This document shows, piece after piece, positions 1-64,000 of a stretch of 64,000 bases of DNA. A program made the translations under genes and the position numbers. The notes below the pieces were generated by a model. The model searched no databases. It was not told the origin of the DNA and worked only from the letters and a program-made list of their open reading frames with translations. Numbering within the stretch: position 1 is the stretch's first letter; the number at the start of each line of letters is the position of its first letter. This DNA comes from Candidatus Latescibacterota bacterium (GTDB lineage Bacteria; Latescibacterota; UBA2968), in the NCBI GenBank assembly GCA_965207885.1, contig OZ242311.1:4128001-4192000 (forward strand). The letters run 5' to 3'.

Positions 1-325
1 TCCCCACATAACCGACATTATAACCCGCGTCAGATAAAATCTGCGGATAGGCGGGCTTATCCAGAATATTCAAATCAAAAGCCCGATTAAAATTACCCAT
101 ATTCGATAGCTGCCCATGATTGTGTGGAAACATCCCCGTAAGCAGCGAACCGCGTGCAGGAGAGCAAAGAGCGATGGGCGTATAAGCCCGGCAAAAACGC
201 ATGCCCTCTCTGGCAATGCGATCAATCGCCGGCGTCTTGCACACCGCATTGCCATTAAATCCCAGCGAATCATAGCGCTGCATATCGGTAAGCAAAAAAA
301 GGATATTGGGTCTCTCCGTGTTCAT
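1..325 (-). CDS. Sulfatase (5' part; runs off the window start)
   Basis: Not in the ORF track. Manual translation from ATG 325 with AGGAGG RBS gives MNTERPNILFLLTDMQRYDSLG...TPAIDRIAREGMRF...ALCSPARGSLLTG, containing the formylglycine CxPxR motif. Confidence 0.9.
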   Translation of the reverse strand, partial: MNTERPNILFLLTDMQRYDSLGFNGNAVCKTPAIDRIAREGMRFCRAYTPIALCSPARGSLLTGMFPHNHGQLSNMGNFNRAFDLNILDKPAYPQILSDAGYNVGYVG

Positions 326-352
326 ATCAACCTCCTGATCATTTATCACTAA

Positions 353-1620
353 TTAATTTTTACCCCTCTGAAAACAAATCCAAAACAAAAACGCTCCTAT
401 TCCCGTGAACACAGCCCCGGTCAAAAAAAGGCTCGAATATCCCGCAACCGGGATCATATACCCACCGCCCAGAGCCATTGCCGAATAGCCCATTCCCGAC
501 ATCATAGCAGTCGCTCCCGACATGGCAGTACGCCAGCGCACGGGCACCAATTCCTGATGAAAAATGGCAAAAGCCGAGCGGCGTATCGAAGCCATCGCCA
601 TAATCCCCATCAGACAAACCCCCGCAACAATCCAATTTGAAACCAGCGCCATAAAAAAAAGAAAAACAGCTGTAAAAATCGTTACCAGAACCACTGTCCG
701 ACGAATGCCTAAACGCGCAGAGAAAAACGGAAGAGACAGCGCAGCCGGAACAGCGAGCAACTGCCCGCGGCGAGTTGTACACTGATAAGAGAAAGACTGA
801 TATTGAGCCCTTCATCCATATAAACATTAAAAAATGTTCGCGCAGCCGCTTCGCCGGCAACGTGGAGAACGGAAATCAGTGCGGTAATAACAATGGCCGC
901 AAGAGGAAGCACAGGCGCATTGGACACATCGCTATTATTCCCCTCTTCCCGCTTGCGTTCAACCTGAACATCCTGCGTGGCAAGCAGTGCGAAAACCGCC
1001 GGAATCAAACAAAGCACCCCGATGAACAGCGTATAGCGGTAAACGACCGGCTGCGCGAGTGAAACATCGAGCACATCTGCCAAATAATCCGGAACAACGC
1101 CCCCCAACATACTCCCGACAAATCCCGAAAATGGCATCAGCGCGGCCTGCACGGCAAAAACCGGATCGCGCTCAACCGGACTCGTAATGCCCATCAAATA
1201 AGGCGTGCCATTCACAATAAACAGCGCAATACCCATCACGCCGAGCGAATAAGAAATTAAAATAAAATAATCGCGCGTGCCGGAAGAAATCAACTCCGCC
1301 TGTGAAAGCAATCCAAAACCCGCCACAGCCACACAAATCCCAACAACCATCGTAAACCGACTGCCCCAGCGCCCACCCAGCATCCCGCTGGGCAAACTGG
1401 ACAGGGCAAAACAAAGTGCCCCCGTCGCATTGGCCAACCCCACAAATTGAGTATTATACCCCAGGCGCAACAAATAGAGATTGTACAAAAGGGGATAAAT
1501 ACCACCAAAAAGGACAAAACCAAACAGCGCATTAGCCATTAAATAGAGGCGCACATCGCGGGAAAAATGCACATTTGCAAAGAGAATAGGCATCTGGATC
1601 AGGATGTTCAGAGCTTGCAC
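353..1620 (-). pseudogene. MFS transporter split by a 1-nt frameshift near 765
   Basis: ORFs 709..1620 and 353..760 are consecutive hydrophobic MFS halves. Adding one G to GCG GG CAG restores ...VQLAAGQLLAVPAA.... Could be a sequencing error. Confidence 0.75.
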
Positions 1621-1665
1621 TGGAGTGGTTCTATCCAGTGATGAAAGGATGTTCAGGATGACCGG

Positions 1666-2883
1666 CTACTGATTTCTACCCGAACCGAGCTTTTGCCATG
1701 CCGCAGGTAGATTGCCTTGCAGGAGTTCGCTTTTCATGCGGATATGTGCGGTATCTCGGTCCGCTGTATGTGCAGCCCAAAAAGTGCTATCTCGCGTGGT
1801 TGCCTCTGGCAGAATCACAATTTCCGGCGCCTCAAAAATTGCGGGTGGCAAATCCGCATTGAGATCATAGCGATAGCAACGCGTTGTCGCTTGCGCGGTA
1901 TAATCGCGTGTCTTAATCGTACAAATTTGGCGCGAGGGCAACCAGTACTCGTTGAGATATCGCGTATTTTGCTGATAAACCTGCCAGTGATCTATGCCGC
2001 GCAATTGCAAGAGCGCGGGAAAATTGAGACGCAGGTCATAGCCTACAAGTGAAAAGTCATCGCGGGCGATCCACAAATCGCCGAGCAAGCCCGGCTTGTG
2101 CCCGTGCCGCGGCGACACACCAATGCGCGAAACGTGAAGATCGCCCACTTGCACTGTGGAAATGCGTTCATAATGGTAGTGTTCAAGCGCGTCGGACGAT
2201 AGGGGATGCGGCGCGATTTCAAAGGATTTATCATCTACAATACCCCGTGCAGGACTTTGCGTGAGACCCGGCGAAACACTCAACCGCCACTTGCCCCAAT
2301 TGCGTATGCCCGTAATATGCTGCGCGAGACTATCGGGGGGTTGGTAATAGCCTTTAATCGTATATTCAATACCCGCAACGACTTCTTCTGTTTTGCGGTT
2401 GATCACCTTCTGGCTACTGTACGCATCAAATGCATAAGTATCCATATTTGCGTAACCAGTGTGGAGATATTCGAAGCGGGTATTCGCGATCAGGAGGCGG
2501 ATCAGATCGGGTGCTGAGATGTCCTGCACTGTGGTTTCCTCGCGCAGGAGTATAGGGATGGGTAAAAGTGAAAGTTCCAGCGTGGAGATCAAACCGCGCG
2601 AAAGCACGAGAGTCGTATCTGATGGGGCATACCCCTGGCGACGCGCCTGAACGTGTGCGATCCCCGGCGCGAGTCCTTCTATCTCAATGCGCCCGTGTAG
2701 ATCGGTAATGTGAACGCGGGGAAATTCGCCCGATCGACGGATAACAACAGTGGCATAAGGCAGGCTTGCACCTGTATCGGCATCGCGACACTGCGCGTCG
2801 AGAACAGATGTTGAATCAGTCTGGGCAAGTGAGATTGAAGGCCAGAGAAAAACAGAAAAAAAAAGAGGCAAAAAGCGGATCAT
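1666..2883 (-). CDS. Exported protein with carboxypeptidase-regulatory-like domain (DUF5686-like C-terminus)
   Basis: Signal peptide, DADTGASLPYATV...TDLHGR motif, RDSTFW motif. ATG 2883 overlaps the upstream stop (ATGA). Confidence 0.65.
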   Translation of the reverse strand: MIRFLPLFFSVFLWPSISLAQTDSTSVLDAQCRDADTGASLPYATVVIRRSGEFPRVHITDLHGRIEIEGLAPGIAHVQARRQGYAPSDTTLVLSRGLISTLELSLLPIPILLREETTVQDISAPDLIRLLIANTRFEYLHTGYANMDTYAFDAYSSQKVINRKTEEVVAGIEYTIKGYYQPPDSLAQHITGIRNWGKWRLSVSPGLTQSPARGIVDDKSFEIAPHPLSSDALEHYHYERISTVQVGDLHVSRIGVSPRHGHKPGLLGDLWIARDDFSLVGYDLRLNFPALLQLRGIDHWQVYQQNTRYLNEYWLPSRQICTIKTRDYTAQATTRCYRYDLNADLPPAIFEAPEIVILPEATTRDSTFWAAHTADRDTAHIRMKSELLQGNLPAAWQKLGSGRNQ

Positions 2884-3971
2884 TGTTTTTTGCCGCGCGC
2901 GAGAATATCCCACACGACTTCGACGCGGTCATCGCGCGTGCCGTAGATTTGATCGTGCAAAAATACGGTCATGTCGGAATACCCGGAAATAAATTGAATT
3001 TTATCGCCAATTTTTAGATCGCTATTCGTCAGGCTGAGTAAGGCGTGTTCTGCCGCCAGACCAGTTACGACAACATCTGTTCGGTCTTTGACCTCGGGCA
3101 ATGAAGGATGGCTACTCGTCGTCTTGCGCCCAGCATCGGCAACTGCGCGGTCGGGAGCCGCGCGACTGATAACCGTGGTCAGCACGGAAAGCGCGTGTTC
3201 CAAACCGCGAACATGGAGGCCATCGCGATAATAAGTATCCATAAAAATGCCCCCGCCGGCCTGTATCTCAGTAATACCGGGAAAATCGGGAGTAAATGCG
3301 AGCGTACCCGTACCGCCCGCACTGACAATACCCACGCATAACCCCGCATTCTCGATGAGATTGCGCGTCTTTGACAATTCCCCTACCGCCTTCTTGCAGG
3401 CGGCTTCTTTGGCGGCATCATCCAAAGACATTGCATGGCCTTCGTAACCCATAATCCCCGCAAAAACCACACCGGGCGCGGCATTAGCCTGCTGTGCCAG
3501 CGCAAGGGTTGGGGCTCCCGACGGCACGCCACAGCGTTTCATGCCAACATCTACTTCAACAAGCACGCGCACGTTGACCCCAACATCTGTGGCCGCGTCA
3601 CTTATCGCGCGGATATGAACGGGATCGTCAACCGCCACCATAACATCTGCGCGGCGGCGCAGGTGGACCAGACGCGCGACTTTTTCTCGCCCAACAACTT
3701 GATTGGCGACGAGTATATCCGAAATACCGGCATCTGCCAGTACCTCGGCTTCACCGAGTTTGGCACAGGTAATGCCAATAGCACCTGCACACAGTTGTTT
3801 GTGGGCAATAGCGGGCGTTTTGTGGCCCTTGGCATGGGGCCGCCAGTGCAACCCGCTATCTCGACATCGAGCCGCCATCTTCTGGATATTATTTTCCATC
3901 TTATCCAGATCAATGAGCAACGCGGGCGTATCGAGCATCTGTATGGATTGACCAATTGGAGAATAGGGCAT
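2880..3971 (-). CDS. DSD1/D-threonine-aldolase family PLP enzyme (alanine racemase fold)
   Basis: LDTPALLIDLD, RPHAKGHK (PLP Lys), MGYEGH, SAGGTGT motifs. Confidence 0.85.
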   Translation of the reverse strand: MPYSPIGQSIQMLDTPALLIDLDKMENNIQKMAARCRDSGLHWRPHAKGHKTPAIAHKQLCAGAIGITCAKLGEAEVLADAGISDILVANQVVGREKVARLVHLRRRADVMVAVDDPVHIRAISDAATDVGVNVRVLVEVDVGMKRCGVPSGAPTLALAQQANAAPGVVFAGIMGYEGHAMSLDDAAKEAACKKAVGELSKTRNLIENAGLCVGIVSAGGTGTLAFTPDFPGITEIQAGGGIFMDTYYRDGLHVRGLEHALSVLTTVISRAAPDRAVADAGRKTTSSHPSLPEVKDRTDVVVTGLAAEHALLSLTNSDLKIGDKIQFISGYSDMTVFLHDQIYGTRDDRVEVVWDILARGKKQ

Positions 3972-3990
3972 AATGGACCTTCTAACTTTC

Positions 3991-5004
3991 TCACCCGAGA
4001 TGAATATTGCTATCCCGCCACTCAGAAAGCGGAGGCAAAATACCGTCGTCAATAGTCTGGTCTCGCAACGCAGTCAGATGGGCGTAGGATTCGCGCAGAG
4101 CATTGATATCGTCTTCAGTGCCTTCGGGCAGGGACCAGTTCACACCCGAAGCAGACAGAGTCACAGGCATAGCCATCATAATATTGTCAAATTCCCCATC
4201 ATTAAGATATGCACCGCAGGGCCAATCATAAGACTCGCCCACCAGAACACCGCGCAGCATAAAAACGCTTTGTTGTGCCGGCGATTGAAACGAAGAACGC
4301 CCGCGCAGATCGATAATGCGAGCGCCTCCCCCTCGCACATGTTCTTGAACACCGGTCCATTCATCGGCACTCATGCCAACGCCATTGACGGTCTCTCCAT
4401 TGAGAATCTCCGTGAGAGGCGTGCCATCAATCTGAATACCACCAATAAACACGGCCATCTGTTCACCGTGCCCCCCGTACGTGCGGCAACCAGTGACTTT
4501 GCTTTGCAAAATATCGAAATGTTGTGCCAGTCGGGTTTGCAAGCGCGTGCTATCGAGCGCGGCGAGAGTCGTCACGCGCCCGGGTTCGAGTCCCGAATGT
4601 ACCAATGTAGTCAGCCCCGTAATGTCGGCGGGATTAAAAATAATGATGACAAACTTACAGTTGGAACAATACTGTTTGATATCGAGGCCGAGTTGTTTGG
4701 CAATTTCTGCATTATCGCGTCGCAAGTCTTCGCGGGTCATGCCTTCTTTGCGCGGCGCACCGCCCGAGCTAATAACATAAGAAGCACCTGCAAGTGCTTC
4801 GGCAGCATCGGTTGTCCACGTAACATCGGCATTGGGAAAACCGCAGTGATAAACCTCCTCGGCCGCACCTTCAAGCCCAGGCGCAAAAGGATCGTACATA
4901 GATACGCGAGACGCCGTGCCCGAAGACAGGAGCGTTTGCGCAAGGTTAGAACCAATGGCGCCTGCCGCGCCCATTACGGCAACTTTTTCATCTGTCAGGT
5001 ACAT
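3991..5004 (-). CDS. mdh: Malate dehydrogenase
   Basis: GAAGAIG Rossmann motif, GGAPRKEGMTREDL substrate loop, NPAD, LDSTR, GGHGE. Confidence 0.88.
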   Translation of the reverse strand: MYLTDEKVAVMGAAGAIGSNLAQTLLSSGTASRVSMYDPFAPGLEGAAEEVYHCGFPNADVTWTTDAAEALAGASYVISSGGAPRKEGMTREDLRRDNAEIAKQLGLDIKQYCSNCKFVIIIFNPADITGLTTLVHSGLEPGRVTTLAALDSTRLQTRLAQHFDILQSKVTGCRTYGGHGEQMAVFIGGIQIDGTPLTEILNGETVNGVGMSADEWTGVQEHVRGGGARIIDLRGRSSFQSPAQQSVFMLRGVLVGESYDWPCGAYLNDGEFDNIMMAMPVTLSASGVNWSLPEGTEDDINALRESYAHLTALRDQTIDDGILPPLSEWRDSNIHLG

Positions 5005-5032
5005 CGATACTCCTCTTTCTGGTGATGATTGA

Positions 5033-5062
5033 GAAAACCCCGCACTTTTGTACGGGGTTTTC
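5033..5062 (-). terminator. Probable intrinsic terminator hairpin
   Basis: GAAAACCCC...GGGGTTTTC inverted repeat between the TPR gene and mdh. Confidence 0.5.
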
Positions 5063-5120
5063 GGGTTTGAATTATTTGTCTAAATACCCACTGTGGTTAG
5101 AACGAAACGCGATTGATCAT

Positions 5121-6302
5121 CTACTCCTGATTTTGAAGCGCCTCGTACATCTGAAATGCCTCAGTTGCTTTTTTCACACATTCTGCGGCAACTTCACCTT
5201 CCGATACTTCTGATTTGCGCGCATAAACGCGAGACAACGCCGCCCATGCTCTGGCATTACTCGCCTGCAACTCGGTCACTTTTGTAAAAGCGTCAATAGC
5301 TCTATCATAAGCATCTATTTTATCTGCGAGCAGACCAAGCTGGTACCACGCATCGGCGTCAGTCGGATTTGCTTCAACGCTTTTTGCAAACAGATCAAGT
5401 GCTTTATCGCCTTTGTCGAGTTGCTTATACGCAATAGCGAGATTGAACAGCGCGTCCATATTATCGGGTTGTATCTCAACCACTTTTTCGAGAATTGCGG
5501 CAGATTTTTCGTAGTTCTCTGCCTGCAAATAAATGGTCGCGGCAATATTTAAAATTTTGGGATCATCACCGGCAATAGCCAGTGCTTTCTCCGCTGATTC
5601 CGCCGCGCCTTCTTTGTCGCCCAGTCGATATTGGGCAATCGACATGTGCTGCAAAATATTGATTTCTTCGGGATCAATCTCATGGCCCTTTTTGAACGCT
5701 TCAAGTGCTTCTTCGATCCGTTCGACATTCATAAGCGCGCCGCCCAAATTGAAAAAGGACTGCGCTTTTTTGGGATTGAGTTCAATCGCCTTCTGATACA
5801 TCTCAATACCCGCTTCTGAACTGCCCATATTGAGATGCGTAATAGCCAGCCCTTCATAAGCGTCGGCTTCATTGGGATTAATCGTAATGGCGAGATCGAA
5901 TTGCTCAATGGCAAAATCGAACCTCTGGGCATTCATCCCCTTGACGGCCATGTTGTAATACCGCGTCCAGTAATCTTTGCGATCGCTATCGACTTTCCTT
6001 TTCCACTTTCTGTCCGTTACCAGATTATAGTGCTCATTCATCTCTTCAAAAAGCTCTTTCTGGCCGTATAGCCAACCCAAATAATACTGCACCTCGGAAT
6101 CGTCGGGACGTCCTTCCGCCGCGATCATATACTGTTCCATCGCCTTGTCGTATTGGCGCTGGTTGATATACAATTTGCCCGAGCGTTTGGCTACTGAAGC
6201 CTGTCCTTTGGTCACTTTTGCCTCTGCGGTCTGTACGAACAATGGTGTCGCAGCAAAGGCCAGTGCAAGGGCAACAATAAATCCGCGCTTAAAAAATGTC
6301 AT
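5121..6302 (-). CDS. Exported TPR-repeat protein
   Basis: Signal peptide followed by many TPR units (e.g. YQKAIELNPKKAQSFFNLG). Confidence 0.85.
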   Translation of the reverse strand: MTFFKRGFIVALALAFAATPLFVQTAEAKVTKGQASVAKRSGKLYINQRQYDKAMEQYMIAAEGRPDDSEVQYYLGWLYGQKELFEEMNEHYNLVTDRKWKRKVDSDRKDYWTRYYNMAVKGMNAQRFDFAIEQFDLAITINPNEADAYEGLAITHLNMGSSEAGIEMYQKAIELNPKKAQSFFNLGGALMNVERIEEALEAFKKGHEIDPEEINILQHMSIAQYRLGDKEGAAESAEKALAIAGDDPKILNIAATIYLQAENYEKSAAILEKVVEIQPDNMDALFNLAIAYKQLDKGDKALDLFAKSVEANPTDADAWYQLGLLADKIDAYDRAIDAFTKVTELQASNARAWAALSRVYARKSEVSEGEVAAECVKKATEAFQMYEALQNQE

Positions 6303-6438
6303 GGGAATCTTCCTTTCTCAACGCAACCGGCGCGTTCCGGCAGCAGGTTAAATGACAATGCACACCGCCAATATATGCAGTGTGTAAAATCCTGTCAAGT
6401 CTCTGCGCGAAGGCGCAAACTGCACGCCGCTATTACCC

Positions 6439-6624
6439 TTATTGTTCCGATAGAAGCGTGCCGCCTCGCGCCCAGTGATCGCGGGAAATATCTTCGATAA
6501 CGACCATCGTCCCATCGGCTTTGGCATCGCAAATATTGACCATCGCATCGGTAATAGCTCTGGCGAGTTCGCGTTTTTGCTCGTGCGTGCGGCCTTCGAG
6601 CATTTTAACATTAATGAAAGGCAT
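6439..6624 (-). CDS. 4-oxalocrotonate tautomerase family protein
   Basis: 61 aa, catalytic Pro-1, GRTHEQK, WARGG; AGGAGG RBS. Confidence 0.9.
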   Translation of the reverse strand: MPFINVKMLEGRTHEQKRELARAITDAMVNICDAKADGTMVVIEDISRDHWARGGTLLSEQ

Positions 6625-6635
6625 AGTACCTCCTT

Positions 6636-7967
6636 TTAAAAAATAATCAGTTCTGGACTCTGCAACCTGGGAACCGCGGGTTTGGACGCGCCAAAGGAAA
6701 AAGCAACCGGCAAGCTAAAGCCGCGGATAGTACCCAGGGTTCTATTATCTTCGAGATCGACAATATAGACCTGTAAATTGCCCGTTGAAGCCAAACTTTC
6801 AAGGCTTTCGACACCAGCGACATAGACCGTCTTACCGTCGGGTTTAAGGCCGATATTGCCCACGATTACACCGACAAAAATTTCGGCGGTTTGTCTCCAT
6901 GTTTGTGTATCGATAACCACAATACCTCCCCAGAACGCGGGCACGGAATTGCCCAACGCATCAAAGCCCAAAAAGATTCGGTAGAGAGATACGACAAGGC
7001 GCGTGCCATCTGCGGAAAGCGCGATATCGCGAACTTCAATGTCCAGATCATTGGCCTGACCGAGCGTGAGGCTATCGGCAATCGCTTTGGTGCTGGTATT
7101 GACTTTGAGCACGCGGCCTGCACGAGTGTTGTTGAGATAAAGGCTTTGTCCATCGGGCGAGACGGCCAATCGACTGACGGTTTGGCCCACAGAGATACTG
7201 TCGATCAGCGCTGGAATACCCGTATCAATAACAGACACGGCATTTGTAGCATTGCCGTGCCCAACATAGAGACGCGCGCCATCGGGCGAGATAGCAATGC
7301 CACGGGGCGTGGGCGGAACATCGATGATGTCCAGGGGCTGACCTGCAAGTACATCAAAAACTTCGACTGTAGCCCCCTCTTCTTCGGTCACGTATGCAAA
7401 CTGGTGATCGGGTGAAAGCGCAATGTGAAAACCGCCCCGACTCGTAAATCCTCCGCCAGGTGCGACTGGCATTTCGAGTGAGAGTTGAAAATCGGGGATC
7501 CCATCTTCAGTAAATGCGTGGAAGGTATCTCTACCTGCCACATAAAGTCGCTTGTTGATATTGGAAAACGCGATACCCCGCGGAAAATCGGCGGAAAACG
7601 TTCGGCTGGGATCGAGCAAATTAGTCGAAGTATCGATAACTCGGATATTGGCACCTAGAACATCGCTAATATAAAGAAATCGAGGCTCGGGTCCTGCCGG
7701 TGGAGTCGTCGGACTTGAAGACCCGCCAAAAGCATTGACAAAAAGCAGAAAGTCCGAAAAGTCGATTGTGCCATTGCCGTCGAGGTCGAGTTTTTCATTG
7801 AAATCATCCTGACCGGCAGACTTGCCAAAACCCTGAGCAAACGCCAGAAAATCAGTAAAATCAACGGTGCCATTGCCATCAAAATCAGCGGATTTTGTTT
7901 CCTGGGCATCGAGCAGTGGAGCTATCAAAATTAGTGTGAGAGACAATACAATCGCGGTATATTTCAT
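6636..7967 (-). CDS. Exported dockerin-like EF-hand pair + YVTN/YncE beta-propeller protein
   Basis: Signal peptide; DFDGNGTVDFTDFL and DLDGNGTIDFSDFL; repeated ISPDGxxLYV blades. Confidence 0.75.
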   Translation of the reverse strand: MKYTAIVLSLTLILIAPLLDAQETKSADFDGNGTVDFTDFLAFAQGFGKSAGQDDFNEKLDLDGNGTIDFSDFLLFVNAFGGSSSPTTPPAGPEPRFLYISDVLGANIRVIDTSTNLLDPSRTFSADFPRGIAFSNINKRLYVAGRDTFHAFTEDGIPDFQLSLEMPVAPGGGFTSRGGFHIALSPDHQFAYVTEEEGATVEVFDVLAGQPLDIIDVPPTPRGIAISPDGARLYVGHGNATNAVSVIDTGIPALIDSISVGQTVSRLAVSPDGQSLYLNNTRAGRVLKVNTSTKAIADSLTLGQANDLDIEVRDIALSADGTRLVVSLYRIFLGFDALGNSVPAFWGGIVVIDTQTWRQTAEIFVGVIVGNIGLKPDGKTVYVAGVESLESLASTGNLQVYIVDLEDNRTLGTIRGFSLPVAFSFGASKPAVPRLQSPELIIF

Positions 7968-8092
7968 AATATTTCCTTTTTGAAGGGTACTTATGATACA
8001 TTTGACCGTTGAGGCTGTCAATCTGAATTGATTACATTTTGGGACGCTTTCCTTTGGCTTATAGTTCCCGGTTCTAAATAAAAGGAGATATT

Positions 8093-8878
8093 GTGTTACC
8101 TGATTATCCGACGATTTTCTGGATTTTGGCTGTCATTTCTGTAATTTTTGTCGGTATAGCCAAAGCCGGGTTTGGCGGAGGTGTTGGCATTTTGGCAACG
8201 CCACTCATGGCACTTGTCATTCCAGTGGCAGACTCGGCAGCGATTTTGTTACCACTCTTAATGGTTTGCGATGTATTTGCCGTTGCACACTACCGCAAGC
8301 ATTTTCATCGGCGCAGTGTAAAATTGCTCTTGCCCGGTGCGGCAATCGGGATCGGTATAGGAGCATTATTCTTTGGATATTTCAGCGCGAATGAGCGCGT
8401 ATTGCAACTCGGTTTGGGGATTTTGAGTTTGTTTTTTGTGGTATTCCAGGCTTTGCGCGCAGTGATTACGGGCGCACTTACAAAGCGACACCCACACAGT
8501 GCAGAAGGCGTTTTCATGGGCGCAATAGCGGGCTTTACGTCAACCATCGCACATGCTGGCGGTCCCCCCACAACCATCTATTTGCTTCCCCAACAATTGC
8601 CCCGCAACCTCTTTGTGGGAACGACCGTAATTCTTTTTGCCGCGATCAATCAGATGAAATTAATTCCCTATTTGGGATTGGATATTTTGCGAGCCGAACA
8701 TCTCGTCACAATCGCAATCCTATCCCCATTGGGCTACGCAGGCGTGAGGTTGGGCATTTTTTTTAATAAGCGTTTCACAGACCACTGGTTTAATATAGTC
8801 GTCTATTCAATTCTATTTATCGCAGGCGTACAGTTGATTTCGGGCAAAAACTTAATTCAATTGTTAGGCATTGTGTAA
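8093..8878 (+). CDS. TauE/SafE (TSUP) sulfite exporter family
   Basis: KAGFGGG and STIAHAGGPP motifs, ~8 TM segments. Confidence 0.85.
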   Translation: MLPDYPTIFWILAVISVIFVGIAKAGFGGGVGILATPLMALVIPVADSAAILLPLLMVCDVFAVAHYRKHFHRRSVKLLLPGAAIGIGIGALFFGYFSANERVLQLGLGILSLFFVVFQALRAVITGALTKRHPHSAEGVFMGAIAGFTSTIAHAGGPPTTIYLLPQQLPRNLFVGTTVILFAAINQMKLIPYLGLDILRAEHLVTIAILSPLGYAGVRLGIFFNKRFTDHWFNIVVYSILFIAGVQLISGKNLIQLLGIV

Positions 8879-8957
8879 ACTGTAAAATTGTCCTATTTTT
8901 TAGAAAAAGGGCCGGGGACTGGTGTGATCCTTTCACGTCTCACTCTGGAGGTTGGCC

Positions 8958-9611
8958 ATGGCATCGCGCATCTGCTTTATACTGACCTGTATCATCGCTT
9001 TTTCCGGGTGTTATACGCAACTTCGGGCACCGCGCGTTCACCGTGAACAACGCGCTGAATCCCCTGTCAAGCCTTCCGAGAATTCTGTACAGCGATTTGA
9101 ATATTACTACTACAATTATTGCAATCCATCTCCTCTGCCATTTTACGAATCATACCATCCATATCGCCCGTACCGTCCATATCGGCGATATCCGCGCTGG
9201 AACCGGCACCGCCTCATCTGGAAATATTCGAGCTGGGCAAGCGTGTACGACCCGTGGTGGCGGGGGTGGTCGCCGAGGATTTTGGTGCCTCATATTGTAT
9301 ATGCGCCAGCGCCAACGGTAAGACCTCAAATAGAACGCGAGCAAGTCAATCCGCGTCCCCGTATCAGATACACAGGCGTGCGTGGCGAACCCGCCTCGGC
9401 CAGCACAATTCGGTCGGGCAACACCACAACTGAAAGCACACCTACAGCACAGCCGGAGAACTCGCGCAGCACCAAAACGAAAAGCACACAGCAAACGGAG
9501 AACTCGCGTAGTACCAAAACACAATCATCAGAAAAATCAAAAAAAGAAGAAAAATCTGAAAAACGCGAAGAGAAACGCTCAACGCAGCGCCGCAGAGGGG
9601 AGATGAGATAA
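8958..9611 (+). CDS. Putative lipoprotein with Tyr/Pro-rich and low-complexity charged tail
   Basis: Lipobox FSGC-YTQL; internal ENSRSTKT duplication; stop abuts the next start. Confidence 0.65.
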   Translation: MASRICFILTCIIAFSGCYTQLRAPRVHREQRAESPVKPSENSVQRFEYYYYNYCNPSPLPFYESYHPYRPYRPYRRYPRWNRHRLIWKYSSWASVYDPWWRGWSPRILVPHIVYAPAPTVRPQIEREQVNPRPRIRYTGVRGEPASASTIRSGNTTTESTPTAQPENSRSTKTKSTQQTENSRSTKTQSSEKSKKEEKSEKREEKRSTQRRRGEMR

Positions 9612-10885
9612 TGTCCAAACATCTCTGTATCCCGACATTTGTGATTTGCGTCTTCGCGGTATCTGTCCCTGCACAAGAAGTCGCTCTCGATAGCTTTTCT
9701 GGCATTGGTGCCCGCGCCATGGGCATGGGCGGTGCTTATATTTCCGTATCCGATGATTTTTCTGGCCTGTTCTGGAACCCCGCGGGATTGGCGCGAATCG
9801 AGCGCGGAACCGTAAATTGGGGCGTTTCGCACGACCGATTTCGCAACATATCGCAATTTTTTGACCGTTCTTCAACCCTCGAATTGCGCAGTACGCGCAT
9901 TGCATCCCTGGGTTTTGTCTATCCCGTTCCCGTGTATCGCGGGAGTCTGGTCTTTGCCGGAGGCTTTGGGCGCAATCAAAATTTTGATGGAGGATTACAG
10001 ATTGATGCGTATGATACCATCGCCAATTTTGATAAAGCGGGATTTTCAGAAGACAAAGGCGCTCTCGGCGCGTGGACATTTGGGGCTGCAATTGATCTGA
10101 TGCCGCGTTTGTCGGCGGGGATCTCGTTGTTTCGCTGGGGGGGAACCAATCGCTTTTTACAGGAATTGACCCTTGAAGATGTGCAGCGGGTACACGCCGA
10201 CACCATCCGCATCTTCCAGCGTTTTGAATCTGAGGAACGCTATTCTGCCTGGGGCATCCAGGGCGGCATTCGGTATTGGCATCCCACGGGATTTCAATTT
10301 GGCATTGTGGCAACAGCGGCCACGCCATTGCGCGTATCGGCTGAGCTGGCGGATGAATTTGAAGACGAGTTTGAAGACCGCACAGATACCTATCCACGCG
10401 AATCTTTTTCGGACGCATATGAAATTCGTCAACCCCTGACTTTTGGGATGGGAATTGGATGGTCGTCGGGAGGATTGACGGTGAGCGGCGACGTACATTA
10501 CGGCGATTTGCAAGAAATAACTTACGAGATTTTGCCACTCAATATTGCACCCAATGTCGATGATTTCCGGCGGCAATATCGCAGTGCGGCGCGGCTGCAT
10601 TTGGGATGTGAATATGTCATTTCGCATTGGGGCATCGCGTTCAGAGGTGGTTACTACCGCGACCCGGTTCGCTATGTGGGGGGCGGCAGTGTCCCAGAAA
10701 TACAAATTGAGACAGACCGCGATGCATGGACACTCGGTTTTGGCACCGAATTGGAAAAGGCTGTAACCCTGGATTTTGCCGCAGTGATTGGCGGCTACAA
10801 AGCCATTGAAGGTAATCGCGCAGATCGCGTACGTGCAGTGCGGGTACTCGCCTCCGCGCGTTTTTATTTTTTTACAGGACTTTAG
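9611..10885 (+). CDS. Outer-membrane beta-barrel (OmpP1/FadL-like)
   Basis: GARAMGMGGA...SDD...FWNPAGL N-terminal signature; alternating beta-strands. Confidence 0.75.
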   Translation: MSKHLCIPTFVICVFAVSVPAQEVALDSFSGIGARAMGMGGAYISVSDDFSGLFWNPAGLARIERGTVNWGVSHDRFRNISQFFDRSSTLELRSTRIASLGFVYPVPVYRGSLVFAGGFGRNQNFDGGLQIDAYDTIANFDKAGFSEDKGALGAWTFGAAIDLMPRLSAGISLFRWGGTNRFLQELTLEDVQRVHADTIRIFQRFESEERYSAWGIQGGIRYWHPTGFQFGIVATAATPLRVSAELADEFEDEFEDRTDTYPRESFSDAYEIRQPLTFGMGIGWSSGGLTVSGDVHYGDLQEITYEILPLNIAPNVDDFRRQYRSAARLHLGCEYVISHWGIAFRGGYYRDPVRYVGGGSVPEIQIETDRDAWTLGFGTELEKAVTLDFAAVIGGYKAIEGNRADRVRAVRVLASARFYFFTGL

Positions 10886-10904
10886 AAAGCACAAAGGAGT
10901 TAGC

Positions 10905-11669
10905 ATGGATCAGTATATTTCTGAAACACAGTGGGCAACATTTGAAGCGCAAGGGTATCTTCATTTGGGCAAAGTAATGGACGATGGGGAACTGGAGGCA
11001 TTACAGCAGCGAATTGATGAGATCATGCTCGGCACGGCGTCCATCGACTACGATCATGTAATGATGCAACTGGATTCTGACCCCGAAAACAATGGAAAAC
11101 CCGGCCCTCAGAGCAAAGGACATAAATACGCGACACTCGGATATCGCAAAATTCAAAATTTGGAATTGGATCCCCTCTTTCTCTCATTTTTACAAAAACC
11201 ACAGTTTCGAGAAATCTGCGAACACATCTATGGCAAAAATACGCCCGTAGATTGTTTTAGGGCGATGTTTATGAACAAACCCGCGCACGACGGCACCCCG
11301 CTGGTATGGCATCAGGACCGCTGGACCGATCTAACCCTCGATCCTCAAATCACGATATGGACGGCTCTGGATCCCACATCAGTTGAAAACGGCTGTGTGA
11401 AAATTATTCCGAAATCGCATCACAGGCTGATAAATCCCCAGCAAGGCTCCGGATTTTTGACCGAAGAACACATCGAGACCATTGTATCCCAATACGAGCC
11501 AATAGATTTAATATTAGAAGCCGGCGACTCTGTTCTGCTCCACAACTGGATGCTGCACAGTTCGGGCGTAAACACCACAGATATTGCGCGCCGCGCATTC
11601 AGCGTGTGTTATATGCACGGTGACACGCGCTCATTGCGCGGCAGCACCTTCACCCGCGTCTTTGAATAG
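10905..11669 (+). CDS. PhyH family Fe/2OG dioxygenase
   Basis: WHQD, WTALD, NGC, HSSG.N motifs; ATG 10905 with AGGAG RBS. Confidence 0.88.
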   Translation: MDQYISETQWATFEAQGYLHLGKVMDDGELEALQQRIDEIMLGTASIDYDHVMMQLDSDPENNGKPGPQSKGHKYATLGYRKIQNLELDPLFLSFLQKPQFREICEHIYGKNTPVDCFRAMFMNKPAHDGTPLVWHQDRWTDLTLDPQITIWTALDPTSVENGCVKIIPKSHHRLINPQQGSGFLTEEHIETIVSQYEPIDLILEAGDSVLLHNWMLHSSGVNTTDIARRAFSVCYMHGDTRSLRGSTFTRVFE

Positions 11670-11672
11670 ACG

Positions 11673-11708
11673 GAGCGGTGTAAAACTGGCCGTATCTCAG
11701 GCCAGTTC
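11673..11708. repeat. 36-bp hairpin mini-repeat, copy 1, flanked by ATAGACG direct repeat
   Basis: GAGCGGTGTAAAACTGGCCGTATCTCAGGCCAGTTC; near-identical copy at 15357-15392. Confidence 0.75.
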
Positions 11709-11772
11709 ATAGACGAACCCCACTCCATCACTCAAAGTTGCACCAAACTCCGTCGTTGATTCGCTGATTTAT

Positions 11773-13506
11773 ATGTCTGACCCCATCGTTTTATTTGAAT
11801 CGCATCGCAAAGGTGCGAGTTATCGTTTTTGCGACCTGTGCGATACCATTTGCGTTTCGCATCCCAAAGATGTTGCTCCCGCACTCGAACGCATTGAACA
11901 GGCTGTCCATTCGGGATTACACGCAGCGGGATTTTTGTCTTATGAAGCCGCATCGGGTCTGGATCCCGTTTTAAAAACGCACGTACCGGGAGATTTTCCA
12001 CTCATGTGGTTCGGCCTGTTTCGGCATCGAGAACATATCCCTGTCGGAACACCGAATGATAGAAACTACGATCTGGACTCATGGCGCCCCTCTGTTTCGC
12101 GCGCTGCTTACGATACCGCCCTGAATCGCATTCGAGACCTCATCATTGCCGGCGATACCTATCAGGTTAATTATTCCTTCCGAATGCGGGCAAATTTTTC
12201 GGGCAATAGCCTGAGTTTTTATCGCGATCTATGTCGGGCGCAGCGCACGGATTATGCGGCGTATCTGGATATCGGGCGATTTCAAATCCTATCGGCTTCG
12301 CCCGAATTGTTTTTTTCGTTAAAAAATAACACGTTAATCGCGCGTCCGATGAAAGGCACTGCACCTCGGGGACGATGGTGGGAAGAAGATGAAGCGCGTA
12401 CAAAACAGCTTCAAAAATCCGAGAAAGACCGCGCGGAAAATGTGATGATCGTCGATTTGATGCGCAGCGATTTGGGGCGCGTTTCAAGTGGTGTGAAAGT
12501 GCCATTACTATGGCAGGTCGAACGTTATGAAACCGTATTGCAGATGACCTCAACCGTGACATCGCGCATGCGTTGTGGCGTGGGGTTGCGCGAACTGGTG
12601 ACAGCGCTCTTTCCGTGCGGCTCCGTAACCGGTGCGCCCAAAGTGCGTACCATGGAAATTATCAAAGAAGTAGAGCGAACTGCGCGGGGAATTTATACTG
12701 GAAGCATTGGCTACCTGTCGCCGGGAGGGGACATAGCCTTTAATGTGGCGATTCGCACAGTCTGTATTGACCGCAAAACGGGTATTGCAGAATTTGGTGT
12801 GGGCAGTGGCATAACCTGTGATTCCTCAAATGATGGCGAGTATGAAGAGTGTTTGACCAAAGCGCGCATGCTCGCAGAACGACAACCTGTTTTTGACCTG
12901 TTTGAAACCCTGCGATACGACGGCAAAAACGGGTTCTTTTTGTTAAATCGTCACATAGATCGAATAGAAGCGTCCTCGCGGTATTTTGGATTTGCTTTTG
13001 ATCGGTTAAACGTCCTATCTGAGCTCGAAAAGGCAGTATCGGGTCTGGATACACCACAACGGGTGCGCCTTGTCCTATCGCGCAGGGGCTGTGTACAGGT
13101 TGAAACCACACCACTTAAAAATGCATCGCAAGATCGCGTACTTTCCGCCCGTATCTCACCACTACCGGTTGACAGCCGCGATCCCCTATTATTTCACAAA
13201 ACAACGCGCCGCGAACCCTATACCTCTCGATTGAACATGTATCCCCTATGTGAAGAAATCATTCTCATCAACGAACGCGGCGAAGCTACAGAATGCAGCA
13301 TTGGCAATCTCGTCGCCAAATGGGACGACCTGTATGTAACACCTCCCATTTCCTGTGGCCTGTTGGGCGGCACCTTTCGCGCCGAATTATTATCGCGAGG
13401 CAAAGTTACGGAGCAAGTGTTAAAAATAGATGACCTGAAACGCGCGGAGGTACTCTACATGATCAATTCTGTGCGAAAATGGACAAGGCTTAAACTTATT
13501 GAATAG
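11773..13506 (+). CDS. pabB: Aminodeoxychorismate synthase component I fused to ADC-lyase-like (class IV aminotransferase) domain
   Basis: GDTYQVN, SPELFF, PMKGT, KDRAENVMIVDL, PCGSVTGAPK; C-terminal FETLR, HKTT, GLLGGTFR. Confidence 0.88.
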   Translation: MSDPIVLFESHRKGASYRFCDLCDTICVSHPKDVAPALERIEQAVHSGLHAAGFLSYEAASGLDPVLKTHVPGDFPLMWFGLFRHREHIPVGTPNDRNYDLDSWRPSVSRAAYDTALNRIRDLIIAGDTYQVNYSFRMRANFSGNSLSFYRDLCRAQRTDYAAYLDIGRFQILSASPELFFSLKNNTLIARPMKGTAPRGRWWEEDEARTKQLQKSEKDRAENVMIVDLMRSDLGRVSSGVKVPLLWQVERYETVLQMTSTVTSRMRCGVGLRELVTALFPCGSVTGAPKVRTMEIIKEVERTARGIYTGSIGYLSPGGDIAFNVAIRTVCIDRKTGIAEFGVGSGITCDSSNDGEYEECLTKARMLAERQPVFDLFETLRYDGKNGFFLLNRHIDRIEASSRYFGFAFDRLNVLSELEKAVSGLDTPQRVRLVLSRRGCVQVETTPLKNASQDRVLSARISPLPVDSRDPLLFHKTTRREPYTSRLNMYPLCEEIILINERGEATECSIGNLVAKWDDLYVTPPISCGLLGGTFRAELLSRGKVTEQVLKIDDLKRAEVLYMINSVRKWTRLKLIE

Positions 13507-13515
13507 GAGATATTT

Positions 13516-14718
13516 ATGTACCGCATCGGACAACCCGAAGCCAAGCGCGTGGAAACCCTCCTGGAAAGCGGTGAAATTTTTCGCTATGGCAAGGCCGGCG
13601 AATGCGACCAATTTGAAGCAGACTGGGGAAAGCGATTGGGCGGTGTTCAGGTCCGCATGACCACCAGCGGCACGGCATCGCTCTATTGCGCCCTCATTGG
13701 CCTGAAAGTTGGACCGGGCGATTCGGTCATTGTGCCATCGTGTACCTATATGGCGACCGCACTCGCCGTTGTTGCCGCAGGAGCCATGCCCATTATTGCC
13801 GAAGTAGATGAATCGATCACCCTCTCGCCCGAAGATGTCGAGCAAAAAATTGCCCCGCACACAAAAGCCATCATTCCCGTGCATATGTGGGGATTGCCCT
13901 GTAATATGGACGCACTGATGGATATAGCAGAAAAACGCGGGGTAAAAGTATTGGAAGATGCCTGCCAGGCCGTGGGTGGTGGATACAAAGGGCGCGAACT
14001 CGGGTCCATCGGACATGCCGGGGCATTCAGCTTTAACTATTTCAAAAACATGACCAGCGGCGAAGGCGGCGCGTTTGTCTCTGCTGATGACTCTGTATTT
14101 CGGCGCGGATCAGTAGCAGCAGATTGTTGTTCTTATTACTGGAATCCCGACGAACACCGCCCAAATGAACAATTTGTCGGATTGAATTTCAGAGCCACTG
14201 AAATCTCGGGCGCCATTCTCAACGCACAACTCGAGCGCATCGACGAAATGTTGGATCGCATGCGCGGACACAAACGAACCCTGACAAAAGTGGGCGAAGA
14301 CGCGGGCCTGACATCCATTACAAACAACAGTCTGGATTGCGAATGCGGGACCCATGTCGGCTTTATTTTCAATTCCGAAGAAAACGCTCGCGCCTTTGCC
14401 AAACAGATATCGGAATTGAAAGGACGCGCTTTTTTGCCCATCGACACCGGGCGACACGTTTACACGCGATGGGATCCCATTATGCGAAAGCAGGGGGCAC
14501 ACCATCCCGCGCTCGACCCATTTAAACTGCCGCAAAACAAGGCATTGAATATCGAATATTCAATGGACATGTGCCCCAGGTCGCTGGATATCTTGAGCCG
14601 CGCAGTACTCATTGGCATGCACCCGGACAACGACCGAGAAAAGATAGATGAACTTGCAGACGCCATTCGGGAATCTGCACATGTTGTAAAACATCAAAAA
14701 AAGGAGATTTTGACATGA
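13516..14718 (+). CDS. DegT/DnrJ/EryC1/StrS PLP aminotransferase
   Basis: SGTASL, PVHMWG, EDACQA, FSFNYFKNMTSGEGG. Confidence 0.88.
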   Translation: MYRIGQPEAKRVETLLESGEIFRYGKAGECDQFEADWGKRLGGVQVRMTTSGTASLYCALIGLKVGPGDSVIVPSCTYMATALAVVAAGAMPIIAEVDESITLSPEDVEQKIAPHTKAIIPVHMWGLPCNMDALMDIAEKRGVKVLEDACQAVGGGYKGRELGSIGHAGAFSFNYFKNMTSGEGGAFVSADDSVFRRGSVAADCCSYYWNPDEHRPNEQFVGLNFRATEISGAILNAQLERIDEMLDRMRGHKRTLTKVGEDAGLTSITNNSLDCECGTHVGFIFNSEENARAFAKQISELKGRAFLPIDTGRHVYTRWDPIMRKQGAHHPALDPFKLPQNKALNIEYSMDMCPRSLDILSRAVLIGMHPDNDREKIDELADAIRESAHVVKHQKKEILT

Positions 14719-15338
14719 AAATGCAATGGATGTTGATTCTAATTTTGACCCTGAGCAACAGTGTATTGGCTGCGCCGAGCAAACCAGCACCTCGCAAACC
14801 CAAGGAAGGCCAAAACGAAATCGCGATCCGTCACCATAAAGAAGGCTTGCGCCACCGGGATGCGGCCTGGGTCTATGAAGAAAAAATGTCGGGCACAGAA
14901 GGAGAAGAGCGAGAAACGTACGCGCGGTTTATCCAGGACCTGTACAATCGCGCACTGGGAGAATTTGCGAAAGCGACCGAGCAGGACTCGACGTATTACC
15001 AGGCATTTAGCAGTTTGGGATACGTCAAGCGCAAAACCGGAGATATGGACGGAGCAATGGCAGCGTACAATCGCGCTTTGACATTAAATCCAAACTACGC
15101 AGAAGCCATTGAATATCGCGCAGAAGCGTATTTGATCGTGGGACAGGTGGAAAAAATGAAAAAAGCGTATGGGGTATTGGCCGCACTGAATCGCCCTCAC
15201 GCAGCGCGATTGTTGACCTTTGTAACACAATGGGCAGATGGCGCAACCGATGCAGATATGGCAACCTCTTTGCGGACATGGGCATCTGAACAAAAAGAAA
15301 AACTCGGCGAGGTAAAAACATTTGTTGAGAAATGGTGA
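14715..15338 (+). CDS. Exported TPR protein
   Basis: Signal peptide; YNRALTLNPNYAEA TPR. Confidence 0.75.
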   Translation: MKMQWMLILILTLSNSVLAAPSKPAPRKPKEGQNEIAIRHHKEGLRHRDAAWVYEEKMSGTEGEERETYARFIQDLYNRALGEFAKATEQDSTYYQAFSSLGYVKRKTGDMDGAMAAYNRALTLNPNYAEAIEYRAEAYLIVGQVEKMKKAYGVLAALNRPHAARLLTFVTQWADGATDADMATSLRTWASEQKEKLGEVKTFVEKW

Positions 15339-15341
15339 TAT

Positions 15342-15405
15342 GTAGGAGTGGGTTTCGAGCGGGGTACAACTGGCCGTCTCTCAGGCCAGTTCAACCCGCT
15401 CCTAC
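15342..15405. repeat. GTAG-type REP-like palindrome containing copy 2 of the 36-bp hairpin repeat
   Basis: GTAGGAGTGGGTT...AACCCGCTCCTAC arms enclose 15357-15392; lies between convergent genes. Confidence 0.7.
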
Positions 15406-15411
15406 TAACCA

Positions 15412-16119
15412 CTAACCACTGACTGAAACAATCAAACCAATAAAACCACCAAAAGCCCCGCCCCAAACGACCAGCCAGCCCAGATGTTTGTGAATCATCT
15501 CCTGGACAATGGTCTTAACCATTTCGGGCGTCAACTCGTTTAGACGCTGCATAACAATGGCGTCAACCTTGTCAATCATTTCTTCCGTATAACTCGCGGT
15601 ATTCAACCCTCTCTGGATGGCATCGAGAAATTTGGGCGAGGATAGCAAGAGGCGGATTTCTACTCGGATTTTTTTTACAAAAGGATCTCTGAGAGGCTGT
15701 AATGCCGCTGTACCGCCGAACATATTGATTACGCTGCCAAAAGGAGAGGACATAACAGCCTCCATCAGGCGGCTGAAGATGCGGTCGCAGTCAACGGCCT
15801 CAATAACGGGGTCGGCATCGAACTCATCTGGAATTTTTTGTTCGGCGAGAAATTTTCTAACATTTTCAGCGGTAAAAAACTGATTCATAATCAAAGCGTG
15901 GATACCCGTCTTAAATTCTTCAAACCGACTCGGCACAACACCTGAACCATATAGTCCCGGCACTTTCTCAAAAAGCATGTGAACCGCCAACCAGTTGGTC
16001 AGGGCACCCGAAGTTGCAAAAAGCCCAACCGCGAGCAAATGATCGGAATAAACAGGACTGACATAACCTGCACCGATCACGCCGACCGCGAGCAGATTTG
16101 TCACAAGGCTTTTATTCAT
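15412..16119 (-). CDS. DUF445 family membrane protein
   Basis: TNWLAVHMLFEKVPGLYGSGVVP and HLGWLVVWGG signatures. Confidence 0.85.
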   Translation of the reverse strand: MNKSLVTNLLAVGVIGAGYVSPVYSDHLLAVGLFATSGALTNWLAVHMLFEKVPGLYGSGVVPSRFEEFKTGIHALIMNQFFTAENVRKFLAEQKIPDEFDADPVIEAVDCDRIFSRLMEAVMSSPFGSVINMFGGTAALQPLRDPFVKKIRVEIRLLLSSPKFLDAIQRGLNTASYTEEMIDKVDAIVMQRLNELTPEMVKTIVQEMIHKHLGWLVVWGGAFGGFIGLIVSVSG

Positions 16120-16154
16120 ACCGGAGTCCTTACAGGGAAATAGCGAAAAAAATC

Positions 16155-17225
16155 TCAGAGATAGCAGAACAACGTGGCAATCAGATTGTCAAAAACGCTC
16201 AGACGGCAGACCTCATAACCGTGGGAATTTTCTCTCGGATACCCAATAGTTGCAGCACGAGGCACGTGACCCGCCTGAAGAACGCCCGAGGCATCGGACG
16301 CCGCGCGATCGTAAACAGCGTATTGCAATTGTGTACCCGCGCGTTGCGCTGCTGCTGCGAGATCGGCAATCAAGCCCTGATCGAAATGCATCTGGCTATC
16401 TCTTGACCAGACCGCTGGGCGACCATCGAGTTGAAGTTGTTGGTTCCTCGGCATAGGAGCAGAATCAACCGCGATAAAAATTTCGACCGGGTTTCGCGCG
16501 GTCCAGCCACGTGCCCCAATCAATCCGGTTTCTTCTTGAACGAGAAAACACAGGCAGGTGGTGCGATTGGGTATTGTCTTTTCTTCCGAAATGCGCTGAA
16601 GCAGGCGCAGAAGGGTGAGACTCCCGCCCCGGTTGTCAAATAACCACGCGGAAACGAGCGGATCGTCGGGTGGCCCAAAAAAATGAGGACCGCGCACACC
16701 TGCCACTGGTACAGCAGTCGATCCAACGCGCACACCTGCGCGGGCGAGTTGATCGGGTGTCAGACCAGTGAGCAAATGACAATAGGGCCAGGTAATGCCA
16801 CTTTGCCCCGTTGCAAATTGCGTGTTGGGATCCGACGGATCAGTCGTATGCGTAGAACCAAAACAGAGATGTGCCGCAACCGTCTCTGCACCATCTGAAA
16901 CGATTTCAACAGGACATTCGCCGAGTTTCCAGGGATGCAACCCACCGCTCGGGCGCACCTGCAGGGTACCATCGGCATTGATGGCGGTAATCACCATGGC
17001 GAGTTCGTCCATATGACTGGCAAGCGCGATATGCCCCAGATCGGGATTTTGCCCGGGCACTTCCACCCAAACATTGCCCTGCTGGTCTTGTTTTGGTGCA
17101 TGCCCCAAATCGGCAATGCGATCCATAATAACCCGGGCCATAAGTTCTTCGCGGCCCGATGGTGCGGGAACGCGCAAAAGGTCTGACAACAAAAGTACAT
17201 TGGGATCATCTTGAGGATAAGACAT
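16155..17225 (-). CDS. M42/M20 family metallopeptidase
   Basis: PSGRE, HMDE, DNR, QEE, VD, HG metal-ligand motifs. Confidence 0.8.
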   Translation of the reverse strand: MSYPQDDPNVLLLSDLLRVPAPSGREELMARVIMDRIADLGHAPKQDQQGNVWVEVPGQNPDLGHIALASHMDELAMVITAINADGTLQVRPSGGLHPWKLGECPVEIVSDGAETVAAHLCFGSTHTTDPSDPNTQFATGQSGITWPYCHLLTGLTPDQLARAGVRVGSTAVPVAGVRGPHFFGPPDDPLVSAWLFDNRGGSLTLLRLLQRISEEKTIPNRTTCLCFLVQEETGLIGARGWTARNPVEIFIAVDSAPMPRNQQLQLDGRPAVWSRDSQMHFDQGLIADLAAAAQRAGTQLQYAVYDRAASDASGVLQAGHVPRAATIGYPRENSHGYEVCRLSVFDNLIATLFCYL

Positions 17226-17371
17226 AAAATGTCACCTTTTCGTTTCAGGATTATTATCGACCACTAAGAATACGCTGGCGCGTGCAATTTATCAAGTGCT
17301 TTCAAAATTCATGAAGCCTTTTGGTGTGTTATCCGTCCAATGATTTGACATAAAGCCTTATACCCTTCCAT

Positions 17372-20300
17372 GTGAGAAAAATGATGGACCGTCAGTCTGC
17401 CTTATTGCCGCGCATTTCAGTGAATCGCCCCGTTACGGTTGCGATGTGTCTGGTCGCGTTATTACTGGTGGGTATTATGGCCTATTTCCGCGTACCGGTG
17501 AAATTTTTCCCCTCGGGATTTACACCGGCTTTTTTGTATGTGGATATTGAATACAATCACCGCAACGCCTCGCCCCAGGAAGCCGAACAACAAATCGCCC
17601 GCCCACTGGAAGAACAGTTGCGCGCGGTAAAGGGCATAAAGAAAATTCGCACGTACAGCGCGTCTTATGGCGTGGATGCGCCCATTGAGTTTCAGCCCGA
17701 TACAGATATGGTCCTGGCTTATAATCAGGTGATAGATCGCCTTGAGCGTCTCAAATTAGAATTGCCAGAAGAGGTACGCGATCAAGTCTATGTGTATAAG
17801 TTTAATGTAGATAGCTGGTCCATTATGTGGGCGGGCGTCTCTCTGGATCCATCGGTTGTCGATCCCTATCAGTTCTTAAACCTGCATGTGAAACGGCGTT
17901 TGGAGCGGGTCGAGGGCGTGGGTAGAGTCAGCTTTTGGGGCGTGGATGAGAAAGAAGTCATGATCGAACTCAGCCACGAGCGATTGATGACCCGGGGGGT
18001 GGATTTGGGAACGGTGGTGCAATCGCTGCGCTCGGACAACTTCGCGCTTTCGGTCGGGCATGTGCGCGAAGGCGGCAAGCGATTTTTTGTGCGCTCACTC
18101 GCCAAATATCAAAGTGTAGATGAAATCAAAAATATTCTCATTCGCACCCCCCGGAGCGAAGTGCGTCTTGGAGATGTATCAGACATAGTTTACGACATCC
18201 CCGGACGGTCCTGGTATCAGCGCATTGATGGACGAGAAGCCGTATCAATAGCGATTTATCAAGAATCGGGCGCCAATATTGTAGAAGTATGCGAGCGCGT
18301 GGTGGCGGCTTTTCAGGAGATTGAAAGCGATCCGTCGATGGAAAAAAAGATCGCTTTTAATGTGTTTTTTAATCAGGGCGAATACATTAGCGATTCAATT
18401 CGCAATTTGGAAACCACAGGACTTTGGGGCGGGTTATTTGCCGCGATGGTTCTGCTATTCTTTTTGAAAACATTGCGCATGACAGCGATTATCACCCTAT
18501 CTATTCCCCTGTGCGTGATGATTACGATTACAGCACTTTATTTTCTCGGCTGGTCGCTCAATGTGCTGACCATGATGGGCCTGATGGTAGGCGTGGGAAT
18601 GGTGGTCGATAATGCCATTGTAATCCTGGAAAATATCTATCGCATGCGCGGCAAAGGGCTGCCCGGCAAAGAAGCGGCCATCGCAGGTGCTGGCGAAGTC
18701 GGATTGGCGATCACTATGGCAACGCTCACAACTGTTGTCGTATTTTTGCCGCTGATGCTGATGAGCGGCAGTGTAGAATTGACCTTTTTTCTCGCGCGCA
18801 TTGGTGTGCCGGTTGTGGTCGCACTTGTGGGATCGCTATTTGTGGCACTCATTTTTATTCCGCAGGCATCATTGCGTTTTGGAGGTTCCCAGGTCAAAGC
18901 CGACCCCTCGATAATTCAACGCACGCGCCATTATTACACACGCATGCTGAACTGGACACTCACCCATCGGCGCGATGCATTTTTGATCGCTCTCGCCCTG
19001 CTCGGAAGCATCAGCTATCCAATGAACGAACTCAAGCGCGGCGATTCAGACGGCAGCATGCTCAATGATTTTCGCATCGAGTTCAGTTTTCCAAAGGATT
19101 TTGGCATTCGAGATGCCAGCGACACAATCGCAGAAGTCGAGGATTTTTTAGATGCCCGCCGCGAGAAATACGGCATAGAGACCATGCGCGTGTGGTTTAG
19201 ATCTACGTATGGCTCTATTCACGTCTTTCTGAAAAAGACCAATGAAGCCTGGTGGCAGACAACCTATAAATCCGTACGCGCATTGATCGGTATTCCCATA
19301 CAACAGCATCTAACACGCAACGCCGTCATCGAAGACCTGAAAAAGCACGGCCCCCAATTTGTAGGCGTCAAAGTGGCTGTACAGGGGCAAAGCAGGAGCG
19401 GTGGTGAAGGCGGTGATTCTGCCGTTTCACTGGCTCTCTATGGGGATAATGTCGATGTACTCGCGAATCTGGTGCAAGAGGTTGACCGACGGCTAAAAGA
19501 AATCCCCTCGGTCATAAGCGTAGATTCAGACCTGGAACGCGCCAATGATGAAGTACAGGTCATTATCGACCGGGAACGCGCACAAAAATTTGGACTCGTA
19601 GCTCGAGACGTGGGACGCAGCATTGGTTTCGCGCTCCAGGGCGTACAATTGCCCTATCTCCAGTCTGACAACCACGAAATCAGGGTGCGGCTGTATTTGG
19701 AAAAATTGAACCAGCAAACACTGCAACGCCTGAAGCGTTTGACTTTTCCGTCTGAAACGGGCACACAGGTTTCATTGCTGGACTTTGCCACCCTGCGCGT
19801 AGATCAAGGACGCGGCACCATCAGGCGAGAAGATGGCAAAACGCGGTTGCGGGTGCGGGCTTTTACGACCAAAGAAGATATCAAAGAACTGTATGGAGAA
19901 ATTGACCGCGCAATGGAAGGATTTGAAATGCCGCGCGGTTATACCTGGGACAAAGGGGAAAGATATTCCAAGCTGCGGGAAGAAGATTACACCATGTATT
20001 TCGCCGCGATTATGGCCGTGACCTGTGTCTTCCTGTTGATGGGCGTTTTGTTCGAGTCCTTTATCCTGCCATTTTCTGTTTTGTTTTCCATCCCGTTTGC
20101 CGGTCTGGGGGTTTATTGGACACTTTATGCGACCCAAACACCTATGGCAGGATTGGCCATGGTAGGTATCATTGTGCTCATCGGTGTGGTCGTCAACAAT
20201 GCGATTGTGCTAGTCGATATGGTGAACCGCCTGCGCGCGGAGGGCATGAATAGAACCGCTGCAATCATGGAAGCCGGTGCAAATCGCTTTCGCCCCATTA

Positions 20301-20557
20301 TGATGACGACATTTACAACAGTCTGCGGCCTTTTGCCAATGGCTCTGGGAAGCAGTAAAGTTCTGGGACAGCCCTATGCACCTATGGGATTCACCATGAT
20401 CGGCGGCCTGCTCTCTTCGACTCTGCTTACCCTGCTGCTCGTCCCCTTGTTTTACACATTTTTGGATGACTTACGCTCAGCCCTCAAAAGGCTGACAAAT
20501 AGTGCCTTCAACGCGCTGAAAGTTGGCGACACACAGGCGGCAGACATGGCGGATTAA
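17372..20557 (+). CDS. RND efflux permease (AcrB/AcrD/AcrF family)
   Basis: ~1060 aa; NRPVT start, GMVVDNAIV, RFRPIMMTT, 12-TM layout. Confidence 0.9.
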   Translation: MRKMMDRQSALLPRISVNRPVTVAMCLVALLLVGIMAYFRVPVKFFPSGFTPAFLYVDIEYNHRNASPQEAEQQIARPLEEQLRAVKGIKKIRTYSASYGVDAPIEFQPDTDMVLAYNQVIDRLERLKLELPEEVRDQVYVYKFNVDSWSIMWAGVSLDPSVVDPYQFLNLHVKRRLERVEGVGRVSFWGVDEKEVMIELSHERLMTRGVDLGTVVQSLRSDNFALSVGHVREGGKRFFVRSLAKYQSVDEIKNILIRTPRSEVRLGDVSDIVYDIPGRSWYQRIDGREAVSIAIYQESGANIVEVCERVVAAFQEIESDPSMEKKIAFNVFFNQGEYISDSIRNLETTGLWGGLFAAMVLLFFLKTLRMTAIITLSIPLCVMITITALYFLGWSLNVLTMMGLMVGVGMVVDNAIVILENIYRMRGKGLPGKEAAIAGAGEVGLAITMATLTTVVVFLPLMLMSGSVELTFFLARIGVPVVVALVGSLFVALIFIPQASLRFGGSQVKADPSIIQRTRHYYTRMLNWTLTHRRDAFLIALALLGSISYPMNELKRGDSDGSMLNDFRIEFSFPKDFGIRDASDTIAEVEDFLDARREKYGIETMRVWFRSTYGSIHVFLKKTNEAWWQTTYKSVRALIGIPIQQHLTRNAVIEDLKKHGPQFVGVKVAVQGQSRSGGEGGDSAVSLALYGDNVDVLANLVQEVDRRLKEIPSVISVDSDLERANDEVQVIIDRERAQKFGLVARDVGRSIGFALQGVQLPYLQSDNHEIRVRLYLEKLNQQTLQRLKRLTFPSETGTQVSLLDFATLRVDQGRGTIRREDGKTRLRVRAFTTKEDIKELYGEIDRAMEGFEMPRGYTWDKGERYSKLREEDYTMYFAAIMAVTCVFLLMGVLFESFILPFSVLFSIPFAGLGVYWTLYATQTPMAGLAMVGIIVLIGVVVNNAIVLVDMVNRLRAEGMNRTAAIMEAGANRFRPIMMTTFTTVCGLLPMALGSSKVLGQPYAPMGFTMIGGLLSSTLLTLLLVPLFYTFLDDLRSALKRLTNSAFNALKVGDTQAADMAD

Positions 20558-20578
20558 TTTTGCTCACCTTCTTGAACC

Positions 20579-21604
20579 TCACGAAAGTTCGACATCCACT
20601 GGAGCTTTTCGCTCAATACTATCGCAAATCGCCTCGCATACCACCATCGCCTGACACGCATCTCGCAGGGTTGGTGAACCTGACTCCCCTTTTTGTACAG
20701 CCCGCGCAAAAGCCTGCATTTGCCCCCAGTATCCACTTCGTTTTTCCGCATTGTCCCGCACTGCGGGCGAATAAGATTGGGATGGAATACCGGGCGAGGG
20801 TTGGTATCCCCCTTCGGGCGAGTGGGGTTCAAAATCCAACGTGTGCAAATTCACCAAACGCAAATGCGCCCGCGCATCGCCCGCCGCTTCAATTTTGCAC
20901 GTCCAGTTCGGGGTACAACCCGTCAGCGTAATCATTCCGGTTGCACCGCTATCAAAATGCGCGGTACAGGCAATTGCAAATCGCCCGCCCTCACCAACCG
21001 ACAAATCCGCGTAAACCCGCTCGATTTCCCCACCCAAAAAACGCGCGAGATCTACCGCGTGTGTTGACTGAAAAATCATATACTGCCAGCCCGCGCGATA
21101 GTCTGAATCATCCGGCCACATCGGACCTGGCATAAAATACCGACTCTCCAAAAAAAGCAATTTCCCAAACTCGGGCGTCGCCATCAATTCCCGAAATTTC
21201 TGCACCCCGGGCGCGTGTCGCATGTTGTGACCAATCTGCGTAATAAGCCCTCGCCCCTCAGCCATATCGGCCAACTCGCGCGCATGGGCTGTTAAACGCG
21301 CCGAAGGCTTCTCCATCATCAACGGCAACCCCGCTGCCAGCACCTGCTTGCCGCACTCAAAGTGCATATCCGGTGGCCCCACAACCATCACGGCATCTAG
21401 ATCTTCCTTCTCTATCATATCAGACAAATTTGTGTACCATCTTCTCGCCCCAAAAAATCGCGCATTACGCTCTGCCAGTTCCACTTGCAAATCACAGCAG
21501 GCGTACAGATCCAATTCTGGTATGGTTGCAAAATTGGGATACCACGATGCACTCGCCTGTCTCCCACAGCCTACAAATCCAACGCGAACAGGTGCGTCAC
21601 TCAT
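20579..21604 (-). CDS. Gfo/Idh/MocA oxidoreductase
   Basis: VGCG, MEKP, GHNMR motifs. Confidence 0.85.
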   Translation of the reverse strand: MSDAPVRVGFVGCGRQASASWYPNFATIPELDLYACCDLQVELAERNARFFGARRWYTNLSDMIEKEDLDAVMVVGPPDMHFECGKQVLAAGLPLMMEKPSARLTAHARELADMAEGRGLITQIGHNMRHAPGVQKFRELMATPEFGKLLFLESRYFMPGPMWPDDSDYRAGWQYMIFQSTHAVDLARFLGGEIERVYADLSVGEGGRFAIACTAHFDSGATGMITLTGCTPNWTCKIEAAGDARAHLRLVNLHTLDFEPHSPEGGYQPSPGIPSQSYSPAVRDNAEKRSGYWGQMQAFARAVQKGESGSPTLRDACQAMVVCEAICDSIERKAPVDVELS

Positions 21605-22149
21605 TTTTCACCCCTCAGTTTATTGCGAAACGACTTGCGAAACTTTTGTACTTTGGGATTGATAACAAAGATGCAATACGGTTGATATGGATTTTCGACA
21701 AAATAATTCTGATGATACGCTTCCCCCTCATAAAATATTGGAAGTGGCGCAATCTCCGTCACAATCGGATCAGCCCATAAATCCGATGCCTCTGTCTCTG
21801 CCATTGACTGCTCGGCAATTTTCTTCTGCTCTTCATCGTGATAATAGATCACCGATCGATACTGCGTACCCACGTCATTCCCCTGACGATTCAATGTCGT
21901 TGGGTCATGAGTACGCCAAAAAATGAACAGAATCTCCTCAAACGAAATCACAGTCGGATCAAACGCAATCTGCACCACCTCTGCGTGTCCTGTGGTACCC
22001 GAACACACCTGCTGATACGTCGGGTTCTCTACTGCCCCTCCCGTGTACCCCGACACGACTTTATGCACGCCAATCACATCCTGATAAATCGCCTCCACGC
22101 ACCAAAAACACCCGCCCCCGAGCGTCGCGGTCTCCATTGTACTGGACAT
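21601..22149 (-). CDS. msrA: Peptide methionine (S)-sulfoxide reductase
   Basis: GGGCFWC, GHAEV, HDPT, QGNDVGTQYRS, YHQNY. Confidence 0.95.
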   Translation of the reverse strand: MSSTMETATLGGGCFWCVEAIYQDVIGVHKVVSGYTGGAVENPTYQQVCSGTTGHAEVVQIAFDPTVISFEEILFIFWRTHDPTTLNRQGNDVGTQYRSVIYYHDEEQKKIAEQSMAETEASDLWADPIVTEIAPLPIFYEGEAYHQNYFVENPYQPYCIFVINPKVQKFRKSFRNKLRGEK

Positions 22150-22346
22150 ATTAATACTCCTTATATGGCTATTTACACGCTACACTTTTCACTCATCATA
22201 TTCCCCCCCACACCTTTTGTCAAGGCGAAATCAGAATCCCACCGCACAGCGGATGGCGATTTTCTATTTGACACACGCGCGCGATCCTGTCAAATTAAAC
22301 CCTTGTTTTAGACCGCTACTTTTCCCCAACCTTAAAGGAGATTTAC

Positions 22347-23171
22347 ATGCCCCAACGGGAATTCAACCTCAAATACGCTCCGCACTACGGCCATTTCTCA
22401 AACAGCGCGGGCGATGACTATCTCGACCAACTCAAATACGCCGCAGATCAGGGCTTTACAGCCTGGGAAGACAATGGCATGCCCAAACGCGACATAGGAA
22501 TGCAAGAAAAAATCGCCGCAGAAATGACCCGATTAAACCTCGAAATGGGTGTTTTTGTCGCCACGGGATCTTTTTCAGATGTCACATTTGCCGGCGACGA
22601 TGAAGATGCAAAACAGGCTGTGCTAAAAGATATTAAATCCGCCATAGAAGTTGCCAAGCGCGTAAATGCAAAATGGTGTACAGTCGTACCCGGCCTTTAC
22701 GACTTAAAACTCGCGTGGGATTATCAAACAGCCAATGTGATCGAACTGCTCAAACGATGCTGCGACATTCTCGAAGAATCGGGTCTGGTAATGGTATTGG
22801 AACCGCTCAATCGCCTGACGAACCACCCCCGCGTTTATCTGGCTGGCTCGCCACAGGCATATCTGGTCTGCCAGGCCGTCAACCACCCGTGTTGCAAAAT
22901 CCTCTTTGACATCTACCATCAGCAAATCACCGAAGGCAATCTCATTCCCAACATCGACCGCTGCTGGCCTGAAATCGGTATTTTTCAAGTGGGCGACAAC
23001 CCCGGTCGCAAAGAGCCCACCACTGGTGAAATCAACTACAAAAGTATCTTCAAGCATCTACACGAAAAAGGCTGCACGAGCATCGTCGGCATGGAACACG
23101 GCATCAGCCTGCCCGGCAAAGAAGGCGAAGACCGTCTGATCCAGGCTTATGTCGAATCGGATGATTTTTAG
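22347..23171 (+). CDS. Hydroxypyruvate-isomerase-like TIM-barrel sugar isomerase
   Basis: LEPLN, LFDIYHQQITEGN, DNPGRKEP.TGEINY. Confidence 0.85.
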   Translation: MPQREFNLKYAPHYGHFSNSAGDDYLDQLKYAADQGFTAWEDNGMPKRDIGMQEKIAAEMTRLNLEMGVFVATGSFSDVTFAGDDEDAKQAVLKDIKSAIEVAKRVNAKWCTVVPGLYDLKLAWDYQTANVIELLKRCCDILEESGLVMVLEPLNRLTNHPRVYLAGSPQAYLVCQAVNHPCCKILFDIYHQQITEGNLIPNIDRCWPEIGIFQVGDNPGRKEPTTGEINYKSIFKHLHEKGCTSIVGMEHGISLPGKEGEDRLIQAYVESDDF

Positions 23172-23187
23172 GTAAGGAGTCTATCTC

Positions 23188-24186
23188 ATGAAAGCAATCC
23201 TCGTCGGCCTCGGTGGTCGTGCGCGTCACTGGCAGGCCGCGTGTGAAGCACATCCCGAAGTCGAATTGGTCGCCTATGTCGAACCCTCAGCAGAAAACAA
23301 AAAACGCGCGATAGAAGAACGCGGCGTACCCGCGAATCTCATCTACGACGACCTCAGCGATGCCGCCTCAGTAGAAGCCGACTTTGTCGTTGATGTCACC
23401 CCACCCGCTGTTCACGAAATCATCGCAATGAAAGCCTTTGATGCGGGCCTCAATCTATTGGGCGAAAAACCCCTGAGCGATAACTTCGAAGCCGCTAAGC
23501 ACATCGTTGAGGCGGGCAAAAAAGCGGGTGTCAAACACATGATCACACAGAACTATCGCTTTAATGAACTGCCCCGAACCACAAGGCGCTTGCTCGAAGC
23601 CAGACATATTGGCGACGTGGCGCAACTCGACGTATCGCTCTATGTCGATTGGGCAGACAATCCGGGCAGCCACTATGTGACGGAACCCTATATGTTCCTC
23701 ACCGACATGGGCATCCACCACTTTGACATGATGCGCTATACCCTCAATGCCGACCCCATCAGCGCACACGCCATCACCTGGAATTTGCCCTGGGGCTGGC
23801 ATCAGGGCGACGCCTGTCAGATTATCGTCTTCAAATTTGAAAACGGCATTGTCGCCACACATCGCGGTATTGGCTGCACAATGGGACATGTGCCTGCAGG
23901 ACACAACGGCGAATGGCGCTACGAAGGGCCAAAAGGCACGCTCACGTGGGAGGGCTTTGACCTCTTTTACACACTCAAGCACAAACAGAATCCACAAATC
24001 CGCGAGCAAATCGAACTCGACGAAAGCGACGGACCAAATCCCGTGCTCAACGAATTTGTTCGCGCCCTTCAAGAGGACCGCCAACCCGAATGCAATGCCG
24101 AAGACAATCTAAAATCCATGTCCATGGTCTTCGGAGCCGTCACGAGTGCAAAGGAAGGACGAGAAGTACAGCTATCAGAGCTATAA
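23188..24186 (+). CDS. Gfo/Idh/MocA oxidoreductase
   Basis: VGLG, EKPL, QNYR, DMGIHHFD. Confidence 0.85.
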   Translation: MKAILVGLGGRARHWQAACEAHPEVELVAYVEPSAENKKRAIEERGVPANLIYDDLSDAASVEADFVVDVTPPAVHEIIAMKAFDAGLNLLGEKPLSDNFEAAKHIVEAGKKAGVKHMITQNYRFNELPRTTRRLLEARHIGDVAQLDVSLYVDWADNPGSHYVTEPYMFLTDMGIHHFDMMRYTLNADPISAHAITWNLPWGWHQGDACQIIVFKFENGIVATHRGIGCTMGHVPAGHNGEWRYEGPKGTLTWEGFDLFYTLKHKQNPQIREQIELDESDGPNPVLNEFVRALQEDRQPECNAEDNLKSMSMVFGAVTSAKEGREVQLSEL

Positions 24187-24198
24187 AAAGGAGAACAC

Positions 24199-25506
24199 AT
24201 GGTAGATCTACAGGGTGACACAAGCTGGTTTACACACGACCGTTTTGGACTGTTCATCCACTGGGGATTGTACGCATTGCCCGCGCGACACGAGTGGGTG
24301 AAGCAGCGAGAAGAAATACCCGACGCGCAATACGGTCGTTACTTAAAATACTTTGATCCGGATTTGTACGATCCCGAAGCGTGGGCAGATGCAGCGGCCA
24401 ATGCGGGCATGAAATATTTTTGTGTCACCACCAAACACCACGAAGGCTTTGCGCTGTGGGACTCCAAACTGACGGAATACAAAGCGACCAACACCCCCGC
24501 GCGCAGGGACTTGTTAAAACCCATGGTAGAAGCATTTCGGTCACGCGGAATGAAGGTCGGCTTTTATCACTCCCTGATCGACTGGCACCATCCGCATTTC
24601 AGAATTGACGCTGTTCACAGCATGCGGAATCATCCCGATAAGGACAAGCTGAACGAACCCCGCGATCAGGCCCAATACGCGGCGTATCTGCGCGGTCAGG
24701 TCCGCGAATTGCTCACCGAATACGGTAAAGTGGATATGCTCTTTTACGATTTTAGTTATCCAGCCGGCGCAAGGGGCAGGCCCGAGGGTTTTGACGGCAA
24801 GGGACGAGATGATTGGAACAGCATCGAACTGATGAAAATGACGCGCGAGTTGCAGCCGGGTATTGTGATTAACGACCGGCTGGACTTGGACGATGTGGAA
24901 GGCGGATGGGATTATCGCACACCCGAACAATTTATGCCGCGCGAGTGGGTCACCTATCAGGGCGAACGCGTATTGTGGGAGACCTGTCAAACATTTTCGG
25001 GGTCGTGGGGCTATCACCGCGATGAAACAAGTTGGAAAAGCATCGAGCAACTGGTGCAAATGCTGGTCGGCGTGGTAAGCCGCGGGGGCAATTTATTGCT
25101 CAATGTTGGACCGACCGGACGCGGGGTATTTGACGATCGAGCATTGGATTGCCTAAACGGAATGGGCGAATGGATGAAATGGCACAGCCGATCCATTTAT
25201 GGCTGTACTGCCGCGCCAGAGGAATTTCAGACGCCGGAGGATTGCCGCTTGACCTACAATCCCGACACCAATCGGCTGTACGTACACCTGTTCACCTACC
25301 CGTTTCGCCATCTGCATCTCGACGGATTTGCTGGCAAGGTAGAATACGCCCAGTTATTAAACGATGCTTCAGAAGTGCGATTTCACCAGCCCCGCGCTGG
25401 ACACACGGGAGACAGCAGTATCGAAAGAGAAACCCTGACACTGGAATTGCCCGTGCAAAAACCCAATGTGACAGTACCCGTAGTCGAGTTGTTTTTGAAG
25501 GAGTGA
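24199..25506 (+). CDS. Alpha-L-fucosidase (GH29), no signal peptide
   Basis: RFGLFIHWG, TTKHHEGF, WETCQT, SWGY, LLLNVGP. Confidence 0.9.
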   Translation: MVDLQGDTSWFTHDRFGLFIHWGLYALPARHEWVKQREEIPDAQYGRYLKYFDPDLYDPEAWADAAANAGMKYFCVTTKHHEGFALWDSKLTEYKATNTPARRDLLKPMVEAFRSRGMKVGFYHSLIDWHHPHFRIDAVHSMRNHPDKDKLNEPRDQAQYAAYLRGQVRELLTEYGKVDMLFYDFSYPAGARGRPEGFDGKGRDDWNSIELMKMTRELQPGIVINDRLDLDDVEGGWDYRTPEQFMPREWVTYQGERVLWETCQTFSGSWGYHRDETSWKSIEQLVQMLVGVVSRGGNLLLNVGPTGRGVFDDRALDCLNGMGEWMKWHSRSIYGCTAAPEEFQTPEDCRLTYNPDTNRLYVHLFTYPFRHLHLDGFAGKVEYAQLLNDASEVRFHQPRAGHTGDSSIERETLTLELPVQKPNVTVPVVELFLKE

Positions 25507-25510
25507 AAAA

Positions 25511-26218
25511 ATGACAATGACAGAAACGGACTTGCGAAAACTCAATGCCGACGAGTTGGAAATCTATCGCGAACAGGGCTATGTGATCGTGCCAGATATA
25601 TTTCCGCTGGAGGAACTCGCGGAAATCGACCGCGAGATCGATCGACTTCAGGAAACACAAAAAAAAACGGGGCGCAACAAGGGATGGATCATGCAGTTGG
25701 GATTGCGATCAGAAGTGACCCGCCAATTTGCCCAGGATGAGCGGGTATTGACACTGATCGAAGACATTGTAAAACCCGGCATTTCGATTTATTCGGCCAA
25801 ATTGACGGCAAAAGTGCCGCATTCCAACGACATCTGCCACTGGCACCAGGACGACGCGTATTACAATACACGCGCCCTGAGCAAAACGCGCATGTCCACC
25901 TGGATACCACTACAGGATGCAGATGAGACAAATGGGTGTTTGTGGGTCGTGCCACAAAGCCACAAGGGCGGCGTGGTCACGCATGGACCATTTGGCGGAC
26001 AATGCCCAAAATGTATGGGACCCGCCGATCTCATGTTCGACGATGCGATCCCCTGTCCTGTAAAAGCCGGGGATATCCTTTTATTTCACGCCTGTATGTG
26101 GCATCATTCCAAAGGCAACCAGACAGACCATATACGGCGGGCGTTTATTGTCTCGTATCAAGAGGCCACTGTGCTGCGTGGTAATGGCGATCAGTATAAA
26201 ATTCTGAGATCCGCATGA
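25511..26218 (+). CDS. PhyH family Fe/2OG dioxygenase
   Basis: WHQD, NGCL, HHS.GN...RRA. Confidence 0.88.
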   Translation: MTMTETDLRKLNADELEIYREQGYVIVPDIFPLEELAEIDREIDRLQETQKKTGRNKGWIMQLGLRSEVTRQFAQDERVLTLIEDIVKPGISIYSAKLTAKVPHSNDICHWHQDDAYYNTRALSKTRMSTWIPLQDADETNGCLWVVPQSHKGGVVTHGPFGGQCPKCMGPADLMFDDAIPCPVKAGDILLFHACMWHHSKGNQTDHIRRAFIVSYQEATVLRGNGDQYKILRSA

Positions 26219-26274
26219 GGAGATGGTAGAACAGGAGTTTGGGATCTGTTATTCCCGCTCGACTTTCACCTTGT

Positions 26275-29200
26275 ATGAAATATAAAATCCCAAAACTAAA
26301 AATTTTCTCGCTTCTCCCCCCCATCCGCGTCTTACCCTTCCTTTTCTTGTGCGCTACCCTATTGCACGCACCCACATGGGCGCAATCTCAGGCAACCACC
26401 GGCGTTATCCGCGGCTTTGTCTGGGATCAGTTCGGCAACCCCATTGGCAATGCCACCATCGCCCTCAAAGAAACCAGCACCAATTACCGGCGCACCCTCA
26501 CATCATCCGATCTCGGGATATTCACCGCAACCTTGTTACCCCTGGGTTTTTACGACATCACAGTACAGGCGGAAGGACAGGCAGAAGTGCGTCAAACAGG
26601 GGTGCAAGTGCGGGTTGGCGAGACAGTGGAACTCGTCTTCAAAATGGCATTGCAAATGGACGAAGTCCTCATCGAAGCAAAGAGACCCGCCGTTGACATC
26701 ACCCAGAGCGAAACAGCCACGCGCCTGCCCGAAGCAGCCGTGCAGGACCTGCCCAACAACGGGCGCAACTTCCTCAACCTCACGCTGTTGACTCCAGGAG
26801 TGAGCATTGTGCAAGGCCCTGACGGCGATGAATTGACCATTGCCGGACAACGCGGCATACACAACAACATCTCGGTAGATGGCGCGGATTTCAACAACCC
26901 CTTCTTCGGCGAACAGCGCGGTGGACAGCGCCCCGCCTTTACCTTTAATTTAAACGCAGTAGCGGAAATGGTAGTCATATCCCAGGGAGCCAATGCCGAA
27001 TTCGGACGCTCCAGCGGGGGCTTTGTCAATGTCATCACCAAATCGGGCACCAACCAATTCCACGGATCCGTGCATTTTTTTGGCAAACACGACGCCCTGT
27101 CCAGCACAGTTAGGCACAACGGGACGGAACGCACGCCCAATTTCAAACAGGGGCAATTCGGCTTCACCCTGGGTGGCCCTCTAAAAAAGGACAGAGCATT
27201 TTTCTTTGCCGCGTATGACCAGCAAATTTTCAGAGATACCAAACAGAACAATATCGAGCGCGGAGATGCCAGCCTGCGCCACTTCATGGCCTCCGAATTC
27301 AACCTATCCGACGACTACGGCGCCATTGACCGCACCAACGATGCCCGCGCTTTTCTCCTCAAAGTCGATTACCACCTGTCGGAGGAACACTCCGCCACCT
27401 TCAAATACAATTACACCTGGTCCGAACAGGAAAACGGCACCTTTGATGTTGACTCCTGGGCGCGCAGCGCCAATGCGATAGAAAGGGACTGGTCACACGC
27501 CTTTAACGGCAGTTTGATTTCGCTTCTATCCACCAGCACGATCAACGAATTCCGCTTCCAAATCGCCCGCGAAGACCGTCCCCGTCCCTACGGTGGACCT
27601 CACAATCCCAATACCGGGCGGCCCTTTCCCGATACGGGCATGGACTTTGTACACGGCTATCGCTTTGGCATGCCCTTCTTCATCCCCATCGAATACTACG
27701 ACTCTCGCATCCAGTTGCTCAACAATATCTCCATAAGCAAGGACAATCACCTGATCAAAGCCGGGATCGAATGGAACCGCGTCGAATCCGTACAAACCTT
27801 TATCGGTTTTGCCAATGGACGCTACATCTTCAATTCCGTAGATGGCTTTCTCAACTTCGTCCAGCAGAGCAATACCTATGTCGAATGCTCAGACGGCAGC
27901 ACCAGTTCCACCGGGACCTGTCCCGATGGAACGGAAATCACCGGGCCTGTCCTCATCTACTTGCAGCAGTCCGGCGTCGGCGGCCTGAGCGTGGAAGAAG
28001 CGGGCACACAGAAGATCCCCCAGCACGAACTGGCTCTGTTTGTGCAGGACAGTTGGCAACCCTCGAACAAGCTTACACTCAATTACGGCTTGCGCTGGGA
28101 AGCGCAGATCCAGCCCGATGTAATCACCGATCCAGACGAGGTCTTTTTTGCCGATTTCATTGGCAAAACTGTCACTAACGAAACGGGCACATATACATTC
28201 CCATCCAACGGCAAAATTCCCTCTGACTGGGACATGTTCCAGCCGCGGTTGGGCATAGCTTACGATGTACACGGCGACAATAAGACCCTGTTGCGGGGCA
28301 GCGCGGGGATCTATTACGCCCGCATCCCCGGCTTGAACTTAGCCGGCACCCGCTCAACCAATGGCTCGCGCGGGCAATCCATCTTCCGCTCCAGCGCCCT
28401 GACGCCCGTATTGGGTCCGCCTCCACCCTACGGCGAGTTATTGCCCCCACCCCCAGGCGATCCCTTTCGCCCCAATATCTTTGTCTTCGACAAAAATTTT
28501 AAAAATCCCCGCACCATCAGCACACATGTCGGCCTCGAACGCGAATTGCATGCAAAGGGGGTAGTCGGTACCTTCGGCTATACATACTCCCACACCGACA
28601 ATCTCACGCGCTTTGTCAACCGCAACGACGCGGTCTTCGGTTCTCCCTGGTCAACGGGTTTGGGTCCCAATGGCAGCAACGGCCTCGGCGACTTAACCGT
28701 CGTCGAAAGCACGGCCAAATCGCGCTACCACGGCCTCAGCTTTGGGCTGCGCCAGATGGTGCAAGACAAATTCCAATTCCAGATGAACTATACCCTGTCC
28801 TGGGACAAATCCGACGACGACAACGAGCGCGATCCCTTCACCTTCCGCTACGTCGATGCAACGCAATTAGACCGAGAATGGGGCTATTCAGACCGCGACC
28901 AGCGCCACCGCTTCAATCTGTGGACTCTATCCAGATTGCCCGGCGATATATTCATCAACAATCGCATAAGCTACTATTCGGCACAACCCACCTCCGCATC
29001 CTGCACGGGCAAGCCCACGACCAATCCCTGGGGTGCTATCTCTGATCGTATATGCGCCGACGGCAGCATTATTCAACGCAACACCCTTCGTAAAGACAAT
29101 GCGTTTTTCTCCTGGGACACGCGCCTGTCCCACCCCATCCCATTGGGCAACAGCCATCTGGAAGCCATCGTCGAAGTCTTCAACCTGCTCAACACAGACA

Positions 29201-29310
29201 ACTTCCGCGATCCCTCCTCCGCAGGCCTGCTCTTCAACTTTGACGGTACCGTACAATCGGGCCTCGGCGACCCACGCGAAGTGCAAATCGGCATGCGCTA
29301 TGTTTTTTGA
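26275..29310 (+). CDS. TonB-dependent receptor (Oar-like, with carboxypeptidase-regulatory N-domain)
   Basis: LPNNGRNF, AEFGRSSGG.VN.ITKSGTN, FVQDSW, LNYGLRWE, C-terminal PREVQIGMRYVF. Confidence 0.9.
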   Translation: MKYKIPKLKIFSLLPPIRVLPFLFLCATLLHAPTWAQSQATTGVIRGFVWDQFGNPIGNATIALKETSTNYRRTLTSSDLGIFTATLLPLGFYDITVQAEGQAEVRQTGVQVRVGETVELVFKMALQMDEVLIEAKRPAVDITQSETATRLPEAAVQDLPNNGRNFLNLTLLTPGVSIVQGPDGDELTIAGQRGIHNNISVDGADFNNPFFGEQRGGQRPAFTFNLNAVAEMVVISQGANAEFGRSSGGFVNVITKSGTNQFHGSVHFFGKHDALSSTVRHNGTERTPNFKQGQFGFTLGGPLKKDRAFFFAAYDQQIFRDTKQNNIERGDASLRHFMASEFNLSDDYGAIDRTNDARAFLLKVDYHLSEEHSATFKYNYTWSEQENGTFDVDSWARSANAIERDWSHAFNGSLISLLSTSTINEFRFQIAREDRPRPYGGPHNPNTGRPFPDTGMDFVHGYRFGMPFFIPIEYYDSRIQLLNNISISKDNHLIKAGIEWNRVESVQTFIGFANGRYIFNSVDGFLNFVQQSNTYVECSDGSTSSTGTCPDGTEITGPVLIYLQQSGVGGLSVEEAGTQKIPQHELALFVQDSWQPSNKLTLNYGLRWEAQIQPDVITDPDEVFFADFIGKTVTNETGTYTFPSNGKIPSDWDMFQPRLGIAYDVHGDNKTLLRGSAGIYYARIPGLNLAGTRSTNGSRGQSIFRSSALTPVLGPPPPYGELLPPPPGDPFRPNIFVFDKNFKNPRTISTHVGLERELHAKGVVGTFGYTYSHTDNLTRFVNRNDAVFGSPWSTGLGPNGSNGLGDLTVVESTAKSRYHGLSFGLRQMVQDKFQFQMNYTLSWDKSDDDNERDPFTFRYVDATQLDREWGYSDRDQRHRFNLWTLSRLPGDIFINNRISYYSAQPTSASCTGKPTTNPWGAISDRICADGSIIQRNTLRKDNAFFSWDTRLSHPIPLGNSHLEAIVEVFNLLNTDNFRDPSSAGLLFNFDGTVQSGLGDPREVQIGMRYVF

Positions 29311-29329
29311 CTATATTATATCAAATACC

Positions 29330-29357
29330 TTGACAGAATCTAAAACTCGGCTACTTT
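29330..29357 (+). promoter_or_regulatory. Sigma70-like promoter upstream of the defence island
   Basis: TTGACA-N16-TACTTT; similar sequence at 38677-38705. Confidence 0.5.
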
Positions 29358-29430
29358 GCAGTTTATATGGCGGCTGTAGAAAGCCGGGATGGGATAGACC
29401 TTTTGCCACGATGCAACAGGGGGACTATTT

Positions 29431-29697
29431 ATGGATACGCACGACAATAATTTGACTGATATCCGGACGATCAAGGCATCGGAGTTCAAGGCCAAATGCC
29501 TCGAGCTAATGGACGAGGCGGCCGACAGTGGCATTGAAATTGTCATTACCAAGAATGGCCGACCTGTATCGCGTCTCGTTCCCTATCGCGAGAAGAAACC
29601 GAACATGTTTGGCAGGGACCGGGACAAAATTCGCATTATTGGCGACATTATTGAACCGATCGGCGTAACGTGGGATGCAGAGAAGGGTAAGACGTAG
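29431..29697 (+). CDS. Phd/YefM family antitoxin (no cognate toxin downstream)
   Basis: IKASEFKAKCLELMDE...IVITKNGRPVSRLVP. Confidence 0.85.
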   Translation: MDTHDNNLTDIRTIKASEFKAKCLELMDEAADSGIEIVITKNGRPVSRLVPYREKKPNMFGRDRDKIRIIGDIIEPIGVTWDAEKGKT

Positions 29698-29762
29698 AAG
29701 CAGGAGAGGCCCCCGCTTTTATAGCCCACGCATTGAGGGTAATCGCTCGAGCAAAAAAAAGG
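29696..29762 (+). repeat. ~67-bp imperfect direct repeat of 33151-33217 (addiction-module antidote gene fragment)
   Basis: Translates EAGEAPAFIAHALRVIARAKKR versus EAGDDPAFMAHALDVIARAKKR. Confidence 0.75.
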
Positions 29763-29770
29763 AGGCGGTT

Positions 29771-29980
29771 ATGATTAGAAGTTTCACATTGGATTTTTGG
29801 ATAGACGATGGTTGGTATGTTGGGAAACTACGTGAGGTTCCTGGTGTATTCAGCCAAGGTGCAAACCTGGAAGAATTAAAAATAAACATCAAAGACGCTT
29901 ATGATCTGATGATGGCAGAAACAATGCAGACTCCTGTAGAAAAGTCCGACTCAGTAGAACTGAAAATGGAAATACCTTGA
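29771..29980 (+). CDS. hicB: HicB family antitoxin
   Basis: DDGWYVG...VPGVFSQG..LEEL..NIKDA; GGAGG RBS; overlaps the hicA start. Confidence 0.85.
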   Translation: MIRSFTLDFWIDDGWYVGKLREVPGVFSQGANLEELKINIKDAYDLMMAETMQTPVEKSDSVELKMEIP

Positions 29981-30159
29981 AGCGAAGAGACCTTGTAAAA
30001 GAATTGACTGATGAAGGATGTTACTTGAAAAGGCATGGTGGAAGGCATGACATTTATGCTAATCCCCAGAACAATATGCAAGCACCAATACCAAGGCATC
30101 GAGAAATTAGGGAAAGTTTATGTAAACTGATTAAAAAACAACTGGGTATAGATTCCTAA
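29977..30159 (+). CDS. hicA: HicA family mRNA-interferase toxin
   Basis: MKRRDL...GC...RHGGRHDIY.NP...IPRHREI. Confidence 0.88.
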   Translation: MKRRDLVKELTDEGCYLKRHGGRHDIYANPQNNMQAPIPRHREIRESLCKLIKKQLGIDS

Positions 30160-30207
30160 CAATATACCATAAATGTCGCTATCCAATTTTTTTTATATGA
30201 GAAGGAA

Positions 30208-32983
30208 ATGGCAAATACGCGAGAAGAAGTACTAAACACTGTTGTGGCTTCGATACTGTCCAAATATGACAGTATCGAGGCTGCCCCTGAACAGCGCGAA
30301 GGTCCAGAGGCGATTGATATTACGGTGCGACATGAGAATGCCCGCAATACAGAGGTGGTTATTGAAGCCAAAATTGGAACGTCTGCGGGAAAGAGGAAAG
30401 AAGCCGCCAAACAAGTTCGCCAGCGTTTGGAGAGTCGGCCAAGTGCTATGGCATTTGCGGTGTGTTATCCCAATGATCTCAAGGGGCTTGCCTCCCTGTC
30501 ACAACTGGAAACAGGCATGGCAAATACGCAGCAGCTATGTTTTGCCCATGTGACCCGCGTAGGCAAGGCACCCACATGGCGTGAAGGCTCTGTGCAGGAA
30601 TTTGCCAGCGTTTTATTCCAAAATGATCTTCCACAAAGTAATGTTGCGGATGCGATTGAGTATTCGGTTCGCCAAGCGGCAGACTTTATACAATCCGACA
30701 GAGAACTTTTCAACAAAAACTTTGCACCGTTGCTTGCCAAAGCACTGGCCTTGCCATCCGGAACCGAGAGGGATAACCGCGCTGCGGTGCTGATAGCTGC
30801 GCTGATGGTATCCAATGCCGCTTTGCTGCACCATCGGTTGCGGGTGGTGGATAGCCTTTCAGAAGTGCCAACCTTGAAGGACTGTATGGCAGGGCGATAG
30901 GCTTCTTTCAGCAATGACATCTGCTTGGGAATCCATATTAGAAATTGACTACCATCCCGTATTTGACCCTGCGGTATCGGTATTGGAAGCCTTTATGGAA
31001 GTAAAGAGCAGTGCGCGTATGCTTGCTGTCAATGCTATTCATTTGCTCGTCGAAAATGCCCTTGCACATGCAGATGATTTGGCTGCGCTGCGTTTCGATC
31101 ATGCGGGGCCATTATACCATCGCCTATTGGAATCGGCAAGGTATGATGGATCATTTTACACCAATAATATCTCTGCATTGTTGCTTTCCCGATTGGCTAT
31201 ACAAGAGAATTTTGCCGACTGGTCAGATTTGGACCGTCTGCGCGACCTTAAAGTGATTGACCCTGCCTGTGGAACAGGAACGCTGTTAATGGCCGCCATG
31301 CACACCATCCGTGATAGGTATATCAATGCTTCTGGCCGCGATATTGATTTGCTGCATTTGTGTTTGGTAGAAGATGTGCTTCATGGCCTGGACATCAATA
31401 GGCATGGCATCCAGTTAGCCGCCTGCAACTTGACGCTTGGTAATCCGCGTGTGGATTATACAAAGATGAATCTGCATACGATGCGCCATGGACCCCAACC
31501 TAACGGAGAAGTAAAGATAGGATCAGTGGAACTGCTTGCCACTGCACAGGATGATGGAGAACCAAACCTCACACAGTTTGTTTTACCACTGCCAAGAATG
31601 GAGGCTCTTGGAGCAGAACGCGCTCAGCCCGGCGAATCGTCCGATGATTCTTATATGGAGAAATTTGATGTTGTGATCATGAACCCGCCGTTTACCCGCA
31701 ATGATATACGCAATAGGCAATATACCGCGAGTGATCGTAAGCGTATTCAGGATCGAGAAAAGCAAGTTGTTGACTTTGTTCTGAGGCATAATCCAGAAGC
31801 CGGTGAAGCCATAGATCATACCAATGCGAGAGGCTTTTTTACGCCATTGGCGGATATGTTGTTAAAGGAGAAAACGGGTGTATTGGCTAAAGTTCTTCCG
31901 ACAACAGCTTTGATTGGCGCATCAGGAAAGCAGGAGCGCATGTTTCTTGCGAATCGTTTTCAGATTGAGACCATTATTACCAGCCATGACCCATCGCGTG
32001 TGAATTTCTCTGAGAATACAGCGATCCATGAATCTCTGTTTATTGCGCGTCGGTCTGATGCGGAGAAAAAGCCTACCCGATTTATTTCTTTAGGTCGAAT
32101 GCCTGCGGATGCTCATGAGGCGATGTTGTTGGCAAATATGATTAACGGTGGCAAAATTTCTGGTGAATGGGGCAGGGAATGTGAATGGCCGTGGGAACGG
32201 GTGAGAAACGGTGATTGGCAAGCCGCGTTGTTTTACGATGAGGAACTGGCTGAAGCGTATTACGACCTTGCCGCGCTCAATGGCACGCGACTACAAATTG
32301 TTGGCAACGCCTGTGCCATAGAACCGGAGGGACGACGTGTGCGAGACGCTTTTTCTCGTAATTCAAAGTTAGATACCCCCTGGAAAACACCGGTTCTGTG
32401 GGATCATCAGACAGATGTCCGTACGACGATGGCTACAAAGCCTGATGTGGTAGCAACACCGAAGCGAGGTAGAGAGAAGTATGCACAGAGTTTGGTAAAG
32501 AAAGCCAGCCGATTGGTTATCTCAGGACGGCTTTATACATACGCCGTGCGAACGGCAGCATGTTATACAGAGGAGCCAGTTCTTGGCTCTGCTTGGGTGC
32601 CTGTCACCCCACTATCAAAAACACCTCACTTTGAGCACGCGCTGTGTGCGTGGTGGAACTCGACGCCTGGGATACTGACGATGCTTCATGCCAGGTCCAA
32701 AAAGTTGACATATCCAGCATATTCTTTGGATCTGCTACGCAAGTTGCTCATCCCCAACCCGCGCAATGTCGATGTCTCCCCGCTCATTGATGTTTTCGCT
32801 AAAACCCACCAGCGAGTACTCAAACCTTGGAAAGAGATGGACACCTGTCCTGTACGCGCCCTTATCGACGAAGCAGCAGCACAGGTTCTTCACATAGATG
32901 GGGCAAAGATTGCGGACTGGCGCAAGCGGATCACGCTTGAACCTACCGTCTCTAACCGTCCGGCAGTGGAACGTTTTGGCTAA
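30208..32983 (+). pseudogene. Type IIG/IIL-like fused restriction endonuclease-N6 adenine methyltransferase, split by +1 frameshift at ~30893
   Basis: N-part has a D...IEAK nuclease-like motif; C-part has DPACGTGT (motif I), NPPF (motif IV) and a TRD-like tail. Removing one G from GCAGGGCGA joins the frames (MAGDRLLSAMTSAW). Confidence 0.75.
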
Positions 32984-33064
32984 CTTATTGACAAAAAGTG
33001 GGGCGCCGCACGCCACAGGCATGGCGTAGCCAAAAAACTGGCCAGGCAATTGGAGGATCGAGTT

Positions 33065-33346
33065 ATGGCAGATAATACGACTCGCTGGGATTCAGCAGAG
33101 TACCTCAAAACAGAAGAAGATGTGCGCCTATACCTGGAAGCGTGTCTTGAAGAAGCAGGAGATGACCCCGCCTTTATGGCCCATGCATTAGACGTAATCG
33201 CTCGAGCCAAAAAAAGGATTCTCTTCGAGAGCATCAAACAAGGATTAACAGAGGCGATTGAACACGCGGCAGGCCAGGAAAGTGAGGCGGTTGTGCATTT
33301 CCCACGCACCCCTGATGTAAAATCGAAAAATAAAAAAGCCCGATGA
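33065..33346 (+). CDS. Chimeric antitoxin remnant (HI1420-like antidote N-terminus + N-terminus of an HTH antitoxin), no HTH
   Basis: WDSAEYLKTEED...YLEAC.EE.GDDPAF..ALDVIARAK followed by LFESIKQGLTEAIEHA. Confidence 0.6.
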   Translation: MADNTTRWDSAEYLKTEEDVRLYLEACLEEAGDDPAFMAHALDVIARAKKRILFESIKQGLTEAIEHAAGQESEAVVHFPRTPDVKSKNKKAR

Positions 33347-33366
33347 CCAAATAGGTCCTCGGGCTT
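33332..33366 (-). terminator. Intrinsic terminator downstream of higBA
   Basis: AAGCCCGA-T-GACC...GGTC-C-TCGGGCTT stem with a T-run on the minus strand. Confidence 0.6.
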
Positions 33367-33390
33367 AATAGTTTTGGTTTCATCTATCAG

Positions 33391-33618
33391 CTATATCTCA
33401 GTCAATTCAGGAACATGTTCTTCCTCATATTTCTCAATCAGCACACCAATGACTTCCATCATTGAGGCGAGGGGATGATCTTCATTCTCGCCTACCACAT
33501 CAATCAAATCGTCCAGTATAGCCACAAGCCGTTGATATTCGCTCTCTTCATGGGGGACGAACACAACAGGGGTTAGAACGGGCCATACATCTTGAGCGGT
33601 TTGTATTTCTGCTACCAT
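33391..33618 (-). CDS. HigA-like antitoxin, N-terminal domain only
   Basis: EYQRLVAILDDLIDVVGENEDHPLASMMEVIGVLIEKYE; directly downstream of higB. Confidence 0.7.
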   Translation of the reverse strand: MVAEIQTAQDVWPVLTPVVFVPHEESEYQRLVAILDDLIDVVGENEDHPLASMMEVIGVLIEKYEEEHVPELTEI

Positions 33619-33621
33619 AAT

Positions 33622-33909
33622 CTACTCTTTCCATTTCCCTCTATCATACTCGTCGTGCGTTAGAACCTCACGAATGTAGATTTTCTGTCGGTTGTAATGT
33701 ATTGCCTCGATAAGACGTGCTTTGTTACCACCAATATTGAAAACGGTTAAATTTTTTACCTGATCAGCATGGGGAAACGCCGTATGCAAATCGACAAACG
33801 AACGAAAATAGCCTCGCTTCATTAATCTATACCAATGTTCGAGTGATACTTTGGTATTGGGATGTCTCTGGGCAAACTCGTTCAAGCGTTTTCGGGTGAT
33901 GATATGCAC
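33622..33909 (-). CDS. higB: HigB family toxin
   Basis: HIITRKRL.EF...HP, FPHADQV, VFNIGGNKARLI, VLTHDEYD; GTG start assumed. Confidence 0.85.
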   Translation of the reverse strand: MHIITRKRLNEFAQRHPNTKVSLEHWYRLMKRGYFRSFVDLHTAFPHADQVKNLTVFNIGGNKARLIEAIHYNRQKIYIREVLTHDEYDRGKWKE

Positions 33910-33988
33910 GGAGTGTCCTGCCGACAAGTTGTTCTATTTGCCTGTACCGAAGGCAGATCGGCATACCGACACAAGCAGGATGGTCAAG

Positions 33989-34489
33989 TCAGAGCATCCG
34001 TAGCCTCATGAGGCGGTAGGTCATCGCCAAGGTGCTCACTTTGAACTTCTCAGCAAGCATTTCAAGAACATCGTCTTCGGTTAGATCAAAGGGCTGTTGA
34101 TAGAAGGCTTCCCTGACCCACTCAGCGGGCATAAGGAGTGCAGCGGCAAATGCATTAGCCGCCATCTCTTCATGCTTGGTGCCGGAACCGGACTCAAGGT
34201 CTCGGAAATGTACATGATACCCCTTATCGATGTACGTATCGCCTTTATGAAGAACAAAGTGGCCGATCTCATGCGCGATGCTAAAGCGTTGCCGGTTGGG
34301 GTGGTGTTCTCGGTTGACACCAATAACAGCGCGGTCCCCGTTACGGACAAGTACCCCCGAACAATCTTCTCCGAGGTCTGCCAACTTGATCTTTATGCCT
34401 AGGTGAGCAGCGACTTGCGCCATAGGAACTGGAGCAGTATTCAGTCCCACATCTGCGAGCAACTGCTCAGCTCTTCTCTCCAACGACAT
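33989..34489 (-). CDS. ImmA/IrrE family metallopeptidase (CapP-like, short form)
   Basis: RQRFSIAHEIGH (HExxH), E..ANAFAAALLMP; overlaps the HTH gene. Confidence 0.88.
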   Translation of the reverse strand: MSLERRAEQLLADVGLNTAPVPMAQVAAHLGIKIKLADLGEDCSGVLVRNGDRAVIGVNREHHPNRQRFSIAHEIGHFVLHKGDTYIDKGYHVHFRDLESGSGTKHEEMAANAFAAALLMPAEWVREAFYQQPFDLTEDDVLEMLAEKFKVSTLAMTYRLMRLRML

Positions 34490-34844
34490 TATGACTTTCC
34501 TCTACATTACTAGCGATAAAGGAAGTAACTTGCGCTTGGCTTTTTCCTGCCTCCTCCTTCAACCAACCTGTGATTTTAGGCCTTGCGGTCCCAGCTTCGC
34601 TTTTTGGGAATTCATCTCGCGAGGGCAAAAGCAAGCGCATGTCAACATCAAGCGCATCGGCAAGTGCCCAGAGGGTGTGAAGCGTCGGTCGCTGATTTCC
34701 GCTCTCAATATTGGCAATTGATCCTCGAGCAAGGCCACAACGCTGCGCAAGTTGGGTTTGTGTGAGCCCCGCTTCGCGTCGCTTTCGTTCCACCTTCTGC
34801 CCTACGAGTTGGTAGAGCCTCTCTGAGTCAGGTCGCCGTCGCAT
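34467..34844 (-). CDS. XRE HTH repressor (CapH-like)
   Basis: GLTQTQLAQRCGLARGSIANIESGNQRP; divergent from the CBASS operon. Confidence 0.85.
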   Translation of the reverse strand: MRRRPDSERLYQLVGQKVERKRREAGLTQTQLAQRCGLARGSIANIESGNQRPTLHTLWALADALDVDMRLLLPSRDEFPKSEAGTARPKITGWLKEEAGKSQAQVTSFIASNVEESHNVVGEKS

Positions 34845-34982
34845 ATATACTTTAGATAGGATCTTGAGTATAAAATGTCAAGCAATAAAAAGCAAACAAG
34901 AGAATCTATATACTTATTAAATGGAATAACAGTGAAAAAGTTTTTAATACAAAGCAGAATTATAATATATACCTTTTATTCA

Positions 34983-35011
34983 TTGACAAAAATATAAGCT
35001 TATACTATACT
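34983..35011 (+). promoter_or_regulatory. Near-consensus sigma70 promoter of the CBASS operon with a 12-bp palindrome in the spacer
   Basis: TTGACA(34983-88)-N17-TATACT(35006-11); TATAAGCTTATA at 34993-35004. Confidence 0.7.
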
Positions 35012-35216
35012 ATGATCACCGATGCCCAAAGTCTTGCCGTGGGCGGTTGAAGGCAGTTCCGCCACCCGCTTCAGGTATATGGAGACAGGGTCTGTTACGC
35101 AAATCTATTATCTTCAAAGCTGGCGGATGAGACATAAAGAGGATCCCACTCCTCGAAGGGGAAAAACGCCTTCAAGGAGGTGTTAATCTATATATACATA
35201 TTGGAGGCCCTACGTC

Positions 35217-36164
35217 GTGGAATATACAAACCAACAACTCAACAACTATGTCAAACGGATTAAGCTCACTCAAGAAAAAAAATCGTCTTATAAGAGCCAA
35301 ATTGATAATCTGAGGGACAATGTTCGCAAGGCCATAAGCGATATGGAAAACACTAAATTAACAAAGGTCAAAATCGCAGGATCGTGGAGGAAAGGCACTG
35401 CCTTAGCACCAAAAGGAGAATATCCCCTCGATATAGACCTGGTATTCTACTTGGCCCTCGAAGAAGATATTTCCTTTGATGCCGAGGAGCTTCGGGAGGA
35501 GATCATTGACGTATTATGTGAGGCATACCCTACCAAGGAGAGATCAGACTTTACTGATGGGAAAAAAACCATCGGCATTGTGTTCAGAGGGTCTGGCCTT
35601 GAGGTTGATATTGTGCCGTTTATACCAGAAAAAGGTAATACGACTTATGGAAGACAACCAGAAAAAAAACTCAATTCAGGTGAGTTCAAAACCAGCGTCG
35701 ATAAGCAATTGGATTTTACAAAAAAAATAAAATCCAAGTGTTCTAATTTCACTTCCATTGTGCGCATTCTGAAAAGTTGGAAAAATTATAAAGAACTGGA
35801 ACTTTCCTCTTTTTCTCTTGAATTGGCAGTAGCTAAATTGATTGAGGAGGGGAGAATATCTGGTGCTTCAATAAACCAATCAATTATCAATTTTTTCGAG
35901 TTTTTCGGTAATGGTAATCCTGTCGAAGTGTATTTTTCAGGTGCGATTGGACCGCAAACGGGCAATGCACCCTGGATAGCAGATCCAACGAATAATGAGA
36001 ACAATTCGATCAGATTATCTGATAGTGAATGGGATGAAGTCATAGAAGAGGCAGAATGCGGCTTTGAAACTATTTCCTATGCACAAACCGTGCAAGAGAC
36101 TGGAAAAACATTAGACTTATGGAAAGAAGTTTTTGGACCAAGTTTCAATATTAAGGAGGTGTAA
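35217..36164 (+). CDS. CBASS CD-NTase (CdnC-like oligonucleotide cyclase)
   Basis: GSWRKGT-x-DID-x-VDIVP nucleotidyltransferase motifs, SF.LEL, IADP.N, WKEVFGPSF end; GGAGG RBS, GTG start. Confidence 0.88.
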   Translation: MEYTNQQLNNYVKRIKLTQEKKSSYKSQIDNLRDNVRKAISDMENTKLTKVKIAGSWRKGTALAPKGEYPLDIDLVFYLALEEDISFDAEELREEIIDVLCEAYPTKERSDFTDGKKTIGIVFRGSGLEVDIVPFIPEKGNTTYGRQPEKKLNSGEFKTSVDKQLDFTKKIKSKCSNFTSIVRILKSWKNYKELELSSFSLELAVAKLIEEGRISGASINQSIINFFEFFGNGNPVEVYFSGAIGPQTGNAPWIADPTNNENNSIRLSDSEWDEVIEEAECGFETISYAQTVQETGKTLDLWKEVFGPSFNIKEV

Positions 36165-36169
36165 TACCA

Positions 36170-36652
36170 ATGAGCACTATGACACAAACATATACCAGAA
36201 CAGATATCCGTAAAGTTTTTGAAAACTTCCAGGCAGATCTACAAATGCTTGCTGTAAGAACGCGGGCAATGGAATTAGATCATGCACAAGACTGTGCCCA
36301 TGATGTCTGTTTAATGGCTAGAGAAGAGTGCTTGACGCGCGTCCATATACAATTGTATGACTCTTTTGGAAGTCTGGTAAAAGTCCACCGGTATTCCGTG
36401 GAAGAAGATATATTATCAGATTCGCAAAGGCCAGGAGACAATAGATGGCCATGCTTACCTGACGGCACACTACGTGTGATTGTTGAATACTCTGATATAC
36501 AAAAATCGGAAGATCTCAAAAAATCAGGTAAGTTAAAAATTCCTTGGGGTCCCTCATCCTTATCAACCGATTACTCTGGAATGCACAGTAATGGCGGCAG
36601 ACTCTATTCCAGTAATAGCTATGGATTACAGCGCGAAACATTCGTGAACTAA
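36170..36652 (+). CDS. Bacterial HORMA-domain protein (Cap7-like)
   Basis: 160 aa, TQTYT.TD...F.ADL start and YSSNSYGLQR end; sits between CD-NTase and TRIP13. Confidence 0.8.
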   Translation: MSTMTQTYTRTDIRKVFENFQADLQMLAVRTRAMELDHAQDCAHDVCLMAREECLTRVHIQLYDSFGSLVKVHRYSVEEDILSDSQRPGDNRWPCLPDGTLRVIVEYSDIQKSEDLKKSGKLKIPWGPSSLSTDYSGMHSNGGRLYSSNSYGLQRETFVN

Positions 36653-36664
36653 ACAGGACAAGAA

Positions 36665-37555
36665 ATGGCACAAGATACGTTTGATACTCAACGAGAACTC
36701 CCATCAAGTGATCTAAAAAATATTGCTGAAACACTTGTCGGCTTCGAGCGGCATTATGAAGCGTTGAAAAACCATCTAACGATAATGTTAATGCCTGATC
36801 ATATAGATAAGTGGAGCAAGCAATACCACAAACAAATTCTTCCATTATGCGAGGTAATCCGACAAAGATATCCACTTTTTCTTTTTAGCGGAGATGTCGG
36901 AACAGGAAAAACCGTTACGGCTGAGTGTGCTGCTGACCGGCTGACAAGAGAAATGAGCAAAGAAGGATTTCTGCTCAAGTTGAGTACCCGCGTGAGAGGT
37001 AAGGGTTTGCATGGAGAAATGAGTCAGCTTATCCAAGACGCTTTTGAAAATTTGACAACTCAAGCAGGCAAAAAACGTCTGTCCTTTCTATTGATAGACG
37101 AGGCAGATTCCATAGCATCTCTTCGATCCACCGAACAGATGCACCAGGAAGAAAAGGCGGCTGTCAACACGCTGATACAGAAAATTGATGAAATTCGCCA
37201 AGTAGGTGGTCGAGCGGTTGTATTTCTGTGTACTAATAGATCAAATGTCATTGATCAAGCTATCGTTAGGCGTGCTGCATTACATATAGAATTTTCTCGA
37301 CCAAATAAAGAAGAATGTATAGAATTACTGACAAATGATCTGCAAGGAGTAGGATTGACATCGCAAGAGCTAAATGAATTAGCATCCTTGATCTCAGGGA
37401 ATGGACAGAAAAAAGAAAATGGTTATTCATTTTCAGATTTTCGGTTGCGATTCCTTCCAGAGGCTCTTGCTCGGGCCTTTCCAGATCAGGCACTAACATT
37501 TGATATTCTAAGAGAAACAGCTTTGGCCGTGAAACCAAGCCCTCGGATTGTCTAA
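36665..37555 (+). CDS. TRIP13/Pch2-like AAA+ ATPase (Cap6-like)
   Basis: GDVGTGKT Walker A, RVRG.G..GEMS, LLIDEADS Walker B, CTNR, DQAIVRR. Confidence 0.88.
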   Translation: MAQDTFDTQRELPSSDLKNIAETLVGFERHYEALKNHLTIMLMPDHIDKWSKQYHKQILPLCEVIRQRYPLFLFSGDVGTGKTVTAECAADRLTREMSKEGFLLKLSTRVRGKGLHGEMSQLIQDAFENLTTQAGKKRLSFLLIDEADSIASLRSTEQMHQEEKAAVNTLIQKIDEIRQVGGRAVVFLCTNRSNVIDQAIVRRAALHIEFSRPNKEECIELLTNDLQGVGLTSQELNELASLISGNGQKKENGYSFSDFRLRFLPEALARAFPDQALTFDILRETALAVKPSPRIV

Positions 37556-37556
37556 A

Positions 37557-38105
37557 ATGCAAAACAACGATGTTCAATTAAATCAGAAATTGCTCAAAAA
37601 ATTGAGTAAAAAAGCGGACTTTTGCCGATTTTCTCATTCGGAGCTAAAAGAAAAATATACCACCTGTCGAAATTGGAAAGAATTTTCTGTTGTGTTATTG
37701 TCGGTAGTTTCCGCCGCGCTAATCGGTTTTTACTATCGAGGAATATTGGAAGGTGATTGGACATTGTCGCTTATTTTTTGTTTACCTTTTACCATAATGA
37801 TAGTACAGGCACTGGATCACACTGTGTTTCAGTGGACACAGAAAGCAGCACGGCACGAGTCCGCAGTAGCAATTTGGGGGGATTGGATCAGAGAGGCAGA
37901 CTTTCTTGAGCAGCATATCCTTCAGTATTCAAGTGATTTAGTCGATGAAAAGATGCACAACATACAGGAAAAATACAGAAATTGTATGGGTAGTACAGAA
38001 CAAGTACCCAATAGCAAATTCCTAAAATACAAAAAGAAATTCAAAATACAGGTATTGGAATCTAAAAAAATGGATGACATGTCTTTGGAAGATCTAAAAA
38101 AATAA
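37557..38105 (+). CDS. Putative CBASS effector, SLATT-like two-TM protein
   Basis: Two hydrophobic helices (FSVVLLSVVSAALIGFYY; WTLSLIFCLPFTIMIVQAL), then KAARHE..V..W helical tail; last gene of the AT-rich operon. Alternative TTG start at 37548. Confidence 0.65.
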   Translation: MQNNDVQLNQKLLKKLSKKADFCRFSHSELKEKYTTCRNWKEFSVVLLSVVSAALIGFYYRGILEGDWTLSLIFCLPFTIMIVQALDHTVFQWTQKAARHESAVAIWGDWIREADFLEQHILQYSSDLVDEKMHNIQEKYRNCMGSTEQVPNSKFLKYKKKFKIQVLESKKMDDMSLEDLKK

Positions 38106-38120
38106 AATAACGTTTCAGAT

Positions 38121-38669
38121 ATGGCTATCCCAAATCCTCTCATTAAATTTACTTACGATGACTACCTGAATACGCCCGAAGACAAGCGTTATGAACTTCT
38201 GGACGGGGATTTAGTTGCGCTCTCTTCACCGGAAGAATTTCATCAACGTGTTTCCATCCTATTAGGGACGAAATTGGTTCAGTTCGCAGTTGAAAATCGC
38301 CTGGGGAGGGTCTATCACACGCCCTTCGACGTGGTGCTGTCGGATATGGACGTGGTGCAGCCCGATCTGATCTTCGTCTCCAATGAACGCGCCGATATCA
38401 TCACCCCTGCGAATATTCAGGGCGCGCCGGACCTCGTCGTCGAAATCCTATCTCCTTCCACAGCCGCACGCGATAAGACCATCAAGCGCAGTCTATATGC
38501 CAGGCACGGCATAACCGAGTACTGGATGGTCGATCTAACCGAAAAAACCATAACGGTTCTGCGTCTCGGCGAGCGCGGATTCGAGGTTGTCGATACCTAC
38601 GGCGAAGGGGAAATATTGACTTCGCCCACATTGCAAGGATTCACTTTGAGCCTCGGCGACATATTTTAA
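38121..38669 (+). CDS. Uma2 family endonuclease-like protein
   Basis: RYELLDG, VVQPDL, GAPDLVVEILSPST...D...K..LY, EYWMVD. Confidence 0.88.
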   Translation: MAIPNPLIKFTYDDYLNTPEDKRYELLDGDLVALSSPEEFHQRVSILLGTKLVQFAVENRLGRVYHTPFDVVLSDMDVVQPDLIFVSNERADIITPANIQGAPDLVVEILSPSTAARDKTIKRSLYARHGITEYWMVDLTEKTITVLRLGERGFEVVDTYGEGEILTSPTLQGFTLSLGDIF

Positions 38670-38806
38670 GACAGCCTTGACAACATTAAAAAGTTCGGCT
38701 ATTTTGCAATCCCACTGCAAAATAGCCGCTTTTTTCTACCCCAAATGTATATTACCCGCACTCTTGAATCCTTTGTCGCATCTTCTCAATTTCCCTTCTC
38801 ATCTTA

Positions 38807-39766
38807 ATGATACCCGACCTCTTACCCCTAAAACCCTACCTCCGCGAAACCGTCTGGGGAGGGCGCAGCCTGGGGACACACTACAACAAAGCACTTCCCC
38901 CGGATGTACCCATTGGCGAATCGTGGGAAGTCTCGGCATACAAAGGGATGGAAAGCATTGTCGCAGACGGTCCCCTTGCCGGACAAAACCTCGCCGACCT
39001 CGTCGCAATTTACGGCGCAGACCTCCTCGGACAGCGCGTTATCCAGCGTTATGGCACTGAATTCCCATTGCTCATCAAATTCCTCGATGCACGCGACGAC
39101 CTCTCCATCCAGGTACACCCCGACGACACCTATACCCGTACAGAAAACCTGGGCACCTATGGCAAAACAGAAGCGTGGTACATACTCAAATCAGACCAGG
39201 GGCGCGTGGCTTGTGGCCTGAAAGACGGCGTAGATAAACACAGCTTGAAATTATCCATCCGCGAAAACCGCGTACAGGACACCGTGCAATTCTTCGATGT
39301 ACAGGAAGGCGATGTAATCTTTGTACCGCCCGGCACAGTACACGCCCTGTGCCAGAACGTCATGATCTACGAAGTACAACAATCCAGCGACCTCACCTTT
39401 CGCATCTACGACTACAACCGCCCCGGCACCGACGGCAAGCCGCGCGAACTGCACATTGACCGCGCCCTCGACGTCATCGCCTTTGACGCACCCGCGCCAG
39501 AACCGCGGAACTCACGTCACGAGGCAAACGCCACACTCATCGGAGCAGAAGACACCGAATACTTCCGTCTCGAACGCTTCGCCCCTGCTGGCATCGTCCA
39601 GCACGCCTATCCCACATTTGCGGCACTCACCGTCCTCGCCGGTCAAGCCCAATTAAACAAAACCTTCACCGCTCAAACAGGCGATACCTTCTTCATCCCG
39701 GCCAATCGCACCGTCACCGTCTCACCAGAAGAAAACGTGGAATATTTAATCTCATCCTGTGGGTAG
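38807..39766 (+). CDS. manA: Mannose-6-phosphate isomerase, class I
   Basis: VWGG, GESW, FPLLIKFLDA..LSIQVHP, GKTEAW, GTVHA, EVQQSSD.T.RIYD. Confidence 0.88.
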   Translation: MIPDLLPLKPYLRETVWGGRSLGTHYNKALPPDVPIGESWEVSAYKGMESIVADGPLAGQNLADLVAIYGADLLGQRVIQRYGTEFPLLIKFLDARDDLSIQVHPDDTYTRTENLGTYGKTEAWYILKSDQGRVACGLKDGVDKHSLKLSIRENRVQDTVQFFDVQEGDVIFVPPGTVHALCQNVMIYEVQQSSDLTFRIYDYNRPGTDGKPRELHIDRALDVIAFDAPAPEPRNSRHEANATLIGAEDTEYFRLERFAPAGIVQHAYPTFAALTVLAGQAQLNKTFTAQTGDTFFIPANRTVTVSPEENVEYLISSCG

Positions 39767-39770
39767 ATCG

Positions 39771-40037
39771 CTAAACCTGTGCTTCGCCGTAGAGGTCAAT
39801 GCGGGCGCGGAGGGAGGGTTTGATGAAAACATCATCGAGGGGCAATTGGGAAAAGGCGTGTGCGAGAATATCCACCTGCGTGGGCACATCGAGGCGGTAA
39901 TCGAGAATCAGGCGCTGTTCGCCGCGCACGACACACAGGCCACCGGTACCCCCCATGAGATCTTCGCGAAATAAGGGAATATTCAGGCGATGGGCAAGGG
40001 CTTCAAATTCTTGCAGAAGCTGGGAATCGGTCATCAT
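39771..40037 (-). CDS. Conserved hypothetical protein
   Basis: GGLC.V.GE..LILD...LDDVFIKP.LR; start lies immediately beside the IS target site. Confidence 0.6.
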   Translation of the reverse strand: MMTDSQLLQEFEALAHRLNIPLFREDLMGGTGGLCVVRGEQRLILDYRLDVPTQVDILAHAFSQLPLDDVFIKPSLRARIDLYGEAQV

Positions 40038-40048
40038 ATAAAAATTGG

Positions 40049-41246
40049 CATGGTACACGACAAAACTTAAATTGTTTTAAACAGTGGCGGATTACTCAGT
40101 AAACGAATGCATATGAGGAACTGTTGGGTTTGTTGGTTTATATTGAGCAGGACATACTGCAAATAGTCCAACCCATATCGGAAGAGACTTTTCTCCATCC
40201 GCCCGTGATTTTTGATCGTCAAAGGATTTGTTTTTGCTATCCATTCGCCGATGATATGCGCCCAGATGCAGGCAATGGCCAAAAGCGCGATGAGTTTCTC
40301 AATGCGGTCTTGATGTATAAGATGGGTCTCTTCCAGATTAAATCCTCGACTTTTAAGATTGGCAAAAAGGACTTCAATGCCCCATCGTTTTTTATAGGTA
40401 TCCAATGCGGCTTGACCTTTTTGGTTGCTGGCAAGAATGAGGTATTGGTCCTTCAATCTTAGTGCAGACAGATATACAGGCAGGTCATAAACGCGGTGGC
40501 GTTTGCACAAGTTGACCTGCTGATGGATATTAAGATTTTCAAACCGTTTTCTTATGGGGATCTCTCTACCGCCTGATGAGACAAGAGCGTTTTCCTTGAT
40601 GCGAATAACAAAGGGTATATTTTGTGTGTCTAACCACCTAAACCATTCTCTTCCAATAAATTCTCTGTCTGCGACGACAACGCGGATATGCGATTTGCAG
40701 ATGCAGTTGAGCATTTCTTGCATCAAATGGATACGCTCATCACTATTGGAATTGCCCCGTTTTTTTAACAAGTGCCAACAGATAGGAAAGGCGACCCCTT
40801 CATAGATAATGCCTGCGGTTAGGATGTTGATATTGAATTTTCCCAACTTCCAATTGGTGCGATCTATTGAGACTATAAAATCCGACTTTATAGGTAATAA
40901 GTGCAAGATCAATTGTCTCACACACGCATAGGGTAAGGCAAAGTGGGCAAAGAAGCGTTGGATACGACGATAATTAGATTTCTGCTTGACGGTTCCATTG
41001 AGTGCGTTTGCCAGTTTCATAAAATTGACGCTACGCAATTTTATCAGCGACAATATGAACGCAGCGGTAAACGTTATTCGGGCTTTATGCCAGTGAAAAT
41101 ATCCTTGCATAATCGTTTGAAGTTCAATAGTTTCAGGAGACATAGACCTGTGCCTTGTTAAGATGAGAAAGGTTTGTCTTGGGACATTCAAACCTAACTC
41201 TTTTTAGCTTTTTTCACAGGTCTTTTATTTTTTGTCGTGTACTATG
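40049..41246 (-). mobile_element. IS4-family (ISAba1/IS10-like) insertion sequence, 1198 bp
   Basis: TIRs CATGGTACACGACAAAA (40049-65) and reverse complement CATAGTACACGACAAAA (41230-46), 16/17 identical; 9-bp TSD AAAAATTGG at 40040-48 and 41247-55. Confidence 0.93.
40067..41143 (-). CDS. IS4-family DDE transposase
   Basis: YRRIQRFF, IDRTNWK, ADREF, Y..RW.IE..F..LKSRGF; single uninterrupted ORF. Confidence 0.92.
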   Translation of the reverse strand: MSPETIELQTIMQGYFHWHKARITFTAAFILSLIKLRSVNFMKLANALNGTVKQKSNYRRIQRFFAHFALPYACVRQLILHLLPIKSDFIVSIDRTNWKLGKFNINILTAGIIYEGVAFPICWHLLKKRGNSNSDERIHLMQEMLNCICKSHIRVVVADREFIGREWFRWLDTQNIPFVIRIKENALVSSGGREIPIRKRFENLNIHQQVNLCKRHRVYDLPVYLSALRLKDQYLILASNQKGQAALDTYKKRWGIEVLFANLKSRGFNLEETHLIHQDRIEKLIALLAIACIWAHIIGEWIAKTNPLTIKNHGRMEKSLFRYGLDYLQYVLLNINQQTQQFLICIRLLSNPPLFKTI

Positions 41247-41347
41247 AAAAATTGGGAAAGAAACTGGAGAAAAGTCACATCTGATATTTGCAAATATAGC
41301 GAAAAAAAAGAAATGCACAACCGGATCGGCGAAGGTCGGTCCAGTTT

Positions 41348-42940
41348 TTATGAAAGAATATGCTCTTTGATATATTCTTTCAGGGCAGATAACGTATTTG
41401 CATCCCCCGGCAAGAGCGGGAGGCCACCGATTCCATAAGACAGACTGGTATAAAAAGCGTGGGTCTGGTACGCGGAATCCACCTGAGCGGGAAACAGGAC
41501 AACGGCACTTTTGAGAATGCGTTGAAAATCTGTATCTATCACCTGCCCAATAGCGTCCCGATAAGCGTGCATCTTATCAATATCTTCGCGCATGGGAATC
41601 CACGTCCCATTGTAATCTTCGCGGCGATATTTAGCGTCAAATGCATAAATAGCGCGTTCCCCTTTCGAGTTGTTGATCTCGATAATCATATCGGGCCTCA
41701 GATCATGGGTGAGCGCGCGTCCCGACGAGGTAGTATAAGTCATATTGTAGAGACAACGAATGCGGCGCTCACCGCGCTGAAGATATATCGCAGAGGATTC
41801 GCCCTGCGCGGGAGAAACGCTCAAACCGCGGTTGGTCAGGTGAAAAAGGTTATCATCGCGGATCGGAACAAAGCCGATATCGCACAAAGTGTGAACGAGC
41901 GTAAAATAGACCCAGTATTCGTAAAGCGCGTGTGTATCGCGAAAGGACAGATCAAATGGGCCACCCGTACAGGGCGCGAGCGCGCAGTTGAGATCTCGGA
42001 TAAGCGCAAAAGCCGTCTGGTAACGCACATCGACATGAACGGGCAAAGCGTCATCGCGTCGCGCAGGTGGCAAAGGGAGCAAACGCAAGCAGCGATCCAC
42101 GTATATTTTCAGGCGATGTCCCAAATCGGTATGTGCAATAGATCTCGCGCGCAGTGACAGACGCTTTAAGCGTGCAACGAGATGGCGATTGAGCGATGTA
42201 TCAATATCGGAATGGCGATGGGTCTCGCGCAAATGCGTACAGACGACATCGTCCGCTATAGGCAAATGCGGGAGATCAGTCTCGCTATGCGTCCAGAATT
42301 GTGGCGAGCGAATCATATCGACAATCGCATCGGGGTCGCGGCCCTGTGCGCGATCAACCGCGCGGATGTGTTGAACGGTTTTGAGATGGCGATGCGGACG
42401 TTTGAGTATCGCATGCAAAGTGCGGACGAGTTGATTCAAAAGACGATCCAGCACTTGATGAAAATCTAAATTGCTACCCTTATCATCTGTCAGACGCGTT
42501 GAGATACGAGTTTGATCGGGCAAAAGGTAAACGAGTTCGCGGCTGATGCGCTCGAGATCGGCGCGCATGATTTGATAATCGGTTTCGTAGTCGAGATGCG
42601 AGGGACGCACATCGAGTTCGGCATAGAGCAGATCGACATTATCTGAGCGAATACAAAAACGGATATGCCCCGGATGATCGCCCGTAGCGAGCCGCCCCCA
42701 CAGCGCGTGCCCGTCGCGGAGAAAACCAAGGGTCTCGACGGGTTGATCGTCGATATAGACCGAAATATCTTTCTCATTGAGCGGACGAATGAGGCAGTTG
42801 CATTCAGTAGCTTCAACCAGATGATCAGCAATTACATTACCTTGCACGGGAGAGAGCAAAATGCGGGCATAATCATTTTCCGCAACAAGACCATCGGATG
42901 TTTTCGAAAAGGAAGCGCGGATGTGTTGACCTGAGTCCAT
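41348..42940 (-). CDS. DUF2357 / PD-(D/E)xK nuclease (McrC-like)
   Basis: LDYETDY, LYEYW, LRPD...FDAKYR, DIDKMHAYRDAI. Confidence 0.8.
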   Translation of the reverse strand: MDSGQHIRASFSKTSDGLVAENDYARILLSPVQGNVIADHLVEATECNCLIRPLNEKDISVYIDDQPVETLGFLRDGHALWGRLATGDHPGHIRFCIRSDNVDLLYAELDVRPSHLDYETDYQIMRADLERISRELVYLLPDQTRISTRLTDDKGSNLDFHQVLDRLLNQLVRTLHAILKRPHRHLKTVQHIRAVDRAQGRDPDAIVDMIRSPQFWTHSETDLPHLPIADDVVCTHLRETHRHSDIDTSLNRHLVARLKRLSLRARSIAHTDLGHRLKIYVDRCLRLLPLPPARRDDALPVHVDVRYQTAFALIRDLNCALAPCTGGPFDLSFRDTHALYEYWVYFTLVHTLCDIGFVPIRDDNLFHLTNRGLSVSPAQGESSAIYLQRGERRIRCLYNMTYTTSSGRALTHDLRPDMIIEINNSKGERAIYAFDAKYRREDYNGTWIPMREDIDKMHAYRDAIGQVIDTDFQRILKSAVVLFPAQVDSAYQTHAFYTSLSYGIGGLPLLPGDANTLSALKEYIKEHILS

Positions 42941-43019
42941 TGTTCGCGTAGATTTCAAAAGGGTTTGTCTTCAACCATTTTACGGAGGTCGCCTGCAGTA
43001 GTAAATATAAGGAGGAGTT

Positions 43020-43658
43020 GTGATTCGTGCAATTTTGTGGGATAACGATGGGGTGCTGGTAGATACCGAAGGTCTGTACTTTCAGGCAGGACATGAGGTA
43101 TTGGCAACACAAGGAGTGGAACTAACGCATAAAGATTTTGCCGAACAGTCGCTACAAAAAGGGCTTAGCGTATTCGATTTTCTGCCCGATCAAAATGCCG
43201 AATTGATTGAGGAACTGCGCTTGAAACGCAATGCGCGATACAGCGCCTTATTAGCTGAAGGCGTGCAGGTCGTGGATGGCGTAATAGAAACACTCGAAAC
43301 ATTCCATGGCCGCGTACAAATGGGCATTGTAACGGGTTCTCGCAGAGATCACTTTGACATTGTTCACGCAAAGACGGATTTACTCCCATTCTTCGATTTT
43401 GTGCTGGCAAGAGAAGATTACGAAGAAGCAAAACCACATCCAGATGCGTATTTGAAGGCCATGCGATTGCACGGACTACAACCCGATGACTGTGTAGTTG
43501 TGGAAGATTCTGAACGCGGATGTGTCGCGGCAGCAGCGGCTGGTTTGCGCGTACTCGCCGTGCCAAATGCCTTATCGAAATACGGAGATTTTTCATCTGC
43601 GTATAAAATACTGAACTCGGTGCGAGATGTCGTAGAGGAGATAGAGAAGTTGGATTGA
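43020..43658 (+). CDS. HAD family phosphatase
   Basis: DNDGVLVDT, VT, KPHPD, EDS..G. Confidence 0.88.
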   Translation: MIRAILWDNDGVLVDTEGLYFQAGHEVLATQGVELTHKDFAEQSLQKGLSVFDFLPDQNAELIEELRLKRNARYSALLAEGVQVVDGVIETLETFHGRVQMGIVTGSRRDHFDIVHAKTDLLPFFDFVLAREDYEEAKPHPDAYLKAMRLHGLQPDDCVVVEDSERGCVAAAAAGLRVLAVPNALSKYGDFSSAYKILNSVRDVVEEIEKLD

Positions 43659-43670
43659 AAAGGATAAAAT

Positions 43671-43695
43671 GTAGGGGCGACTCTCGTGGTCGCCC
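43671..43695. repeat. GTAG-family REP-like palindrome
   Basis: GTAG-GGGCGAC-TCTCGTG-GTCGCCC. Confidence 0.6.
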
Positions 43696-43727
43696 GCACA
43701 CTTAACAAACAAAATGAGGTATGTGTG

Positions 43728-45800
43728 ATGAGTGAATTAAAAAACAATCCCCTGCTGGTCAAAGAGGGATTGCCGAGGTACGACGAAATTGAGCCAAAGC
43801 ACGTTGTACCGGGCGTAAAACATATGCTATCAGAAGCAGAGAAACAGATTGCGGCATTGGAGCAAAACATGACCCCATCGTGGAATGGGTTGCTCGTCCC
43901 GCTCGAAGAACTCGACGTGCCCTTTTCTTATGCCTGGGGACCAGTGGGCCATTTGCTCAGCGTAAAAAATTCCGATGACTTGCGCGAAGCACACGAGGTA
44001 GTCCTGCAAGACGTCGTGGCATTTGGTCTGCGCGTGCAGCAAAGCCGTCCCATTTACGAAGGCCTGGTGGCAATTCGAGACGGCGAGGAATGGGCAAAGA
44101 TAGATGAGGCTCAAAAGCGATGTATCGATCTGAAAATTCGCGCAGCCGAACACGCCGGAGTGGGATTAGAAGGCACAGCAAAAGAACGCTTTAATGAAAT
44201 CGCCAAAGAATTGTCGCAAATTAGTACAGATTTTTCCAATCATGTACTGGATGCGACCAAAGCCTATGAACTAATTATTGAAAATAAAAAAGATATAGAA
44301 GACTGGCCGAACAGTTTGCGACAAGTAGCCGCACAATCTTATGCACAGGCCAATGAAGGCAGCGAAGCCACACCGGAAAATGGTCCCTGGCGTATTACAC
44401 TGGATTTCCCGAGCTTTTATCCCTTTATGCAACACCACCGCGTGCGCGACCACCGCGAGCAAGTTTACAAAGCATATATCCAGCGCGCATCCTCTGGCGA
44501 ATGGGACAACAGCAAATTGATAGCACGCACCTTAAAATTGCGCAAAGAGCAATCTGCACTCCTGGGTTTTGAGACCTATGCTGACAGGAGCCTGAATGTC
44601 AAAATGGCCCCCGATGTAGCATCTGTCGAGCGCATGATCGGTGAATTGCAAGCGGCTTCGCAGCCCCATAGCGAAAAGGATTTCGGCGCGCTGGAAGCAC
44701 TGGCAAAGGCAAGTGGTCAGGAAGAGCCAGTCATGCACTGGGATACGTCCTTCTGGTCAGAGCGGTTGCGCGAGCAAAAATTCGATTATACCGACGACCA
44801 GTTGCGCCCTTATTTCCCGCTACCCAAAGTACTCGATGGCATGTTTGCATTGGCAGAACGCCTTTTTGATATTGAGATCGCGCGGGCAGATGATGAAAAC
44901 GCGCACAAATGGCATGAAGATGTGCAATTCTTCAAAGTACTCCGCGATGGCGAGCGCATAGCATCGTTTTATCTGGACCCCTATTCGCGTCCAGCAGAAA
45001 AGCGTGGTGGCGCGTGGATGAACGACTGTCTGGGACGGCGATGGCTCAACGGCGAACTTCGCTTGCCCGTAGTACATCTCGTGTGCAATGGCACGCCGCC
45101 CGTGGGTGACACGCCATCGCTGATGAGTTTTTCAGAAGTGGAAACCCTGTTTCACGAGTTTGGACACGGATTGCAGGGCATGTTGACGACCGTTGATTAT
45201 GCCGATGTGGCGGGATTGCACGGTGTGGAATGGGATGCCGTGGAAATTGCCAGCCAGTTCATGGAAAACTGGTGTTATCAAAAACCCACACTAATTGGAA
45301 TGACCGCACACGTAGAAACGGATGAACCCTTGCCAGATGACCTGTTTGAGAAAATCGTCGCCGCGCGCACATTTCAGGCGGGGTCTTTGATGATGCGCCA
45401 GTTGTCCTTTGGAAAAACAGACATACTGCTGCATTCCACCTACGATCCAGATGGCGGTGAAACGGCTTTTGATGTAGAGCGCAGGGTAACCGAAGAAATG
45501 TCCGTATTGCCCCCCCTGCCAGAAAGTCGCTTCTTGTGCTCATTTTCCCATATTTTTGCCGGAGGCTATGCCGCCGGGTATTACAGCTACAAATGGTCAG
45601 AGGTATTGAGCGCAGATGCATTCGGCGCATTTGAAGACGCCGGACTGGATGACGAAGAAGCCGTGAAAGCAACCGGACGCAAATTCCGCGACACAATTCT
45701 CGCACTGGGCGGCAGCAAACATCCTATGGATGTGTACCGAGAATTTCGCGGGCGAGAACCGAGCACAGAGGCATTGCTGCGGCACAATGACCTGTTGTAA
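43728..45800 (+). CDS. prlC: Oligopeptidase A (M3 family)
   Basis: NNPLL start, KRGGAWM, LFHEFGHGL, WDAVE, GGYAAGYYSYKW, FRGREP. Confidence 0.9.
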   Translation: MSELKNNPLLVKEGLPRYDEIEPKHVVPGVKHMLSEAEKQIAALEQNMTPSWNGLLVPLEELDVPFSYAWGPVGHLLSVKNSDDLREAHEVVLQDVVAFGLRVQQSRPIYEGLVAIRDGEEWAKIDEAQKRCIDLKIRAAEHAGVGLEGTAKERFNEIAKELSQISTDFSNHVLDATKAYELIIENKKDIEDWPNSLRQVAAQSYAQANEGSEATPENGPWRITLDFPSFYPFMQHHRVRDHREQVYKAYIQRASSGEWDNSKLIARTLKLRKEQSALLGFETYADRSLNVKMAPDVASVERMIGELQAASQPHSEKDFGALEALAKASGQEEPVMHWDTSFWSERLREQKFDYTDDQLRPYFPLPKVLDGMFALAERLFDIEIARADDENAHKWHEDVQFFKVLRDGERIASFYLDPYSRPAEKRGGAWMNDCLGRRWLNGELRLPVVHLVCNGTPPVGDTPSLMSFSEVETLFHEFGHGLQGMLTTVDYADVAGLHGVEWDAVEIASQFMENWCYQKPTLIGMTAHVETDEPLPDDLFEKIVAARTFQAGSLMMRQLSFGKTDILLHSTYDPDGGETAFDVERRVTEEMSVLPPLPESRFLCSFSHIFAGGYAAGYYSYKWSEVLSADAFGAFEDAGLDDEEAVKATGRKFRDTILALGGSKHPMDVYREFRGREPSTEALLRHNDLL

Positions 45801-45823
45801 AGTTAAAAACGAAGGAAATCATT

Positions 45824-47116
45824 ATGCTGGAGTTCTTCTATAACTGGTTGCTCAGCCTCGGTGTCGAGTCAGAGATGGCTAAAAATTGGACTGCACCACT
45901 ATTGGTGGGCCTGTGCATTCTGGCACTCAGTGTGATTGCCGATTTTATCGTAAAGCGCATAGCCCTGCGAACGCTAAAGTACGTGATTGAAAAAACGACA
46001 ACACCCTGGGACGATGCATTTGTGGAGCATCGGGTTCTGGACCGGTTGGCGCACATGGCTCCAGCAGTGGTCATCTACCTATTGGCCGATTTGCCATTTG
46101 CGGGAATGACAGAAATAGATCGGAATTATTGCGTAGCGATTGTTCGGGATGCTGTGCAGATTTTTGTCGTAATCATCAGTATCTGGAGCATTGCGGCATT
46201 TCTCAATGCCGCACTATCTGTTTATCAGACATTTGAGATCTCTCGCGAAGTCCCCGGCAGGGGTTTTGTGCAGGTCTTGAAAATTCTGACGTATTTTGTA
46301 GGCGGCATTTTGATTTTATCAATTTTGTTAGATCGCAATCCCGTATATTTTTTGAGCGGATTGGGCGCATTGATGGCCGTGCTTTTGCTGGTATTCAAAG
46401 ATGCCATCCTGGGACTGGTCGCGGGCATACAACTGAGTGCGAATAAAATGGTCGCCGTGGGCGATTGGATTGAAATGCCAAAATACGGCGCAGATGGGGA
46501 TGTGATCGAAGTGGCATTGACCACCATAAAGGTACAAAATTGGGACAAAACGATTACCTCGATCCCCGCGTATTCATTGATCAGCGAATCATTTAAGAAC
46601 TGGCGCGGCATGCAGGAATCGGGTGGCCGTCGGATCAAGCGGTCAATTTTAATCGATATTCAAACAATCAAATTTTGTGACGAAGAGATGTTGGCGCGAT
46701 TTTCAAAAATCAAATATATCGCTGCCTATATCGAACACAAGAAAGACGAGTTGGCAAAATTCAACCAGACGCAAGAGATAGATGAGTCGAGTCTGGTAAA
46801 TGGGCGGCGCATGACCAACGTAGGTACGTTTCGGGCATACATCGTCGCGTATTTGAAAAATCATCCAAAAGTCAATCTGGAGATGACATTTTTGGTGCGA
46901 CAACTGCCGCCGCAAGAACACGGCTTGCCAATAGAAATTTACGTCTTCTGTAGCGATACGGTATGGGCGAACTACGAAGCGATTCAGGCGGATATTTTCG
47001 ACCACATCCTATCCGTAGTACCCGAATTTGACCTCAGTGTATTCCAGGCACCAACAGGACATGATTTTAAGCATCTCAGTAAAAGATTTATACCGCCACC
47101 GGGCCGAAGAGGCTAA
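45824..47116 (+). CDS. MscS-family mechanosensitive channel (YbdG-like)
   Basis: GDWIEMPKYGADGDV, QNWDKT, NWRGM.ESGGRRIKR, TN.GTFR. Confidence 0.88.
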   Translation: MLEFFYNWLLSLGVESEMAKNWTAPLLVGLCILALSVIADFIVKRIALRTLKYVIEKTTTPWDDAFVEHRVLDRLAHMAPAVVIYLLADLPFAGMTEIDRNYCVAIVRDAVQIFVVIISIWSIAAFLNAALSVYQTFEISREVPGRGFVQVLKILTYFVGGILILSILLDRNPVYFLSGLGALMAVLLLVFKDAILGLVAGIQLSANKMVAVGDWIEMPKYGADGDVIEVALTTIKVQNWDKTITSIPAYSLISESFKNWRGMQESGGRRIKRSILIDIQTIKFCDEEMLARFSKIKYIAAYIEHKKDELAKFNQTQEIDESSLVNGRRMTNVGTFRAYIVAYLKNHPKVNLEMTFLVRQLPPQEHGLPIEIYVFCSDTVWANYEAIQADIFDHILSVVPEFDLSVFQAPTGHDFKHLSKRFIPPPGRRG

Positions 47117-47182
47117 AAACCCAATTCGCAAATATTAAATCGTTTTATCTGTGTTCATCTGCGTTCATCTGCGGATACTTTT

Positions 47183-48328
47183 ATGTCAGACCAACTCAAA
47201 CAACGCAATCGCGAACTCTCAATCCTCAACGCGATTGCCCATGCGCTCAACCAATCCGTCAATCTCGATCAAGCCCTCGAAACAGCACTTGAAAAAGTAG
47301 CTGCATTGCTCGGCTTGAGCACGAGTTGGATCTGGCTCATGCACGAAGACACCCACCAACCCTATCTGGCTGCCGCACAAAACCTGCCCCCCGTACTGCG
47401 CGACAACCCGAGCAAAATGGGTGGCTGGTGCTATTGCCTGGACACCTACCAAAAAGGCGACTTGAAGGGTGCGGCAAATGTAAATGTCGTGGCCTGTAGC
47501 CGCCTGAAAGGACTTGTAGAAGGCACAGATGGCTTGCAGTATCACGCGAGTATCCCGCTATACGCGCAGGAAAAAAAAGTGGGCGTATTAAATGTGGGCA
47601 GTGCAGAATGGCGTGAACTCTCGGAAGAAGACCTGCGCTTGCTCAATACAGTGGGCGACTTGATGAGCATTGCAATTGAACGCGCGCGTCTATACGAAAA
47701 AAGTGTTGAAATTGGCGCAGTGGATGAGCGTTTCAGACTCGCGCGGGAATTACACGACACTCTGGGTCAGAATCTGGTGGCGATCTTGATGCGTCTGGAA
47801 ACTCTGGATGCCTTGCTCGACGGCAATACAGATCGCAAAATCCTGTCCGAAACCGTGCGCGATGCCATAGCTCTGGCACGCGACAACCTGGAAGAGGCGC
47901 GGCGGGCAGTGCTGGATTTGCGCGCTGCCCCACTTGAAAATCGCACGTTGATTGAAGCATTGAAAACTCTGGGACAAAATATCGGTGGCGCAGCGAGTGT
48001 ACGCGTAAAAAGTATTGGCGAACATCCCCTATCCGTCAGAATAGAAGCGAGCTTATATCGCATGGCACAAGAGGCGTTGAACAACATCGCGCAGCATGCA
48101 GATGCCCAAAAAGTCCTCATCGAACTGACATCAACACCTCAATACGTCCAACTCGTAGTCGAAGACGACGGTCGCGGATTTGATCCCGAAAACGTGCGGG
48201 AAGATCGATACGGCCTCATTGGCCTGAATGAGCGGGCGCATTTGCTGGGCGGTTCATTTGCAATTGAAAGCGCGCCCGACCGCGGCACGCGTTTGGAAAT
48301 CCACATCCCACTGGAGCGCGAGATATGA
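47183..48328 (+). CDS. GAF-domain sensor histidine kinase (HisKA_3)
   Basis: GAF domain; ER.RLARELHD, QEALNN..QH, DDGRGF, GL.GL.ER. Confidence 0.9.
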   Translation: MSDQLKQRNRELSILNAIAHALNQSVNLDQALETALEKVAALLGLSTSWIWLMHEDTHQPYLAAAQNLPPVLRDNPSKMGGWCYCLDTYQKGDLKGAANVNVVACSRLKGLVEGTDGLQYHASIPLYAQEKKVGVLNVGSAEWRELSEEDLRLLNTVGDLMSIAIERARLYEKSVEIGAVDERFRLARELHDTLGQNLVAILMRLETLDALLDGNTDRKILSETVRDAIALARDNLEEARRAVLDLRAAPLENRTLIEALKTLGQNIGGAASVRVKSIGEHPLSVRIEASLYRMAQEALNNIAQHADAQKVLIELTSTPQYVQLVVEDDGRGFDPENVREDRYGLIGLNERAHLLGGSFAIESAPDRGTRLEIHIPLEREI

Positions 48329-48945
48329 GCAAACCCATTCGCATTGTCGTTGCAGACGATCACCCCGTTGTGCGCGATGGCCTGATTGCCATGCTACAGA
48401 CCCAACCCGATTTTGAGGTCGTGGGAGAAGCTGGCGACGGCTCAGAAGCATTGCACCTGGTCGCCGAACGCACCCCCGATGTGCTATTGCTCGATCTGGA
48501 GATGCCGCGCGTGGATGGTATAGAGACGCTCCAGCGACTGGGAGAGCAGAGAAGCAGCGTGCGGGTAATCGTATTTACAGTCTTTGATACGGACGAGCGC
48601 ATCGTATCGGCAATGCGGGCTGGCGCAAAAGGCTATCTGCTCAAAGGCGCGCCCCGAGATGATGTGTTTCGCGCCGTGCGCGTGGTGAACGAAGGCGGAT
48701 CCCTACTCGAACCCCTCATCGCTTCCAAACTATTGGACAGCGTGAACAATCCCGATGCATTGACCGCACGGCAAAAAGAAGTGCTACACCTGTTGGCAAC
48801 GGGACTGTTGAACAAAGAAATCGCCGATCAACTCAACATTTCCGAACGCACGGTAAAATTTCACGTCAGCGAAATCCTGGGCAAACTCGGCGCGGGCAAC
48901 CGCACAGAAGCCGCCGCAATTGCGATGCAGAGGGGATTGATATAG
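48325..48945 (+). CDS. NarL/LuxR response regulator
   Basis: ADDHP, LLDLEMP, LT.RQ.EVL...G..NKEIA..L.ISERTVK.H. Confidence 0.92.
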   Translation: MSKPIRIVVADDHPVVRDGLIAMLQTQPDFEVVGEAGDGSEALHLVAERTPDVLLLDLEMPRVDGIETLQRLGEQRSSVRVIVFTVFDTDERIVSAMRAGAKGYLLKGAPRDDVFRAVRVVNEGGSLLEPLIASKLLDSVNNPDALTARQKEVLHLLATGLLNKEIADQLNISERTVKFHVSEILGKLGAGNRTEAAAIAMQRGLI

Positions 48946-48980
48946 AACTGAAAAGAGTTGGATTCCATTTATATTTTTTC

Positions 48981-49014
48981 AAGCCCTGCTTGCTTAAGCA
49001 GGGCTTTTATTTTT
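48981..49014 (+). terminator. Intrinsic terminator
   Basis: AAGCCCTGCTT-GCTT-AAGCAGGGCTT followed by T-rich tract. Confidence 0.75.
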
Positions 49015-49224
49015 GGGATTCTATCCCAATATCGCAAAAAAATGGAAACTGGGACAAATTTTGAACTTCAGGACAAACTTACGAGGTTGACATATAAGGG
49101 CGAATAGGGCCTATTTTTTAGAACGATATATCGTCTATAAGGACGCGGTAGTTCAAACCGTGTGCAGGACATACACCTGTTGAGATCGCTCTCAACACAA
49201 CCATTTTTCAAAGGAGTTGCAGCT

Positions 49225-49854
49225 ATGAAACACCTGCGTAGATCTATCGTTATAGGCATCATAGCTCTGGTAGCTATGAACTTCCCCACCTCTATTTTCG
49301 GCCAGACCACAATCGGCATTCGGGGTGGCATGAGTCGGGCGTCTGCAAGTGGGAACTTTGATGGCGCAGATGTGGATGCGCGAACCGGCATCAAACTCGG
49401 TGCTTCTGCGACTATCCCAATACAGGACAAATTCAGCCTTCGACTCGGTGGCGACTATGTGCAGAAGGGTTACGGTCTTAGTGCAAATTTAGAGGGTCTT
49501 AGTATCAGTGCAGATGTAAGTTTGGATTACATCGAACTTTCGGGCCTGGGTGTCGTCAACCTCACGCCGCCCGAGAGCGCAGCTTCTGTGTATGTGCTTG
49601 CCGGACCGGCGATGGGGATCAATGTCAAGTGCGAAGCCGCAGGTGAGGATTGCGGTGATGATGGAGATGGACCAAAGACCACGGACCTTGGTATTACAGG
49701 AGGGATCGGTACTGAGATGGCGATGTCCGAAGGAATGACATTCTCAGTCGAGTTACTGTACACTTTGGGGATCCTATCGATTGCCGAAGGAGAGGATGTT
49801 AAGAAACGAGCCATTGCTCTCCAGGTCGGTGTCGGCTTTCCTATCGGAAAATAG
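49225..49854 (+). CDS. Small outer-membrane beta-barrel (PorT-like)
   Basis: Signal peptide, GIRGG, YVQKG, LDYIEL, terminal VGVGF; AAGGAG RBS. Confidence 0.75.
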   Translation: MKHLRRSIVIGIIALVAMNFPTSIFGQTTIGIRGGMSRASASGNFDGADVDARTGIKLGASATIPIQDKFSLRLGGDYVQKGYGLSANLEGLSISADVSLDYIELSGLGVVNLTPPESAASVYVLAGPAMGINVKCEAAGEDCGDDGDGPKTTDLGITGGIGTEMAMSEGMTFSVELLYTLGILSIAEGEDVKKRAIALQVGVGFPIGK

Positions 49855-49870
49855 TGACAGGCAAAATTTA

Positions 49871-49912
49871 AAAAAGGCGATCCATTACGCAATGGACTTG
49901 GATCGCCTTTTT
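49871..49912 (+). terminator. Intrinsic terminator
   Basis: AAAAAGGCGATCCA...TGGATCGCCTTTTT. Confidence 0.7.
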
Positions 49913-50881
49913 GTAAATGTCAATCACTCAGGCGCGCCACAATTCACCGTAGATATTAACTTCAAAATCGGACATTCTATTGATAAATTTCCGACCTGCA
50001 AAAATCATAAGTCTCTATAATACGACTTATAGAATTGTCATTTTTTTTGAAACTTTATACGGGACAAAGCGTGAGAAACGGAACAGAGGCAGATGGCAAA
50101 GTTGACAGACAAGCCCTATCGCGCCTTTCCTACCATATCAGCAGCGTTGTCGTTTTTTTCGTATCCTTTCGGGAGGGAATTGCCACGATCAATAGTGTGA
50201 ACGGTTTTCTTTAAGCTGTTGACAAACAAATATTTATGCAACTTGGAATTCGGAGTCTGTAAGTTGTCCAGACAAATCCTTACAAATCCAATTTGCAAAA
50301 TTATTCACACGGTTGGTCATGGCACTTTCTCTCAAATTCTTTCCCTTCGCGCTCGGCTTCACCAGTCTGCTGAGCCGGATATCCTCGTTTTACCCGCGGT
50401 CGCTTTCCCCCCAGACCAGCAGCTTTTCCCCTTCTCTGGATCTGGATAGTTCTGAAAGCGATCGAGCAGTATCCTCTCTCGATGTACCTCCCGATCACGC
50501 TGTTTTCCTTCATATTTCTCGCATAGATATTCCAGGCATGTACCACATGGACTTGTCTCGTAATGACGCTACACGGGACAGGTCTATGCGGTATATCAGC
50601 GGTATTTCTGCGTGTATTGAATCCGATGTAACTCAGTGCATCGTGGCAAGAAGCGCATATCGATTTTGCTGTCGTCATTGCGAAGTAATCCACAGGTGAA
50701 CCTGCCTGGACTCCTGACTCCGCAGAGCCTGCCCTTGCATGCTTTAAGCAAGGGAATGACGGCAATCGATATGAAATACGCCCTGATGTAACTCAGAGTG
50801 TTTGCAAAGGATCTGATGCAGGCGATGTATTGCCCAATGCCCGGTCTCTTTCACAGCGAAATTCAACAATGCGGGGAATAT

Positions 50882-51610
50882 ATGGACAAGCAGAAAATTC
50901 TGATTGTAGATCATGAGCCACATGTAATCTCAGCACTTGAAAGGTTCCTGAGAGACAAATCGTATGAAATATTCACTGCTGAAAATGGGCACAAAAGCCT
51001 TGAAATTTTGCACAAGGAGAAAATTGACCTCGCTGTAGTTGAGGCACAGGTAGAGGATATGGATGGGATAACACTGCTGACGCATGTGCAGGCAGAGAAA
51101 ATTCAGACAGCTATACTGATCATGACGAGTTTGGGATCCGCAGAATTGGGCGAGCAACTGATCAAGGCCGGTGCTGTGAGTGTACTTGATAAACCCATAG
51201 CAAGGGATAGATTTTTGACCAAAGTAAAAAGATATATGCCATCACAGTATATGTGGAAAGACCGATTGGAATCATTTCTGGAAGACAATTACACCAATCC
51301 AGACCTGAAATTTGAAGACATCATGCACTATTTCAGGTTCTCTAAGACCTATGGATATGCATTGTTCAAAAAATATTTTGGCGAATCATTCAGGATGTGC
51401 CTGCGGAATGTGCGCCTGACAAAGGCTGAAGAAGCGTTAAAGAACACATCGGACTCCATTTCAGAAATAGCCTATCAGTGTGGCTTTGCGTACTTATCGA
51501 CATTTAGCAGAGTTTTCAAAGCGACGTATGGAAATAACCCAACCACATATCGGAAATTCCATTTCAGAAACTACTTATCTATGTGGTTTTACGTCCTTAT
51601 CGACTTTTAA
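50882..51610 (+). CDS. Receiver + AraC HTH regulator (atypical receiver)
   Basis: KILIVDHE receiver start; C-terminal RL.KA...L...SISEIAYQCGF...STFSRVFK..YG..P..YR. Confidence 0.85.
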   Translation: MDKQKILIVDHEPHVISALERFLRDKSYEIFTAENGHKSLEILHKEKIDLAVVEAQVEDMDGITLLTHVQAEKIQTAILIMTSLGSAELGEQLIKAGAVSVLDKPIARDRFLTKVKRYMPSQYMWKDRLESFLEDNYTNPDLKFEDIMHYFRFSKTYGYALFKKYFGESFRMCLRNVRLTKAEEALKNTSDSISEIAYQCGFAYLSTFSRVFKATYGNNPTTYRKFHFRNYLSMWFYVLIDF

Positions 51611-51760
51611 CAAGGTTTCAATGGAAATAATCCGATCTCATAAGAAAAAAATGGAAACTGGAACAAATTTTGAACATTAGGACAAATTTTACAACTTGAT
51701 TCTCTCTAATTTGGAGCAATATATTTTTATAATGCAAAATCTGCTCAAACGGCTGCTGCC

Positions 51761-52174
51761 GTGAGTGTATTTGATAAACCAATAGAGAGAGACCAATTCT
51801 TGGCCAGAGTTAAGAGATATATGCTTCCACAGGATATGTGGAAGAACCAATTGGAATCATTTCTGGAAGACAATTACACCAATCCAGACCTGAAATTTGA
51901 AGACATCATGCACTATTTCAGGTTCTCTAAGACCTATGGATATGCATTGTTCAAAAAATATTTTGGCGAATCATTCAGGATGTGCCTGCGGAATGTGCGC
52001 CTGACAAAGGCTGAAGAAGCGTTAAAGAACACATCGGACTCCATTTCAGAAATAGCCTATCAGTGTGGCTTTGCGTACTTATCGACATTTAGCAGAGTTT
52101 TCAAAGCGACATATGGGGAAAATCCAACGACATATCGCAGAAAATGGAAACTGGAACAAATTTCGAAACAGTAG
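51761..52174 (+). pseudogene. Truncated paralog of the AraC regulator (receiver mostly lost)
   Basis: 261 bp (51850-52110) identical to 51265-51525; only the end of the receiver is retained. Confidence 0.7.
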
Positions 52175-52276
52175 GACAAATTTGCAATTGAGATAGCACT
52201 TATCGCCCTCTAATAAGGGCCATATATTGCCCTAATGAGGGGTAAGCAAATCAGGTGAGATGCTTGATTACAACTT

Positions 52277-52675
52277 TCACGTACCAAACAAACGGTCAAT
52301 TTCATCCTGAGCTTTTCGCAATACCTTGTGACACCAAAGGGTCAGATGTAGCTTGCGGCCTGGAGGGGGCGGCTGGTCTGCTTCCCGAACGGTTACCCGC
52401 AATGCTTCTCTAAATTCTTCTGGCAATTGCTCCAATTCTGACGATAGGAGAGCGGTACTGCTGGCCTTCTGTTTTTTGACGTAAATGGCTCCTTCACCGG
52501 TCAATACCCAGTTGATATTGATTCCTCTATATGCCAGAGAGGTCAAAAAGTTAGCAGAAGGGGGTCGCCCTTTTTCATATCGATGGATATTTTGCGGGGT
52601 TGTCTGGTGTTCTCTTGCAAATTGGGTAAGGGTTTTTTGCCCGCGTAATAATGCGATGCGTTTAGCTACAGACAT
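52277..52675 (-). CDS. XRE/CI-like HTH regulator
   Basis: LTQFAR...PQNIHRYEKG.PP...INWVLTGEG. Confidence 0.75.
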   Translation of the reverse strand: MSVAKRIALLRGQKTLTQFAREHQTTPQNIHRYEKGRPPSANFLTSLAYRGININWVLTGEGAIYVKKQKASSTALLSSELEQLPEEFREALRVTVREADQPPPPGRKLHLTLWCHKVLRKAQDEIDRLFGT

Positions 52676-52799
52676 ATTTAACCGATAGGTAAAAAATACT
52701 TGACTTTAACCAAAACGGAGTTACCATAAAGTACAAATCAGGTATAGATCTTGCGCTTTATACCACTCCTCGTCCTGATGGGGATCTGAACTTATATAA

Positions 52800-52815
52800 T
52801 GCAAAAAGCGTGCCA
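52800..52815 (-). promoter_or_regulatory. Sigma54 (-24/-12) promoter
   Basis: Minus strand reads TGGCAC-GCTTT-TTGCA, matching consensus TGGCAC-N5-TTGCW. Confidence 0.65.
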
Positions 52816-53123
52816 ATGTGTGAATTGATCCAGACAATGATACTCGTAAGGATAAACGCAGGCGTCTATTGAGTGCGCCTGTGTGACGGCGGAGGGCCTG
52901 TATTGGGTTGGCAAACCTGTGGCCCTCCCGCCGCAGAATACATACAGAGACAGTTACGGTTTGGTAGTCGTAACTTGCTCTATTTGAAAATGTAAAGTTT
53001 TACAACCACTAAATCAAGTTGCATTTCTATCCAGAAGAGAGGGTAGAAGATGCCACACAAATCCTGTTGATTTTTCTCGCAGTCAGTCAAGCAGGGCTTG
53101 ATTTTTCACATAAAGGAGGAGGT

Positions 53124-55307
53124 ATGAGACGTTACTATTTGCAATCCGGGTTATGGATGGGTGTGATAGCAGTGCTGATTTTAGGAGGCCTGTACGTTGC
53201 GGCCGACCTCAATGCGACCGATAGGCCCTCAAATGCCTTAAATAGCGAAGACGGATTCTGGAGTGGTCCTGGCTTTGCGTCAGGTAAGATGTCAGGTCGA
53301 AGCACAAAAATTGCACTTGGTCCCAATGCCAATGCCACAGTGTCGATAGATCTGATTGCGGATGGTGGGGCAGGTAATCAGATGGACGACGGCGTTACAT
53401 CGGGAACCGTGTCTGGACAGGGCACAAAAATTGCCGTTGAGGTTTTCGCCAGGGGCGTGACCACATCGCTGATTGGTGTGCAGATTACATTTGATTTTAA
53501 AGCTGAAGAGTTAAAGCTCGATAAGGTCGAGAATAGTGCGTTTCTGTTTGCTATTCCAGAACCGACGGGCGTAAGTTTTGCAGCGACCGCGCCTGTTACA
53601 CTGCCGGCGTCCGGTTTTATTGGACGCGCTGAGTTTTCTACTGTCGCGGATGTTACAGGTCAGGAGTTTACGCTTGGCATTAAGGCGGTTACGCTTGCTG
53701 AAAGCGCGGCGTCAAGCGATGTTGTCACAACAACAGATGTAATCTCGTTTAATGCTACCTCTTCCCCCGACTTTGACGGCGATGGGACGGTTGGCTTTTC
53801 CGACTTTTTGCAATTTGCAGGCCAGTACGGGGCACGTCAAGGTGATGGGCAGTACGAAGCAAGGTATGATCTGGATAGCGATGGCGCGATCTCATTTAGC
53901 GATTTTCTGGCTTTTGCGAGTAGTTATGGCACACAGGTTTCACCCTCTGGTAGCGGCGGTGGTGGCGGTGGTGGCAGTACGGGGATAGTTGACATTCCAG
54001 ATGCAAACCTTCGTGCGGTGATCGCAGACAGTCTGGGCAAGTCGAGTGGTGCATCGATTACCCGGGCAGAGATGGCGACCTTGACAAGCATTCGTGCGCC
54101 CAATAAGGGCATTCGCAATCTGACAGGGCTTGAGCATGCAACCAATTTGCAAGAGCTGCGGCTTGGTTATGTGCAGGTGAATAATAGGCCGGTCAACAGC
54201 AACGATATCTCTAATCTCTCGCCTCTTTCCAACTTGACAAACCTGGAAAGGCTGTCTCTTGACTTTAACAGCATCTCTGATATATCCGCGCTGTCCAACT
54301 TGACAAACCTGGAAAGGCTGTATCTTTGGAACAACAGTATCTCCGATATATCCGCGCTGTCCAACTTGACCAATCTGACATACCTCGATCTTGACAACAA
54401 CAGCATCTCTGATATATCCGCGCTGTCCAACTTGACAAACCTGGAAAGGCTGTCTCTTAGCAACAACAGTATCTCTGATATATCCGCGCTGTCCAACTTG
54501 ACAAACCTGGAAGTGATGTCTCTTAGCAACAACAGTATCTCTGATATATCCGCGCTGTCCAACTTGACAAACCTGGAAGTGATGTCTCTTCGCAACAACA
54601 GTATCTCTGATATATCCGCGCTGTCCAACTTGACAAACCTGGAAATTCTGTATCTTTGGAACAACAGTATCTCTGATATATCCGCGCTGTCCAACTTGAC
54701 AAACCTGGAAATTCTGTATCTTTGGAACAACAGTATCTCTGATATATCCGCGCTGTCCAACTTGACAAACCTGGAAGTGATGTCTCTTCGCAACAACAGT
54801 ATCTCTGATATATCCGCGCTGTCCAACTTGACAAACCTGGAAGTGATGTCTCTTAGCTCCAACAGTATCTCGTCTATATCCGCGCTGTCCAACTTGACAA
54901 ACCTGGAAATTCTGTATCTTACCTCCAACAGTATCTCTGATATTTCGCCATTAGTGGCAAATACGGGATTGGGCAGTGGTGACGAAGTTTATTTGAAAAG
55001 CAATCCGTTGAGCAGTACATCCATCAATACGCACATTCCAACCCTTCAGCGCAGAGGCGTTACAGTAGAATTTGACAGTAGCGGTGGAAGTAGCCAAACA
55101 TGCACTGTAGGATTGACACTGAATCCAGGAGACGGATGCAGTGGTTCTACTTACAGTCTTCAAAACGATTCCGGTGTTTTGGTCTTGGATGGTAATATTG
55201 GTGGCCTCAGGATGGGCAATACGCGCATTTCTGGGAACAATGTCAACTTGAACGGACTAATTTTGACCAGAAGTGGCAATGTCTGGACCATTGTTAGCCT
55301 ACCCTAA
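53124..55307 (+). CDS. Exported cohesin-like + dockerin-like EF-hand + internalin-like LRR protein
   Basis: AGGAGG RBS and signal sequence; beta-sandwich; DFDGDGTVGFSDFL / YDLDSDGAISFSDFL; IPDANLR cap, 22-aa LRRs, NPLS cap. Confidence 0.85.
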   Translation: MRRYYLQSGLWMGVIAVLILGGLYVAADLNATDRPSNALNSEDGFWSGPGFASGKMSGRSTKIALGPNANATVSIDLIADGGAGNQMDDGVTSGTVSGQGTKIAVEVFARGVTTSLIGVQITFDFKAEELKLDKVENSAFLFAIPEPTGVSFAATAPVTLPASGFIGRAEFSTVADVTGQEFTLGIKAVTLAESAASSDVVTTTDVISFNATSSPDFDGDGTVGFSDFLQFAGQYGARQGDGQYEARYDLDSDGAISFSDFLAFASSYGTQVSPSGSGGGGGGGSTGIVDIPDANLRAVIADSLGKSSGASITRAEMATLTSIRAPNKGIRNLTGLEHATNLQELRLGYVQVNNRPVNSNDISNLSPLSNLTNLERLSLDFNSISDISALSNLTNLERLYLWNNSISDISALSNLTNLTYLDLDNNSISDISALSNLTNLERLSLSNNSISDISALSNLTNLEVMSLSNNSISDISALSNLTNLEVMSLRNNSISDISALSNLTNLEILYLWNNSISDISALSNLTNLEILYLWNNSISDISALSNLTNLEVMSLRNNSISDISALSNLTNLEVMSLSSNSISSISALSNLTNLEILYLTSNSISDISPLVANTGLGSGDEVYLKSNPLSSTSINTHIPTLQRRGVTVEFDSSGGSSQTCTVGLTLNPGDGCSGSTYSLQNDSGVLVLDGNIGGLRMGNTRISGNNVNLNGLILTRSGNVWTIVSLP
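54200..54950 (+). repeat. 66-bp in-frame tandem repeat (11 LRR units plus a partial unit)
   Basis: Constant AACAGTATCTCTGATATATCCGCGCTGTCCAACTTGACAAACCTG plus a variable segment. Confidence 0.9.
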
Positions 55308-55407
55308 GTAGTAGATCAATACACTGTGTGATATCCGTTTTTAAGGCAGGTAAATCGCAAATTTTCAGAACTGTTCCATAGAATATTTTTCAACAGGAGG
55401 AAGTGTT

Positions 55408-56214
55408 ATGAAGCGTTTAATTCTTACGACATGTTTGGGACTGGGGTTGGTTGGCTCGGTCATTGCTGGCCCTTTGACGCAGGGGATAGAATTTACAGGT
55501 GGTGAAAATAGCCTATCAAGTCTGGTGCTGCAGCGCACGCAAAATATTGTTGCAGAAGATGGTGTTTTGCAGTTGCAGGTCGCGATTAATCACGCGCAGA
55601 AATTGAAGGGCTATGGCTTTGTGCTTCAATACGATCAATCAAAGTACGAGTTTGTCGAAGCACGTCAGGTCGATCACAATCTGCTCGATGCGAACAGCGG
55701 GCAACCCGCGCTTTTTCTCGCGTCTAATAAGACGCCCGGGCAAGTGGCTGTTGGCGCAATGAAGGTCGATGGTCAGGCTGTCAGTGGCGATGGTGCTCTG
55801 GTTGAGTTTGTGTTTAGAACCACACACACACCCCTTGCCTCTGATTTTCAGATTCTCGACGGCGTGATGGTCGATTTGGCCGGTGGTATTGATGCGATTA
55901 CCAATATTGAAATTGGTGCCCTTGAGCCGCTGCCCACAGATTATGCCCTTGAACAAAATGTCCCCAATCCTTTTAACCCGTCCACGACGATTGCATATCG
56001 GTTGCCCGAAGCCGGTGACGTCCAAATAGTGATCTACAACCTGCTGGGGCAGGAAGTCCGCACTCTGATTCAAGAGACCATGGATGCGGGTTTTCACTCG
56101 GTCGTTTGGGATGGCACAGATGAGTTTGGCAAGCAAGTGGCCAGTGGGATTTACATTTATCGCCTGAGTGTGGGCGATTTTACCCAGGTTCAGCGTATGA
56201 TGTTGTTGAAGTAA
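55408..56214 (+). CDS. Exported cohesin-like domain + FlgD/T9SS-type C-terminal domain protein
   Basis: GYGFVLQYD...SGDGALVEFVF beta-sandwich; LEQNVPNPFNPST...IYNLLGQ.VR.L...WDG...VASGIYIY...MMLLK. Confidence 0.8.
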   Translation: MKRLILTTCLGLGLVGSVIAGPLTQGIEFTGGENSLSSLVLQRTQNIVAEDGVLQLQVAINHAQKLKGYGFVLQYDQSKYEFVEARQVDHNLLDANSGQPALFLASNKTPGQVAVGAMKVDGQAVSGDGALVEFVFRTTHTPLASDFQILDGVMVDLAGGIDAITNIEIGALEPLPTDYALEQNVPNPFNPSTTIAYRLPEAGDVQIVIYNLLGQEVRTLIQETMDAGFHSVVWDGTDEFGKQVASGIYIYRLSVGDFTQVQRMMLLK

Positions 56215-56236
56215 TGGCAAATGAGGAGATGATAAC

Positions 56237-57649
56237 ATGTCCTATCAAAAGTGTTTGAAATATATAACCTTCCTCACGCTGGTGCTGCTGGTATTTGTCT
56301 GTGAACAAACGATGGGTTCCAGTATGGATAAGGATGCTACGACAACACTTGCGGTTACATCCCATACCGATGGAGAGGACACCGCGTCTCTTCCCGACTT
56401 CGACGACGATGGGACAGTCGGTGTCTCCGATTTTCTGATCTTTACGCGCGTGTTTGGGTCAAGTCAAGGTGATGGGAAATACGAAGCCCGATATGATCTG
56501 GATGCGGATGGCAAAATTGGACTTTCCGACTTTTTTATCTTTATTCAGCACTTCGGGAAACAGGTACCTTCTGATGGCGGTGATGGTGGTGGGAGTAGCA
56601 CTAACCCTCGCACGGTGCGGATGATCTACTTCTTGCCCAATGACCGGCCGTATCGCGCCGAGGTGGTGCGTTGGATGAAAGAAGATATTCGCAATGTTCA
56701 AACCTTCTTTGCCGAGCAGATGCAGGCGCACGGTTACGGCAACATGTCCTTCCGCTTTGAAACCGATACACAGGGTGAGCCGTTGGTGCATCGCGTCGAC
56801 GCACAATACCCTGAGAGTCACTATTACTCAACGGTAGACAACCAGAGAGTCTGGCAGTATCGACACTTTGACGAATTGGAACAGGTGTTTGATTTTTATC
56901 GGAATACTTATGTCATCTATAGTGATACTGACCTTTCTTGGGGGGGTAGTATAACTGGGGGCTACACTTGGAAAGAGACCGGCTGGGTAGATTATCGTAA
57001 ATTGCGTTATACGGGCTGGCCGGACTGGAAAACTTTGGCCCATGAATTAGGACACGCCTTCGGCCTCGCACACGACTTCCGCGATGGTGCCTACCTCATG
57101 TCCTACGGTGGGCCGAGCCAATTCCCGGATGCAGAGAAGCCTGACAGAATCTCCGCGTGCGCTGCGAAGCTTCTGTCCGTACATCCCTCCTTCAATTCCG
57201 ATATCCCAATTGGAGAGTTGTCCCCAGCTACCATCGAACAACAGCGCAGCTCGTCTATTCTTGAAAAAAACCATCCACCGGTCGATCTTCAAGACTTTTC
57301 CCCACCCACCATCGAAATCCTTTCCCCAACTGAATACCCGGCCGGCTCAAGAAACGTTTTCATCAAGTTCCAAATCAGCGATTCAGACGGACTTCATCAA
57401 GTTTTATTGTATACTACCCCAGGCATTGGGGTCCCTTGGGCAACCGGGGGCTTGAGGGAATGTCGTGTATTAGAGAGTGAGATAAATATTGTCGTTGAGT
57501 TTGATTACGACGGGTCGTTGCCTCTTGCGGATCCTTCTTTTTTGGGCACAAAATCGAGCCTGATCAACCCTCTTCATTTGATTTTGGTCAGGGTAGTTGA
57601 TAGGGATGGGAACTCGCGTTTTATGCAGTTTAGCCTTACGAAAGCCTGA
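56237..57649 (+). CDS. Exported dockerin-like EF-hand + zinc metallopeptidase
   Basis: DFDDDGTVGVSDFL / YDLDADGKIGLSDF; HELGHAFGLAH with downstream LMSY Met-turn. Confidence 0.8.
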   Translation: MSYQKCLKYITFLTLVLLVFVCEQTMGSSMDKDATTTLAVTSHTDGEDTASLPDFDDDGTVGVSDFLIFTRVFGSSQGDGKYEARYDLDADGKIGLSDFFIFIQHFGKQVPSDGGDGGGSSTNPRTVRMIYFLPNDRPYRAEVVRWMKEDIRNVQTFFAEQMQAHGYGNMSFRFETDTQGEPLVHRVDAQYPESHYYSTVDNQRVWQYRHFDELEQVFDFYRNTYVIYSDTDLSWGGSITGGYTWKETGWVDYRKLRYTGWPDWKTLAHELGHAFGLAHDFRDGAYLMSYGGPSQFPDAEKPDRISACAAKLLSVHPSFNSDIPIGELSPATIEQQRSSSILEKNHPPVDLQDFSPPTIEILSPTEYPAGSRNVFIKFQISDSDGLHQVLLYTTPGIGVPWATGGLRECRVLESEINIVVEFDYDGSLPLADPSFLGTKSSLINPLHLILVRVVDRDGNSRFMQFSLTKA

Positions 57650-58214
57650 TCCGCAAAAGCCAGGTCGATTCAGGTTATTGACCCGTAGAAACGCACCCTG
57701 ATCAACTGAGTCAGAAAAATTTTCGTGCAGCCGTTATTCTGCTAATTAGTGAGGATTACCCTACGGACACAAGAATGCTGGACCTGCTATCCGAAGACGT
57801 ATCTTTTATGAGCCATGCGGGTTACGATCAAAACGACGAGTTTTACAATTTTTACGAGGCAACCGGTGGCCGGGCTACAATCACCATGGACGGCCTGTCG
57901 AATTTCAGACGCCAAGGTGCCGGAAAGAGACTGGTGCCGAGTTCGTATGGAACGCCACCACCCATCGTAGAATGCGAGATTGACCACCCTGGGCTATTGC
58001 AGCCTCATATTCATTAGCATGTCGCCAGCCATATCGTTTTTAGCCCGACTAATTCACGAATTTGCCAAAAATTTCCATAATTTTATTTTTTACAACCAGT
58101 TATACAATTTAGTCCAAAAATCTTTGTTTCGATGCAATAAATGGCAAGTCCAGTATTTACGCCAATTTCTCAGATTTTATGAATTATCCGGATTAGCAAT
58201 TAGGAGGATTTCCA

Positions 58215-58952
58215 ATGTTACCCAAATTGAGTTTATTAAGGTTCTCCGCATCCTTCATAAGCGTCATGGCCGGGACGGCTATTTTGATTTCCAGTCCCCT
58301 ATTTGGTCAGAGCATCGGAGATACACCGCCAGTCAATCCGGAACGCGGGACGGCTCAGAACGGCCAGAACAATGCCAAAGGCGAAGCCTTCGCATATCTC
58401 AGTCTTGCCGACCCCGTGGGCGAGTTCCAGAACCATGTGAACTGGGGCTATGGAGTCGGGTTCGGCGGCCTGCTGTTCCTGGGCCAATACAGACTCTGGG
58501 GGCTGCGCGCCGAGGCAACCTATGTCGCGTACGGTCGAGAGTCCAGTTCCTCCAGATCCTTAGGATCCCTCATCTCCACGGATGTCAAAACCACCTACTC
58601 CATATTTTCTGCAGGATTGGGGCCGCAATTCTGCCTGGGGAGTGGGCCGATCAGGCCGTACCTCTATGGGACTATCGGCTTCTCCGTCTTCAGCACCAGG
58701 ACGGAGGAAGACATGGACTTCCTTTTTATAGATATAGATGACGATGAAACATTCGATACCAACGACTTCCAGATAGCTTTCACCGGGGGCGGTGGACTCT
58801 CCGTGGAGGTGCGGTCAATACTCATAGATCTGTCCGTCTCCTACCAACACAACGGACTGACGAAGTACCTGACCGAGAGAGTTGACCACCCCATCCACAG
58901 CCAGGCGAATCTCATATACTACCGGGTAGGGATCAGCGTCCCCATCCCTTGA
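58215..58952 (+). CDS. Outer-membrane beta-barrel protein
   Basis: Signal peptide, alternating strands, RPYL, terminal RVGIS; AGGAGG RBS. Confidence 0.65.
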   Translation: MLPKLSLLRFSASFISVMAGTAILISSPLFGQSIGDTPPVNPERGTAQNGQNNAKGEAFAYLSLADPVGEFQNHVNWGYGVGFGGLLFLGQYRLWGLRAEATYVAYGRESSSSRSLGSLISTDVKTTYSIFSAGLGPQFCLGSGPIRPYLYGTIGFSVFSTRTEEDMDFLFIDIDDDETFDTNDFQIAFTGGGGLSVEVRSILIDLSVSYQHNGLTKYLTERVDHPIHSQANLIYYRVGISVPIP

Positions 58953-59091
58953 ATGGACTTGACCCGTTTCGGTGCGTACCCTCTCAGTAGTTAGAAAGGG
59001 GACTGACGCGACCTTCAGCAAATCTTCGCGTTAGTCAAAGTGCACCAGGCACTTTAGCATCCAAAGCGGGGTAAGTCAAGGAGCTATGGAG

Positions 59092-64000: not shown

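Follow-up and report, generated by a model that had tools for sequence, protein, structure and literature searches.

A type III CBASS cassette from a Candidatus Latescibacterota bacterium with a SLATT_4-like two-transmembrane protein as its probable effector

A six-gene, one-HORMA CBASS cassette

The 64-kb stretch of Candidatus Latescibacterota DNA analyzed here (the window) encodes a six-gene cassette that is probably a type III (one-HORMA) CBASS anti-phage module with a nucleotide-triggered, SLATT_4-like membrane effector. Its four core genes are packed on the plus strand at 35217-38105. The first is cdnC (35217..36164, 315 aa, GTG start), encoding a CD-NTase (the CBASS oligonucleotide cyclase), followed by cap7 (36170..36652, 160 aa), encoding a single bacterial HORMA protein, and cap6 (36665..37555, 296 aa), encoding a TRIP13/Pch2-like AAA+ ATPase. 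The fourth gene encodes a SLATT_4-like protein with two predicted transmembrane (2TM) segments, hereafter the effector; it ends at 38105 and starts at a TTG (37548, 185 aa) or at an ATG (37557, 182 aa). The intergenic gaps are 5, 12, and 1 nt. GC content is 0.40-0.41 over 35-38 kb versus 0.47-0.56 in the surroundings (0.399 for the cassette, 0.505 and 0.492 for the two flanks). Coordinates, gaps, and composition agree with the tightly packed, AT-rich four-gene operon described in a first-pass annotation of this DNA; that annotation named the four core genes correctly but omitted a divergent capH/capP pair on the minus strand (33989-34844). Mobile and toxin-antitoxin genes surround the cassette, Rfam gave zero matches within 33800-38900, and no tRNA was found in the 64-kb window.

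The cyclase matches PADLOC family PDLC00808 (2.4e-77), NCBIfam CBASS_cyclase_a (253 bits, cut-off 200), and Pfam SMODS (2.9e-11), and its nearest solved relative is the Escherichia coli MS115-1 CdnC (6p80, 3.9e-20, 75.8 bits). The GS, DxD, and third Asp of the active site, previously called intact, were located as G55-S56, D72-x-D74, and D131, and are kept in 22/22 full-length homologs. The HORMA assignment was likewise right: the protein matches Pfam bacHORMA_1 (1e-28, 100.8 bits, cut-off 35.6) and PADLOC HORMA (2.2e-38), although a PDB sequence search returned no solved relative. TRIP13 is recognized by its PADLOC model (8.6e-106) and by two PDB entries, 6pb3 (bacterial Pch2, 4.9e-50) and 6p8v (5.1e-48); its Walker A (GDVGTGKT, residues 76-83) and Walker B (LLIDEAD, 142-148) motifs are intact, as had been claimed, and both are kept in 25/25 sequences. 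PADLOC, which the first-pass annotation had suggested running on the locus, recognized capH, capP, the cyclase, HORMA, TRIP13, and an Effector 2TM. The cassette thus combines an active-site-intact cyclase, a HORMA protein, a Walker-intact TRIP13, and an effector gene in the same operon, the set by which type III CBASS is reportedly defined in the classification of Millman et al. 2020, and the earlier description of an intact type III (one-HORMA) system stands.

Regulators and the capH-cdnC intergenic region

Upstream of the core and divergent from it, capH (34467..34844, minus strand) and capP (33989..34489, minus strand) overlap by 23 nt. CapH is an HTH_3 repressor (Pfam HTH_3 1.3e-16; PADLOC capH 2.9e-10), and CapP is an M78/IrrE-like zinc metallopeptidase regulator (Pfam Peptidase_M78 4.1e-24; PADLOC capP 2.9e-38) whose HExxH motif reads HEIGH. 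The function of such a pair has been described for E. coli MS115-1 (bioRxiv 10.1101/2022.04.27.489752). Five of the 24 related loci carry capH together with capP, and a CapW-like WYL regulator replaces them in 19/24; the regulator is all that distinguishes these two versions of the cassette.

A candidate CapH operator motif is present on the plus strand in two copies, AATAAAAAGCA (34884..34894) and AATACAAAGCA (34946..34956). These are the only two matches in the 64-kb window and both fall in the capH-cdnC intergenic region; 0.10 matches are expected, two were reached in 0/100 shuffles, and both copies are conserved in CapH/CapP loci. A minus-strand TTGACA at 34877..34882, the candidate -35 box of a capH promoter, is invariant in an alignment of six CapH/CapP intergenic regions. 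The CBASS operon itself is preceded by a sigma-70-like promoter on the plus strand (34983..35011; TTGACA, 17 nt, TATACT), assigned purely by consensus match, which agrees with the consensus at 11/12 positions and whose -35 box is invariant in the six loci. Conservation of the long leader that follows (35012-35216) stops at the nearest relative. An intergenic TATATAC repeat, considered as an operator, was dropped; it is missing from 4/5 other CapH/CapP loci, and one locus (L001) keeps a single copy.

The low GC content of the cassette relative to its flanks, and the mobile and toxin-antitoxin genes around it, are what would be expected had the cassette been acquired horizontally and since fallen silent or begun to decay, and the finding that 3/24 related cassettes are broken means that such cassettes do decay. 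We nevertheless regard this as very unlikely for the window, where all six open reading frames (capP, capH, and the four core genes) are intact with catalytic motifs kept, promoter elements are conserved, and comparison with the closest relative gives dN/dS values of 0.09-0.44. Values of 0.08-0.18 for the cyclase and TRIP13 and 0.24-0.44 for the effector indicate that the latter is also under purifying selection, yet evolves faster.

The SLATT_4-like effector protein

The fourth gene had been described as encoding a protein of about 182 aa with two TM helices and a short helical tail. The size and the two hydrophobic segments hold, while the tail is not short but comprises about 95 residues. 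Kyte-Doolittle hydropathy places the segments at approximately residues 43-61 and 68-88, separated by a seven-residue acidic loop, and two peaks are likewise seen in most of 35 relatives, with a deletion in one member. The composition of the C-terminal 95 residues favors helix by crude propensities. Both termini would lie on one side of the membrane, presumably the cytoplasmic one. The best conserved parts of the protein are the 42-residue N-terminal segment and the long tail after the TM segments: conservation scores are 0.76-0.82 for these putatively cytoplasmic helices compared with 0.65-0.71 for the TM segments, and the positions conserved superfamily-wide are almost all on the same predicted cytoplasmic side. 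The ATG of the effector gene lies one base after the TAA stop codon of the TRIP13 gene (37553-37555), a clear Shine-Dalgarno sequence is absent, and effector translation seems to require coupling with cap6.

Two PADLOC Effector 2TM models match the protein (2.8e-14 and 5.2e-10). NCBIfam SLATT_4 aligns over model positions 2-152 of 154 at 1e-7, with 32 bits falling below the curated cut-off of 55. The initial view that the fourth gene is SLATT-like is supported. All 35 members of the close effector set match NCBIfam SLATT_4 (best 3.7e-11), and at E<=1 the Pfam SLATT models leave both the window effector and the 34 close relatives unmatched. In a broader superfamily of 87 sequences, PADLOC CBASS Effector 2TM models recognize every member (87/87), NCBIfam SLATT_4 recognizes 79 and SLATT_5 35, and Pfam SLATT_5 and SLATT_4 recognize 23 and 9, respectively. 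Since the direct SLATT_4 match is below cut-off and Pfam SLATT matches are absent among the close relatives, SLATT membership of the effector depends on transitive homology; judged from sequence, it joins the SLATT_4/5 superfamily via intermediate relatives.

When the effector-family profile was compared with 1.84 billion representative sequences, 99 matches were obtained at E<=1e-3, nearly all of 170-230 aa. The sole long match, of 553 aa, is weak and split into multiple stretches, and no fused longer form was found at 320-2000 aa among 847 candidates. A tblastn search of a plasmid collection with the window effector gave no match, and PDB sequence and profile searches gave chance-level matches only (best E 0.051 and 0.39). 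Pfam, PADLOC, and NCBIfam detected no NucC, SAVED, CARF, STING, or other sensor domain in the four core proteins, and the earlier statement that the first four of these are missing extends to the conserved neighbors in the 24 related loci. There is also no sequence match in the effector to the Cap15/S-2TM-beta nucleotide-binding beta-barrel.

Conservation of the effector beside HORMA and TRIP13 genes

The cassette is highly conserved, being represented across many phyla by 24 genomic loci and 119 protein clusters. An effector homolog directly follows the TRIP13 and HORMA genes in 24/24 related loci, which come from many bacterial phyla, and a cyclase is present in 23/24, the remaining locus ending at a contig edge. 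Whether the effector gene is conserved beside homologous cyclases was a point on which the first-pass annotation had made its reading depend; the gene is syntenic in every locus, and the reading survives this check. The association with SMODS/CD-NTases that characterizes the SLATT superfamily (SMODS and SLOG-associating 2TM effectors) is seen in 23/24 loci and also in the type IV relatives described below. Apart from shadow ORFs, the gene clusters that recur in more than three loci beyond the four core genes are all regulators (WYL, CapH, and CapP), and no conserved second effector or sensor was found beside the four genes in the 24 loci. A gene conserved in fifth position, behind that of the effector, was considered as a hidden effector (e.g., NucC) and rejected because it encodes a CapW/BrxR-family WYL regulator.

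These neighborhoods bear on the role of the 2TM protein, which might be an accessory membrane factor rather than the killer, like the uncharacterized 3-TM Cap19 of E. coli upec-117 CBASS, with the true effector encoded elsewhere or missing. Protection by the upec-117 type III system is reported to need a transmembrane protein as well as a separate enzymatic effector (PMC9122588). Such a role is improbable for the window protein: there is no other conserved non-regulatory gene beside the cassette in the 24 loci that could supply the effector, PADLOC CBASS-effector models match 87/87 superfamily members, and Bacillus type IV operons also offer a 2TM homolog as the only effector candidate. The 2TM protein is probably the effector itself.

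Effector relatives in type IV CBASS

Relatives of the effector on Bacillus plasmids (NZ_CP136373.1 and NZ_CP094456.1) are encoded in 2TM-QueC-TGT-cyclase operons, i.e., type IV CBASS, in which the 2TM homolog is the lone effector candidate. They match PADLOC PDLC00684 at 1.7e-102, the model that also matches the window protein (5e-10), and they were retrieved by the profile of the window family. Both forms share the motif Y..P.IP...FLK.K and K/R/H residues in the N-terminal helix, whereas the type IV proteins are only about 20-25% identical to the window protein and are accompanied by QueC, TGT, and a cyclase of family PDLC00790. Sequence comparison indicates that the effector superfamily is portable between CBASS types.

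This portability argues against an alternative raised in the first-pass annotation, that the effector is gated directly by the CD-NTase/HORMA complex. Stated more broadly, the 2TM protein would be opened by direct contact with that complex or with TRIP13, and no diffusible nucleotide would be involved. The close effector family is seen only with HORMA and TRIP13 (24/24 loci), which leaves room for specific protein contacts within the cassette; translational coupling of the effector to cap6, and the lack of a recognizable nucleotide-sensor fold in the four proteins, would also suit direct gating. However, homologs matching PDLC00684 serve type IV CBASS with QueC, TGT, and a different cyclase, where HORMA and TRIP13 are absent, and the CD-NTase with its product is the sole partner common to the type III and type IV settings. 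TIR signal producers are a further partner with which SLATT effectors function. The occurrence of distant effector relatives in CBASS lacking HORMA and TRIP13 favors a diffusible nucleotide trigger, and we consider gating by protein contact quite unlikely.

Proposed mechanism and significance

By analogy with CapH/CapP of E. coli MS115-1, CapH would repress the divergent promoters, and its cleavage by CapP after DNA damage would increase expression. The HORMA protein, if it behaves as in characterized CdnC-HORMA-TRIP13 systems (bioRxiv 10.1101/694695), would close around a phage-derived peptide and then bind and activate the CD-NTase; in uninfected cells, TRIP13 would dismantle the HORMA-CD-NTase complex. 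We infer that the activated cyclase would make a cyclic oligonucleotide, with a cyclic trinucleotide as the best guess because its nearest solved relative is CdnC. The killing step is the least certain. The SLATT_4-like hairpin is predicted to span the inner membrane twice, leaving both termini cytoplasmic, and we infer that its conserved cytoplasmic helices, which bear basic and aromatic residues (K19, R24, H27, H100, R112, Y140, F155, K159), would themselves receive the nucleotide; the protein would then oligomerize and breach the membrane, so that infection is aborted.

A more specific proposal can be offered only tentatively. The divergent SLATT_4-like family may be the membrane receptor-effector for the product, possibly a cyclic trinucleotide, of CdnC-type HORMA-controlled cyclases. 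Its ligand site would lack a dedicated sensor fold and would perhaps be formed between protomers, from the conserved N-terminal helix (K19, R24, H27) and post-TM/C-terminal motifs (H100, R112, Y140, P-I-P, F155-L-K-x-K159).

That the TM protein binds the messenger itself had been put forward as a poorly described cyclase-effector pairing. We also see no separate sensor, but the idea is not new: a nucleotide-responsive, pore-forming role has been predicted for SLATT proteins (PMC7159879), SLATT CBASS operons are known to defend, and existing PADLOC HMMs match the effector, so the novelty was overstated. The cassette is a further example of already predicted SLATT-type effector systems, and type III(1H)+2TM+CapH/CapP systems may already be among those listed in Table S1 of 10.1101/2022.04.27.489752.

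Membrane effectors are described as the most abundant CBASS effector class, with SLATT4 and SLATT6 among the most abundant individual classes (PMC12480259), and the usual account of type III CBASS is of cAAA switching on a nuclease (PMC13276650). In the literature searched, we found no SLATT effector whose ligand, binding site, or oligomeric structure had been demonstrated. If the receptor-effector proposal is true, it would give SLATT effectors their first defined mode of nucleotide binding and would be the first case of type III CBASS signaling through a membrane effector. Because the cassette is compact, highly conserved, and available with two different regulators, it would be a convenient model system for asking how a hairpin protein of about 180 residues reads a nucleotide signal, and whether HORMA-controlled cyclases also drive membrane killing. 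The advance is incremental and introduces no new principle; the operon is sound but fairly ordinary.

Comparison with known systems

The CapH-CapP/CdnC-Cap7(HORMA)-Cap6(TRIP13)-NucC system of E. coli MS115-1 has the same layout, with divergent capH/capP followed by the cyclase, one HORMA gene, and TRIP13. Its CdnC (6p80), the nearest solved cyclase, has identical numbering of the catalytic Asp residues (D72/D74), and its TRIP13 (6p8v) matches the window TRIP13 at 5.1e-48. The cyclases are nonetheless only moderately similar (75.8 bits), and the window HORMA protein has diverged too far to be matched by sequence in the PDB. The effector slot also differs; it holds the cAAA-activated nuclease NucC in E. 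coli and the 182-aa two-TM protein in the window.

The CBASS SLATT4 and SLATT6 effectors, e.g., EcCdnF04-SLATT6, resemble the window effector as small membrane proteins encoded beside a CD-NTase, without a separate sensor domain. Type I operons with SLATT6 are reported to restrict phages by more than 10,000-fold (bioRxiv 10.1101/2023.05.21.541620), but the tested SLATT6 examples have clade F cyclases and no HORMA or TRIP13. ThsH of type VII Thoeris is a standalone SLATT effector for which nucleotide binding in positively charged inter-protomer pockets has been proposed from an AlphaFold 3 model and genetics in a preprint. There the signal is cADPR from a TIR protein.

Cap15, S-2TM-beta, and the Panoptes effector OptE combine a two-TM hairpin with a cytoplasmic part that receives a cyclic nucleotide, and they act by oligomerizing and collapsing the inner membrane, an arrangement and action like those proposed for the window effector. 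They differ in having a dedicated beta-barrel nucleotide-binding domain, which was not detected by sequence in the window protein. As the Panoptes 2TM effector is reported to be negatively regulated by c-di-AMP (PMC12657230; PMC12657218), signaling could in principle be inverted, such that the nucleotide keeps the membrane protein off and its loss kills. We consider this highly improbable for the window, given that the Panoptes effector is an S-2TM-beta/Cap15 homolog paired with a constitutive mCpol, whereas HORMA and TRIP13 equip the window cyclase with an on-off switch, as in an inducible system.

A further type III CBASS, on a Hymenobacter tibetensis plasmid (NZ_CP094671.1), has a PDLC00808 cyclase (37% identity), one HORMA protein, and TRIP13, and likewise carries a 2TM effector in fourth position. 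That effector is 269 aa long, is not SLATT_4-like, and belongs to PADLOC PDLC00675, a model that also matches RTasNUDIX.

A type III CBASS operon with a two-TM effector

The four core genes of the cassette (35217–38105, plus strand) are found where the first-pass annotation had placed them, its coordinates agreeing with the ORF calls. The cyclase gene cdnC (35217–36164, 315 aa) has a GTG start with GGAGG ahead of it, and is followed by genes for a 160-aa HORMA protein (36170–36652), a 296-aa TRIP13-like ATPase (36665–37555) and the effector, which ends at 38105 and could be read from a TTG at 37548 (185 aa) or an ATG at 37557 (182 aa). Because public homologs of the effector are approximately 182 aa in length and the ATG lies one base downstream of the TRIP13 stop codon, the start was taken as 37557, and we infer that the effector is translationally coupled to TRIP13. 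The GC content of the cassette is 0.399, compared with 0.505 and 0.492 for its flanks; a 1-kb profile gives 0.40–0.41 over 35–38 kb and 0.47–0.56 on either side.

The cyclase matches the PADLOC cyclase model PDLC00808 (2.4e-77), NCBIfam CBASS_cyclase_a (253 bits, cut-off 200) and Pfam SMODS (2.9e-11). A sequence search of the PDB identified CdnC of E. coli MS115-1 (6p80, 3.9e-20) as its closest solved structure, with cyclic AMP-AMP-GMP synthases next (about 3e-7). The HORMA protein is recognized by Pfam bacHORMA_1 (1e-28) and PADLOC HORMA (2.2e-38), and the same kind of PDB search found no relative of it. The ATPase matches PADLOC TRIP13 (8.6e-106) and the bacterial Pch2 structures 6pb3 (4.9e-50) and 6p8v (5.1e-48). 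The cyclase motifs G55-S56, D72-I-D74 and D131 are retained in all 22 full-length cyclase homologs, and the TRIP13 Walker motifs GDVGTGKT and LLIDEAD in 25/25 TRIP13 homologs. On every sequence feature tested, the predicted system is a type III CBASS.

Probable placement of the effector in the SLATT_4/5 superfamily

Hydropathy analysis identified effector hydrophobic segments at residues ~43–61 and ~68–88, with an acidic loop of 7 residues between them. Residues 1–42 carry a net charge of +5, and the C-terminal 94 contain many charged residues of both signs; the protein is predicted to be an N-in/C-in hairpin. It matches two models of the PADLOC CBASS Effector 2TM class, PDLC00681 (2.8e-14) and PDLC00684 (5.2e-10), and NCBIfam SLATT_4 over model positions 2–152 of 154 (E = 1e-7), at 32 bits, under the curated cut-off of 55. 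SLATT_4 of NCBIfam matched all 35 proteins when the effector and 34 close relatives were compared, and none of them matched a Pfam SLATT model at E≤1.

A profile of the close effector family, run against 1.84 billion representative proteins, detected 99 proteins at E≤1e-3 (36 of them at E≤1e-10), nearly all of 170–230 aa. The window effector and 86 of these matches were aligned, after exclusion of three close-set members or fragments, nine other fragments of <165 aa and one weak 553-aa match. All 87 sequences match PDLC00684 (best 7.8e-87) and PDLC00681; NCBIfam SLATT_4, SLATT_5 and SLATT_1 match 79, 35 and 13 of the 87, and Pfam SLATT_5 and SLATT_4 match 23 and 9. Because of these matches across the superfamily, the effector is assigned through transitive homology to the SLATT_4/5 superfamily as a divergent member, i.e., to the catalogued CBASS 2TM effector class, and the earlier description of it as SLATT-like was right by that route. 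No longer, fused form of the effector was found in the profile search of 1.84 billion representatives, nor among 847 longer candidates (320–2000 aa), none of them significant, and no solved structure was reachable by sequence or profile search of the PDB.

The effector is the least conserved core gene product (48–83% identity, versus 66–93% for TRIP13). With dN/dS of 0.24–0.44, compared with 0.08–0.18 for the cyclase and TRIP13, it is under purifying selection yet evolving faster than either. In the predicted topology, the cytoplasmic helices have higher conservation scores (0.76–0.82) than the TM segments (0.65–0.71). Positions conserved superfamily-wide are K19, A20, R24, H27, S49, H100, R112, Y140, a P-I-P motif, F155, L156, K159, K165, S169 and D173; all except S49 are predicted to be cytoplasmic. 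A number of these residues have basic or aromatic side chains, of the kind that binding a nucleotide would be expected to require.

SLATT proteins have already been described as SMODS-associated effectors, and the window protein is assigned, distantly, to this known effector superfamily. SLATT4 and SLATT6 are listed among abundant CBASS effector classes in PMC12480259, and another report describes type I operons with SLATT6 that restrict phage (bioRxiv 10.1101/2023.05.21.541620). PADLOC HMMs matching the window effector exist, and plasmid records already hold type III operons that encode TM effectors. In the literature searched, which took in type III CBASS, HORMA operons and transmembrane effectors, no paper treated a SLATT effector encoded alongside HORMA and TRIP13, and none reported an experimentally shown ligand or a structure for a SLATT effector of CBASS; the pairing may be covered elsewhere. 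Where the preprint of Ye et al. (bioRxiv 10.1101/694695) lists HORMA-operon effectors, it gives nucleases, proteases and phospholipases and leaves transmembrane proteins unmentioned.

Distribution and horizontal spread of the cassette

The close effector family comprises 119 protein clusters of 48–100% identity. A pattern scan, taking one genome per species, yielded 24 related loci, all in metagenome-assembled genomes, from Latescibacterota, Binatia, Nitrospirales, Arenicellales and other Gammaproteobacteria, Opitutales, Bdellovibrionales and Oligoflexia. The pairing with homologous cyclases is conserved: TRIP13 and HORMA lie directly upstream of the effector homolog in 24/24 loci, and the cyclase is found in 23, L010 being truncated by a contig end; the cyclase of L013 is partly cut off.

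In at least six phyla, cassette proteins are 66–93% identical to one another. The cassette tree disagrees with host taxonomy, its branches crossing phylum boundaries, and cassette GC is 0.05–0.17 under that of the flanks in most hosts, tracking the host in low-GC Bdellovibrionales; together these points suggest repeated horizontal spread. Two near-identical copies of the whole cassette (L015 and L022; branch lengths 0.016 and 0.009) are situated ~0.8 Mb apart on the same Bdellovibrionales chromosome, OZ241967.1. Three of the 24 cassettes are broken, each by a different lesion: cdnC is split by a ~1.5 kb insertion in L018 (2150–4605), HORMA is frameshifted near codon 120 and the effector stopped at codon 40 in L019 (4614–5092 and 6001–6456), and in L024 (4461–6309) an IS3-like element with an rve integrase interrupts the effector.

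Two mutually exclusive regulators

All ORFs of at least 80 aa were clustered across the 24 loci and the window region. Besides the four core genes, many loci have in common one ORF of ~245–280 aa, on the same strand just past the effector. It carries a WYL domain (Pfam, 1.4e-10), and its relatives include the solved CapW/BrxR regulators 7qfz (3.8e-44), CapW 9c5g (6.4e-21), 7tb5, 7tb6 and BrxR 7t8k; domain and solved relatives identify it as a CapW/BrxR-family WYL regulator rather than a hidden effector. By tblastn it is present in 19/24 loci (L002–L004, L006–L008, L010, L012, L013, L015–L024), about 100–140 nt past the effector, and is not in the window, 38106–38800 included, where the best chance match has E = 1.5. 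Published CapW genes are described as upstream and divergent, compared with which the downstream, same-strand placement is unusual.

The window instead encodes the CapH/CapP pair on the minus strand upstream of cdnC: capP (33989–34489; Pfam Peptidase_M78 4.1e-24, PADLOC capP 2.9e-38, HEIGH motif) and capH (34467–34844; HTH_3 1.3e-16, PADLOC capH 2.9e-10). CapH/CapP occur upstream on the opposite strand in exactly the five WYL-less loci (L001, L005, L009, L011 and L014), so that 19 loci have WYL only, five and the window CapH/CapP only, and none both or neither. When cyclase and TRIP13 were concatenated for a tree (22 rows, with L010, L013 and L018 excluded for incomplete cyclases), the CapH/CapP cassettes formed one clade (support 96/96), and therefore a single regulator swap suffices. 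The window matches the capH/capP layout of E. coli MS115-1, as described in a preprint that also reports CapH/CapP with type I–III systems bearing 1TM, 2TM and 4TM effectors (bioRxiv 10.1101/2022.04.27.489752). The interval separating the divergent promoters of capH and cdnC contains, within 34877–34956, two copies of AATA(A/C)AAAGCA 62 nt apart, the sole two matches in 64 kb (0.10 expected), which are conserved in the other CapH/CapP loci; the pair is a candidate CapH operator. The capH gene appears almost leaderless.

The signal between cyclase and effector

Distant members of the effector superfamily are present on Bacillus plasmids in type IV CBASS operons (2TM effector PDLC00684 1.7e-102, QueC 1.1e-81, TGT 1.8e-129, cyclase PDLC00790 1.3e-137), which, unlike the window operon, lack HORMA and TRIP13 and use a cyclase family other than PDLC00808. 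The closest plasmid-borne relative of the window cyclase, from Hymenobacter (37% identity, also PDLC00808), belongs to a cyclase-HORMA-TRIP13 operon in which the fourth position is taken by a gene for a 269-aa effector from another 2TM class, PDLC00675, and a related cyclase-HORMA-TRIP13 set on an Acinetobacter plasmid is accompanied by a phosphorylase-type effector and an exonuclease. Because these operons pair them differently, effectors and sensor modules are judged to have been swapped independently, as would be expected if a nucleotide, rather than specific protein contact, links the modules. The alternative raised in the first-pass annotation, that the effector is gated by direct protein contact and not by a diffusible nucleotide, would fit the encounter of the close effector family solely with HORMA and TRIP13, but is very improbable given that superfamily effectors in type IV CBASS occur without either, beside another cyclase family. 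For a nucleotide signal, our guess from the closest solved relatives of the cyclase is a cyclic trinucleotide. By homology, the chain leading from CapH/CapP to regulation of the cyclase by HORMA and TRIP13 would proceed as in the characterized E. coli system, whose HORMA/TRIP13 mechanism is outlined in bioRxiv 10.1101/694695, and the effector step would conform to the prevailing view of SLATT proteins, which are predicted to respond to nucleotides and form pores (PMC7159879).

Genomic neighborhood

The window is 92% identical over 33074–38103 to the Latescibacterota MAG of L001, with synteny extending on both sides except for an IS4-like DDE transposase gene (40067–41191) missing from L001. 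A gene for a Uma2-family putative endonuclease (38121–38669, plus strand; Pfam 8.2e-37, PADLOC candidate PDC-S03 7.1e-40) starts 15 nt past the effector stop and is followed by a strong, bidirectional terminator-like hairpin (38696–38728). Among the related loci it is near the cassette in L001 only, ~530 nt away, and it is probably a separate neighbor outside the CBASS.

Defense and mobile genes surround the cassette (29977–33927 and 40067–42958), encoding a HicA toxin (29977–30159), an Eco57I/MmeI-type N6-adenine methylase of 689 aa and its 230-aa partner protein (30208–32983), a HigB toxin alongside its small partner (33391–33927, also matching PD-Lambda-2_A) and a DUF2357 plus PD-(D/E)XK nuclease protein (41348–42958). 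A 762-aa leucine-rich-repeat protein (53019–55307) and a 743-aa fusion of a patatin-like phospholipase with an Omp85-type barrel (61266–63497) bear no relation to the CBASS finding.
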